Shown here: positions 1 to 64,000 of the stretch, one piece after another | Position numbering within the stretch: the first letter of the stretch is position 1 | How the letters are laid out: each line of letters starts with the position of its first letter | Made by a program: the position numbers and the translations under genes | Assembly: GCA_965637545.1 (NCBI GenBank) | Contig: OZ281498.1 | Span: forward strand, 12,648,001 to 12,712,000 | From: Phallusia mammillata | Taxonomy: Eukaryota | Reading direction: 5' to 3' | Length of the DNA stretch: 64,000 nt | Notes under the pieces: model-generated | The model's database searches: none | The model's input: the letters and a program-made list of their open reading frames with translations, nothing else | What the model was told of the DNA's origin: nothing

Positions 1-19
1 CAACTTCTGTGGGAGTGCT

Positions 20-415
20 GTACAGGCGTTTTCGTCCACCAGGTTGCATATTTAACAAAAATGTCGTTCAACTGGTGTTAATGTTAAACAAAAATACTAG
101 TTGTTTCTATCCATAACTTGTATTTTCGCTGACGTTTCGTCCACCAGAACGGTAGGACTTCTTCAGAGCAATGAATGACGAATGCAAGCAACAAGCGAAA
201 GGCGCAAGAACAGCGTGATACCATGAAAAATAATTATATTATAACAAAGGCCATCCGAAAAGAGTAGCGTCCATTGCAAAACGATGAAGCGGCACTAATG
301 TCCGAAATTTGATGGATTGGTCGGGCGTCTTGGGTGGATTCCTTTTCAAACCGTTGGTACATCGAGCTGTCCCCTAGGAGCGATTGAGCCTAAGTTCGTA
401 ATGTAGTCTATCCAA
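20..415 (-). mobile_element. Degenerate Penelope-like retroelement fragment (short RT N-terminal remnant joined to a terminal repeat carrying a hammerhead ribozyme)
   Basis: Minus strand ~410-325 reads, with two frameshifts, DYITNL/AQSLLGDSSMYQR/LKRNPPKT, resembling the DY..K...LL.D...Y..L...P segment upstream of Penelope RT domains. It is followed on the same strand by a minimal hammerhead motif (126-171). Boundaries are approximate. Confidence 0.6.
126..171 (-). ncRNA. Minimal type I hammerhead ribozyme (Penelope-associated type)
   Basis: Minus strand: uugcu-CUGAAGA-a-GUCC-uaccguucuggu-GGAC-GAAAC-GUC^agcga. Core CUGANGA and GAAA are intact; stem II GUCC/GGAC (extended by ACC/GGU); stem I uugcu/agcga; loopless palindromic ACGU helix III. 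Predicted cleavage between 131 and 130. Confidence 0.8.
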
Positions 416-853
416 ATCTGATGTGGTTTCGCTGATATGAAACCTCATAAAGCTGATACCAAATGTAATGAAGATTTAACGAGCTTTTAACAACAACCAA
501 ACTTTTATAAAAATAAGAGTAGTTTAGATTTTCTTTGCGTTTCCGGGTGTATTCCTTTCCGAAATTGGAAGAGTTAGCATTTAAAATGACGTAACAGGCG
601 TGATCGTGACATTACCAACCACAGTAACCACTGAAGCAGACTTAAAATCAATGGTCATGTAACAAATCGCATGTTTTGAATAAACAAGCGAAGAAATGAT
701 TCTATTTAAGGACCCAATGGTCTAAAAACTTAATCGATGCGCACTGGGTCTGTTCTGTAACCTATATCGCTTGTATGGAAATGTCTATTTTTTGTTAAAT
801 ATATTTGTCTTGTGTAGAACTTTGCTTAGTACTTGGAAGGTAAATTACTAAAA

Positions 854-3442
854 ATGGTTCTTCATCAACCAATATTATATTTTGAATGTGTTGATGCTGT
901 TTATGGAAGCTGCCGATCTCTGCCTCACAACAACAGGACTATGTACTGCTTGAATGCATGTGAACATATTCTTGGTTCAGTTCTTCGTCGCCATTGTGAC
1001 AGCAAGGGTAGAGAAAAGGTCCCTGCACAAACAGCTTTAATTCTGCATGAAATTGGACGTGTATACAGACTAAGAAGTCCTGACAAGATTAGTTTAATAA
1101 AAGCGGTTGTTCTGTTTAATGCCGCCCTTGTAAGGAAACCATCCAACGAGAATCAAATTAGAAACGATCTTTGTGAAATATGCTGTCACATTTTGGAACT
1201 TGCTGGTGCAAAACAAAAATCCGCCGATTTTACAATAGAAGTGAAAGCAATCAGTGAAAAAATGAAACAACTACGTAACTATGTTGCTGAAAACTTAATA
1301 CACTTAAAACCAGTTCATGAGTTGTGTTTGAATGAACCAAGAGCAGCAATCTTGGAGGATATTCAAAACCATCTAACATGTGGATATATTGATGCAATGA
1401 AACATATCATGGACTTTTGTGTCCACGCAATTGGAAGTCCTCCATGCGAGTATGCTTTGATTGGAATGGGGTCATTAGCAAAACGGGAAATAACGCCATA
1501 TTCAGATTTTGAAAGTTTCATTGTTTTGGAAGACCTAGACTATATTTCTGACGAATCCTATTCAGCGATCCTTAACTATTTTCGATGGACGGCGGTAATA
1601 TTTCAAATTGTTTTGGTTTGTATGGGTGAAACACTCACACGGTTTATGTGCATACGATCTCTTAACAACCCAACTCATCCTGGGGGTGATTGGTTTTATG
1701 ATGCTTTTACTCCATGTGGCATCTCCCCAGACGGTTTTGCCCCACAGGCAAGCAAAAATCCACTTGGGCGACAGGAAATGACTTTGGATAAACCTTGGAT
1801 AACTGAATTAATCAAACCGGTCAGTAAAATGCTTTTGTATTTGAAGCCACGACAAAACCTCAAGAATGGGTACCATCTTGCAGAAATGCTAACCCAGACA
1901 TGCTTTGTGGCTGGAAACAAAAATGTTTATGACAGCTATTGCGCAGGAGTGGAACAAGCATTTTTGCGATCAGACATGGATGCTGCAATAATGGAAATTG
2001 GCAAATATCTAAAACCTCTTCACACATTAACACGACTTCCGTCTGTACAAGACTTCAAGAAGTTTGACATGAAAAGAGTTATTTATCGAAGCACTACCTT
2101 GTTCATCTTGGCTATGAGAAGATTCTTTAAAGTTCGTGCTTTAGCATCATTTGATGTTGTCAGAGAGCTTGAGAGAAGACAAATTATTCCTTACAAATTT
2201 GCCCAAGATCTTGTATATGCTGTTGCGCTTGCATGCGAAGTTCGTCTTAAGATTTACAACCAACAAAACTCACAGGATGATCGGGTTGACACCATGAAAG
2301 ATAAAATGCAAACGACAATTGTATCAATAATGGGCAAGCAAGCTGCCATAATGTACTTTCGAATCGCCTGTCAGATTCAGCACTACATAGGAATTTTGAC
2401 AAATCGAATTCGAACAAGTGTTTCGTACAAAAAGGAAATATTGAAAGTTCAACTGACCGAGGTTTACATTCGCTACTCCCTGTGTCTTTATCAAGAAAGT
2501 TTGGAAATGTGTGATGTGTTTGGTTGGCTGACGAAAGAGCAATTCAAATGCGAGCCACAAATAATGTTTCTTGTTGGGTCGTGTTATTATAAACTTAAGG
2601 ACTACGACAAGGGATTACTGTTTCTGCAACGAGCAGAAGCAGACTTTGTGCCTGAAACTTCAGGAAACGACAAACTTTTGTGTCAAAAGATGATTATGCT
2701 TTGCTACGGGAAACAAGGAGTTGGGAACGTTGTAATTGAGAAGTTGTTCAAGAGCATCAAAACAATGATGGATCTCCCGGGCGAAAATTTAAACTTTTAC
2801 AAGACATTTTATATCAAAAAAGATGAACTTACCAATCGCAAAGACTTCATCAACCACCACGTTATTGCAAAACGCGAACATTTCTTTGGCAGCTGGTGTT
2901 ATAATATTCTAAGGGTCGATGAAGCTCTTGTGCACTTTGAACGTGAACTACAACTTCGATGCTTGCTCACATGCGACGCTTCAAGAGATAAATCTATTGC
3001 AGCTTGTCATCTAAGCATTGCTCTCTGTTTGGTTTTTAAAAACGAAATGCAGAGGGCTGTACCTCACATTAATGCATGCAGGAGCATTTATAAGGAACTG
3101 TGTTGGAAGGTTGGCATCAATAAACTATGTAAGGTGGAGTTTATTTTGGGCAGAACGTTCACGGCTCAAAAACTGCACCAATCAGCTTTGGATTGTTACA
3201 AGCGTGAGTTGCATTTTCGCAAGGAGATAGTAACAAATGAGGTTGACATCTATCCCTGGGATTTTCTAAGTCTTGGAACGTGCCATCTAAATATTGCTTT
3301 TGAAAGTTTTTACCTTAAAAAAGTTAAAGATAGCTATAGTCATGCCAAACAGGCTGAAGCGAATTACCTGCTGGCAAGGGTTCCTGATGCAATCTTGCAG
3401 GTTTGTCGGACTGTTATTCAAGCGAGCGAAGCACACTTGTAA
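854..3442 (+). CDS. Intronless nucleotidyltransferase (Pol-beta superfamily, GlnD/GlnE/DUF294-like) plus TPR repeat protein, copy A, 862 aa
   Basis: First ATG at 854 (the ORF track starts at TTG 833). Motif IGMGSLAKREITPYSDFESFIVL (~1460-1530) fits hGS-x10-DhE. A later GISPDG is a candidate third carboxylate. FDMKRVIYR...ASFDVVREL...ALACEVRLKIY resembles the helical substrate-binding domain following DUF294/GlnD NTases. TPR-like helices lie at the N-terminus (TALILHEIGRVY) and C-terminus (IAACHLSIALCL, FILGRTF, LSLGTCHLNIA). Confidence 0.85.
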   Translation: MVLHQPILYFECVDAVYGSCRSLPHNNRTMYCLNACEHILGSVLRRHCDSKGREKVPAQTALILHEIGRVYRLRSPDKISLIKAVVLFNAALVRKPSNENQIRNDLCEICCHILELAGAKQKSADFTIEVKAISEKMKQLRNYVAENLIHLKPVHELCLNEPRAAILEDIQNHLTCGYIDAMKHIMDFCVHAIGSPPCEYALIGMGSLAKREITPYSDFESFIVLEDLDYISDESYSAILNYFRWTAVIFQIVLVCMGETLTRFMCIRSLNNPTHPGGDWFYDAFTPCGISPDGFAPQASKNPLGRQEMTLDKPWITELIKPVSKMLLYLKPRQNLKNGYHLAEMLTQTCFVAGNKNVYDSYCAGVEQAFLRSDMDAAIMEIGKYLKPLHTLTRLPSVQDFKKFDMKRVIYRSTTLFILAMRRFFKVRALASFDVVRELERRQIIPYKFAQDLVYAVALACEVRLKIYNQQNSQDDRVDTMKDKMQTTIVSIMGKQAAIMYFRIACQIQHYIGILTNRIRTSVSYKKEILKVQLTEVYIRYSLCLYQESLEMCDVFGWLTKEQFKCEPQIMFLVGSCYYKLKDYDKGLLFLQRAEADFVPETSGNDKLLCQKMIMLCYGKQGVGNVVIEKLFKSIKTMMDLPGENLNFYKTFYIKKDELTNRKDFINHHVIAKREHFFGSWCYNILRVDEALVHFERELQLRCLLTCDASRDKSIAACHLSIALCLVFKNEMQRAVPHINACRSIYKELCWKVGINKLCKVEFILGRTFTAQKLHQSALDCYKRELHFRKEIVTNEVDIYPWDFLSLGTCHLNIAFESFYLKKVKDSYSHAKQAEANYLLARVPDAILQVCRTVIQASEAHL

Positions 3443-4351
3443 AGGTGTTGACGTTTTTTTGATACTTTTTAGAAACGTACAATGATCTTTTTATTGTCGG
3501 TCGACTTGACAAACATGTTTACAGGATTGTACGAACGGTTGCCAATGTGTTCACAGAAACGAATGAAAGCTAACATTTAGATATATACGTTAACTAGACA
3601 TGTTTCCAAAACCATAGGTTGTTTACTCCTGATCCACACTGTGGTAGCACTTTTTTCCTACTACGGTAGTTGTAGCATTACGGTCTTCCTAACAGCGTAA
3701 CTGCGTGGCTGGGTAACATAGCTGACAGGAAGTGATCAGGGCAGCATACCAACCAACAGGCTTATTAGTCTTGCTTGTGTTTTGGAAAAAGTTGTTATGA
3801 AGACTAATTTATGCACTTGTGCTTCTAAAATTTGTTGTACGTTAATATTCGTGATTCTGTTTATGTTTAACATAATTACGTAGTTAATAGAAAATAAATA
3901 AACATAAAATTCCGACAACGTTTCTTGGATTCTGGACCAATAAAGTCGCTCCAGTTTCCAATGTTGTTTTGCCTCATCGTGCACTAAACAAAGGGTTAGT
4001 TACTGTAAATGCAGGGTTTCTTTACTTAGTGTGTTTACTTCCACCTCCTGTGTATAAAATTAGGACTGGCTTGCAGGTTTTTGGCACCAATACGCGACGT
4101 CTTCCCGACGTCATTCGGCGCCAGTTTCACACAACTCTCTACTTTGTCAACGGTTTGATTTCAGCAACTGATATAGCTTTAGAGGGTATTGATAAAAAAA
4201 AACGATAGAAGTGGGGACAGGCATAATAGTAGTTACACAAACCAATTGGTTTTCCAGGTTTAAAATCAGATGGCAGTATTAATGTTTTTGTAATTTGCAA
4301 ATTTCAGCCGCTTGTAAAACTTTGTAGAAACAGTTTTGTGACAAAAAAACA

Positions 4352-5353
4352 ATGAATTTGCAAGCTTGCATTTTTCTCTGCTGCTGTTCACTGGAAGCAC
4401 AATTTCAACTTCCTTCATATAATGTGGACCAAGATCACATTACAATTAGTGGTTTCTCATCTGGAGGCTACATGGCAGTACAAATGCATGTGTCTTACTC
4501 GGCAACTTTTAGAGGCGTTGGAGTTATATCCGGGGGCCCATACCATTGTGCGTGGTCAGTTCCTGAAAGTGAACGTACATTCCCAGAGCTGGCCAATCCT
4601 CAAATTATCAACGTTACAAAAATTCAGGCAATAGCAGAAGGGCTATCAGAAAAAGGTCAAATCGATTCATTGGAACAACTTAAATCCACAAAAGTATTTT
4701 TGCTTGCTGGAAGCCTGGATACTTTAATTGTACCAGAAGTAGTGGAAAAAACAAGACAGTTCTACACCAAGTTTGTTAAAGACTCGAATATACATTTTGA
4801 AGAAATAAGAAGCGTGCACTGCTTTCCTACCATGAACTATGGTGCAGAATGCGAAGTCGATCACGTAAAGTTGATAAACAATTGTGCATACAATGCGGCT
4901 TTCAAGATTTTAAACCACATCGAGACGAATATTATTGAACCTCAAATGGAAACTACATCCACAGCACCACTTAGATTCAACATTAGTGAAACATTGTTAA
5001 CTTGGGTCAATCTGACAGCTATCGGTATGGACGAGATAGCTTATGTGTTTGTTCCTGACCAATGCAAATCACGGTCAATTAGATGTAAGCTGCACGTTGC
5101 ATTGCATGGCTGCACGCAAGGTGTATCAACCATCGGTGAGGACTATGTGCTTTATACTGGATATAACGAAGTTGCCGAAGCAAACAACATGATAATTTTG
5201 TATCCACAAGCAAAGATTATTCCAGATGTTAATCCATTTGGTTGCTGGGATTGGATGGGAACCACAGGTCCGTTATACGCAACTAAACAAGGGCCACAGA
5301 TACTAGTAATTATGAAACTTGTTCAACACCTAACTGGGATTACTATTTTGTAA
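4352..5353 (+). CDS. Secreted polyhydroxybutyrate (PHB/PHA) depolymerase-like serine hydrolase, extracellular type with N-terminal lipase box, intronless CDS, 333 aa
   Basis: Signal-peptide-like N-terminus MNLQACIFLCCCSLEA. Lipase box ITISGFSSGGYMAVQMHV. Candidate catalytic Asp (GSLDTLIVP) and His (SVHCFPT). Oxyanion motif LHVALHGCTQ, then ANNMIILYPQA and NPFGCWDW. This motif order matches fungal/bacterial extracellular PhaZ. AATAAA at 5403-5408. Confidence 0.88.
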   Translation: MNLQACIFLCCCSLEAQFQLPSYNVDQDHITISGFSSGGYMAVQMHVSYSATFRGVGVISGGPYHCAWSVPESERTFPELANPQIINVTKIQAIAEGLSEKGQIDSLEQLKSTKVFLLAGSLDTLIVPEVVEKTRQFYTKFVKDSNIHFEEIRSVHCFPTMNYGAECEVDHVKLINNCAYNAAFKILNHIETNIIEPQMETTSTAPLRFNISETLLTWVNLTAIGMDEIAYVFVPDQCKSRSIRCKLHVALHGCTQGVSTIGEDYVLYTGYNEVAEANNMIILYPQAKIIPDVNPFGCWDWMGTTGPLYATKQGPQILVIMKLVQHLTGITIL

Positions 5354-6103
5354 ATCATTCTCAGTTTCAGTCTGTAACATACAACCTGTGGCAGAATTTG
5401 TAAATAAATAATCGTCAATACAAAATTAGTGAAACCAAGGTAGTAACGTTAAATTGTTTTTTTGTGTAAACATTTTCCTTTAGATTTTATATAAATAATA
5501 AAATATGTCGACTTTTCTCCTGTTAGTCTATACAATTGAGTTGGGCCTCAGGGATGGAACACACAATGTAACATGCGAGAAACACAATATTTTGGTTTAG
5601 GACCACTGATAAACTCTAATTTTTGTCCACACAGTCATTTTTGTCACATGTTTTTTACATGACAATAAAAATGACCTGTATATACTTTTACAATGGTGCC
5701 TTTGTTGGAATGCTTATTGATTGCCAACTATAATTGCCGAAAATACAACGAGAAACGTGTCATACGGAAAATTTCCAACCTTATTTTCAACTTGTTTACA
5801 CTGTTACTGATCGAAGTTTTGTTGCTGCAACTTTGATAGGCGCAATAAATGTAGCTTAAATTTGTGTTGATGCTCCACAGATAGTAAAAAATATGACCAA
5901 GATAGGTTTGGTTTATATTTTAACATACAAAAGTATATACTTACCGATAGGCCGTTGCAATAGGGACTTGTGATGCAGTTTTGTTTAAAGAAAAAAAAAT
6001 AAGGACTTGTTTCTGGAAAAATAAACTTCGGTAGAAGAAGATCAAACGCCTAATTTTTATTTTTAAACTTGTTTCCGTCTTTTTTCTCTAATTTAGTGTA
6101 GCG

Positions 6104-6822
6104 CAGGGTTCTTCAACCTTTTTAGCTCAATCGCCCGCTTTCCAAGGCACGGACTCCTAATCGCCCCCCTATGAGATTGTTATTTGTATAAAATTTCGGC
6201 CTTTTGAGCAGATTTGGGTGGTTAGATTCACCTAGCACAGCGAAAGCTTCAGTCAACACCTAATTTAATTGCTACTACAACACGCAAGGTCCATTTCACG
6301 CAATTCAAACGCATCTGAGAACAATTTGTTACATCATAGACAAAACAATATTACGATTATGCGCAAACAATCGCTTTCTTTTGTTGACAACAATAGAGCA
6401 TTACTCGGCAGAGATGAATCCTAAATGATGCAAATACTTCGCGGTTTGGGGAGCGCTTGTAGGCCTTTAGGTAGAGTAAAAGCGAAAAAAGTTCAAGGTG
6501 AAGATTGTTGCCGTTGTATTTGAAAGTATGGGCTGTCACTATACATAGCCGCAATAAAGTGTCCCATGTGGCTAATTAAATGCCTAACCTTGGTTTCGAG
6601 ATCACAATGTATTCAAATAGCAGCACGTTTAATCTAATGTGTCCATTGTCCCTGGTGTTTGTTTGCAAGACGAATTATATCTACTTGTAAGTCAAAGTTA
6701 GCTGAGTCTCACAGTTATGGTACATATTTATACAATCAGTAATGTTGAAATCACCCTCTTTTGAAGTTAAATCGTCCCCCAACTTCCAAAATTGTCACCA
6801 TCGCCCCCGTTGAAGAACCCTG
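6104..6822. mobile_element. Non-autonomous hAT (Charlie/Buster-like) DNA transposon / MITE, 719 bp
   Basis: 14-bp TIRs CAGGGTTCTTCAAC / GTTGAAGAACCCTG; 8-bp TSD gtgtagcg (6096-6103) vs gtctagcg (6823-6830), 7/8 match; repeated subterminal ATCGCCC motifs. Confidence 0.9.
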
Positions 6823-6928
6823 GTCTAGCGTGACTTCAAACAACATGGTAAAAGCATTTTTTTTAAAATAAAGAGAACATCGAAGCATACTTTTTAGACG
6901 ACAAAAATTTTAATCTATTGAAACTACT

Positions 6929-9497
6929 TTACAAACGAGTTTTACATGTTTCAATAACAGTCCGACAACCCTGTAAGATTGCATCAGGAACGTTTGCAAG
7001 CAGATAATTTGTTTCAGCCTGTTTAGCATGACCGAAGCTATCCTGAAACATATTCAGAAAATAGTACTCAAAGGCGATGTTTTGGTGACATGTTCCAAGA
7101 TTTACCAAATCTGTTGGAAATGCATCAATATTTTTTGTTGTTTATCTCCTTACGAAAACGTAACTCACGCTTGTAACAATCCAAGGCTGATTGGTGTAGT
7201 TTTTGCGTCGAAAACGTTCTACCCAAAATAAGCTCCACCTCACATCGTTTATTGATGCCAACCTTTTTACACTCCTTATAAATGTTTCTACATGCATTAA
7301 TGTGAGGTACAGCCCTCCGCATTTCGTTTTCGAAAACCAAACAGCGAGCGATGCTTAAATGACAAGCTGCAATAGATTTATCTCTTGAAGTGTCGCATGT
7401 GAGCAAGCATCGAAGTTGTAGTTCACGTTCAAAGTGCACAAGAGCTTCATCGAACTTGAAAAAATCATAACATCAGCTGCCAAACCAATGTTCGCGTTTT
7501 GCAATAACGTGGTGGTTAATGAAGTCTTTGCGATTGGTAAGTTCATCTCTATTTGAAATAAAGTTTTTAAAAATTCCAACTTCCCTGTGATACACCATCA
7601 TTTTTTTAAGACAGTTGCTTGAATTTTCTTGATCTCCTTGTTTCTCATAACAAAGCATAATCATGTTTTGACACAAAAGTTTGTTGTTTCCTGAAGTTTC
7701 AGGCACAAAGTCTGCTTCGGCTCGTTGCAGGAAAAGTAATCCCTTGTCGTAGTCCTTAAGTTTATAATAACACGAACCAACAAGAAACACTATTCGTGGT
7801 TCGCATTTGTACTGCTCTTTCGTAAGCCAACCAAACACATCACAAATTTCCAAACTTTCTTGATAAAGGCACAGGGAGTAGCGAATGTAAACCTCGGTCA
7901 GTTGAACTTTCAATACTTCTTCTTTGTACGAAACACTTTTTCGAATTCGATTTGTCAAAATTCCTATGTAGTGCTGAATCTGACAGGCGATTCGAAAGTA
8001 CATTATGGCAGCTTGTTTGCCCATTATTGATACAATCGTCGTTTGCATTTTATCTTTCATGGCGTCAACCCGATCATCCTGTGAGTTTTGTTGGTTGTAA
8101 ATCTTAAGACGAACTTCGCATGCAAGCGCAACAGCATATGTAAGATCTTGAGCAAATTTGCAAGGAATAATTTGTCTTCTCTCAAGCTCTCTGACAACAT
8201 CAAATGATGCTAAAGCACGAACTTTAAAGAATCTTCTCATAGCCAAAATGAACAAGGTAGTACTTCGATAAATAACTCTTTTCATGTCAAACTTCTTGAA
8301 GTTTTGAACAGAGGGAAGTCGTGTTAATGTGTGAAAAGTTTTCAGATCGTTGTTTACCTCAGTTAAAACAGCATCCATGTTTGAATGAAGAAATGCTTGT
8401 TCCACTCCTGTGCAATAGCTGTCATAAACATTTTTGTTTCCAGCCACAAAGCATGTCTGGGTTAGCATTTCTGCAAGATGGTATCCATTCTTGAGGTTTT
8501 GTCGTGGCTTCAAATACAAAAGCATTTTGCTGACAGGTTTGATTAATTCAGTTATCCAAGGTTTATCCGAAGTCATTTCCTGTCGCCCAAGTGGATTTTT
8601 GCTTGCCTGTGGGGCAAAACCGTCTGGGGAGATGCCACATGGAGTAAAAGCATCATAAAACCAATCACCCCCAGGATGGGTTGGGTTGTTAAGCGATCGT
8701 ATGCACATAAACCGCGTGAGTGTTTCACCCATAGAAACCAAAACAATTTGAAATATTACCGCTGTCCATCGAAAGTAGTTAAGGATCGCTAAATAGGATT
8801 CGTCAGAAATATAGTCTAGGTCTTCCAAAACAATAAAACTTTCAAAATCTGAATATGGCGTTATTTCCCGTTTTGCTAATGAACCCATTCCAACCAAAGC
8901 ATACTCACATGGAGGACTTCCCATTGTGCGGACACAAAAGTCCATGATATGTTTCATTGCGTCAGTATATCCACATGTAAGGTGGTTTTGAATATCCTCT
9001 ATAATTTTTGTTTCTGTCGTCTGTTCTTTCAAACACAGCTCATGCAGCGACTGTAAGTGTTTAGCAACATAGTTGCGTAGTTGTTTCATTTTTTCACTGA
9101 TTACTTTCACTTCTATTGTAAAATCGGCGGATTTTTGTTTTGCACAAGCAAGTTCCAAAACATGACAGCATATTTCACGAAGATCTTTTCTGATTTGTTT
9201 CTCGTTGGATGGTTTCCTTACAAGGGCGGCATTAAACAGAACAACCGCTTTTATTAAACTAATCTTGTCAGGACTTCTTAGTCTGTAAACACGTCCAATT
9301 TCATGCAGAATTAAAGCTGTTTGTGTAGGGGCCTTTTCTTTACCCTTGCTGTCACAATGGCGACGAAGAACTGAACCAAGAATATGTTCACATGCATTTA
9401 AGCAGTACATAGTACTGTTGTTGTGAGACAGAGATCGGCAGCTTCCATAAACAGCGTCGATGCATTCAAAATATAGAATCGGTTGGTGGAGAACCAT
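6929..9497 (-). pseudogene. NTase-TPR paralog, copy B: truncated or pseudogenised (open 9497-7473, 674 aa; relic C-terminus continues to 6929)
   Basis: ATG at 9497 aligns with the ATG of copy A. In-frame TGA at 7473-7475 where A has TGG (HWFGS*CYDF vs HFFGSWCYNI). The frame then continues (VHFERELQLRC...) until a +1 frameshift near 7135-7145, after which IDAFPTDLVNLGTCHQNIAFEYY...CRTVIETCKTRL* ends at TAA 6929-6931, collinear with the end of A. Confidence 0.85.
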
Positions 9498-9540
9498 GTC
9501 TAATGCAACAGGCAATATATTTCCAAGTTTCACATATATT

Positions 9541-9680
9541 TTGTGCTCTGCCGCTGTAATTTTAAAATCAAATCCATACCAAACACAAAACCTCCCTGTG
9601 TACAGATCAAACCTACGTAGCGACTGTTTCCGCAACGTAAGTCATTATTTAAACCCACGTATTATTTTGTCACAGTTGTA
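9541..9680 (-). promoter_or_regulatory. Upstream element of NTase-TPR copy B, homologous to 13245-13385 (candidate core promoter/5' UTR)
   Basis: Collinear identical blocks shared with 13245-13385: acaaaacct, cctgtgtacag (9595-9605), actgtttccgcaacgtaa (9623-9640), ttattttgtcaca (9662-9674). Regulatory function is inferred from position only. Confidence 0.55.
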
Positions 9681-10528
9681 AAGCAGAATGCGGAAGCGTT
9701 GTCTGTTAAGCAGTGAGTATAACTAACACAAGATAGGTTGGCTAATTTCGGGTAGATGCCGCGCTCAATTACTTAAAAATAAATGCAGCTTTGGTCATGA
9801 ACTTGGCCGATTGGTACGGCGTGCCTGACCCATATACAGACGCAAAAAAACTGATGGGGATTCGTCCCCGGGAGTGTCCTGAGTTCGAACGCCGTGAAAC
9901 AAAATATAATGAAGGTTAGAGCTTTTGTAACAGGGTTGGTCCGAGGTTCATAATAAGGTTAACAAAAAAATCAACCGAAAACCCAGTTCTTAATGTTGAA
10001 TTTAGTTCCTAACCCTATACCAGTCACACTGCTAATTGAATTAAACTGCGCTCTTTACGCCATTTATCAGTATTTGGTAAACCGTTTCTCGTTTGAGTTC
10101 TTGTGTTAGTAGCTCTACCAAGCAGTGAAGTGTATTTAGGAGGTACGCTAGAAAGAGGCGTTCCTCGAAGTGAAAAAGTGGCGCTCCTCCAAAAAGGAAA
10201 ATGCGCTGTTTGCAGTTTGCTATGTGTTTGTTCAGTTTAAAATAAATAGCCCAAAGATTAAAATGTTTAATTTTGACATATTGGCTGGAATAAATGAGGG
10301 CTCAAAAACGTAAAACTATGTCATATTGTACAATGCATTTTTTTATTTGCCATCAATTACTAGTATCGAGTATGGGCTTACATTGACCTTTATGACTGAA
10401 CGAAGCAGTCACTGAAAAGAACAGCATAAGTCAACCAAAAATAAAAACTTAACACTGCATTATTAAAAGTAATACATTGTTTTGGGGCCAAAATGAAGAA
10501 AAGAGTAAGTATCCAATGCATAAAGTTG

Positions 10529-12838
10529 TCAACACAAATAGGACAATAGAAGAGACAGAAACTCGGCGATAATCTCTTGTGAATGAATGTCTTCCTGAGT
10601 TCTTATGGTGGTAATTTCCCATGTGTCTATAAACGTTACATACGAAATATCGGCAAACATTTCGCGCATAATCTGGTCAAACCGATACAAATACCATTCA
10701 CTTGGCAAAAACGTCATTAAACGTTTAAACCTAATTCCTGTTCGCAGGAAAAACCGCACCCCCGAATTTCTGTCCTATAGATCCTTTATGGCAACAAGCC
10801 GTTGAATAAAACCCGATGGATCATAGAGGGCAAAGTGGGCACCAATATTCAACACTACCAAAAAATCACCTGAAGAAGGCATTCCATCCAAAGTGTCGAC
10901 TATATATGGCTTGCTACCTGGTGGACCGGGATTGTGCAATGGCAAACCATGAGCTTTGTAATAAATTGTAATGTTATTTTTGTCATGTCGACCTTTGCGT
11001 GGTTGTGACCAGGCAACCGAATTATCAGGTCCAGTGTCTGTAAGTTTCATTTCAGCGACTAGATATGAATACCACTGTCTCATTGTGGAATCTCCAATTA
11101 AGTAGATTGTTCGGTTGGCCAGACAATCCATTGCGTTGGTCAAATTGTGATATGCCATGTTACATCGCAAGAACTTCCATTTTCCATCCAAGTAATAACC
11201 ACTTGGAAGATTGCTTGACGCTCTTCGAATAAGTTTTTTACACGGCGGTCGATCCGGGGAAGAATTGTCTGTTTGTTTGCTGGCGAAGATGAATTGACTT
11301 TGAATTGGCATTTCTCGGTTAATCTTTGTATTGTATAGTTCTTTACGGGCTGGAAATCTTGATGGTATTGTTATCCTTTTCGACCAAACTAAGTTTGTCG
11401 GGCAAGTCTCGTTGATGAGTTTGCGACACTGCCATGACGCGCCAACGTGTGGGTTTGAAAATTCGCACACATCGGAAACACTGTCGCTAAACAAAACAAA
11501 GCAGTTTAAAACAGATTTTTTACAGGAACAATTATGACATTATGCAATCCGTTTTAAGCAACAGATAACACGCAAAATTAAAGGCATTTTTTAAAAAATT
11601 CTTACAATGGTACTTGTTTGTTGTTCACTTTTATTTCACACATTATCATTATATTTTCTTAACCGCTCTTACAACTTTTGTTTGGTTTTTGCATTAGTCC
11701 ATTTCTTTAGTTTTCGTTTTATTACTGCCGTATATTTTCGCTCTTGTTACTTTTGATTCAATTTTTTTTAGTTTATACCTCGTTAAAACTGTTGACCACC
11801 GGCGAAACGTAACAAAACAAATTCGTATTTTACAGAGTTTTTTAATTTCAAAGCATCAAACATCTGGTAAATGAGACAAATCGAGATTTACTTTTAAATT
11901 ATAAACCTCACGTAAACAGTTGTTTGTCTTGAATTTTCTTTTGTTGACTTAGTTATAAATTGTGTCAAACTTCTTTGATCCGAAAATCTGTAGCATTCAA
12001 TACCTTAGATGCACGTCACATTCCACTTTGCTCCCTGAAGGATAAGTACCCAGAAACCTGACGATATCAGCAGATCTGGAATTTGTTCTCAACGCAAGGT
12101 CAACCACAGCCTCGCTAGGATGTACAAGCTCTACATCAAGTTTACAGAGACCGGGCCACGGCATAACAGTACTCCAAGTGTATTTCCCATTGGCGTGGTC
12201 CAAAATGTCAACATATATTCCATCTTGCACATTCGAATTATTTCTCATCAATCTGCGAAAATTAGAAAATCAACTTAAACCCCTTTATGATTTATTTGAA
12301 CAGGTCTTTATTGTGTTTTCAGGGTTGACCTTTTGCGTAATAAAGGTGTACAAACAGATTTTGCAAAATGTATTACGTCTTGAATGACTTTTAAACAAAT
12401 AATGGGTCAACGGTTTAGGTTTCAAAAACGTTCTGTATACCTTGCTCTAAAGTAGTCACCACCATACATTTTGTCATTACCATTGTAATCTCTGGCTTGG
12501 ATTTCACCTGTCACTTTTTCACCGACAGTACATGTGCTTTTGTCCACAGTGACCAAGACATGACGTGGGTCTGTTGACGTAGTTATTGGTAAATTCATTT
12601 TAATTTTCCCGGATTCAATGTTGTGTAGAAATTGCTGAATCCCAGGCAAGTATTTCCTCCATTTATAACTTCCAAAAATATTTTTTCGTTGAACGTCAGG
12701 CATCTTATTGCCACTGCTAGTCCAACCGGTGAAATATTTGGATTTAATCACATTCGTGTACTTCCAGTATATGGTTGATAGAAGCATCATTGCAGTGAAA
12801 AGAGTCACGAAACGCATGAAAATTATTCGAACTCTCAT
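10529..12838 (-). pseudogene. NXPE: NXPE family (neurexophilin/PC-esterase, SGNH-like) gene with one in-frame stop; 3 coding exons
   Basis: Exons 12838-12441, 12252-12004 and 11486-10529, with GT-AG boundaries and consistent phase (1605 nt). N-terminal TM anchor, then Ig/filamin-like ARDYNGNDKMYGGDYFRAR and DHANGKY...LVHPSEAV. GDSTMRQW motif; C-terminal IDTWE...EDIH...LLSYLC*. In-frame TAG at 10775-10777 (AIKDL*DRNSGVRFFLRT). Confidence 0.85.
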
Positions 12839-13244
12839 TTTGATTTCTTTTCCTGAAACAAAATAACAAGTAACAACCACCGTTAAGGTTTACTGCAAAA
12901 ACTGCTGCTAAGTCAGTCTGTACTTTTTGTATGATTTCTTTAAGCATCCTTATCTCACGAAACAAACAAAATAAAAATATTGTTTTCCTTCACTATAGCC
13001 GAGGTATAGTTTAATGCAACATACAGTATAAACACCATTTTCAGGCTGCTTCAAATGGTAAGTCTAACTGAATAAACACACACACAAAATGTGTGTTTCA
13101 TTTAGTTCCAATAATTTTAATCAAATAAAACAGAAGCCGGAAAACCTGATTTTAACTGTTATCATAACACATTCAAAACAACGGAGTCGGTTCATGGAAA
13201 ACCATCTCTAACCCAACCGATAGTAAACTGCACCCTGCAGTTAA

Positions 13245-13385
13245 TTTGTGCTGTAAAACAAACACTAAACCGATACTAAATACAAAACCTGCGAGGCCTG
13301 TGTACAGCTCAGATATTCACAGCCACTGTTTCCGCAACGTAATTCGAACATTAGCTACACTCGCGCTTATTTTGTCACATTTATT
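13245..13385 (-). promoter_or_regulatory. Upstream element of the NXPE gene, homologous to 9541-9680
   Basis: cctgtgtacag 13297-13307, actgtttccgcaacgtaa 13325-13342, ttattttgtcaca 13367-13379; same order and near-identical spacing as the copy upstream of NTase-TPR B. Confidence 0.55.
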
Positions 13386-15067
13386 TTTGATTTTTAGAAA
13401 TCACAACCAACGTAAATTTGTTGTTATGTAAGCCCGAAATTCATTTAAACTAAAAAATACGAATCTTTGGCTTATAAACTGCCTAGATGTCAAATCTTTC
13501 CATATAGTTTCAAGACCTATAAAGCAAACCAAAAAATGCAATTCCTTTAAATCAAAGCTAAAACTTATATCTCTTTAAACTCTTCATTGCATGAATTTCA
13601 TGTAGCTATGAACTGCTGGCACTAATTCACCACCTGTGCACGTTTGCCCATCAAAGTCGGTTTAAGGTCAAGTGAAAATGTCATCACAGACTACACGAAT
13701 TAGCCTTAGCTTCGGGGTGACCGACGAATCTGTCTTCTTCGCAACATCAAATTTTCCAAAATAATATAAAATTACTCGGAAACAGCGGCAGATTATCAGA
13801 AAAATATATTTTTTGAAACAAAATTATTAATTTCGCCTGCTTATGAAAGACATCCTTATTTTCCGTCCAATAGAGAGAAAAAAACATTAAAAGCAACTTT
13901 GAATTTACAAGTTAAATATTAAACTATATTCGTCGGCGAAACCAACTAGTGCCAATAGAAACAATGGAGAAGTTGCTCAGCAAAGACCAATGCTAACAAA
14001 CTGCAAGACAAGGACCAATAAAGGTGTGACCAACAAGCAAACAATGTATAGTGATGAAAAAGGTGATGACGTATATAGGCGATAAACATGTTCACTATCA
14101 TTTTGGAACCGTTATTTCTTCGGAAGCTGAAGGTCATCTGAACAAGTAGGACGCTGTTTCATGCACAGTAATGAGACATTTAAATTAAAATATTTTTATA
14201 CATTAACACTCATGGGCGTCCGCAGCGGGGGGCAAGAGGGGGTGCGTGCCCTGTTACTGGATGTGTCAAAAAGCCATTATGTAATATCTTCCCTGTATCT
14301 GTTGTTACATCTGATGAGGTTTGTTTATGTAAATCCCACTTCCGTTAAAAATCGTTTGCCAACCTTCCACATACTTCAGTAATAGTTAATATTGTGCTCA
14401 TTGTATTATTTTGCTACACTGGAATTGGCAAGAATGAGTAGGACAATCAGAAACTTACAGCCAATCAGCGACATGCAAAATGAAGTCATATTTATACATG
14501 AGGTTAAGATTACAAATTATTACTTCCGTTAGATAGCACTGTTCAACAAAAAAGAACTGCAGTCACGCTTTACTGAACAGGCGCGTGGCAGAGATTTTTT
14601 TCCCTTTGGCAAGATTGCCGCGCCAGACAAGAGCGTGTTTTGTAGAAGCAGGCCGGAGTAGTTGAGGGAAGGTGTGCAAAACAGAGGGACTCAATGTACG
14701 CTGTGGAGATTTCGTGTAGCTTATCATAGCTATGAAGTAGTTTCCGTAGCCAGATTTGTCAATGGCAGTATATGACACTGTGCAGTCAGAATGATACATT
14801 TGACGCTGAATGTCGACCCATATCATTCAGTATTTCCTGTGAACTAGGCGTTACTCATATTGTAAACAATGCAACGCTTTGGCTATTGGCCATTGTTGAT
14901 TAACAAAACCTGTTCTAAGAATAATGTTATAATACGTTACTGGTACAAGTTTGTGTTCCAGATTAGGCGGATTTTACTGTAACAAAGAGACTGTGGATAC
15001 ATTTTGAGCAACGTTATTGTTGCCCAGAACGTGGATTATTGAGACAATCATATTTCATCAGTGTGCC

Positions 15068-18000
15068 ATGAATTCACACAATATTTTTGGTCAACTTTGG
15101 GCTAACAGTTTGGTGTACTTCAGCCTTGTTCATATGTTTGTCATTGTTTCTGCAAACGTTGGTAAGTAATTTTAATTGTTCATCTTGACAAGATTTGTAA
15201 TAGTAGTAAGCTACAACAGCTAGTAACCATGTTATGTTGATAAGTGAAATAGTTTATAGGGCATACACTGAATGCACTTTAGTTATGCTTGTGGTACTGT
15301 GGTGTGTTAAATCAATTAAGCGTTACATGCAAACTAATGGCAATTCAAACTAACATTGGGTTCTTGCCTCGTTTGAATACCGATCTTATGGCTAAACTTT
15401 TTTGGCAAAGAATTCCATTTGTGTCAACAAATTGAATGTAAGAATGTAAGGGTAAATGAATATAAAATCCGTATGTTTACTTTTTTCGTGTGACCCTTTC
15501 TGATGTGATCTTTAATTTGCAGAAGAGTTGTACGATACGAAATCTCGAACAAGCGACCTGCTGTGGACGAAATATCCGGAAAGCGGCGGTGTAAGTTTAT
15601 TTGTTGTGGAAAAACGTATTACTCGCTGTAGCTTTACCCATGGGCGGGCCGCGTTCCACAGAACAACATGCGGCGTGAGAATCGACTCTATTACCACGCG
15701 GCATATCATTAAGTTAATTAGAGCAGCAAATTTGTGGAAACGGACACTAGCCGAGACGAACTTTCTTGTGGACGCGCATTTGTTGTTTCGAAACAATTAA
15801 ATGGTGTCATAGATTTCTAATGTTACTAATTAAAGACATAAACTATGCTGGACTTCAAAGATGCAATGTTTTACAATCGAATACAATTGTAATACATTTT
15901 TTTACAATTCACGCAATATCATGTGAATCTTTCTTTTAGTGTGTCGCCAATATAAGAAATAGAAATACCATGGTGCCTTAGATTGATCACACTTTTTTCC
16001 CTACTAGTGGGAAGAAGTAACCGGGTTGAGTTTGGAACGGGATTCAATTCGATATCACCAGGTTTGCAACGCGGTTACCAACCCAAGCAATTGGATACGA
16101 TCTCCCTACATTGAATCCAAGTAAGCTCATTTGCTACGACACTGGCGACTCTGGCCGACGCTTTGTTTACGATTTGTGCTTCCGTCCGCTCTAGATAACA
16201 GCCTGACACTTGGTTTTATTGGCTGTCAAAAGAGGTCTTGCACCGGACGAATTACTGTGTCATGTTTGCTTGGTTTAGTTCGATCTTCGATGTGGCTAAG
16301 AATTATTTTCAGAATTCTAATCTTATACAAAAATACCTTTTACATAATTTTCATTATTTTAAGTCCACTTTATAATGTAAAGCAACTTTTCATTTTGTGG
16401 AAATGCTGCTTCCTAGTTTGCGTTTTAAGAATGCCATTATTGTTCGGGTCAGATTTCGAGAATTTATAGTGTTACTAAAATACCGTGTATAATTTTACTG
16501 GTGTTACTAAGTCCGTGTAGGGTAGGGGTGTCCAAACTGCGACCCGCGGGCCAAATGCGGCCCCCGACGGCATTTTAAGTGGCCCGCGGCTGTTTTTTTT
16601 AAAATTGTTTTGCGTATGGCCCGCCATAGTTTGGAACTTTGGATTAAGTTTTTGGGTTTTAGCGATGCTACATCACGCAAAAGCTTTCCATGGAACTTCA
16701 TTTACCCGCGGTAAAAAGGAAGGTGCTGACTCAACAAAATCACAAAATTTCCTTAAATCCTGTAAATTTGTGTCTTAATTCTGAAAAAACGTTGGCCCGC
16801 GGGCATCTTTACCTGGTAAAATTTGGCCCCCGTTAAAAAAAGCTTGGACACCCCTGGTGTAGGGTGTTAAAATGCATTCCTGTGCCAACCTACTCTTTTT
16901 TTCAGGGGTGCGAAACGAGCTTATATTGACGTGGAGTTTTCTATGGTAAAATGTGAAGAGTTGCAAACTGGATGTAGCGAAACTTTTAATCTCTTCTACT
17001 ACGAGTCGGATACCGATCAGTCTTCTAGCACTTTCCCACCATGGAGGGAAAACCCGTATGTGAAGATTGACACGATAGCAGCAGGTGAACGGTTCAGCAA
17101 CATCGAGTTCAGCAGAGAAGAAGGAATGAACCGCAAAACTTGGACACTAGGTCCGCTTACCAGGTACGGAAATTTTATCACAATTTTCCTGTTCTTCCAG
17201 CTTTTTTGTTATAGTTGTTCTGGAAATTGTTACATTAAAATAAATAAAACGTTAATAAATTGGAAAGAACGAACTGTTTTGATTTGAAGCACCTCCATTA
17301 AAAGCACTGTTTAGCATTTCCACTGCATAAAAAAAACTGTTTTTAGTCCTGTAGGTAGGAAACATTAGAGCAGGTATTATATATTGATTGTATGTTTCCA
17401 TTCATGTTCCATCGATTGTTGACCACCAGGCCCATTATGTCTCAAAATGACGGTATTCCAACAGGCGCGGGTTTTATCTGGCAGCTGAGGACAAGGGGGC
17501 TTGCATGTCGTTAATGAGAGTGCGCGTCTATTCTTATTATTGCCCGAATGTGACAAACTCGTTGGCCAAGTTTCCTCGAACTGTTGCTGGTAACGACGTC
17601 GCTTCTCTGGTGGAAGTTCCGGGAAAATGTGTCCAGTATGCCAACTCCACTGCATTGGAAGGTAAAGTGTCAAATTTTGTTAATTCCAATACAAAATGAT
17701 TCATTAGCTCAAAATATTACCCATGTTGCCTAATAAATGAATTCATAAAAATTGGTTGTATCTAAAAACTAAACATCGGATTGTTTCTTATTTAGCATCC
17801 TTGCTTTGTGTAAATGCTTTGCCAGCAGCTAACGTTACAACGTACAGTAACCCATGAAGCAATAATGACCTCTGCTATCGGCAATTATACTCACAATCAC
17901 ACGGCCTTCCCTTTTCATCTAACAGCACCTCGTTATTACTGCAACAGCAACGGCGAATGGAAGGTCCGCACTGGAGTGTGTCACTGCAAGCCGGGTTATC

Positions 18001-21000
18001 AAGCAAACAGCCTTCTGACAAGTTGCGAAGGTACGCCTCGTGTTATGGTGCTATTATCAGCATCCATGTGTCGTTAGTGAAGGAATTTCAAGTGGCACTT
18101 AATAAGCGAAAGCCGCCGCGATGAGCGGTGACGATGCAAGTCCTGCTGGAGCACTTTCTTATCTACACAAAATTGTACCCTGACGTAACTTGCCATTTCT
18201 GTTAGTGAATAAGATTTGAAGGCAGTAGGTCATACAAGACTTCAAAGATTTATTGTTAGATGCAAATTTTTCACTTTCATGTTTTTGGTTTGTTTGTCCA
18301 AACAAAGCAAAGCGCTTTAGATTTGTTGGAGTGATAATCTCGTCGAAAATTTACTATTTCCCCATTATATGCTTTTGATCGTTTCACACAGAAATGTCAT
18401 GGACCAATTCGCCTTTCGATAAGCATCAACTTACGCATGTGCCATAACTTCCGACAACAAATTGCTGAAGGGGCTGCAAAATTTTCGTTAGATGCCATGC
18501 TTTTCCCAAAAAGTAAATGTTATATGTCTAGTTAGTACTTTTGGGATGTTTGCACAGTCAAGGCCGAGGCGTCTTACTATCCCCGCAACGACCGTTAATG
18601 GTCCCAACTCTTTATGTCTGTATAAGCGTGTCGCGGCATGTCTTGTCAGTCCAACGATCTTGTCGCCACGACAAACAAGGCCACAAGGCAAAAAATTCTT
18701 CGGACTATTTTTGTCAGCAAGTATCGAAATCAACAAGCGATCTTGACTGTTTGAAACGCGAGCTTTTTGTGGCTTGGTTAACATTCCTCGCCAGAGGACT
18801 AGTCCTGTTGCTTTCGATATCGTGTGTGAGTTGATCGTTAAAAAGTCAAGTGGTTCGTTTCCCTTTGCTTGATTCCACCTGCCGCACGTGACGCTGCCCC
18901 TCAAGGGCTCTGGTCTTTTGTTGCATGAGATGGTTTTCTGTTCCACGGGTGTGTTTCATCGCAAATTGTTTTCGTCCCAGGCGACAAGCGCATATGAAGA
19001 CCATACGTATTTTGTACGTATGCTATTTTAGAAACCAAGACGTCAGTTTATCTTATCTTGCTCCACAAAAAATGCTAACGGTTTAATCTACGATAAATGA
19101 CAGCATTTCGATTTGTCCTGGCTAATGTCCTATAGACAGGGGTACGCATTAATTTGTTTGCCTTCGAAAGGGTGAACAAATGTATTACATGCCGATAAGG
19201 GTTAGAAAACCAATGTCCTTCCAACTATTGAGCCCTGACATATTAATGACCGTATAGTATAAGAACAAGTAGCATGGGATTTGAAACACATGGGGCAAAT
19301 TATTTGGAATCATTTTAGAATCACTTATCATTCTACACTTGCATCGCTTTAGTAGATATTTACCACTGATACATTTCGAGATATTGGTCTTTCAAGACAA
19401 AAATATATTTTTCATGTATAGGTTGTTAATTGCGCCACGTCTATTATGTCTCGTAATGATTTTTCATGTTGGTTTTCATGTTGATCTATAAAGGAACATA
19501 GGGTTCGATCCTTGCTATGTTTCCCATTGCGCTATAATTATTACCAGACATTCGGGTCGTGTGACCGAAATTCCTCGCTATGTCCAATAAGCGTTCCCTG
19601 TTTGTTGTCGTCCCGACCTTTCACCACATTGGAACAATTCAAACTCCGTAATCCATACTCGCAACAATGCGTCGCGATGTCCCAAAGTGACGTAACGCAT
19701 CCGACGGGGACTACACGCTTGTGAGATGTTCCAATTCATAACATAATGAGAACGGAATCGTTTGTGTTAAATGTCGCCACACGGACGCCAATGGTGGCGG
19801 TTTTGGCGACATTTGCACCATGGAAACCTTCCGTCGCCGCTGTTGTAATTTATGTGCTTGTACAAACTTGTGTATTGTACAAACTTCAGGACCACGGAGA
19901 GAAAATTGTTGCACTCAAAGATATTACCATTTTACACGCATAAACTTGAAAATGTAAAGCATTTTTGTGGGACGGTGGTGTAATTGGTCACTCCACGTGT
20001 TTTAATAACGTTTGAGTTAGGACGCGATGATAACAAAATATCCTTGTACCTGTTTGGACCAGATTTTCCTACGTGTCATAACAACACTTAAAAAACCTTT
20101 ACATTAAAAATCAAAAGTTGGTCAATTGTGTTTTAAGCTTTCGAATCGAGCTGGTCCAAACTTTTTTAGTCGATCCACTGACTTGTCGTCAAAGGCATCT
20201 GACTTCCTAATGCATTAGGCATCCACATTACGCCCAGCATTTGAATGAAGTAGCTTTGATATTACGTTGGCACTCGCCACGTTTCAGTGCCGCTGCATAA
20301 CCAATGTGACTGAACTGCTAAGCGTTGCTCCAGCGCGGTCTATTCAGTTGAATTTAGCCGAGGCCAGGACTTAGAAATACTTTCAAATGACGAATAATAA
20401 TTGCACAACAATCCCAACTTAAACTTTCATGGTTTAATGCTTACTTTTGAAACTTTAAATGTTTTACCGTTGTAATTAAAAGCCTGGGAGGCGTTGCGTG
20501 TTGATGTATTGTATTTTACCTACCCAACTGTTCGATGCATTATGTTGTATGTGTTGACGCCAGTCATCTAAAGCCTAATTTTATTAGTTCATAACCAAAG
20601 TTAACTGGAATCCTATATAAAAAAATCCTAATAAATGGCATCCTGCTATTTAGGAATAATGTAATTACCCTTATCTCAAGTAGAGACGGTTAACAGTATA
20701 ACGACTTGTCGCCTGTTTACTCTCCACCCGTCACGAGTGATTTACGTCCCCTTAAACCGATCAATCGATAAAACATGCTTGGATCTGCCACTGGCATGGG
20801 TCGCCCTTCCGACATTGCTCGTCACTTGGAAACCGGAGACTTTGACCAACGACAGTTATCGCATTCCATCGCATCTCGGGCTTCGATCGCATATGTGACG
20901 TCATTATAGTGTTTTCAGACATTCCGTCTCGATGTTATGCTTCTTTGGGGTTAATGACTTGTTTGGCGTAGCCCTGGGCCTTTTTGTACACATGATATTG

Positions 21001-24000
21001 CGGGAATTGCACATGTGTGCATATGTATTAACATGTATTTATTCCTTCTCAAAACATGGACTTGTTAGGAAAGCTTACATGAAATTATAACGGTTACGAT
21101 GTTATGGTTGTTGGCTGTGAAAAAATATTCCATCGTCCAGGCCTGTGCACTCTCGCCTGGTGTTACGTAATGCCACACAAGTGGCTGGATAGAAGGAGAA
21201 TGCCTTTTCAAGCGATTGCTTATGTTGTTTGTATTTCCACGCACCTATCGCTGACGTCGCTATGGTTATGTGAGTTGAAAGCGGTCGGTTTAGAGATACA
21301 GATTTCTTAAAATGACATGTTTTTCCAACGTTCATATCAGCGATTTGCCGCCCCGTACCATGTCTATGATATGCGTTGTGAATTGTTCGAATGTAAGCCC
21401 CGATTTTAAAGCAATAACCGCCTTCGAAATGTTTAGATCTAAACCTTAAACACAAGATTAGAGTTTTAACATTTGCAAAGCAGCTTCAGTCGTCGGATGA
21501 CAGTTCGTGAATCATCGAAAACCACTGTTAACGTTTGGCGCATTACACAGAGCTCACGTCGCCAAGTTCAATTGCCACACAAAGCAGCGCATTCATTATA
21601 GAGTCGGGTGTCGCGTAAACACTTTGCCGAAAGCCGAAGGTCGGACGAAAATGAATGCACCGGCGGCGACGACAAGAAGCTTGCGATGTCGATATTCCTT
21701 TCGACAACCGCAAAAATGTTCGGCTGTTTGCGGTTTGCCATGTCTTCGCTTGTCCTGTGTTACAATAGCTTGGATAGCCTCGGTTGTTTGAATATGTCAA
21801 CTGAGTGCAGTTGGTTTTACCGATCTCCGATTGTTAAAAATGGTGCTCCATTTCGAAATGTTTGTGGGACCATTTTTCGATTTCTGTCGACATTTTTAAT
21901 GAAAATTGTTTTCTTTTTTTCGCACTGTAAGTTCAACCTGCCTTGATGCGGTGTGGATTTAAAAGTTTGGTTAACGAGAGTCATCCTAGAGGTAAATCGA
22001 TACAGAGGAGAGTCCGCACATATATCGGCCTGCGATCAAGTCGTGCCGTCGAAATTAGCTTTACATCGAAACAGATCAAAAGATTGAATCGAATTATGGC
22101 GACACGGCGGAAACGATTTAATGCTGTCCCTCGTTACGCGTGACTGGGTATCAGTGACCCAAAACCCGCAGGTCATAGTCGGGTTTTCTGCAATGGGAAT
22201 TGGCAAAGTGCCAGGCGATACCTGACACCTGTCACTTGTGTTGTTTGGTTTGACAAGTCGGTTCTGTTTAGTTGTTTGACCTAAAAACTCTTGTCACTGA
22301 GTAGAGATACCTGACATGTATTTGTTCACCTTGGCAAGCTTTGCAACAAAATAGGCTAAAATGACTTTCGAAAAGTTGTTCACGAATCGCTGTTGTGTTA
22401 TTCGCTATTTTAGACAATTATGCTTGTTATAGAAAAACAATTTTCGGCGGTTTCTTTAATTTAGGGTATTTTTACACCTTGAAAGTTAATGAAACCAATT
22501 CCCTTTCCATTTTACGAACATTTATCAAATGGAAACTTAAATCCCAGTCCCTTGAAATTAAACTATGTTCCGGCTTAAACGGTTCGCAGCCATAATAATT
22601 CTATCATCAGTAAGTTAAGCCCACAACCAGCAGTACTTTCCATCAGCGGGCTTTTAATTCCCACTATAAGAGGCCTTTATTAACCCCAGCGGTTTATCGC
22701 AATTAGTTTCCACGCAACTCGAGCCTTTGATGTTTGAAAATCCCTCACCCATATGTGCACTGCGGTGATAAGGCTTTATTATCTCGTTTACAGTCTGCGG
22801 CCAGGGAAGATACAAAAGTTCACATGGCAACGAAGAATGTGTGCAATGCCCCGCTCATAGCATAAGTGCTGGGGTTTCGTCGACGCTAAGTTCAACAGGA
22901 AAAAAGGCGGCTTCACACTTTTGTGTTTGCGAACCGGCGTATTACCGAACCACCAACGAGGACATTCACTCACCTTGCACAAGTAAGTGTTTTGTGTCTT
23001 TTAGTAAAAATAGGAATTCGGGTTGAATAACCAGTGATTGACTGTCGCCTAAATTCAATTTTTTCCCAACCATAGCAATTGTTAGGGGTGTGGCATCCAT
23101 TAGGTGAGCGTTTAACCCATTTTTTATAAGGTGGGGTCCATCAGGCATACTCTCTCGAAGTGGTAACCAAATAAGCAAGCTTAACAAAATGATTTGTAGG
23201 GTCCAAAGTGGCGCCACACATTTTAAACTGACAGTCAACAATTGAATCCCAAACCCAGTGTCCTTTGAACTTGTCATCATGGAGCGATTTGGGAAATGTG
23301 TGTAAATTCCAAATTGCGTAACATGCTACTGCTTGCTTACACAATGCAAAGTTACACGTTCGGCAACCATTTATTGTAACTGATGTAATACAGTCTTTGT
23401 TTGCTGCAGTTGAAACAATGTACCATTCTTTAAAGGTCAAATGAGCCATACTTGGTGGTGCGAGCTTAGACTTATGGTACATGGTTTCGATATGAAGCTC
23501 ACATTTAGATGTCAAACACTGTTTAATCTAGGGTTTACAGCAATCACCAAACAAATCGGTTTATATCCGTTTGTTTCACCAAGACATAAAAACCACACAT
23601 GATAGGTTCGCAGCAAGGCTATGACATTGTTTGTCTAACAAAAAGTGTAAACCCGTCACTTGCATGTAACGTCAACCACCCAAACCGCAACATTTTTGGG
23701 ACATGAGACAAAAGTTTACGATGCGACATAGATACACATACCTTCGTGATGTTATGTTGTGTGTGTAATTGACAGAAACTTATCTTTGAAAAAAAAACGT
23801 GAATAACCTCAATGACCTTGGTATTTTATCTTGCATAGATAACCATGTAAACATTCAATGTTTTGAGAGACAAATTAGGAGACAATTTTATCTCACACAT
23901 ATATTGCAGAATACCTGCAGAACATGTATTTTGCAAACGTGTTTAAAGCGTTTTTTATTATCTTTGTCCTTTTTACATTTCCACCCTCATCTTGTTAGTA

Positions 24001-27000
24001 TCAGGCAAAATGCGCCTAAGATAAACATGTTACTAGTCTTTTTCAATTTGCTGTCGCGATAAGAATGTGTGTAGGTTCAATATTACATGCCCTTGTAACA
24101 ATACCGTAAGCTTTATTTATATTATTCCATATTACAGAACCACCATCTGAACCAACGTCTGTGACTTTTCATGTCAATCAAACTTTCGTTACAATTAATT
24201 GGGCTCCACCCCTCGACGATGGTGGAAGAAATGATGTTTATTATAAGTAAGTTTGAAACATTGGATTGATACTAGCTAATGTTTGTTATCTTGTAGTTTC
24301 AAGTTTATGTGCAATTAATTTTTAAAGAGTCTAGTGCTACTATTTACTACAATCTTGCATGGATCTATGCTAGAATATTAGAAAACTCCTAAATTTTTGC
24401 CCGTTGTTCGTCTTGAGCTGGCACATTCTAACAAATCCTATTTCACGCCATGCTGTCGTATTCGCTACTTTTCTTGTAAGATGTCCCATTAGTTACAGAC
24501 GTGAAATGCGATTTGTCAAAGATTTTGTGACAAATAAACTCCCTTTGAATATGTTTAAAAATCATTAAAACGTTTATAGATTCTTGGAGACCAAACTGGC
24601 CTTAACCTAAACTTGCAGCAAAATGGTTTTAGAACCACCCGTTTATTTCTTAAACTTTACCGGACACTCTATTTAAAAAAGCTCCAAAAATGATTAGCTT
24701 CAGCGAGACCGGATCCAATTTTGTTCTCTTGTCACAACATAGAGCGACTTAGCATATTTCCACGGTGCATCTGTTTGATCTCAAAGGTAAAATGCGCCGT
24801 GATAACAACTGAAGTTATTTCGTCGAACCATCACGCAATATCTCGCAGTCCGAAAACCGCAAAAGTTTCAAGGCCAATAAGCACTTGAGAGTGAAGAGTG
24901 GCGGATTAAATGCGCAGCGGGTATTTTCTTAACCTTCGCTGTTCATCTAAAGTGCCGAGTGAGTCCTTGCCGTAAATCTAACAACACGCTTTTGTAGCCA
25001 CAAAAATGCGCGCAAGTATTTCAGCTCTCAAGTACCGATAACTTGACCGTGAATTGGACATCAATATAATTCTTACGAACACAACATCATTCTCTCAGCA
25101 GAGAGTCAAACTGTGATGTTAAGAGTCAAACTCTGGATCATAGTAGAGGTGTTGTCAGAACTACTGCATTCAAACCAGTCAACTCGGTGACCCCTTTATT
25201 TTAAATAACGAACAACGCTTTTGTTACTACATGTTGGCGTTATATTTGACTAAATCTGTGGAATTTATGGGGACAAACACTACAGGTGTTTTTTGTAGTA
25301 ACGTACGGGTCAAGTCGATATAAGGCAATAACAAAGTCAACATCATGTGTCTCGTCACTTGTCTTTGTAAACACTGAGGCTATACCTTTAATGTCGTAAA
25401 GCAGAAGCTAACAATAAAGCAATAAGGCTCACCAGGTTATAACAAAAACAGATATTTTACTGCCGTTGTTTTCGTTTTTGTAGTGTTTCCTGTGATCTGT
25501 GCGAAAGGAGGTCAAAAACTGGAGATGCTGTGCATAACTGCTTTCCATGCGGATCCGGAGTAACTTACAACGTTCCCGGTCATCAAAGGATTAAAGGAAC
25601 AAGTTTAAAGATCAGCGATTTAAAGCCTTTTTCCAACTACAGATTCAAGGTAGGGTGTTGCAGCATCTGATATAAGTCACGTGTTTGTATGGTTGTCAAC
25701 ATAACATTTTGACTTGGTGCTATGTTATTGCAGGCTTGCTATTAAAACTTGTTTTAAAACTACTGCCATATGACGGATTGAAAATGAGTTTGGCGTACTT
25801 GATCCTTGTAATAGACTTGTCAAAATACGATGACATTTTTTGTACACGACTGTTGCTACTTATACATGATGTATTGAACATTCCTTCTGGCGTGTTGCTC
25901 TTTTTCGCTTTTCGGGCCCCATGGGAATTACGCTTTGTTGATCCTCCCAGCATATATACCAAAACACCCGCCGCAAAGCCTATAAAGCGCGTAATGAAAT
26001 TGTAGACACCGCATATATATATAAACCCTCTGTTTTTCAAAGTCTGTTTGAGGGCGGAGCAGCAAATAAATTGGATCTGAACCAATTTACTACAGACCTG
26101 GGGTCAACTATGTGCCATTGATTATAGAAAAGCGGATTTGCATTGTCTTGTCGCATTTTGGTGGCTACTTACCGTCCATTTGCGCGGTCTCTGCTTCATT
26201 ACCTGTGTCTTGGCCTGCATGTATTATTTATCGCGCCTTGGGAGCACCGCGGTCAGTTAGGGTGTTTCAACCTTCAACAAACATGTCACATTTGGATGAT
26301 TAGGGGTCAATTAACGTCTGTTAATATACCATGAGGTTTGACCAATGACGTAAAAATTGAAAAAATCTCTTTACAGTAATCACTTAAACACGGCTTCTCA
26401 AATCGGCAAATATATCACAACAATATTGTATTGGCGTTTTGAAATTAACTAGATTTTTTGTTTGTCCTTTTTTGCTTTTTAGACCACCACGTGGAGTGAT
26501 GGAGTGAATGATTTATTCTCGTGCACGTATAATGCCCCCGCTTAATTACATTAAAGTATTTTGTATTCCGCTTTTTGCGTGGAGATTAAAAATCACAATA
26601 GAAATTGGCCGAAGTATTACTAATTTATAAGACAGCAAAATAATGCGACTGCATAAACCGCTACACATATGTTTGGTTTTAGCTTGTAATATTGCATGTT
26701 ACTTTTGGGATTTAATTTCCGACATTTTGCAATATTATTTGACCTAATATTTCCTACAGTACAAGACTCATAGCGCACAAATCGATAAAACAATAACATG
26801 AATTGTGCTTGTACATATGTTCCCACCCTCCCGCAATCACTAACCAAATGAAATCAGCCTTGCGATCTATATTTTCAACTGTCTCTGCATACAACCTGAT
26901 GTTAAAACAATTTTCTCACTTTTTACTAATATTTGCCAAAAGTAACAAACATAACGAAAAATTTACACTTAGTAGCCTTGATAAAAATGTCGATTGATTG

Positions 27001-30000
27001 TGCGGCACAAATGCTTTAATTATAAAAAAAATATGGACAGTTTTGTATGCCCAATAGCTGCATGTCCATCAAACCGTTCTCAATTTTGGTATGATGAACT
27101 GGATCAAGTGGACGGTGGCGATATTCGTGTTAGCGATTTCTTATCATATCTTTAGCCTACGCATGTTGATCCCATTCGATTCTGCTTCTACTGGTCAAAA
27201 ATATAGCAATTATGGGTCCCCTTCCCTGAAGGGGACACATATTGTTTTTGTCCGTATTTTTTTTTCTTTGTTCTTTTTTCTGTCTAACTCTGGCTTGTGA
27301 GACCCGTTTGGTCAAGAAAAAGTGCTTGAAATTTATTGAAATTTGGACATAGATATTAATCCAAACTTGGTCCACCTGAAGTTTGACCCCAAATTACCCA
27401 GCGGTTCACCCACAGGCCCCCGAAACGTAAAATTTTTAACGCTGGTTTGTAACGCTCGTTTGGTCAAGAAAAAGTGCTTTAAATTTATTGAAATTTGGAC
27501 ACATGTTAGATATTAATCCAAACTTGGTCCACCTGAAGTTTGACCCCGATTGACCCAGCGGTTCACCCACAGGCTCCCGAAACGTACATTTTTTAACGCT
27601 GGTTTGTAACGCTGGTTTGGTAAAGAAAAAGTACTTCAAATTTATTCAAATTTGGACATATCTTAGTTATCAACTTGATTCTCTAGAAGTTTGACCCCGA
27701 ATGACCCAGCGGTTCACCCACAGGCCCCCGAAACGTAAATGTGTCTAACGCTCGTTTGGTCAAGAAAGACACTGTAGGCAGAAGTACCAAGAGAGTAACT
27801 CACTGGTTTACGATAGCGGGAGGGCTCAGCTTGACGTCGGACAGACGTTCTACGAGACGTCGTTTCAGTGATTAGAAATCAGCTGTTGTGCACAGCAATG
27901 CTATGTCATTTTATTAAGTTATCACTCACGTTTTTAGTTTTGGCGAAGGTTTTACACCTATGACGTGATTTAAACCTAATAACCGTACTTCGGTTTTGTA
28001 TATGTCAAGCAAAACTTTGTTAATCGAAGTAAAGATGAAAAAGTTAACTTGACTTTTTTGCCAAATAAATGTTTTTTTAAATGCTCGTTGTCAGGTTGGC
28101 CGCCGCATGATCACGGGTTACTTAAGGTCAACTAGTAGGTATTACAAACACAGTTCAGACCTTTCTTTCGTCATAACGTAGCGTTTTTTTTTTGACAATC
28201 AATTTAGGAGTCAATACTCATGTATAAATTAGGCTTAACAGTATTGTTGAACACCAAGGACGGCGTGCTATTGAAAACGGTGTCAAAAGTCAAACAGTCG
28301 TTTGGCGTGTGCACACTGAGAGGTTACTACAGGTCAATGGTACTTGTGTCAATATCTGGATCAAAGCAAGAGATTAGATTAAAGTATTTGTTACGTTTTT
28401 TAATGTTTTTGTAATTACATGACAATAAGAGTGCAAAAAGAATACGAACAATTTTTTGTTGTTGGGTTAATGCTTTCTAAAAATTTGTCCTTGAGAATCT
28501 AAAAATCACCGCAACATTTGTTTACTGTAAATCTGCACAAACGCGCGTGTGGGGACCCATTTGTTTTTGTTTACAAAAACAATCATATGTGTAGATCAAA
28601 TGATGTGTATAGTAAATTGCTAAATATCGTATAGAATATATAAAATGGAAGTATATCAGAAAGCCACTCTTCTAGTTTCACGGTAATTTTTAAATGTCTT
28701 GGAAATCAATTTGTTGACAATACCAAGTCTATGTCGCTTAAATCTAGTCACATTGTAACATAAAATTCTTGCCACATCGATGTCACATAAATTTCTTGCG
28801 GCATGCCGAAATTACTTTCCGTGAAAAAATATTTAATATAGGCCCGATAAAAACGGTTTCTACCACACGACAAAACAAAATGGGTTTTATAAATTCACTG
28901 CCAAGTGTGCTCCAATTTCGATATGCATTGGGACAAAATTGGATTTATTTTTAGGCCCATTGCCAAAAATTCAGGTGGTCACTTTTCTTAACTATGGTGA
29001 CACAAGGGTATTCATAAAATGCGTTTAACAAACGGAAGCCGAAAACTTTATAATATGTAGTGCTCGAAAACTCCACGTGACACGACATAACTTGTCGGCG
29101 ATCATGGAAGTCCTTTCGGTTTAGTAATCGCGCGCACGACTCACAATATAGCACAAGCGCGTAATCGCCAAGTTATAAAATATTAATGAGTTTCCAGTGG
29201 CCAAAATACGCTTATAAATCGCTGCTGGGCGCCCGTGTCGCTTGACTTGTTTGCATGATTGAGTTGCTCTGTTGTGAGCCGCTTGTTAGTGACGTGCGTC
29301 GAGCGATCGGGCAATCCATCACTTCCTAAATCAGGTCTATGTGATTCAATTTGAAGTCTGGTGTTCAGCTTGAACTAGGCTGCTCGCCGAATCTGTGGAA
29401 GTAAAATGAAGAACGGATACAACGGAAGCACGGTTATGTCACGCAAAAACCTTAACGTTAAACCGCTTTCAGGCTGTATACTCATTTTAATAAACGAAAA
29501 GTATTCGCATGTACAGTTTTTTAAAAACAGTTTAGTCGCGGACTGTGAACGCCCAGTTAGTTTGTCTTGTTTACGGTTAGTTACAAAAAAACCAATAAAC
29601 AAAGAATTATAAAATTAGCACTTGTGTTAGTGCTATGTACAACAAAAAAATGGCTTTCGGTACTGAGACTCCTATTTCTCTTCATTTCTCGTGCTTTGTT
29701 TTAGAAAAAAATGGGTTCTAACAGGTAGCCGAGGTTAAATGTCATGGTTTAGTCGGTTGCATACGACGAGCTCCTTGCATTATTCACCACGGGAGAGTTT
29801 GTTGATCCTGTTTGTCTGATAAGGGCGCATTAATAGGCTTATTGGGGGACGCTATTGCCAAAGGGTAAGTGCATTAAACAATCGGGTTTTCCATCACACA
29901 CCGGAGACAACCTCCGCTATGGGACCAACTAATTCGCAACGTCAATGTGTCGCAAGTACTAGCCTCGATGCGCTCACGTTTGTGTCCTGGTTTTAGTTTT

Positions 30001-33000
30001 TACTGAGAGAGTTTTTACTGTTTTTCCTTAGATCTTTGCAATGAACGGAGTGAGTGCCTCAAGCGAAACGGCTCCGGAGCGCGCTCTAGTGTTTGCAGTC
30101 ACCCCGGAAGCAGGTAAGAGGCACATGTGTAAAAAATTGGCTTTTCTGTTGAAAAATGAACATATTTGCTGGATTGGTCTCGTTTGAGTTCATGCCACTT
30201 GGGCGACAAAACTAAAATAGATTTTTGACATCTTTTTTGTCCAACACGTTAAAGGTGTGTCTGAAAATCCCGCCTTCTGTCCACAGCTTGCCAATATCCA
30301 CATTCAGGATAAGATTTGTAATAGTACTTGTTGGACATATTCGCGAATATCACTTAAATCCATGGATTTACAACGAACCCACATTTCGTTTTCTGACTCG
30401 TGTTTGATCGCATGCCTTTATACATCACATTGGCCGCAAAAGCAATCGTAGCATTTCGATTCCGACTTGCTTAATCTGCCGCCTTCGAAACATGTTCGCC
30501 ACTGACTTCTCGCGACGCAAATCGGCAAAACGTGACGGATTTGCCGCCGTTCTCTCGTGGCAACAAACAGATAATCCCTGGTTTTAGCGACGCGAAACCT
30601 GCCAAGTTCTTATCCTGGCGTCGCGTAGCAGCGACACGTTTACTCCTATGTGTATAAATAGGCGTTTGACACGCGTGTTGATACACAAGCGTACAAAAAA
30701 CTCAACCTGCTTCATATTCTGTTTCCCATATCACTTTAAATTGCAGCAAAGTTAGACAACTTTTACGCTCACATTTAAATTGACAAACAGCAGCTTTCCA
30801 ATTTACGTGAGTTTAATCAAGGAGTCAGGTTATTGCAGCGACAGAGTTCGACCCTGGGTTAATCGGATTTCTGGCGCGCGATCTTGTTGATAAGAGAACG
30901 CGTGAACCGGCCTGGCGCAGGATGGCTTGCGGTGAGCACCCGCCGATCCGGATTAAAGCAGCCATCAACGCTTCGGGCACAACAATGCGTCTTCTTGTTT
31001 AATGCCAATATAGCAGACGGGCAGGTGCACTTGTCATGTTAGGTCCATTTTGAAAGCCTTTGCTGCATGTCACACAAAGAAAAAAAGGTTCAGTTTTCAG
31101 GTTGTCTGACATTTTTTTTGTTAATTATGCATGGTAATTTTTTCAGCAGTAACTCAAAGATTATATTAACAGATTAAAAAATAAAGTTGTAATTTGTCCA
31201 AAAATGTAACTTATTGAGTTGGACTTTGTTTTTTTAAGAATGGTCATGTATTTAATGCACTTTTTTGATCCCAATAACGTAACGCTAAACCGATTTCAAA
31301 CTTGAATAGTTGATAAAACGTATGTTTACCAAATTCCGGTCAAAATAGCTTTGAAAACCTTTGCGTTCCTTGTTATGACATCATCGCTATGCAGTCGCTG
31401 ATAAGAAACCTCACTGAAATTCATCCTGTTGCTCTATGATAGTGGTGTACCGTGGAATGTCGGGGGATGGCACTGCAGCATATCTGTGGCAAAAAAGTTC
31501 ATCGTCCCTTTGGCGATAGATTATATCTTGATGCACATAGCTCGCATTTTTGCACTCCTCTGCCAAAAGATTGCTGTCCGTCATTTGGAGTTAATTAGCG
31601 GCAACTTGTACACATATGGCCTCTTGTTGCAGGGACATATATGGCATCAATATGCCCTGCGAACATATAATACTGGGCATCATATATTTTGAAAATAAAC
31701 AATCCGGTATGATTGGCGTGCAAAGCAAAGAAAAATAACCTAAGGTTCTGTGCATATGAATGGCGTAAACGAACCATACATAATACACAAAAAATGTATC
31801 GATAAAAGTTTAAAGCAGGGATGGGCAACCTTTTTTACTGTAGAGCCAATTATAAATGTCAAAAATGATCGAGGGCCGCACATGTGCATAACACAAAGTG
31901 ATTTTGCTTTGTTTCTTACCAAATATGCTTAACTACAAGTATAATTCGTATTTGATTCTAGCCACATTTTGCCAGATCGCAGAAAACTAGCATCAGGCAC
32001 ATTAATCAGCTCAAAAATATGTAATATTTGGACTCGTTTGCCAGTACTTTTGAAATCCAAGCGTCTCTGCGGGCCGCACAAGCTCTAATGAAGGGCCGCA
32101 GGTTGCCCACCCCTGGTTTAAAGTCATCGAATTTTAATTAAATTTCGTGTGTTGTGTACAACGTCGGACAGTGGTGTCACTTGCAATTATCGTTAGGGTC
32201 AGCTTAAAAATTCCCTAATCACTAAAAACATTAAGTAACGAAAACAGGATTTCCTTAAGATGGAAGTCACCACGACGTTAAAACCGTCGCCCTCTACTGC
32301 TTCTGAGTTTACATTTTTAAACCGAACTGTTTGACCCACAGCAGCGTGGTGGCACGCAGCGGGAACCACTAATGTTGTGAGTGTTCATAAACATCGATAC
32401 GTGGAATTGGGACGGGACTTTGCACCGGTATGCCCTGTTTACTTCATACGACTCCGCACACCGTAAATGCACCGGCTCTCACCACTTAAGGTTGATATTG
32501 GTAATTTGTGACCTTTCAAATTTTAACCACCTCAAAAAACCTTACTGGTACAAAGAAATGGGAGCCAGTACCGTTCTCAAAACGATAATTGATTAAAAAA
32601 TCCAGCCACAAATATATTAAATTTCATTTACGTTTTAGAACGGTCTTTTTGGAGAAGAATCGTGTATGTTAAAATCTTACCGATCTCTCCTTAGTGTTCA
32701 GATGTTTGTGGTCTCCTGATTCGAGACGTAAACATTCGGGTCATTGTAAATTTTCTAGGTCAGCAATCCGTCGATCCGGGGGCCATGCACGGTAAATTCA
32801 CCCAGTGTAGAATTACAAAGACGCGCACTTGTTAAAATGACCATGAACGTACAAGTGTTGCAAGTTGGAGGTGGTTTTGCCTGTTCTCAGCTTGTCGCTT
32901 GTATTTGGGCGTTCAAAGGTCCTCGTTCGTCATCACATGAAAAGCCTTTGGTTTGGGTTTGTGGGAAAGTTTCAACAGATGCGTTTCCCCTGGGAGTTGC

Positions 33001-36000
33001 TAAAATCCTATGAAATATTTGTAAAAAGGTATTGGCGCCATAGCTTTATTAAAATCATGCCTGTCAGTGTTGATCCCTTTAAAGTTTTCTGTTAAAAAAT
33101 AATTCACTTGAAGGTATGCATAACAAACTTTTCATAACAAACATCAAATCAAATCAAATGTATTTTGCTTCAAAATGTTTGCCTTTGCCATATATACGCT
33201 TTAGAAATTACATCCCCAGCGGATTTATAATGATTCACAATGGAACAGTGTAAAAACTAATAATGCACTGCTAAATGTCACGCGTTTGACGCATTCCCTA
33301 ACGGCATTGAGACACCTCATCAATTCCCTCTGGCACAAACCACCAAAATGACGTCTTCTAAGTTTGCTTGCGCCGAAACCCGACACTCACAGAAAGCAAT
33401 AAGAAGACCAACAGACGGATGCATTTGAAACACGATTCCAACGAACTTACTGTTCACCCGGTGAACCCTCCATTTAGAAAGAAAGCAGGGGCACCAAATT
33501 AAATTAGTGTGCCTTGAAATCGTATCGCTTACGATAATGTCTGAATGACACCACATCGCCAAGACAACGCAAACCCGACATTCCCCAGCCATTCCCACGC
33601 TAAGAAAATACAAGCTTTGCAGAAGCTTTTCTACACTTTTTGGTTTCTGTCTCTTCAGTTCATGTATACACAGGAAACAGTGCTATTCGGCATCAATGTC
33701 TCGGCTGTCATGTTTTGAGCAAAATACACGACAAAATGGTCACTTTGTGCGCCTTAAGGGGTCTGCCTTGATATGAAGCGATGCATCGAGCGTTGTTGGT
33801 ACGACGAAAGCTTGTAGTGATGCCAAAAAAACTCGTTCCATCGATTTTCCAATCGCAGTGCAGGGAGGCTTATTGTTGCTGAGGAAAACCTATGTATGAC
33901 ATAATATTAGGCGTGGGCCAACATTACTGGAGTGGCAAGACCAGTTTTGACTCTTTATTGACTTGACTCATTTTATTTGATGGAAAGGTGCTAATTTAAT
34001 GCTTTACAAATACGCATTTTTGATATAACTCGTAAATTATAAAAAATCGGATCCAAAACCAGTTTATGGAAAAGAAAATGTTTAAATTTAAAGCTAAACG
34101 ACTTAAGCCGTATGGAACGTAAGTTTCATAATTTGGACTTGCCAAAACACACAACTTGTTTTCACATGGGATTTAGCCTTGGGTGGCCTCCTGTGCTATA
34201 AACCCTCCTTTCCAATTTAAAGTTGTCAGGCCTCAGACCGCAGTGTGTACATTCCACAGTGGCGCAGAAAACATCGTCGCGTGCTGTTGATACAACACAA
34301 GTTTTGAGCAAACACGTTTTCATCTTATTCCCTAACACCTCTAATTATTTTGATTATATCTCCGAAAAAGTCCAAACCATTGGTGATTCGTGCGAACCGC
34401 TTGACATTTCAGGCATTCTTATCATTCAGAGTGGACAGGGCGCCGTCCAGCGCGTGTTTTGACCAGCGGCTTACAACCGGTTTACTGTGTGCGACCTTTT
34501 CGAGCGTGCGTGCCACATACGTAAGTCCGCGGTATTTCGCGACTGTTTGTTGCTGTTTTCGCAGTCGCAGGAGAATCTACGGCCAGAAATGATGATGCTG
34601 CTGTAGGTTTGAACACGGCACGAACCCGCCCCTATGAGTAAAATCGTATTCTCCAATAACCGGAATTTGTGCAACATTTCCATAAATAGATTGGATGTTT
34701 GCGTCGCGAGTTTATCGCAATTTGGCATTTTTACGTAAACTGATTAAACTGCGATTTCCCTAAACTTATTAACTTAGTGAAACACGAGAAGGGGATAAGC
34801 GTTTAAATGTTACGTTAAAAACCTGCTATGCGACGTGTTACTTGGAACTGCTACAGAACGCCATATGCAACACAACACTAAATAAGAAAAGAAAAGTGAC
34901 GCCCCACGCAATGAAGCTGGCATTTTGTTGACAAAACAATTATGTTGACCAGTTTTTAAATGTTAGGAAATGTTTACGTTGAACTAATTTTTTTTTTCAA
35001 AATGTGTAGCTTGTATATTAGCATAGAGTGAAGGCCATACACCATCGGTATGCAGCAACCCGGCCGGCCTTTTAGTTTTAAACAAAATCTTTACTCACTT
35101 CTGTTGATTTCGATATTTTAAATCGGTTGAATTTTTTGATTTTGCAATCAAATCTTTACATTTACAGAACCTTCGGCTATTATTGACCCTCGTGCCGTTT
35201 CAACGTTTGATCGCAATTTTACGTTATCCTGGTCGAAGCCTCTACTTCCCAATGGAATGATCACCAAGTACCAACTAGTGTGCGATGATGTTACTGCAAC
35301 GAATGGAAAATTTGCTGCCAGCATTAAAAGTGACAAAGCACCGCTTTTGTTGGAGGTAATCTTTGTTAAATTAAGTAAGAATTTCCGATCAAACTTCAGT
35401 ATAAGTATTATTAAGTTTTGGCTTGAGTGCAATAATGTTAGTGCTCTACAGACTGAAAACCAGACCATTACTGTGGCAAGTCTAAAGCCTGGTCACATCT
35501 ATATTGCTCGTGTACGCGCAGCGACATCTACCGGATACGGTCCATACAGCGAACTTGTCACTATCAGGACAACACAAAGTAAGTGGATAAGTGTAAAAAT
35601 AAATAAATTACAAACATATTGCAGCATGATAGATTGACTTGGAATGTTATTGACAAGTGAATAATCAGAATTGTCTTTTCTTATTTCGCTCTGAATTAAA
35701 CTTTCAGGTTCATCTGATGTGAATCGATCGCAGTCACCTATCGGTTTAATTATTGGTATTGGAGTTGGGGCTTGCGTTATATTGCTGGCAATGTTAGCTT
35801 TCTGCTACTACAGGTAAACAAAACCCTTGTTTGTGATTCTTTGTTTATTGTAACTGAGAATGGAAAGTATTTTCCAACTAAAAAGATATGTCAATAAATT
35901 TACATGGAATATATATATTTCGTGTAAACATTAGTCAAATGATTCTGGGTCTGATATTGTTTAGTATATTCACTATCAGTTTTTTGCCATACTGGAACCA

Positions 36001-39000
36001 AATATTCGTAAATTTCTAGAAAACAAAACATCAGCCGAGAACGCATGAGCAACGAGTCATCGTCCGAAGAAAAAGCCCCCTTTACTGGTTCAAAAGAAGA
36101 TAACCTTATAGGTATTGAGTAAATTGTTGTGGTTTATAATATTTTGTAATTCAACGTATAATTTTCCTCTGGTATGATAGTGAGGTTGCCTTCAATCGGA
36201 GGACCACGCATATATGTGGAGTATCCGGATCCGCACAAAGCTGTTCGCGACTTTCACTGCGAAATCGACATCTCTGACTTGTCTATTGAAGAAACAATCG
36301 GGAGAGGTACGAAAGGTTTTGCTGTACCAACTGCAATAAGTCTTTTTCCAACACAATTGTATACCCTACCTTATTTATTCCAAGTAGCTAACACACATTT
36401 CAATGGTAGTCCTCAAAAATAAGTTTTGCAAACTATAAACAAAAGGATCAATAATAGTGTAAAAGTTGACTTTTCTTTTTTCGAAGGACAAAACTATTGC
36501 AAGGAACAAATACCAGATAAACATTTGTGATCCAGAGTGGTTGGTTTCCTGTTCAAACTATTTCACACGTCTGGAAATAATTCCAAAACGCCACAACCAA
36601 ATAACTCTTCTTGCAACTACTGTTTGTGTGTTGATATGTTTACATAAGCTCCTCTGACCTTAGGTGAGTTTGGTGAAGTTTGTCGCGGCCAATATCACTG
36701 CGGGGAGGTAGATGTTTGTGTCGCTGTGAAAAGGCTGAAACAGGGAGCGGACGCTAAGGATCAACTGAACTTTCTTAAAGAAGCTTCAACCATGGCTCAG
36801 TTCTCACATCCCAACGTTGTGCAACTAAAGGGCGTCGTCACCAAAAGTACGTGTATCTTATTTTAATGATTTACTTATTTCAAGCTTCATTGGGTAGCGG
36901 GAGTTTGTTTTACCGTAAGTTTCTTATTCTCTTATTATTCTAAATCTAAGCAACCTATCAATCCTTTCAAAAGAGTAGGTACATTATAAAGAGTAAGAAG
37001 AATTGGAGCTTCCTCTTACTAATTCGGATTTATGAATTCCACCAAATTTTGCATTTTTTACGGAAATGCACCTCTAAATAACAGGATCTTAAGAAGGAAA
37101 AAGCATTTTCCTTACATAGTTTTCAAGAAAATATTTTCAGCTTTGTAAGAACTGTTGTTTCAGAAGGTTGGGACTGTTGTCTAGAAACCAATATTATTTT
37201 ACAACAAACCCGTTTTCAATTTGTTTTTTAATCTGTAAAAGTTTTAAAACTCAACACAATAAAGTACAGTAATGCTGACAAACTCAAACACGCCTTTATT
37301 AAAGTTTACGCAATCAACGTTATTCGTCAACCAACAAACACTAACCGCACAATAAACGCCTTCACCCATGCGTTGACTGCCAAAACGCCAGATTCCCTCA
37401 TAATCTGTATTGACACGATTCAATCGGTCTGGAATAACGTCAGGGCGAAGGTAGGCAGCAAAACAAAATCGTTTCGAAGACGTCATCTCACACGCCTATT
37501 TATCTGAATTATGACAGGCACCTCTGCGTCACCTAGCGGTCATACTTGCGTTTATCTGATTTTACGAGGGGCTTGAGAGCTGCCAAAGCAAGCAGCTTTG
37601 CCAGAATGAGGAACCTCCGCACGCCGCGAGCTGTTTTTGCACCGTGATTCACAGCTTTAACGTCGGAAGTGGGATCTGCTATATCTCGCGCAGTTATATC
37701 TTCGGCGAAAATCTGGCGTGCGCGTGATACGACAAAACCCGTTCGTCTGTCGAGCTTCGCTTGTTAAGCTTATGGCTGCTTAAGCGTAAATGACAGGTCA
37801 CGGCTATTTGCCGATCGTTATCTCAGTGGCTCTGGACGCCTGTGCCCTTTATAGTGGAGTTCGTAAACTCGCTTCAGGCAAGCCTAATTTACTCGCTGTT
37901 TTTGTAAGCTAGATGTCGCCGTACGTCAAAGTATCGTCATTATACCTTCCGTGACAAAAAGTGAGGAACACCATCGAAGGATAAAAAACTTACATTCAAG
38001 TTTTCAACTGATTAAGCATACTTTGTGCAATTTGCTAATATTATTTTTTAAATTTATTTGCGTGTTTTTGCTGTTTCACTGTTTTGTTTAATTTGATCAT
38101 AATTCAGTGTTTGACGCACTTGTAACTTAACAAGATAAAGCTGTTAAAAAGTGTATCCATGATTGCTGTCAATCAAATGTAAAACGCAAATTTTCCCATC
38201 CTCTCGACCTCAGCGAAAGTGATTCCTACATGCATTAGGGGGAATACCCTTCCCCGTACGGACGTGCGCAGTGTCTCGATTTCACCTCACCGTATGTTTA
38301 CAGCACACCGCCACTTAATCCTAACCTACACAATCGGCAAGCAGCAAACACCGACAATCGAATTTCTCTTGCACTTTTGCTGTACTTCGCGGAAATCTTC
38401 TGTTTTGATTTGACCAAATGTTGCTTTGATTTGACAAGGTCCGTTTTTTGCAGGTCGTCCACAGATGATCGTGACCGAGTACATGGAGAACGGCTCGCTT
38501 GACGTATTCCTTAAGGTAAGTTTCTCGTCTATTTACAATTCCGCTCACCAGTTTCGGCGAAAGCATTGCGAACTGACCACACGATTTACCCAATATGGTG
38601 AAGGTTGTTGCTGTTGATTGATAACACTATAGGTTTCTATAAAGGTGAAACTTGTTTTGACAACTTGTGGAAGTGGGGCTTTCAAAAAGTACTGAAATCT
38701 ATAAATGCCGCGGACAGAAATTTAAAAACAGTTTTGTAGTTTTACGACAATACAACTTAAATTTTGATTGCAAAAAGTGTCTGACAGGATTGCCTTTTTT
38801 ACGATTAGCTACATCTTTTAATAACATTCTAGAGAATCACTAAAAATTGTGAGTGAAATGGCACACAAATTGTGCGTTATTTCATCAGTATCGATCAAAT
38901 AGCACAAGGGCACAACAATTGATATCGATCCCACTATCCTTTTGCTTAATACAACACCTTTGATGCGCATTACAGGTTATATGGGTCTCTGATCTGATTA

Positions 39001-41134
39001 ATACATTTGAAAAAGATGATCACGAATGTAAATGTATGCAGTGGGATATAAAATTTTGAAATGCTTTTAACAGAATCACACGGATACGTTGTCGATGGTT
39101 CAGCTGCTTCAGATGTTGAAAGGCATCGCAAGTGGTATGAGATATCTCTCCAGCATGAAATACGTCCACCGCGATTTGGCAGCCAGGAACATTCTCGTCA
39201 ACTCAGATCTCGTCTGCAAAGTCTCTGATTTCGGTCTTTCCAGGACTCTCGAAAACGACCCCCATGCCACGTATACGACACAGGTATATAGATTGGAACC
39301 ACGTTTTGCTGCAGAAGGGTCTAAATGTTGTCAATTTTGTGTTTATTTTTCTAAAACTGAATTGTCATTTTAGGGTGGGAAAATTGCAATCCGCTGGACA
39401 GCGCCGGAATGCATACGTTTCCGTAAGTTTACGTCCAACAGTGACGTATGGAGTTACGGCATTGTCATGTGGGAGGTGATGTCATACGGCGAAAAGCCTT
39501 ACTGGGATATGAGCAACCAAGAAGTGATTGAGTCAATCGACGAAGGATACAGATTACCAGCTCCATATGTGAGTAATTACGAAATCACATCACTAAAATC
39601 AGCGTTGCTCAGTATGGAATTTGCCTTGGAGTTATCTGGTAGAATGTTAGGAATCTTGCTCAACTGCGACGTGTTTAAAACGTCATAGACGCCATGAAGA
39701 TTTTATCGATAAACACAAAACCGCCAAAATATTTTGGGTTAATTTTTGGAATTTTGGCGATAGATTGTCACTGCGTAGGAGGCAATTCCGCTGGCATTTA
39801 TTTTTTCCAGTTAGTACTTTGCGTGAACTACTTTTAATAAGTATTCATCCCACAGTATCATTTTTTTTTTAAATCCATTGTTTGAACCATGTCCTCGATT
39901 GAACCCTCAGCTTTCAAAGTTTGATTTACTTGAAGCTAAGAAAACAAGAAAGCGTGCGTCGACATTTTCTGCTTTTAATGTCACCACACCTCGCAGGTTA
40001 ATCCCGTGTTATAAACGAATGAAGACTGTGTGCAAACACTGCAAATGCCTAAGACATTAGTTGCCTAAAAGATCGCAAGTGATGATTTCACTCACGTACT
40101 GTATTAAAAAGCAACCCATTAGTGATGTGATTTCTTATTAAATGTGATGTATCTCAGAATTCGGGAACATATCTGACCGTAAAGTCATGTAAAGTAACAT
40201 TTAAGTTTAGTTTTCTACCAAACAACTTGTGATAGATTGCGCAGTCATACATTTGCAGTTTCAAACTTTACATGCAGCGTCAACACACAGTCCTTGTATT
40301 AATTAATGGCCGTTGTTGGTGATTCATGTACATAAATTATTTCCACAATTTAAATAAATTTGCATGCAGTTACAGTAGATGCCGTTTCTCCTTACAGATC
40401 CGAAACCATAAATCATTCCAGCCTTTCGTTACTAAACCAAAAGTTTTCTAAATGTGGTGTAACACGAGAAACTGTAAACTACCCAAGAACGTTTGGGGTG
40501 TGTTTTCAGACGGGTTGTGTAGTAATAGTGGTTCCTCTTCGACAAGACTTTTACAAGTTTAAGACCAGTTCCGATTTCTCGAAGTCTGCGTGCATGGGCT
40601 GAAGTCTATATTTTTTTCTGTTTTGATTTAAAATAAGGGTTTATTTTTCTGCAGGACTGTCCTGTCTGTCTTCACCAACTGATGGTAGAATGTTGGGCAT
40701 TTGATGCTAAGCACCGACCCACTATGAACGACATATATCAACGACTGGACGCTTTACTTGAAACTCCGTCCAATCTGTCTGATCGCAACTTGGAACAACC
40801 CACCACACCAACAACCGAAACAGCAATGTATGTCCATAGAAATGGTTGAATTGAAACAAGATTACTTTAGGCTTTAAGTAAAAATTTACAATTTTTTTTT
40901 CGCGTTTAGTGGTTTTTGTTAAAGCAAGGACAGTATGTATATATTTCGTTACCGTATAAACAACTTTAGAAATTTTGACTCGAAATTAAACCTAATGCCT
41001 CATATAATCGTCACATACGGCGTCAAATTGTTACATTTAGTTTACTCATCTAATTTCCTGTTAATCTAAAATAAATCTCTTAAACCTAATATCTCTGTTG
41101 TTGTTTTTATAGTCCAATCAGCATCCCGGCCTAA
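15068..41134 (+). CDS. Eph: Ephrin receptor tyrosine kinase (Eph), paralog 1; 21 coding exons, ~954 aa, no SAM domain found
   Basis: Exons 15068-15161 (signal peptide), 15523-15590, 16008-16120, 16906-17163, 17465-17661 (ligand-binding domain), 17926-18030, 22794-22982 (Cys-rich), 24138-24246, 25484-25649, 30032-30113, 35168-35355, 35452-35578 (two FN3), 35708-35813 (TM), 36020-36111, 36181-36306, 36664-36846 (GEFGEV, VAVK), 38454-38515, 39074-39283 ([11 protein letters not shown]), 39374-39568, 40655-40827, 41113-41134. All GT-AG and phase-consistent; total 2865 nt. The last exon is the least certain. Confidence 0.93.
16523..16856. mobile_element. hAT-type MITE, 334 bp, in Eph paralog 1 intron 3
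   Basis: TIRs tAGGGGTGTCCAA / TTGGACACCCCTG; perfect 8-bp TSD gtgtaggg (16515-16522 and 16857-16864); subterminal GGCCCGCGG motifs. Confidence 0.92.
27216..27767. repeat. Tandem array of ~140-157 bp units (3 copies plus a partial) preceded by a GC-rich hairpin; probable non-autonomous Helentron/DINE-1-like element
   Basis: Units start at 27305, 27457, 27614 and 27753 (cgtttggtcaagaaaaagtg...gaagtttgacccc...cccagcggttcacccacaggc.cccgaaacgta). Perfect 9-bp stem gtccccttc-cct-gaaggggac at 27216-27236, followed by a T-rich tract. The tandem repeat is certain; the element class is inference. Confidence 0.8.
31816..32115. mobile_element. hAT-type MITE, 300 bp, in Eph paralog 1 intron 10
   Basis: TIRs CAGGGATGGGCAAC / GTTGCCCACCCCTG; perfect 8-bp TSD gtttaaag (31808-31815 and 32116-32123); GGGCCGCA subterminal motifs. 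Confidence 0.92.
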
Positions 41135-44100
41135 ATGCTACCAGCACATCGCCGTGCCGTCATACCAAGGATGACGCACCCGTTAGACTTCCGAGAAAAG
41201 TTGTGGTTGTTCGTGCGGGAAGTCATTGTCGTTTCCAAATGAAGTTCATTTGTCTTCCGCTAAATGTTCCTTTCATTTCCATATTCCGTGCATTAGGATA
41301 TTACCAGGGATTGAGTGGGTTAATACATTAAACATGTCGATAATAAGAGTCAGCCCAAGATACGAAGTAAACCATGCATGTAACACTCCTATAGCATATG
41401 ACAATATTAAAACCCCTAACCCATACGTCGCATATTTTCCACTGCCCGCGTCATTATTTTATGCGTACTATATTACATAAAATATTGGGTAAGTTTTGTA
41501 GTGATTTTAGGCAAAGAAATATTTTATTGCACAAAAGCAGCCATTGTCTAAAGTTTTATTGCACCAGTTATTGCTTCCATTTACACACATACATTTTTTC
41601 ATTAGTTGTTAATTTAGAAAATTTTGTTATTCCTGTTGGATCACCACGCCGAAAAGCTTTGTTATGTTGAAACAACACCAGCATTTACGTCTTCTTTATT
41701 TTTCTCTTTTCCTTTACTGATCGTCATTATTCATTGCGTTTGAATATGTTTATTTATTTTTCGCCATTTTTGCGGCGCCTATCTGCTTTGTTTCTTTTTG
41801 TTGCATTAAAAGTTTTTGTTACGAATTACTGTCAATCTGTTCAACCACTTTTAAGTAGCCACAATTTTACGGCTATTACGCTTTCAGGGAAGACTTGACA
41901 GACAATAGCAAAATACGCTAGACGCAGTCAAGCCCGCCTTTCTGTGTTTTGCGACGATGTTTCCTTAGCAATTAGCAGGTGTGTTCGATGGTGAGGACCA
42001 ACAAGTCGAAACTGTGTTGTTAAACAAACAGGGGTGATCTGCTTACAAACTGTTGCAGACAGTTTGGTTAGAGAACAATAGTGCCCAAACATAAAACTGT
42101 TAAGTAAACATAAACTTTCACAACTAAATGTTTTTCGGGAATCCGTTTCACAGTGAGCAATCGACTTTAAGATTTCGGCGAAAACAAAGTTTCAATAAAC
42201 AATATTACAATACAGGAATTTGTTTCATAGGAGACTATTACAGCCATAATGTCAAGTAACAACATACGCCCAAATTAGTTTGCAAATTCTATTCGATTTA
42301 CCAATTTTCAACACCAAAGCAACACAACAGATATTTATTTTCAAAAGGATTTATTGCAGCTGTTCTGATGAAATCAAATTTGTTTTCCAAATGCATTTTA
42401 TCTTTTGTGATTTAAGACAATGGTTTTTATTGTCGATTTGTGCATGATAACTTAGTTCTGTATATACCGCATTGTGATTCACATGTGTATTGATTCTGAA
42501 GTAAATCTTCACGGCATTTTGTTTGTGCAATTTTGTCTGTGCGTTTGTGGAGAAACTTGGTCATAAACATGTTGTTGCTCCATAGTTTCAGTTTCTGCAG
42601 ATAATGCAGTGAATAGTAAAGAATGTACTGACTTTATTTCCACAAAACAGCGTAGTAATTACAAACAAAATTAATTTTCCATGATATGTTTCAATTAATT
42701 TGCCTTGTTTTAATTGGACACTGAATTTTTCTCTCAAAAATGTGTCGACGATATGTTTATTTTGAAAACGCTATTTCCTTGATTTCACTAAAACAAGACA
42801 ATCATTATCTGATATTTTGTGAAAATTAAATGATTCATATCATTTTTGTTACATGCAGCAAACCTTCTTGCAAGTTTAATTGGAGGACGAATTGCGGCAG
42901 CCGGCAAGTATGTCATACGCGTAGTCACGAGAATTAAAAATCCTTGCCAAATCCGATTAATAGTAGCTCCTTAAATGTTGCGTCGAATATAGTGCAAACA
43001 CAGGTGCCAAATCTTGTTGAAATATTTACGTAAGTTGGGTTGGCTTGTTGTTTATGACCCAAGTTGATTGAAAATATGGGTTACGACCTATAGCAATATT
43101 GCAGCCATTGACTGTCCCGCTGTAAAAGCTATTGTTTTGCGAAGTTATAATTAAACACGCAAAGCTTTATTTTGAAAGCGGTCGCCGGTCGTAATGGGCA
43201 ATGTTTAATCAATTTCAAAATCAAACTTTGTTTTATTGACTATAATAAAAAATGAAAGTATTACATTTGCCAAATAATGTTTTGTCGAAAGCATTGTTTT
43301 TCTTGCAAGTTTCGCGAAACCTCGAGTTTCAGTGACGACAGCTTCACTGCTAGATGGCAGCAAAGCGCTTTTTGCAGACACGTGCATTACAGCAAGTCTG
43401 CAGTAATAAAGCCCACCTGTACAACGTCTTTACAAAGTACTGGGAAAATTCAAGACTGGTGAACACAACGAAACGAGGTCGTCACTTGTTCACAAATGTT
43501 TACAGAAGAAATACATAATGGACAAGACCAGCGGTAAAGGTCATGACCAGCAGCAAGGTGCCCGACTAATTACCCAGCAGGCGTGACAACTGAACAAACC
43601 AATAACTGGGCTTGAACTAACTGCTGCTGTGAGCCCACGCTTGTGGCTGTCAATCTCCATCGCGAATCTTCCTTTGATAGTGAAAGTGTGAATTCTAGCG
43701 TTTACGTGACTTGGTCTGTGTTTGCTTAGCTGTAATCCGCAATGCAAATGCATGACATGTCTACGAGAGTTGACGATTTGTCGTCGCACATCAAACTGAA
43801 TAAAATTTTACATTTTTTACGGGTAGCTAAATTCATTCTACAGGGGCAACTAAAATTTTTGATATCAATAGTTTTCAATAAAAAAAATTAATAAACAATT
43901 GTTTCCAATGTCCCTATTTTATAAGAAAATGTGGTCTTAAATTGTTATCGGTGTTGCAAAATGTCCTGAAATTATCAATGAACGCAAGTTTCATTAACAT
44001 TCCAATTAAAAAATATTTGCTAGATTGGCACATTTTTTTTCCAAAAGTAAGTTTTGCACTTGTAAAAAAGTCGAAAACATCTAAACAAACATCCCTTACA

Positions 44101-44671
44101 AAGTTAGTAGGTTAAGTGATATTGGGGTTTCAACACATCGTGCACATACGCATCATCGAAAATATACGCGAACAAAATTCAGTCGATACGACTTACGAAA
44201 AAGGCTTCGAAGAGTAAAAGAAAAAAGGCTCGTCGGAGCCAAGCATTGCTCGCACTTATCTCCGTTATAGAGAGCGCTTTTCATTATGTCGTCACAACCA
44301 GTGTCTGGCAGAGAAGGTGCCAGTTGTAGTCGAGAATTTTTAGTAATAGCCGAAATCCCAAGGTTTTGCTGGTTTCGCAATTCGACAGCCTAGACAGAAA
44401 GACAGCTACATTGGCTTTGATTCAAGGCATTCATTAAACTTGCTTATGATAAATTAGTACATACTACATACCCAATTTATTTGAAGTAACTTAATTTTTT
44501 TCAGACAGTCGTTTAGTCAAGCGTTTTTTAAAAGAAATATCAGGTTGTTGCTTCCAAGGCTGTCTGTACGTCGGATTTAAACGGATTTACTTTACAAAAC
44601 AAGAAATCCAGAGGAAATTTTCGCAAGAAGTCGTTTGACTTTTCAAAGTCTGTGACTCAGTTCGGAGAACA

Positions 44672-47600
44672 ATGTATCTGTTTTACCTGCTTCTTCTTTG
44701 GTCATTGAACCTGCTGGCAAGTCAAGTTCATGCTGATACCCGTAAGTAGTTTTACTTTTTGTCTTGACCTTCTCCAGCAACCGCGGTAGAATTTTTTTTT
44801 TTACTTCCACAAATCGATTAGGCTTTGCGCGGTTTAGAACTCTTTCATAAGCGCGAGGTTTGTTTGCTCAATGTCGCTGTGTTATTGGTGATCGGCGCTG
44901 TATGCTCAAGGCGTGTAAAAGGGCGATTTGAATGGCCTCGAAGCTTGGGCTATACGCGTTCGTAAGTTTTTAAGGGCTATTGTCGCGCCAGTAATCACTT
45001 CAAAGCGGGCAATCTAGCAACGAAATCGCACTCCCTAAGCCCCAAACTAACTCACTTTTTAACAGTTTAAAACTTTCAATCTCTAACAAAGTATTTAAAA
45101 ATGTATATTTTCTCCTTAAACTTAACCTTCCGTGCAATCATTGGTACTTGCGATTGGGAAAGTTCGAGAAACGGCCCGATAGGATAGAAGAGCAAAACCG
45201 TGTAATCGTAACTCCTTAAACTGCTAATAATATGTAAATTGTTTTCGTACCATCTGTGGTTGACACAAGATCGACGCAGCGCACCAACCTATGAAATTGC
45301 GTGTCTCTGCCACGGGATCACACGCCTTTTGGCAAAATAAGAACTTCGTTTAGTTAAAACACCAATTAAACTAAGTGCCTTTCCCAAGGCCCTTATCAAA
45401 ATCACTGATTTGAAAAAGAAATACTAGAAATTGCGGGAATTATTGTTATTGACCGCGGGTTGGTCGTGATGCGATGTTGCTAAATACTGGCAGGTGAGTT
45501 TATGATCACACAGGACTATGCCTTTCTCCTTGAGTCTAGCTGCGTCCGATTCGAAATTGTCCGTTCGTGACGCATTTGCGTAAAAATCACTGTCGGTATT
45601 TGCTTTGGGCATTTGCCTTTACAAAAGTCCGGTGACGAACTGTGACGATATACATTAGCCGAAATGACAAGACGTAAACCGCTGTTCGCATCGAAAATAT
45701 AATTTCGTGAAAATTCTATTCAGTAATCTTCTCATAATATCACAGCATGACGTGTCAAACTAATAATGAGCATGGTTTTACCCACGCCGTGACAACCGTT
45801 TTGTCACAATGCTAGACTACATCGGGGACTTCATTAATTCTATAGCCGCCGCAGTTTTCCGTTAAATACATTATCTACAAAGGAGCAAGTGCTGCACTCT
45901 CGGAACTTGTTTTTATTGTTTGTTGTGAATGGGACAACCCGGATGCCAAATGCTTCATTACACAACACTACCACATTGATACTTGCTGCGACTTAAAGCG
46001 ATGAGGTGGTTGTGATGTGCGTAATGATCTCGTGCCGTCAACTCTTTTGTTTGTGGTTCATTTGGTTAATCCTCTTTTACACCTGCCAATGTACTGGATC
46101 AGCCTTACTTCGTTTCCATGAACAAATCCAAATCAAGTTTCACGTTGTGGCAATTCTACACAATTAATATACAAGGATTTTTTGAACGTTCTTTTTTAAC
46201 CTCATTTGTAATGTTGTGTGTTTCAGATGTTCTTTACAACACAAAGACGGCAACCAGTGATTTGCTTTGGACTTTGAATCCCGACCAAGACGGGGTAAGT
46301 AATATATGCTGTAACCAGCTCTAAAACTTTGGTGCCTCTCGTTTAAAGAACAATGATCAGTCTGTCAAAGTTTATGTTGTATGGAGATGAATTATTTGCC
46401 AAGCACAATTTGCTAGACAAACGCAAATTCGCTACTTGGGATTAGAAAGCCCAATGTTTGTTTGCACTCAGATCGAACTGATTAATTTTGTGCAGCGAGT
46501 GTTCGGAAATCTATTATGCCAACTAGCCGCACACAATTTTGAAGTGGTACATTTGCGTTATTACATCCCTTCGGGACAATTGAACAATTCGGCTTCGCAA
46601 CAAAGCAACGACCTCGGCTCGCGGTTTATCAATAACGTGAGATGACAGGGCGGCGGTAACCGGTGGCCATTCGTCGAGTGTCAGATTGCAGTCAAAACAC
46701 GAGATCACTCTTTACTCAAACGATTTTCTGCCCTGCAAAGATGAGGGGTGCGGCTACTTGAATCAAGATCGCTTGAGTTAATGTTTGGCCGTGCGACATC
46801 AGACGCTCTTGCCGTTTAAGCTTTCCCTTGGTAGCGATCTCATTATTTATGGCGACCTAGCCTCTACATTATTTCGTGATGTGTAGCGTTGTTTAAAGGA
46901 ACCGATATAATCCTTCCTGGTATGTCAAGTGTTTCAGTCGCATCAGGTGTCCCAGCATGGTTGGATCTTTCACAAAAGTGTGATAACTTTTCAGCAAAGG
47001 TCATTAGCACTTTTCCTCGCATGAAAAAGATTCCCAACCTAAAGACATGAAATGTTTCAGTATTACAAGACAGGCGACATGCGGGAGGCAAAGCGATCTG
47101 GATAGCATCATGGGAATTGCGTCAAGTTTAATGTCGATTTATTGATTTAAGTAGCGTCCCAGTGCGTCGAGTTGCGATTACTGATGATGTGTTTGTTTTT
47201 TAAATCACTTCGGTTACGTAATGCGGTGATCCCTTTATCAACAGAATCGTCTAAGTAACGCCAGAGTCGCTACAGTGTTACCTGTGCCCGTAGACAACCA
47301 CCATAAAAACTCACTTCATTAAAAATGTTTTCTAATTTTAAACCACGATACTTACTACCGAATAGGAACTTGGTAATCATACAAATTTTGGAACAACATG
47401 GAGAACAAAATCTCATAGCAATGACTGTTATAGTGACTCACAGCACCAACAGGCGATCAAAACAACCATTCTAGTACAAAACGTAAAGAAAACCCCCGAT
47501 GCCAATCGTTTATGTCAACGCCTCATTCATGTCGCTCCATACACGTTACCTTTGGCCACCGACCCGCTGATTAATGTTATCTTTAGCAAATCGTTGATTT

Positions 47601-50600
47601 CTATTGCGGTCAAGCTCCAATCAAAACCAGAGTCTAGCGGCGAACGTTGGTTCAGTACAAGTCTCACGCGATCCGGTTCTTCCCACGGGCAGAGTTTGTT
47701 TGTTGCTTACTGCTGGTGTTTGCCCGTCTGAGCGTGTGTACTTAACCCAGTCAAGCGGTTCGACTGCATTTCGTGAAGTTTGTTTCCTTATGGCTTCGTA
47801 TACGCGGTCCCCAAATATTTGTTAATTCCACCGGTATTGCTTATTCTGCACACAACACCAATGCGACATAGATTATGAAATTGCAAATCTATAACATATT
47901 AGTGCTTATACGAAATAGCTGCTTTTGCTAAAGCATCAAATTTTATAGTAGGGCTGCAACTATTTGCTCGTTTTACCAACCAAATCAGAGGAGTTTAGCA
48001 ATGTTGGTTTATTTCTACGACCTTTATTTTTTAAACTTCATTCAATAAGACACAGTTCAATTTTGGGATAAAAAATGTAAGAATACTTTCGTTTAAAATG
48101 AAAGAAAAACAAACTGTCTTTGTAACATAAGCGAGGTCACATAATCAGCTGGCTGAACAAATCAAGACAAAGAATACACAAAACACCAACAACAGAATGT
48201 TGCGCATACTTTGCGTTTGCGAGATCAACTTTTGAAATTCTATCTCGAAGTCGCATTTTTAACACTTGTACATGAATTCCATGAACTAGTCATGAAAGTA
48301 TTTGCTTGTTTGTTGTTAGCAACCGTTTACCAAAGGAAAGTTGAATTGTTTGTTTCACACCTCAGTGATCCATCTTACAACATAAAAAGCCATGTGATAT
48401 TCAAGCCGTCGATTTCGTAATGCATTCGGCGCCGCCAAGCATATAATCGGAAATTACCACCCAGGGTACAGATAATCACGCCCTGTGAAAAGACACCTGT
48501 TGTTCAATTCATTTAAAGTCGCATTTTTAGGACGCGAGAAAAATACGTCACCGTTGGCAGAGTCAAGTTTTGTGACATCAGCTTATTACGAGTGTGCTAA
48601 CACCGCGTTTATATCCGGTGTCCGGATTTGGGTGAAGTTTTCGCAAAGTGTACTTTCTCTACACGCAAAATTTCGCAATATCATAGTTCAGTTACGTAGC
48701 AAAACGACGGTTTCGCGCTGTTTTGTGTATGACGTTGGGCTCTGACGCGCCTTATCCAAATACAACTCGCCAACAACGCATTTCACGTTATCTGGAATCT
48801 TACGTGTGCGAATTGGCCATCTTCAAATATCGTCAATTGACGTTGCGAAAAAAGCGAGTAGGCGCGTCCATGGAGCTCAATTAAAAGTGACAGCTCTAAT
48901 TGATCGCGCAAACGAAGCTAATGTGCGAAATGTGCCTCGTTGTGGCGACTGCCGATAATCCCTAACGAACTTGAATTGACGCAGCGTACCACTGCGTGCC
49001 ATTTCGTGCACCAAGCTGCTGTTGCTTGCGCTGTGCCGTGGGACTGTGCGGTACTGGTAACAGTTGCGTAGACCTTTGGCCAAATTGGCTTAACGTTGCA
49101 AGATTTGCATCCGAGATACGCTATAAGCAGCTTAACGGTCCACATCACATATTACTGCACAGTGTCACAAAAATAAACATTAATACAAGACTGACTGCTT
49201 TTCAGTGGGAGGAACTCAGTGGTTTGGACGTCGACAAGAGCACGATACGTTATCATCAAGTTTGTAACACAGAAGAACACGGCAACAACTGGGCGAGATC
49301 GCCGTTTATCGATGCAAAGTAAGCAAAAATACTTTGAATAATCGCTAGAAACTTCATTGAAATTTGGCGCCGCTACCGGTGAATCATTGTTTGCCAAAGA
49401 GATAGTTAGACAGTTTTCCCTTACATATCGGATCTGGGCGTCAGTTATAAAGAGAAGGTTTTGTTGCGTAAGAGCATGATGTGGCCCCTTGACAATTTCT
49501 GTTGCCATGGTTAGTCACTATTTCAAAGGCTCCAGTACGACTTTTCTCACCACTTTCGCCTTTGCAATAATTTGAAACTGTCACTGCCTCACGCTGGTAT
49601 GTTTGAAATTAGTTTGAGCGTCAGGTCTTTAACATTCCATTTATGAAGTTTCATTAATATCGCACGATCTACAAGTTCTTCAAGTTCAAAATTCCCACGT
49701 AAATGTGACGATGATAAAACGTATAAACTTAGCGATTTTGTCGTAAACAGTTTTCCGCTTTGATGTTGTCATTAACGGAAGGCTACAAACTCGCACCACA
49801 GGGTAATTTTAAACAGCCCCTTTGTCTGTAAATACTTGAGGCTTTTCATGCGCGGGATACCTATTTACTTTTGTTCACGAAAACACACTCATTCAACGAC
49901 GTAATGACGTCGTAAGGACTATTGATTCGCGTTTTAACAACCAATCCTGTTACTGACAGAACACAGAGAAATTGTTGCTGGAATACAACTTGATTTTATG
50001 TTTATTTGTCGACAATTTAAATCTTACTGTTTGATTTTAGGTCCGCAAAACGTATCTACATCGACATAGAGTTTTCGGTGATGAAATGCCCAAAATGCCG
50101 TGAAACATTCACCCTCTTTTACTATCCATCCTCGTCTAATGTTGCATCAAGCACTTTCCCACCATGGAGGGAAAATCCATACATAAAAATTGACACCGTC
50201 GCTGCAGGAGAAAGATTTGAATCAGCCGATGCTGGCCCGAATGGAATAAATAGGAAAACTTTGGTTATCGGTCCTTTGAAAAGGTATTTCTGTGGATTTA
50301 ATTTTCCTGTTTTTTTGGTCTAATTAATTATAATTTATTTTCTACCAGACGCGGACTTTATATAGCAGCACAGGACCAAGGCGCCTGCATGTCAATTATG
50401 AGTGTGAAGCTGTACTACAACTTCTGTCCCGAAACCACGCACAATCTTGCCTACTTTCCCAAAACTGTTGCTGGTGGCGAGGTTGCCTCATTAGTCTCTG
50501 TTGATGGAAAATGTGTTTCAAACGCAGTCTACAAGAACAACGAAGGTTTAACATTTTCCTATACTGTTATACTGATGTATTATATGCAAACTTTGTTGCT

Positions 50601-53600
50601 AACGAACTTACGTTTACGCTTCAGTGCCGAAATACCGATGCAACAGCAACGGAGATTGGACTGTGCCAACTGGTGCATGCCAGTGCAGGGCCGGTTACGA
50701 ACCATCCAGCGACTCCACAGCTTGCCAAGGTAATTTAATAGAATGTATGGCATCCTTCCATAGTCCTGTCGGTCTTATAGTATTCTACCCTACAAGGATT
50801 TATGACCAGCTAAATTTTGGCACTGTTGCCGATGTAGAAAGCCTTGCGTTTCAGAATTGTTTTTTGACCCCTAGACAGGCCCAAATGGGGTCATGAAAGT
50901 TTGCTTTCCGTTCGTCTGTTGAATCGCCTTTACCTCTGCGAAAGCGAGTTTTGAAATCTTTCCAACTCGGTTTAGCCGAAACAATATTTTGAGTCGTAGG
51001 GCGCTCGCTCTTAAATTCACTGTAAAATTACAAGCTAACCTGTGCTTATCGACATGCAGATTACATGAGTAAATGTTGACTTTTGTGCCATACTGGATTG
51101 TGGGTTGTTATTTCAAATTCATTGGACTGCAATATTCAGTTGCAGTGCACCAAAACCAGTAAAACATTTGCAGAAAACTTGCTCGATAAGAATGTGTAAT
51201 TTCTCTTGGCCGCGCAAGTCGTTTTTAATAATCTCCAATGCGCACCATTTCCTCAAATTATACCGACCTACAAATATTGACTCGCGCCGCACATTGCTCT
51301 GTTAATTTTCCGACGACAGGTGTGGAGTGTAACTATGTGAGAGCGCGCCTTACTCTTGTCCAAATTTGTATAATCTAGTTCCACACTTTCCTTCCTGTCG
51401 CCAACCGAACTACAATATCCTTAATATGTCGCGCCCGTTTTCGGAACTAGACTACAGAAAGTATGTTTACTGTAGAGATGAAAATAGGTGACGCTTGTCT
51501 GTAATTCGCTTTTTACCTGGAAACTTTCAATTTGTGCCACAAGTCGGCAGAAATAATGTAGCAGTTTAAGCAGTCTTGTTGCATTCGGTCTTGACCCAGT
51601 CAATCATGACTGACAGGTCGAAATTGGCGTGTTTTGGGCGTTTATTGACTTGAGCTATACCGCGGCGCTAAGGTGAAAGCCCGTAATGCGTCATCAAGCG
51701 GATCAATAAATTGAAACGACGTTTAAAAATGACGAAAAACTTGTGAAACTTTAGGAAATTTTCCAACGCATTTGGTGTCATATATTTTTACGACTCTGAT
51801 CAGCGTCGTTAAATATACTTTACGTAATCACTGTGACCGATGAACAGGTAACAGTAGTCCTGCAGTACGTATAGGCACAGCACTACACAATGGCTGACCT
51901 TTTATATCAAGGGAGTCAGGGGCCACCTGTGAGATTTGACAAGGTCGCTGATTGGCTGCGAGTAATACTCCGGATCTTGCTGACTGCCAACGACAAACAA
52001 GCAGTCGCGTTCACGTAAACCATTGTGACAGTGATGAAACGCTTCGATTTGAGTCTTGAACATTCTGTAATTTTAACAGTTTCGTAATTACAACCCGCAA
52101 GTTAATGGCAGTCGAGCGTGGTCATGTCTGCACGAAATTGGAAAGTTGTATGTTTTACAAATCCACGTTTAACAATGGCATTAAAAGAAGCTGATTAGAT
52201 TCGCAAGAACATTGCGGAACGCCCGAACTCGTAAGTGGTTTTGGCGATGCCATTTTATTGGAATGTTAATTGCCAAGCGCTTGTGCAATCTGTAGAACTT
52301 TACTATATTCACGAGAATACAACGTTATGTTGACTTAATTTTGACCTGGATTACGGAATGTGAGCTATGTTGAAAATAACAGGTTTCTACAAATGAACAA
52401 CCGTAATTCGTGCGAACTATGAAATGACGTCAAGGGTTTGTTAAAACAGTGGAATTTAAATCGTCAGTGGGTTGTGAAATCAGCGTTGACAAGTCTTGAT
52501 TTTGGCAAAGATTCGCGGGCGAAAAACGTGAGGTTGCATTCGAATGAACTTGACAGCCAGACAATGGAATTTGTTATCACGGGACGAGGTTTGCGCCAAA
52601 GCCACTTACGGTGCGGTGTGCAATGAAAGTCCTGTAATGGAGGGCATTATCTCACGCCTTATCGCACTGTTGTGTCAGGGTTGGCAGATCTTGCATTAAA
52701 CAACAATGGGAGATTAGTGGGTTTTGCTTTTCGCGACCCTAGCGCTGCAAAGTTGAGTAAATCGTCTGCATTTTGGCTTCACTCTCGGTGATCGCTGCTT
52801 GTGCAGGTGTATAATATCGAACTGTTCCGAAACAAAGGTGCAAATTTGGTGACCAATCATAGCAAATTGGCATGTACTCAATGCTGTTTGCGGGAGGTCC
52901 ACTATTCAATCTTGTGCCATGTAAAAATAGAGGCTCCCCAATTAGGAGTGGGTCAGCACTGGGGCTTTTCCACAATGAATGGTCCAATTTCTTTAATCCG
53001 TGTGCCTTATTGCGTGCTCTCTCAAATGGCATTCGGTTCATGGATCAAACAAACCATCGCACCTGTTCCTCACATGTCAATTACGCAAACCGCTGTATTC
53101 AACCCAAACGTTTTGTAGCACGCGAGCGGGATTTATCGAACGCTTTGAGGCAGTGTAAATGGCTTAAAGGTGTGGAACATATATCGAAGTTGCGGTTTTT
53201 CGCATACGTATGTCTACGATGAGACTGCGTATTTGCCAAAAATGTGGTGTGTGAAAAACACCAGTGTGTCTTTTAGAATCGATTTCTCGCCACAGTATAA
53301 TCCAATGTTCCACAGTCATTTCGGTCAACATTGTGGCCCAATACGTAATTCTCCTGTTTCGCTGTGTGCAATCTCCCTACACCGACTGACTGGTCATTTT
53401 TTGCTGATAATCAATTTGCGCTATAAGATAGGATTGATTGGTGTCCTCCCTCAGGGCCGTGAATACTCAAAATAACGCCGGACGACATTCGCTCCCACGA
53501 AAGTTACGGCGACTTTATGAATGGATTAGCAAATTCCAACGTGTAATTATCAGTAAAGTGGCTAATTGACCGAAGCGTGACCCGCTCCGTCGTTATTCAC

Positions 53601-56600
53601 ACGACAGATTAATATATGAATTTTGTCCACATCCTATATTAATATCACCTGAATTAATTTAACTACAATGAAAAAACTTTTATCGCTCTCCAAACCACAC
53701 TTCTGTCAGTTTTAAATATCCATAGCACATGGTAAAAAATTCGTCAAAAAGTTGCCAAAACCATAATTTTTATTCGGTGTGTATCATGCTATCAGACAAG
53801 AATTTGCGAACAAAATGGAAGTCGACCCTTTGATCAAACAATATGGCGTTTTATATCCTCGCCTCAATCCACAATGATGAGTATCCGAATTGTCGATTGT
53901 GGTAGCTGTGCCTGTGACCTAAAACTTAACGGAACCTTATCGGTTTCCCTTCGCCTCTGCGTTTGTTAGCAGCGTGGGCGGTTTTTACAGCCACAACAGC
54001 AGGTAGGAAGCACATGTAGCAGCTGCTTGAATGGCATGCGAGCGTCCCAGCCCCAAACGGTTCCGCGTCATTTCTCGAGTTGTTGTTGGTTTGGAAATTC
54101 GTATTTTGTGTAACATTTTCACGGCTTCACCAAACCGACACGCTTTGTTGCATCCCACGAGCCGCGACCCAATTACTGAATTTTGTGGCGTGTGAATTTG
54201 TCAACTGTTGTTTCCTAAGCTAGCTATTTCGCCCAAGTTATTTCAAGGATTAAGAAAACGTTACGAAATCAAAGGTTTCGCGAATCACTACTGCCCATGC
54301 CTTGTATGGTGAAATGACGCAACCATGTCGCAATTACTGAGGAGCACTTACAGGCGACAAATACAGTTTCAACACATTCTTTACGTGCCGTAAAATCGTC
54401 TGCGGCCTCACCACAAGGTTAAACTATGAAATCAGCGAGTTATATCGAGTGTTCTTTCGTTCTCTCAAGTAGAACTTGAAAAATCTTCACGGCATCTGGT
54501 TTTCCCAACGTCTTCCGTACCTTCAAAGCAACTTTAAAACTGTGACTAGCGTTTTTTAATTCTATCACGGGTCATTTTCCCTTCGGAAACACAAATAGAA
54601 CAACTTGTTTTATCAGTGAAGTGGCCAAGTCGCACACTTTCATGCTAGCGCAGAACTTACAGGAAAAGTCTTGCGCAATTTGTGTGTATTCAGCTTACAC
54701 AGTCAGTCAACGCGGAATGTACGCTAAACGAGACTTGGATGGGTGGCAACATACATTTAAACGTGAATTTAGCACAAAAAGTATTTTAAACGTTGAAAAA
54801 AAAAATTGTTCGCTCTTTGTGTTCGATGGGATAAATAAAATGTACTTTACTTTGGTGGATAAAATACATAGCATAATTTGGGTATTTCTGATTTTTATAA
54901 CGTTGACAACAAGTAAACTGACAAATCTCATGCCGTTACAGCTTGTCCTGTCGGATATTACAAGTCCGCAGCCGGCAACCATCCTTGTTCGCCATGTCCA
55001 AATTCCAGCCTCTCGAACGCACCCAGATCAACTTTTTGTGTCTGTAAACATGGATATTTCAGAGCTCCTTCCGACAGCTTGGACCAACCCTGTTTTCGTA
55101 AGTGGTGTTTTTTATTGGTTATTTTGTGGTACAAAGGCAGGGCAAAAATGATTGCACACGCATCTTCAATTAGAGACAGTTTGTGAAATTGATGATATCG
55201 ACAGATATTAGTCAATAAAATCGAAATCTGTTGTTCTACATTGATTTTTAAATGGAATAAACCTGTTAAAGGAATGAAAACTTCAATCTTGACATTCTAT
55301 GTTGCAAAACTAAACTTAATCCTCTTTTAAACAATTTAAACTATTTTGCCTGCTTTTTTTTCTTGAAAAAATGTGAAACATGCGCACTCTCCGACTTGTT
55401 TTTGTACAAGCAAAAAACGTAACGTGATGGTAGCCACAAAATCCCTGTGTGGTTTTCCGGTGGTAATCAGACTCTTCGAAACACTAGATTTGCCATTTAC
55501 CCAGTTTTCACACAAAACATGCCACTACGAAACAACGAAAACGAACTTTGACCTTTAAACCATCACTTCCAGTGCGTTTCCCGAGTCCGTCTTCCCTGGC
55601 GGAAAGGTCTTGTCTAATTACATTCTAGTAAAGGCGGACACTTGTGGTTAACTAACATATAATAACCAAGTGCGAAAATAAAATCGTAACTACCTCAAAT
55701 GGCAAATTGCGATGCGATTAACAGGTTAGGGTTTAATGTAAGACGTTTAGCCTCCTGTAGACCGGGGGTCGGATCGATTTCCCCAGTTTAGCTATTTTTG
55801 CCTTTGCCAGCGTTCTCGGCATTCCACGCTTTTGTTATGTCACTCGATAAACCCCTGGCAGCATCGTACAGAGCAGGTACGGTCCCTAGGTGAACTGGTG
55901 TAAGGTGACGAAAGCTGAAAAAAACGCAACTTAATCTGTTTGGTCGGGACTTGATGAATAGCTCGCTCGGGCCGGTCTTTTGTTGGCAAAAGCGAAAGTC
56001 TGTCGAGTGCCATAGAGTTCGTGACTAAACAGCATATTTTGAATATGTCCAACCATAGTTAAGGGTGGACTCAAAATGACACAACATCATTTCACTTCCG
56101 TTGTTAAACAATTGAACATATATTCCACCGTTGTTTTTGCTAAATCATGCTCCCATTTCGCTTTTGGAATAGCAACGTTCGTTTTTACTCTCTAACACAG
56201 CTACAGCGTTAAAGAGCATAAGTGCCAACCCTTGTAATAGAAAAACAGACAACCGCAATTATGTGTAACAGTCAATGACGATGTAAATGAGTTATCCGGT
56301 GTTCACAAAAGGTGCGTGCTTTAAAACCTTTCACATGGCAGGCGTGGCGAAATTTCGGCTCATTCTGCGCCCACTAATCCATAAACAAGCGGCGGGTTTC
56401 TATGTTAGGCCAAACTTAATTACCACCCGTGTGGCGTTTTGCCCTTTGTGACTTTTGTACATCATAATTGTATTGTCAAGTGCAAACAGTTTCGCAAATA
56501 ATGTTTATTGATTGCTCAGCCAAACCGCTCATTGTATGCGTACAATTATAACCCACCCTGTTAAGTTTCCTAAACTGCTACGTGGTAAAATACTCTATCG

Positions 56601-59600
56601 GCTTTTGGTTTGATTGCAAAGGAGTGGAATATGTTTGGACTTCGATAACGCCAATTTGCTTTATACTTTCCCCCTATAATATTTGCCATAGTTGTATCGC
56701 TTATCAGCAGAATCAGTCTCGTCTGCAAAGTCAGCCTATCGACGACGGCTATCCAAACAAAGTGCGGCATTCCAGTTTGTCACAACAATGCTTATAATAC
56801 TCGCGAGCGCTTACCAAAACAAACACAATATGCTTCGGAGAGGCCTCGTTGTTGTGAAATATGCCAGGGACGTTAGTAAGCAAACAACTGTATGAAACGT
56901 TAGCCTAAGGTAAAATGGTATATGGAATGTATGTTTTGTGGTCTGATCGGATATAAAAAGTATTCTTGTTGCACTGTTGATTCAAATAACTTGATACGCT
57001 GATTAATTGCGCGTGCTAGGGAATTCAAACGCACTGATTTTGCCAATAGCTGTGCATCATTGCTTGCCAATTTACTGCTCGATTATGGTTTTGCTTTGGA
57101 CGAAATACACAAGAAAACACCGCGCTCTCACGCACACGCCCTCTTAGCCACAAACTCGCTGAAAATTTATTTTGTCCCCAGGGTTAGGTATCAAAGTCTG
57201 CCAGACAAGGATGCAGTTTATGGTTTGCAAAGCGAGGAACCTGTCAATCAGGCTTAGACGGGTTACGTCATCATCCCCTCGTATAGAGCTTCGTTTATCT
57301 CAAACTCGCATCACATTATTTGCGAACCCGATCCCCAGAGCTAATGCCAAGACTATCCTGATAAACCGAATAATTTTAGATGCTGGATATATTGCGACAA
57401 CGAGAATTGAGAAAATCAAACACATACAAAAGTGAAAGCCACTTTGGAATGTGCGCGTTGAGAAATATGAGACTTCAACACGCGCACATACATCCGTTCC
57501 CATCTGTTACTAACAAAGCACGCTATTGTGTATTCGGTTTGGTCGCTTGGTAAATGACCAACCGGGGCGTTAAGGCGATATTGTTCAGTGATTTGACCGG
57601 CGATGTTCCACTCAGCGACTTCTGAACTTTCAATGACCCATCGTCTTGTCCGCATTGTCAGGCGCTGGGATTGACTTTTATGAGCGCACAACGCCTAATA
57701 CAATAATTTATAGGGGTTAATATTCCACAAAGCGCCTGTTTGATCTTATGTCTGTGACTACCTGGGGAATTCTTAACGTTTCAACCGCCACTTCACTTGA
57801 AAATTGACCTGGTATGTGACCAGCAACGATTTCATTCCTTAATGGTGTTAACCCGAAGATCAAGTTGACCAGCAACCGAAGTCTGTGTAAAGCGTGCACA
57901 TGATCTGTACACACCAGGGCGCAAACTGTTTCGTCAACGTGCGCTGTTGCCCGGGAACGTTGTAAACTCGATTGCGAAATCAGGTACTTAAAAGAACATC
58001 TGACGCCTTGTCCGTGTTGTCTAAAATCGACAGCGGGCAACCGCACCTAGGGGGCGTTGAAAAATACCGATGTCGGTTGTCAGAATTTCGATAGCGAACG
58101 CAAACGATGAAAGTTCCGCAAAAGCTTTTTTGGGATGTTTGTTTGGCGCGTTGCCAAAGACTGATTAGTCACGTGACCCTAACCGTTTCATGGGTCATTA
58201 AGTTCGAGAAATGCGGTGGCGCTGTGCGCGGGCGACGGAACGGAATAACTCGTATGGATAAACAAACTACCCAAACTTGTTCTGCTGCGTTAAGGGATCC
58301 GTCCTGGATGTAGTTCTTAAGTCTGTAAAACCGGTGGATTCAAACGATTTCTTGTGTTGTTTTAACACAGCCTATAGCTCTACAGTTTACACCAACTTGT
58401 TACTCTCTCCTGCTAAATAAACATGTTTAACAAATCTTAGCCGATAACCCGAGGTTAACGCGAGTTATCACAGGAAAGCCTATTGCTCGGGTATGTAAAT
58501 CCCCAAAATATGTTCGGACAGGTGTTACCTTTCTGCATGTACCACTGCAGCTAAATCGTAAGTTGACATAGAATTGGTTTGACAGCTCACACAGGTGCGT
58601 CATCCTCGAATATTTCCTCGCGACATTGGCAGCAGGTTACAAGTTGACGAGCGGAAACCTCACTTCTATTTACCCGGCTCTGATGCTGCCTCCAGCGCCG
58701 CACTAATTACATCGTGGCAAGGCGCCTTGTCACGTCTGCGTTATAATTCAGCGGAAAATCGCATTGTCTCGTAAAAGCCGCGTTCTGTGATAAAACCTCG
58801 CCCCCTTGCAGGTCGTGTTTAAAACAGGCTGGCTTTTGTAAACACTGGTATATGGTAAATACGTTTTGAAAAGCATCATCACATCATGTAAACTGTCGTC
58901 TCATCGCATCAGGGTAAAGTTCAATATGTAAAGCGTGGGTGTACGTCTCTTTTGTACTCGATCCGTTTTATTGCCCAAGTTGTATGGGCTTGTAGTACGG
59001 AGATAGCGTTTAAAGTTAATATTTTATTTATTCTTCCCTACATGTGTTTTGGAAAAACAGAAGCGGTTTTTATTCCCTCCATTTTACTGGGTATGTAAGA
59101 CGTACATTGCCTAAACCTTCGTAAAAGTTTTACGTCCGTCCAAACGTCAAATGTTCTTTGTTTGTACATCTCCAACGAATTTGACATGACGCAATGCTCC
59201 ATGCGACTGAATTTACTGTAACGAGAATTTACAATCGGCCAACCTTTCCAGTTTTCCTCTTGCATCTCATGTTCCATATCTGAGCTTTGATTGTTCTAGG
59301 TGGCTTAAGGAATGCGAATATTTGCCTAAGCGCTTTCGGGATTGCGCGATTCCGTGTTTTACGACTCAGAATGACACGACCCAGGCAGAATAACTCAAAC
59401 ACAAATATTTCGACGTGATGTCTCTCGCGTCGTAACGCACATACGAGGATAAAAATGGACAAATGTTTGCTCTGTAAAGGCTGGGAGTTTTTCACATATA
59501 TTGTTGGAAACAAACAATGCACTAAAACTAAACGTAAATGTATAGGTGGAGTATGATGTTCGGTATGTTAAAAAGGCATTGAAGCTTACATGCGTTATGA

Positions 59601-62600
59601 ATTTGCAGTCACTGAAGTATAAAGGATACTTAATGTGCCGAAGTGCACATTTATATTTGCATTGCGTGCCTTGTAGGCCGGTCCACACGCGTTCTGGCAT
59701 TCGTATCCGCGTCAAAACAAGCCCAGCTTTGATCTCACGCAATCCAACACATCCATCAAGTGCGACTATTTGACTTTCTGGCCTCCAAGCTAACAAACAT
59801 CGCCTGTGTTTGGAGCTTGTCAGGAAATAGTATGAAGGGTGGGGCTCTATCCACACGATCCAAAATTCGACTGTAGCTTTGTATAGCACACATTGCGTCA
59901 AGGTTCAGCCTGCTGCTAATGGTACCTTTTCCATTAATGTCTATGCCTGGTTTAAGTACCCGGTATCTTTTTCAAAATGTGACACACGCATTTTATCACT
60001 GTTTGTATTTTGTTGTGTAAAATACGGTAAAACTGGAGGGGTGGATTGTACTGATTTACCTTTACAACCAGCTATAAAGTTTGACTAGACAAGGCTATCG
60101 GGTTGTTAATGGCAGTAGAAGTCAGTGCTAATGGCGAGCGGCACAGTTTCACGTGAAAAACCCACACACCACTTTTAAAGGGCGTGACCTAATGGAATTC
60201 GCAATTTTCCTTGCACCCAACTGTTGGAACTCAATACAATGATTGCGCCCCTAATTTTAAAAGTAAACAAAGTCGTAATGGCCAGTAGCGGACAATTTCA
60301 CTTTTATAATAGCCTTGTGATGCGGTGCGATCAGAACAAGCCCAACGATAACATTGCGTTTGTATAGATTGGGATTAACCGTATCGCACCTGATCTCGCC
60401 TCTCAGGCCCAGGTCAAAACAGACTTACCGCAAAGTTGTTGTTGCAAACCCACCGAGTCGGCCGAAGGGTCAAGGGTGGTTGCGTGGGAACCACGTGACC
60501 CCCAAACACATTCAAGCCACTTGCTTGTGCCTAATGCTCTTGCTTTTGGGCTGATTATAAAACCAAACGGCAATGTCGGTTAAAATTGTGTTTTTTTGTT
60601 TTCAGAACCTCCATCGAAGCCCCAGAATGTCACTTATGTCGTCGACAAGTGTTCCGTTTCACTTCGGTGGTCAGAGCCTGCCTCCAGCGGTAAAAGGGAT
60701 GACTTGTACTACAGGTGATTTTTTGTGATTTTTAGCTTTCAAGGTATTAGACTGTTTTTTCCACTACTGGGGTAGGAAATCCGTGTGTTTAGTTAACTCG
60801 CAAAGCTCGAAACGAAACTACCCTGAACACTTTTTTCACTAGACAGACACTTTAGGTTCAGAAGTTCAAACGCTATTTGTTATTTTAGGCCTATATACAA
60901 TTAGCACACTTCGTGGGGCGTTGAAATATTGATGCCGAGTCCAAAGGGTTAAACCAGTAGACTGCGTGGTTTTAAAGAAGTCCCAACCAAGCTGCTATTT
61001 CAGACGCTGATAAGCCCCCCGAAATCTCACATTTCCCTAACGACGCAGATTGGCCTGTAGCACTTTTCTCTACATGAAATATTAACTACGGCTTTGTGTG
61101 TGACTGCCGCGGAATTTGCGTTTCTTTTTCTTGAGCTGTCGTCGCAATATAATAATATCATATCCTGAGGCTGTTTGACCGACGTCGCCAAAGTCACGCT
61201 TTGTCATTGGTCTGTAATTCCCCGTAAGCGGAGCCAATATGTACGCCGTGAAATAACGAACAGGGATTTTTTATTCCAATTAACCGACATGACAACTACC
61301 AGTTACAAACATTTTGATCATACGGCTGCAATTAAACATGTTTTTGTTATGTTTTAGTGTCACATGCCAACAATGTAAATCACAAAAGAGAGACTGTGTA
61401 CCCTGCCCGGACACGGTTGACTACACACCAGCTCGCCCGAAACACCTCACCCAGACGTCACTGGCTATCGCAGACTTGGATCCTTTCTCCTATTACGTCA
61501 TCACAGTAAGTTTAGCTTGCGCCCCCCAGTTATCGAAGAGTTGGTACTGTGCGACATGTGTGGTTAATCCTCGACCCAGCCCTTTCCACAGTTGCGTTGT
61601 TGTGAGTCAACCGGGCACTTGAAATGTTAACAAGTCACCCAAAGCCTGTCTCATGCACTGCGACTATGAATCGGTGATGATGTGATGTAGGGCTTAACAA
61701 CAAACTACCGGTGGTTTCCGATATGTATGTAACGTTACATTGCGACTTGTTGTTAGAGTGTGGGATAAGGTATTGATTTTCACACGATAAACAGCAGATA
61801 CTGATTTGTTTGGTTTTGTGTAATAAAGGGTGTGTTGACCCTTCTTTGTGTGAAATCCATCGCAGTTTAGAGATTCGGTTCCTTTTCCAATCGATTTAAA
61901 CAATCAATTCGCAATTTGGTTATCTTTTGAGTCGATCTGATTTTGTCAGTCAGCTGCGATATTAATCTTGTTTTGTGCCAAATACTCTATAAACTTGATT
62001 TACAGAATCACGACTCATATTTTTTTTCTAGCGGCAGATTTAATCCGTTTCTCGGCGTACAAGTGGCCAAATCATAACCTACGCACATTTAACTGCCAGC
62101 GGCGCAATAAACCTCAAGTGCCTGCTGTATGCTGCAATTTTGAGACAAAGGACACTTTTTAAGTCGTCATTCGTGGTTTATACCTCAGTTTTAAGCTTCA
62201 GTGTGACCATTGTCCGTACATTGCATCAACTTATATCATTTGTCACAAAACCTGGTAGAACCGCTCAGCAAAGGCCTTTTCGTCATTGCTTTCGCCGTTA
62301 AGTTGACAAATTATCGCCTGTTAGGTGTCGTATTCTCTATAACGTAGGTTCGTGGTCAATCAAATTATCAGGTGTCACCACTTTATGCGTTTATTTTGTG
62401 TAGGTGACATCACTTAACGGCGTGACGTCAGAATCCAGCACCGCACCAGCTTACCAGAGCATCGAGTTCGCAACCAGTGAAGCAGGTATTTTATGGAAAT
62501 TTTGATTTGTTTTGGAACAAAACTATTGTCTCCGTCCTTGGCTTAGTATGTCTGTTTATAGACTTTTCGGCAAAATTGTACCTTTAATCACCAACAATTT

Positions 62601-63845
62601 TATAAATAATAGTATAACACCATGTTATCAACACAAAGCACATTCGTGTCCGTTTATTTTTGTCAGCCAATTTCAATTTTACAATACACGATCAATTAAC
62701 ATAAAATTCGCTATCTTTAGTTCCTTCTGTGGTGAACAACCTCGTTTTGGTGGCAAGTGGTAAAACTAGCCTTACCATACAATGGGCCCCTCCCACTAAA
62801 CCCAACGGACTCATCTTAGACTACGAAGTTCAGGCTGCCCCTGTTGAGAAATCGGGTGAAATTTCTGCTCCTATAAAGAAGCAGGTAAGCACGTGACAAT
62901 CTTGTGACAATCTCTCAATTGAATCACGTCTTAATTGATCACCATAACTGAATGTGTTAGACTTTGACCTTATGTTGACTTTTTGAACTTTTCAGATTGC
63001 GTCACATAACGTTACTATTGAAGGATTGGCAAGTGGTGAGACGTATGTGGTCAAAATTCGAGCGCGTACTTCCGCTGGTTTTGGCCAGTTCAGTCAACCT
63101 CTCTCTTATACAACGCTTGAGGGTGAGTACACAGAAGTCTATGGTAGAAATTATGAAACCGCTACGCCGGTACAGCACCGACTTGATCCGACGTTAATGC
63201 GCACAGTCGTGAGTGGAAAGTACGCAGTATCCGAAAAACATCTGCATTGCGCTTTAAAGCTTAAGACTGTTTTAAGACAAAAGCTCAGTGGTTTGTGACA
63301 CATTAAAAAGGCGAAACATTCTACAAATTTGTGTTTAATACTGAGCTATCTCATCTCTTTATTTTAATTATTATAAAACCTATTAAATGTAACTTTTCGC
63401 TATATGTTTGTGCAGAAGCCGGAACTGGGAAGACGATTGTTTCTGAAGGAAGCAGCACAATTCTAATCATCATTATTGTAGCAGCCGTCGCCCTTATTGC
63501 CATAGCAGCAGTGCTATGTATTATGCGAAGACGAAAACTTCGCCTTCTCAAAGAAGCTGATATCCGCGCACGTTCCAAGCTACCTGACAACGAACAACTT
63601 ATCGTTAGAGATGAATTCTCGAGCAGCATGGGTGGTCAGTACATTTTAATTTCGTTTTGATCCCTTGGTGTTTGATACCAATACATGACACCTAGGCGCG
63701 TTTTCAGGGATTAATTTTATCCGATTTTTAGGTCGAAATGCGCGCAAGACATATGTGGATTACAGAGACCCACACAAAGGAGTGAAAGAAATCGCCCGTG
63801 AGATCGAAGTGTCTAAGATAAAGATCGACCGTGTGATTGGACGAG
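44672..63845 (+). CDS. Eph: Ephrin receptor tyrosine kinase (Eph), paralog 2; 5' part (14 coding exons, signal peptide to start of kinase), continues beyond the window
   Basis: Exons 44672-44741 (MYLFYLLLLWSLNLLASQVHADT), 46227-46294, 49206-49318, 50041-50283, 50349-50545, 50625-50729, 54942-55097, 60606-60714, 61358-61505, 62404-62485, 62721-62884, 62996-63122, 63416-63634 (TM), 63732-63845 (KTYVDYRDP...VIGR). GT-AG, phases match paralog 1, and several exon lengths are identical (68, 113, 197, 105, 109, 82, 127). Confidence 0.93.
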
Positions 63846-64000
63846 GTATGTGCACGTGACCTCATGCGGACGCAGCCATTTTGTTTCAAGCTCATTGTGT
63901 GCCGTTTGCTTAACGAAGAATGGCATTGGTTAATAAGTTACAACACGACCTCTTTAAAAGTTGAAGCCATTTTGTTTGAGGCCATGATGGCTCTGTTATG

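What the first reader, a model, noticed from the sequence alone, without database searches (positions are those of the whole stretch)
854..9497. Paired intronless GlnD/DUF294-like nucleotidyltransferase-TPR genes: candidate undescribed animal nucleotide-signalling or protein-NMPylation (immune-like) system
Seen: two intronless paralogs with an intact hGS..DhE NTase motif (GMGSLAKREITPYSDFE), a helical domain like the one following GlnD/GlnE/DUF294 NTases, and TPR arrays on both sides, in a region where the Eph genes are intron-rich. Established: GlnD/GlnE-type NTases are bacterial protein uridylyl/adenylyl-transferases; the same Pol-beta fold underlies cGAS, OAS and CD-NTase second-messenger synthases; TPR arrays are common ligand sensors. 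Inference: this sensor-plus-enzyme architecture, with local duplication, variable repeats and copy decay, looks like an innate-immune effector family. It may be horizontally acquired from bacteria or endosymbionts, and on activation could NMPylate targets or make a nucleotide signal. I know of no characterised animal protein with this architecture.
Basis: partly seen in the sequence, partly recalled or inferred. Interest (0 to 1): 0.85.

Follow-up and report, generated by a model that had tools for sequence, protein, structure and literature searches.

The report
Sea-squirt protein-tagging enzyme gene pair
A sea-squirt-like animal carries two facing copies (one whole, one broken) of a gene that joins a bacterial-style enzyme for sticking nucleotides onto proteins to a variable binding arm; the same gene family occurs in bacteria that live inside host cells, and I found no study of the animal members.

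Summary
The observation mostly holds. Copy 1 (854-3442, +) is an uninterrupted 862-aa ORF. Copy 2 (9497-7473, -) stops at 674 aa, and its TPR tail is broken. A third, vestigial 5' stub lies at 13170-13382. The core passes Pfam DUF294 and folds (pLDDT 91) like Legionella DrrA (Z 24.5) and GlnE (Z 21-22), which are protein AMPylases; no cGAS/OAS structure was listed. The GS-x10-D-x-E motif, a probable third acid (D293) and K407/R412/R464 are nearly invariant from tunicates to amphioxus, octocorals, Neochlamydia (NEX2, described 2014) and Holosporaceae. The gene sits inside a tunicate clade. Animal members are not one clade (p-AU 0.017), so genes crossed between animals and intracellular bacteria long ago; the direction is unresolved. 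The two copies show patchy divergence confined to the CDS, which fits gene conversion. Corrections: there is one true TPR array (C-terminal), and no change in repeat number between these copies. Three probable RNA assemblies hold no contig of either copy, while the neighbouring PHA depolymerase is covered. Best reading: a TPR-directed protein NMPylase of a birth-and-death family, probably in host-microbe conflict. Activity and immune role are untested. The scan met this family repeatedly elsewhere in this genome.

The parts
854..3442 (+). Copy 1: uninterrupted CDS, 862 aa; N-terminal helical module + DUF294-type NTase + helical substrate-binding domain + TPR arm
926..1297 (+). N-terminal helical module (res 25-148), conserved across tunicate members (47% mean pairwise identity); TPR-like hairpins but no Pfam TPR hit
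1379..1969 (+). Pol-beta-type NTase domain (about res 176-372); G206-S207 at 1469-1474, D218 at 1505-1507, E220 at 1511-1513, probable third acid D293 at 1730-1732
2042..2398 (+). Helical DUF294_C/GlnE-type (HEPN-like fold) domain, res 397-515, with invariant K407, R412, R464; no Rx4-6H RNase motif
2426..3439 (+). C-terminal TPR solenoid (res 525-861), LGN/CTPR-like; most divergent part of the family (31% mean pairwise identity, 16% to copy 1)
7473..9497 (-). Copy 2: CDS of 674 aa with the complete NTase core (D at 8847-8849), ending at an in-frame stop within the TPR arm
6928..7472 (-). Broken remainder of copy 2's TPR arm (after the stop; frameshift near 7143); similarity to copy 1 ends at the position of copy 1's stop codon
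9498..9677 (-). Upstream region of copy 2 (acceptor-like site near 9555), duplicated in front of the third stub
13170..13382 (-). Vestigial third copy: about 180 nt like copy 2's upstream region plus the first ~12 codons (ATG 13205-13203), already interrupted
   Evidence: E 1.4e-11; score 56; maximum of 2000 shuffles 39
4352..5353 (+). Neighbour between the copies: single-ORF extracellular type-2 scl-PHA depolymerase; transcribed; no evidence of a functional link

Best explanation
Copy 1 encodes a cytosolic protein nucleotidyltransferase of the GlnE/GlnD/DrrA (DUF294) branch. Mg2+ bound by D218/E220/(D293) and the basic residues of the helical domain would position an NTP and transfer NMP (AMP most likely, UMP possible) to a hydroxyl side chain of a target protein. 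The fast-diverging LGN-like TPR groove would pick the target or gate the enzyme, as the TPRs of FICD do for BiP. The gene belongs to a very large tunicate expansion that evolves by birth and death and by gene conversion. The family is shared with putative host-directed proteins of intracellular bacteria (Neochlamydia NEX2, Holosporaceae), and the most likely biological role is host-microbe conflict: marking or inactivating microbial or host proteins on infection. Shown here: fold, conserved active site, family breadth, non-monophyly of animal members, copy decay, mosaic divergence. Inferred: catalysis (about 0.85), a protein substrate (about 0.65), the TPR as the specificity module, and a defence role (about 0.5). 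Copy 2 is a truncated, probably dying copy; the 13.2 kb stub is a dead one.
For: Pfam DUF294 above cut-off; 110/111 homologues hit DUF294 and 84/111 SidM_N. The AlphaFold core has pLDDT 90.8 and pTM 0.90. Best structures are DrrA 6yx5 (E 2e-8; Z 24.5, 288 residues aligned, rmsd 3.7) and GlnE 1v4a/3k7d (Z 22.1/21.3); antibiotic NTases reach Z 8.1 or less and no cGAS/OAS entry is listed. The DrrA motif is G98-S99-...-D110-x-D112 plus D150 (PMC7815794); here G206/S217/D218/D293/K407/R412/R464 are 100% and E220 259/260 conserved among 260 rows, and they are conserved in chlamydial, Holosporaceae, octocoral and amphioxus members. dN/dS is about 0.2 between the copies in the core. 653 homologues of similar length were found, and 36-45 distinct uninterrupted cores in one other set of host-associated assemblies. 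The TPR arm is the most divergent part. No signal peptide or clear TM helix. NEX2 proteins combine F-box/OTU, DUF294 and TPR (PMC4209131).
Against: No activity assay. No contig from three probable RNA assemblies (three studies) lies on copy 1, even at 90% likeness, which would also catch copy 2's conserved tracts; the neighbouring depolymerase is covered. Canonical bacterial CBS/cNMP-DUF294 proteins are also close in fold (TM about 0.7), and I found no substrate for them in the papers searched, so the fold alone does not fix the substrate. Copy 1 departs from family consensus in one patch (for example Y385 where 93% have D). The third catalytic acid is assigned by position, not by superposition. 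No immune-linked domain or neighbour is conserved.
Confidence: 0.48

Rival explanations
1. The enzyme makes a diffusible nucleotide signal or modifies a small molecule or nucleic acid when the TPR arm binds a ligand, working like cGLR/OAS/CD-NTase or Hailong HalB, though from a different branch of the fold.
For: It shares the Pol-beta superfamily. TPR-fused cGLRs exist (bioRxiv 10.1101/2023.02.22.529553). Bacterial DUF294 domains are fused to CBS/cNMP/Cache sensors, and I found no substrate reported for them.
Against: Structure searches put only protein AMPylases at Z above 20; HalB scores Z 6.0 and no cGAS/OAS/CD-NTase appears in the top 50. No PADLOC hit for the window protein; no Mab-21 or OAS Pfam hit in 111 members.
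Confidence: 0.14
2. It is a protein NMPylase used in the animal's own regulation (development, allorecognition, trafficking) with no role against microbes.
For: Strong purifying selection on the core; LGN-like TPRs typically bind host peptides; DrrA's target is a host Rab.
Against: Dozens of paralogues per genome, broken copies and stubs, patchy distribution among animals and sharing with endosymbionts are unusual for housekeeping regulators. No expression in three assemblies that cover the neighbouring gene.
Confidence: 0.17
3. The family may be functional, but this locus is a silent or dying cluster: copy 1's intact frame and low dN/dS are kept by gene conversion from active paralogues, not by its own function.
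For: No RNA contigs. Homology between the copies starts at the ATG and ends at the stop. Third-position differences are strongly clustered (p 2e-4). Copy 2 is broken and copy 3 is a stub. Copy 1 carries most of the derived core changes (end branch 0.092 vs 0.004).
Against: An open frame of 862 codons with dN/dS below 0.5 in every segment, including the diverged patches. Assembled contigs drop rare transcripts and cannot show absence.
Confidence: 0.17
4. Endosymbiont DNA or contamination assembled into an animal contig, or a very recent transfer.
For: No introns in the CDS; bacterial relatives exist.
Against: GC 38-39%, like the flanks; continuous DNA coverage across gene and flanks in a public run; nested with 100/100 support among Clavelina and other tunicate-type copies, far from any bacterial row; only 25-35% identity to bacterial relatives.
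Confidence: 0.02

Closest known systems
Neochlamydia NEX2 family (F-box/OTU-DUF294-TPR; Domman et al. 2014, PMC4209131) and Holosporaceae/Parachlamydiaceae DUF294-TPR proteins
   Same: DUF294 core in mid-protein plus C-terminal TPR array; same family-specific motifs (the TPRGxxxDG-KxPLG region, K-x3-YR, R-L-x2-Y-x5-Q); lineage-specific expansion; 25% identity over 334 aa, E 2e-20 to Neochlamydia P0415; 35% over 200 aa to Holosporaceae P0267
   Different: Encoded in an animal genome; no F-box, OTU, ankyrin or methyltransferase domain; forms its own long-branch tunicate clade; NEX2 is itself uncharacterised biochemically
Legionella DrrA/SidM ATase domain (Rab1 AMPylase)
   Same: Best structural match (Z 24.5); GS-x10-D-x-D/E motif and two-domain NTase + helical arrangement; K/R residues of the helical domain align
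   Different: 14-15% identity; no GEF or P4M domain; second acid is E; a TPR arm instead; host-encoded and multi-copy
GlnE (GS-ATase) / GlnD (PII uridylyltransferase)
   Same: Same fold (Z 21-22); UniRef labels Clavelina and Branchiostoma homologues 'Protein-PII uridylyltransferase N-terminal domain-containing'
   Different: Far below NCBIfam cut-offs (12-16 bits vs 500-800); no HD, ACT or duplicated AT/AR layout; not nitrogen regulation as far as can be told
Bacterial CBS/cNMP-DUF294-DUF294_C proteins
   Same: Pfam DUF294 above cut-off; TM about 0.7
   Different: Sensor is a C-terminal TPR arm, not N-terminal CBS/cNMP; extra inserted segment in the NTase domain
FICD/HYPE (animal TPR + AMPylase)
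   Same: Logic of TPR-guided AMPylation of a protein target (PMC12409994)
   Different: Unrelated catalytic fold (Fic); single-copy and ER-resident
cGAS-like receptors / OAS
   Same: Pol-beta superfamily; expanded in invertebrates; some TPR fusions
   Different: Different branch of the fold; not recovered by any sequence or structure search here

Membership tests
Pol-beta NTase superfamily | hG[GS]-x9-13-D-h-[DE] motif | tested here: met
   G206-S207...D218-F-E220 in both copies; invariant in the family
Pol-beta NTase superfamily | Third acidic metal ligand on a later strand (DrrA D150, GlnE D753) | tested here: inconclusive
   D293 is invariant and follows a short strand in the model; D283 is also nearly invariant; no residue-level superposition was available
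DUF294 / GlnE / DrrA branch | NTase domain followed by helical DUF294_C/GlnD_UR_UTase-type domain, overall fold of GlnE AT and DrrA ATase | tested here: met
   Z 24.5, 22.1 and 21.3 over about 290 residues; DUF294 above cut-off; DUF294_C in 60/111 members
DUF294 / GlnE / DrrA branch | Transfer of NMP to a protein side chain | not testable with these tools
   needs a biochemical assay
GlnD or GlnE orthologue | Full-length equivalog score; HD/ACT domains (GlnD) or duplicated AR/AT (GlnE) | tested here: not met
   12 bits vs 625 cut-off; domains absent
DrrA/SidM orthologue | SidM_N above cut-off plus GEF and P4M domains | tested here: not met
   SidM_N 15.5-17.9 bits vs 27; no GEF or P4M
NEX2-like DUF294-TPR proteins of intracellular bacteria | Mid-protein DUF294 plus C-terminal TPR array and shared core motifs | tested here: met
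NEX2-like DUF294-TPR proteins of intracellular bacteria | N-terminal F-box (+/- OTU), as in NEX2 proper | tested here: not met
   no such Pfam hit at E up to 1; separate clade in trees
cGAS/OAS/CD-NTase | Mab-21/OAS1_C-type fold and profile match | tested here: not met
   absent from Pfam, PADLOC, Foldseek and VIA results
HEPN RNases | R-x4-6-H motif in the helical domain | tested here: not met
   R464 is followed by Y468; H at +5 to +7 in only 20/260 rows
Innate-immune multigene family | Expansion, decay, fast-diverging binding module | tested here: met
Innate-immune multigene family | Expression in immune tissue or induction on challenge | tested here: inconclusive
   no contigs on the gene in three probable RNA assemblies of unknown tissue

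The most novel reading that the evidence does not exclude
A third class of animal protein AMPylase/UMPylase besides FICD and SelO: a GlnE/DrrA-fold enzyme exchanged with intracellular bacteria, amplified to dozens of TPR-diversified copies in tunicates, amphioxus and octocorals, and used as a sensor-enzyme that tags microbial or host proteins in defence.
Probability: 0.35. Interest if true: 0.85.

Novelty: new variant of a known kind. Interest (0 to 1): 0.62.

Why it matters
A 2025 review names FICD and SelO as the eukaryotic AMPylases and gives only bacterial examples (GS-ATase, SidM) for the NTase fold (PMC12409994). A large, conserved animal family with the DrrA/GlnE active site would add a new writer of this modification in invertebrate chordates and corals. 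It also gives a testable case of an effector-type enzyme shared between intracellular bacteria and animals, and it would help assign a function to the uncharacterised chlamydial NEX2 proteins. This locus adds an intact copy that is easy to express and a clear record of conversion and decay. It shows no expression, so it may not be the best member to assay.

Tried and rejected
Single-protein scan of bacterial genomes found nothing; the profile scan found only Holosporaceae 'Namur' because the pattern is narrow. Viral contigs and BFVD (best E 0.3) gave no relative, so a viral origin is unsupported. PADLOC gave nothing for the window protein. Rfam at E up to 0.5 over 1-16000 gave nothing. A conserved 'microbe-facing cluster' (NTase-TPR + PHA depolymerase + NXPE) was rejected: neither neighbour occurs in any fetched related locus. 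HEPN RNase activity was rejected on motif grounds. I first took the 9570-9677/13267-13382 repeat for an NXPE promoter or small element; it continues into an ATG and the first codons of the NTase-TPR gene, so it is a stub of a third copy. The careful 92-row tree did not finish, so one search is the quick tree; the 34-row careful tree left out the unassigned metagenomic rows and most tunicate and amphioxus rows. No outgroup was available, so the direction of transfer was not inferred. The taxonomy look-up failed on a quote mark and was not repeated. The sigma-70 scan is irrelevant to an animal. Four paper searches for animal members found none, nor did the two DUF294 searches; the library lacks most subscription papers. 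Copy 2 was not read through or joined across its breaks; its pieces were searched apart.

Full report
What is in the sequence. The window is animal DNA at 33-46% GC, with no N and two tandem, intron-rich Eph receptor genes from about 16.9 kb onward. Copy 1 is an uninterrupted ORF from ATG 854 to stop 3442 (862 aa). Copy 2 runs on the minus strand from ATG 9497 to an in-frame stop at 7473-7475 (674 aa). Recognisable TPR sequence continues past that stop, shifts frame near 7143 and ends near 6928. The two copies face each other around a single-ORF PHA depolymerase (4352-5353). They align at 89% over 2.6 kb, from the ATG to the position of copy 1's stop codon, with no similarity in the 350 nt on either side. 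About 180 nt of copy 2's upstream region and its first ~12 codons recur at 13170-13382, upstream of the NXPE gene (E 1.4e-11; stub score 56 against a maximum of 39 in 2000 shuffles). The locus therefore holds one whole copy, one truncated copy and one vestige.

How the copies diverged. Divergence is a mosaic. Long tracts have dS 0.07-0.19 and dN/dS about 0.2. They are interrupted by short patches (res 141-175, 366-400, 623-680 and the C-terminal end) with dS 0.4-0.7 and dN/dS 0.3-0.5. Third-position differences are far more clustered than chance (p 2e-4). Synonymous sites rise with non-synonymous ones and homology stops at the CDS ends, so I infer gene conversion between older paralogues rather than a plain recent duplication. 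A public DNA run covers the gene and its flanks and shows joints at two places where the copies diverge (2720-2821 and 3229-3329), consistent with copy 2 being real.

What the protein is. Pfam DUF294 passes its cut-off in both copies; SidM_N and DUF294_C are weak in the window but hit 84 and 60 of 111 homologues. The family profile's best PDB sequence match is DrrA. The predicted core (pLDDT 90.8, pTM 0.90) matches DrrA 6yx5 at E 2e-8 and Z 24.5, and both GlnE domains at Z 21-22. Antibiotic NTases and HalB are at Z 8.1 or less, and no cGAS, OAS or CD-NTase is listed. DrrA uses D110, D112 and D150, and GlnE uses D701, D703 and D753 (PMC7815794). Here D218 and E220 are the first two acids. D293, invariant in 260 rows and placed after a short strand, is the probable third (inferred). 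K407, R412 and R464 of the helical domain are also invariant. The helical domain has a HEPN-like fold but lacks the RNase motif. The full-length model (pLDDT 85) shows a short N-terminal helical module, the enzyme, and a ~14-helix C-terminal solenoid that matches LGN/Pins TPRs. Mean pairwise identity in the family is 62% for the NTase, 49% for the helical domain, 47% for the N-terminal module and 31% for the TPR arm. There is no signal peptide or clear TM helix.

Who has it. The length-limited search found 653 homologues, and the core search 748 clusters at E 1e-10 or better. Named members are Clavelina lepadiformis and Branchiostoma species, and the octocorals Paramuricea, Xenia and Dendronephthya. 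One set of gene-sparse, host-associated JGI assemblies holds 36-45 distinct uninterrupted cores among the 80 loci returned; I could not verify its host, but its proteins group with Clavelina. Bacterial members come from intracellular lineages: Holosporaceae 'Namur', Neochlamydia, Parachlamydiaceae and Rhabdochlamydiaceae, and unnamed gene-dense contigs. All keep the same active-site residues. The Neochlamydia proteins match the NEX2 expansion described in 2014 as F-box/OTU-DUF294-TPR (PMC4209131).

Origin. The window's copies sit inside a tunicate clade with 100/100 support on a long branch. Three of four octocoral rows fall inside the bacterial group in the larger tree. Holding all animal rows together is rejected (p-AU 0.0165; unrooted, long branches present, and the test was run after a first tree had been seen). 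So the family crossed between animals and intracellular bacteria more than once, or was inherited and lost in a complex way. The tunicate acquisition is older than the split among the sampled tunicates, and the direction is not shown. Contamination is excluded by composition, coverage and tree position.

Expression. In three probable transcriptome assemblies from three studies, contigs cover the depolymerase gene and a repeat at the window start, but none lies on 488-4173, even at 90% likeness. Contigs cannot prove absence, and tissue and library type are not on record. Low, tissue-restricted or inducible expression stays possible, but there is no positive evidence.

Mechanism. I commit to a TPR-directed protein NMPylase: an Mg-dependent transfer of AMP (or UMP) onto a protein bound or signalled by the variable TPR groove. 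All solved matches above Z 20 modify proteins, and TPR-guided AMPylation has a precedent in FICD (PMC12409994). A defence role is inferred from expansion, decay, faster divergence of the binding arm and sharing with host-associated bacteria; it was not shown. The rivals are a nucleotide-signal synthase (0.14), a non-immune regulator (0.17) and a silent locus maintained by conversion (0.17).

Novelty. The enzyme class (GlnE/DrrA) and the bacterial DUF294-TPR layout are known. I found no paper on the animal members in the searches made, and databases carry only automatic names. I rate it a new variant of a known kind. The scan has already noted this family at many other places in this genome. 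Those notes agree with the DrrA/GlnE reading, for which I had the SidM_N hit beforehand. I did not test their genome-wide counts of 55-80 copies.

Noticed in passing
window 4352-5353 (+): Single-ORF extracellular type-2 scl-PHA depolymerase, above the NCBIfam cut-off (304 vs 280 bits) and covered by contigs in three probable RNA runs. Animal PHA depolymerases, including chordate ones, are already described (PMC13642032).
   Followed up: partly
window 100-426: Very high-copy repeat (DNA depth over 27,000 vs about 300 for flanks; also in RNA-type runs). At 134-166 (-) it has a CUGAAGA-stem-CGAAAC motif like the minimal hammerheads of Penelope-like elements (from my own knowledge); 0.15 expected by chance, fold z 0.13, no Rfam hit.
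   Followed up: partly
window about 10600-12838 (-): NXPE-family gene with introns (NXPE4_C E 4e-28), lying between copy 2 and the third-copy stub.
   Followed up: no
window about 16870-39700 and 50020-63660 (+): Two tandem Eph receptor genes with many introns (ligand-binding, FN3 and kinase exons); the second runs off the window end.
   Followed up: no
window 27305-27758: Three tandem copies of a 157-nt unit, intronic.
   Followed up: no
L009 and L010 (contig Ga0210059_1004792): Another host-associated assembly also has two family copies on one 21.8-kb contig in tail-to-tail orientation; no depolymerase or NXPE gene was found in the fetched DNA.
   Followed up: partly
L087:8001-21568; L085:4179-12857; L003:334-8450: Bacterial contigs carry several DUF294-TPR/ankyrin genes side by side, next to NB-ARC or pentapeptide proteins, AbiEi/AbiEii and an integrase: effector-island-like arrays.
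   Followed up: no
proteins P0121-P0123, P0271, P0308, P0391, P0404: Architectural variety in relatives: three tandem NTase cores in Branchiostoma; a fusion whose precomputed Pfam accessions (PF00431, PF00057, PF06462) I read as CUB/LDLa/tectonin-type (P0271); and methyltransferase-DUF294 fusions in chlamydiae.
   Followed up: no

Follow-up and report, generated by a model that had tools for sequence, protein, structure and literature searches.

An intron-free PHA depolymerase gene in the ascidian Phallusia mammillata: a likely retrocopy with a predicted role in digesting bacterial polyester

How does an animal come to carry an intron-free gene that looks like a microbial PHB depolymerase, and what would the animal do with it? 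The question is raised by a single locus in a 64,000-nucleotide stretch of the Phallusia mammillata genome (the window; the gene and its product are referred to as the window gene and the window protein). The reading we favor, at a probability of roughly two in three, is that the gene is derived from a retrocopy and encodes a predicted secreted digestive enzyme that would cut the ester bonds of bacterial PHB-type polyesters.

The assignment to a family is clear-cut. The open reading frame starts with an ATG at 4352, runs without internal stops, and its stop codon ends at 5353. Its product scores 304.4 bits against the NCBIfam model NF050059 (type-2 extracellular scl-PHA depolymerase; cut-off 280), covering 305 of 305 model positions with an E-value of 8.7e-91. 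The type-1 depolymerase model gives 91.4 bits, under its cut-off of 150, and Pfam PF10503 gives 21.2, just under its cut-off of 23. The labels of type-1 depolymerase, mcl depolymerase, feruloyl esterase and generic esterase were all rejected on score. In the window protein, the lipase-box Ser36 precedes the oxyanion Cys254, and this is the order that defines type 2, where the lipase box lies ahead of the oxyanion-hole cysteine (accessible text of PMC13642032). The features of the gene are as follows.

4352–5353, forward strand: single-exon coding sequence of 333 amino acids, type-2 extracellular PHA depolymerase family (circularly permuted alpha/beta hydrolase), from reading frame, profile, alignment and model
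4352–4399, forward strand: probable short signal peptide, approximately residues 1–16, inferred from hydropathy and position, with low pLDDT at residues 1–16
4451–4465, forward strand: lipase box GFSSG (residues 34–38) with the nucleophile Ser36, from alignment (Ser in 215 of 225 other rows)
4547–4600, forward strand: loop after Cys66 (residues 66–83), without the second cysteine that is kept in 216 of 228 aligned rows, from alignment
4718–4720, forward strand: catalytic Asp123, in GSLD, from alignment (Asp in 224 of 225 other rows)
4817–4819, forward strand: catalytic His156, in VHCFP, from alignment (His in 223 of 225 other rows)
5105–5113, forward strand: HGC motif (residues 252–254) with the oxyanion-hole Cys254, 3' of the lipase box as in type 2, from alignment
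5240–5263, forward strand: GCWDW (residues 297–301), in which Trp301 equals the fungal W307 (ester recognition), followed by Met302 and Thr304, from alignment
4320–5855, forward strand: public contig from run X4, 1536 nt with 8 differences, spanning the coding sequence and 500 nt downstream, from read contigs
5403, 5497, 5664 and 5844, forward strand: AATAAA signals 3' of the gene

The closest solved relatives, at an E-value of 1e-45 by sequence and 34% identity, are two entries of the PHB depolymerase from Penicillium funiculosum (2D80 and 2D81). An AlphaFold2 model of the window protein, built from a 14-row alignment (pLDDT 83, pTM 0.87), superposes on them in Foldseek with a TM-score of 0.83, an rmsd of 2.7–2.8 Å and an E-value of 9e-32, and the next distinct entry reaches a TM-score of 0.29–0.30. 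S36, D123, H156, C254 and W301 align with S39, D121, H155, C250 and W307 of the fungal enzyme (numbered as chain number +20), and the catalytic roles of the fungal residues are covered in the accessible parts of two reviews (PMC5445757, PMC9878459). By analogy with the family, Ser36 would attack the ester while Asp123 and His156 relay the proton, the backbone amides of Ser37 and Cys254 would hold the oxyanion, and Trp301 would position the ester, such that a single domain binds the polymer via its own crevice and cuts the chain. Neither alignment nor structure model revealed a separate substrate-binding domain in the window protein, and the fungal enzyme has none either. Bacterial type-2 extracellular scl-PHA depolymerases share its catalytic domain, above the curated cut-off; many of them, however, also carry Fn3 linkers and C-terminal domains (rows of 465–608 amino acids), and the window protein has neither. 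These data bear out much of what an earlier note had read from the DNA, namely the family (by profile and by fold), the motif set of extracellular PHB depolymerases (GFSSG, Asp123, His156, HGC and GCWDW), the single domain, and a coding sequence without introns, the last through end-to-end alignment with homologs. As for the leader, it is short and lacks a basic N-region, with a best 8-residue hydropathy of 2.86. Judged by hydropathy only, a signal peptide is plausible.

The window gene belongs to an animal PHA depolymerase (PHAD) family that has already been described, as the earlier note had anticipated in remarking on animal homologs. Zeidler et al. 2026 report 195 PHA depolymerases from 66 animal species in nine phyla, and show degradation of PHB and PHB/PHV for enzymes from Olavius, Amphimedon, Lumbricus and Folsomia, with conversion of denatured PHB to 3-hydroxybutyrate for homologs of four animal species (accessible text of PMC13642032). 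The assayed members in that text are thus those of two annelids, a sponge and a springtail, with no tunicate. The animal proteins share with the window protein the type-2 motif order, the triad, the oxyanion cysteine, a single domain of about 330 amino acids and an N-terminal leader; the Olavius gene, by contrast, has ten exons and nine introns where the window coding sequence has none (PMC13642032, same text). Supplementary Table 2 of that paper, as far as accessible, lists both Ciona proteins, including F6Q4K1, together with the Styela protein matched here, and the Ciona ortholog of the window protein is predicted there to be secreted, with a score of 0.94. It is further stated in the accessible text that the chordate sequences follow the organismal phylogeny, and inheritance from an animal ancestor is inferred with weak deep support (43.8%). 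For the window protein, we would picture secretion into lysosomes or the lumen of the gut, and there the PHB set free from lysed food bacteria would be broken down to 3-hydroxybutyrate. The dietary role put forward in the earlier note fits this picture and is also the interpretation published for the whole animal family (PMC13642032, same text); for the window protein it is a prediction. If the enzyme is active, chordate filter feeders would be able to tap a bacterial storage polyester, and it could act on PHA bioplastic particles as well.

The paralogy of the gene within ascidians is central to its origin. Two genome searches each returned the same three depolymerase loci in the assembly. First, the window gene. 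Second, a copy 9 kb upstream of it on the opposite strand, head to head (L006 4337–5300, reverse strand, contig C5), which is likewise intron-free and identical at 191 of 288 aligned residues. This L006 copy carries a 50-nt frameshifting deletion and a Tyr in place of Cys66, and its sequence marks it as a decayed local duplicate. Since synonymous sites between the two are saturated (pS 0.75, dN 0.24), no dN/dS value is given for the pair; the low dN next to saturated dS suggests that the copy was functional for long before it broke. Third, a paralog on another contig (G000:C7, L008 6459–8593, reverse strand), with nine coding exons, eight of eight introns bounded by GT-AG, and 334 amino acids without a stop. 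This C7 paralog is 39% identical to the window protein over 330 residues and identical in its catalytic residues.

The same three loci can be placed with respect to Ciona. The best match of the window protein is Ciona intestinalis XP_078493381, at 46% identity (top of 107, and top of 4724 among 1.84 billion representatives), followed by Styela, mollusc, echinoderm and hemichordate proteins. The Ciona protein (LOC100181563; F6Q4K1 falls in the same 90% cluster) is also the nearest member of the published animal PHADs. The Styela clava protein P0115 (611 amino acids) has a complete depolymerase domain that is joined through a Thr-rich linker to a second domain truncated at its C-terminus, and may be either a fused gene model or a genuine tandem protein. 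In all four trees built, the window gene joins ascidian proteins. A FastTree of 82 rows, which the L006 copy entered with 144 residues (its whole length was used in the later trees), supports the ascidian node at 0.997 and the animal node at 0.956, and a quick IQ-TREE run on 38 rows gives SH-aLRT values of 99 and 95 for the same two groups. With 228 rows, FastTree unites the window gene, the L006 copy and Ciona at 0.998, with 0.65 for the ascidian node. A careful IQ-TREE analysis of 29 rows, for which 12 of the 38 were dropped and 3 added, places the window gene and the L006 copy with Ciona LOC100181563 (Ciona B) at 100/98 and the C7 paralog with Ciona LOC100176456 (Ciona A), its ortholog, at 99/95. 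In this tree, the 6 ascidian rows together form a single group with a support of 94/85, which recurs in 99% of 200 bootstrap trees; the animals as a whole do not form a supported group in it. Ascidians, therefore, carry two old PHA depolymerase paralogs, and since Ciona has an ortholog of each, the duplication predates the split from Ciona. The newly described animal PHADs are thereby extended to an ascidian paralog pair. What is added here is likely the two-paralog history in ascidians, the probable retrocopy origin and the altered crevice; the two ascidian paralogs, the intron loss and the crevice changes are not discussed in the accessible text of PMC13642032, and a literature search found no other study of an ascidian depolymerase among the matches listed.

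Does the window protein still do what its family is known for? Compared with the P. funiculosum enzyme, it is without the 12-residue insertion after the PQ..IPD stretch, without the second loop cysteine and without an aromatic residue equal to W310. The loop cysteines of the fungal enzyme reportedly form a disulfide, as Hisano is said to have described in 2006. Of the 45 columns conserved to 85% or more in the 228-row alignment, 4 are altered in the window protein, besides the missing cysteine; residues 69–76 of the loop concerned are modeled with low confidence. Met302 and Thr304 stand where 204 and 208 of the 225 other rows, respectively, have an aromatic residue, and Ile211 replaces a Gln found in 98% of rows. 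The Ciona ortholog shares the loss of the loop cysteine, both aromatics and Gln211, whereas the C7 paralog keeps all of them. With the loop cysteine and the aromatics near Trp301 gone, the specificity may have shifted, and PHB may not be the best substrate of the window protein. One alternative, accordingly, accepts the same origin with a changed job, in which the window protein would act on soluble hydroxybutyrate oligomers, other polyesters or general esters, and the intron-rich copy would have kept the PHB role. The lineage is indeed fast-evolving, with long branches of 0.52 + 0.65 substitutions per site in the 29-row tree, and in the fungal enzyme it is the part beyond Pro281 that shapes the mouth of the crevice. 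However, the protein still scores above the NF050059 cut-off, the altered columns are few, Trp301 is retained, and even the fungal enzyme carries Val where Met302 stands. In addition, conservation of the substrate-binding sites is no more than partial among the animal enzymes, including those with activity (accessible text of PMC13642032). We therefore regard a changed job as rather unlikely, albeit the strongest of the alternatives.

An elaborated form of this idea is offered with equal reserve. It would make the window gene a second ascidian depolymerase born by retrocopying and kept by purifying selection from a time before the Ciona lineage split off. Its crevice would have been remodeled by losing the disulfide loop and the aromatic pair, and the enzyme would serve filter feeding alongside the ancestral one while accepting other substrates, for example oligomers, medium-chain PHA or synthetic polyesters. 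Of the two paralogs, the canonical C7 gene is the more likely to have kept the ancestral role in PHB digestion. It differs from the window gene by its 8 coding introns, the canonical pair of loop cysteines, a WWGY motif and a shorter branch. The paralog pair offers a ready comparison between a canonical and a changed crevice, and both proteins are short and easily expressed.

We then ask how the gene lost its introns. None of the eight intron positions of the C7 paralog is occupied in the window gene, and the two loci lie on different contigs (C5 and C7). With all eight introns gone and the copy on a different chromosome, an old retrocopy is the simplest reading, and the window gene likely arose in this way from an intron-containing ascidian gene. 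In this scenario, the gene would have duplicated before the Ciona lineage split off, with a single round of reverse transcription removing all eight coding introns; a local duplication would have followed later, and its product, the L006 copy, would then have decayed. Between 3400 and 7200, no poly(A) tract, target-site duplication or flanking direct repeat was found around the gene; such traces are expected to decay in old copies, but their absence keeps retroposition a likely rather than a proven mechanism. Retrogenes are known in Ciona, where 110 retrocopies and 96 retrogenes have been tabulated (accessible text of PMC5470649). Among the matches listed, no work on Ciona retrogenes names the Ciona ortholog of the window gene.

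Horizontal transfer offers another route: had the ascidian lineage independently acquired the gene long ago from a bacterium or protist, the missing introns would need no retroposition, and single-exon transferred genes have been reported in tunicates (PMC13390645, accessible text). In its favor, the deep nodes of the careful tree are unresolved, and AU tests reject neither a window lineage forced together with bacteria and fungi (p = 0.0675) nor one placed outside all other animal rows (p = 0.144). However, the trees consistently join the window gene to ascidian paralogs and not to bacteria, the next matches after the Ciona ortholog are ascidian or other animal proteins, and the survey of tunicate transfers (PMC13390645) does not once use the words depolymerase, hydroxybutyrate or esterase in its main text. 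On balance, we consider such a transfer improbable. The phylogeny that the earlier note had called for, of transfer against ancestral descent, is thus answered in part: the ascidian grouping stands, while a position outside the animal proteins is not rejected. Two of its suggestions found no support. The term 'microbial-type' sits badly with a gene whose closest relatives are ascidian and then other animal proteins, and the hint of transfer drawn from the missing introns is weakened by the intron-rich C7 paralog in the same genome, with which the window gene groups. The preferred retrocopy origin carries a more general message: an intron-free, 'microbial-looking' gene can be an animal's own making.

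Several observations show that the gene is the host's. The window sits on a 28 Mb contig of the 240 Mb assembly, and Eph-receptor, NXPE and sulfotransferase exons lie near the gene on this contig, which confirms the continuity with animal genes noted earlier. The base composition is host-like, with a GC content of 0.40 for both gene and window, and a GC3 of 0.35 against 0.35–0.38 in flanking genes. The coding sequence is also covered, with allelic differences, by public contigs that come from separate studies under one organism label, and one of these contigs runs 500 nt into the 3' flank. Given these data, the diverged sister copy 9 kb away with its saturated synonymous sites, and the existence of a Ciona ortholog, contamination by bacterial sequence or a chimeric join in the assembly, which had the absence of introns as its sole point in favor, is largely refuted and retains next to no probability.

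The same contigs provide a view of selection. They list 28 differences, 23 of them inside the coding sequence, where 17 are synonymous and 6 non-synonymous (pN/pS 0.10, p = 1.5e-7); leaving out the 6 differences of one low-depth contig, 13 synonymous stand against 4 non-synonymous. From this excess of synonymous variation, the window gene is under purifying selection. The stretch of the gene, or part of it, is contained in 14 of the 18 public runs listed, none of which is on record as RNA. The flanks at 3400–4308 and 5925–6227 have zero cover in the 4 runs compared, which, without a DNA-run control, is not evidence of transcription.

The neighborhood shows further features. Two convergent, intron-free genes flank the depolymerase, at 830–3442 (forward strand) and 6927–9641 (reverse strand); they are 89% identical over 2.6 kb and combine a weak nucleotidyltransferase match (DUF294, E-values of 3.5e-6 and 2.2e-7) with TPR repeats. 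The reverse-strand copy is interrupted by an in-frame TGA near 7473 and, further on, by a frameshift. Such a cluster of intron-free genes around the depolymerase may point to repeated insertion or duplication at this site. A short element at 6099–6827 has 19-nt inverted arms, and many contigs match its inner part and then continue into unrelated sequence, as for a MITE-like dispersed repeat. Tandem sulfotransferase genes are located upstream of the L006 copy (L006 1017–2278, forward strand; L007 9121–9937), and exons of an NXPE-family gene lie at 10775–12889 on the reverse strand (PF24536, E-value 4.6e-28). Positions 16871–63660 on the forward strand carry exons from at least two Eph receptor genes and look like a tandem Eph cluster: exons for the ligand-binding domain lie near 16.9 kb and, judged by sequence likeness, near 50.0 kb, with Fn3 at 35.1 kb and the kinase at 39.1–39.7 kb.
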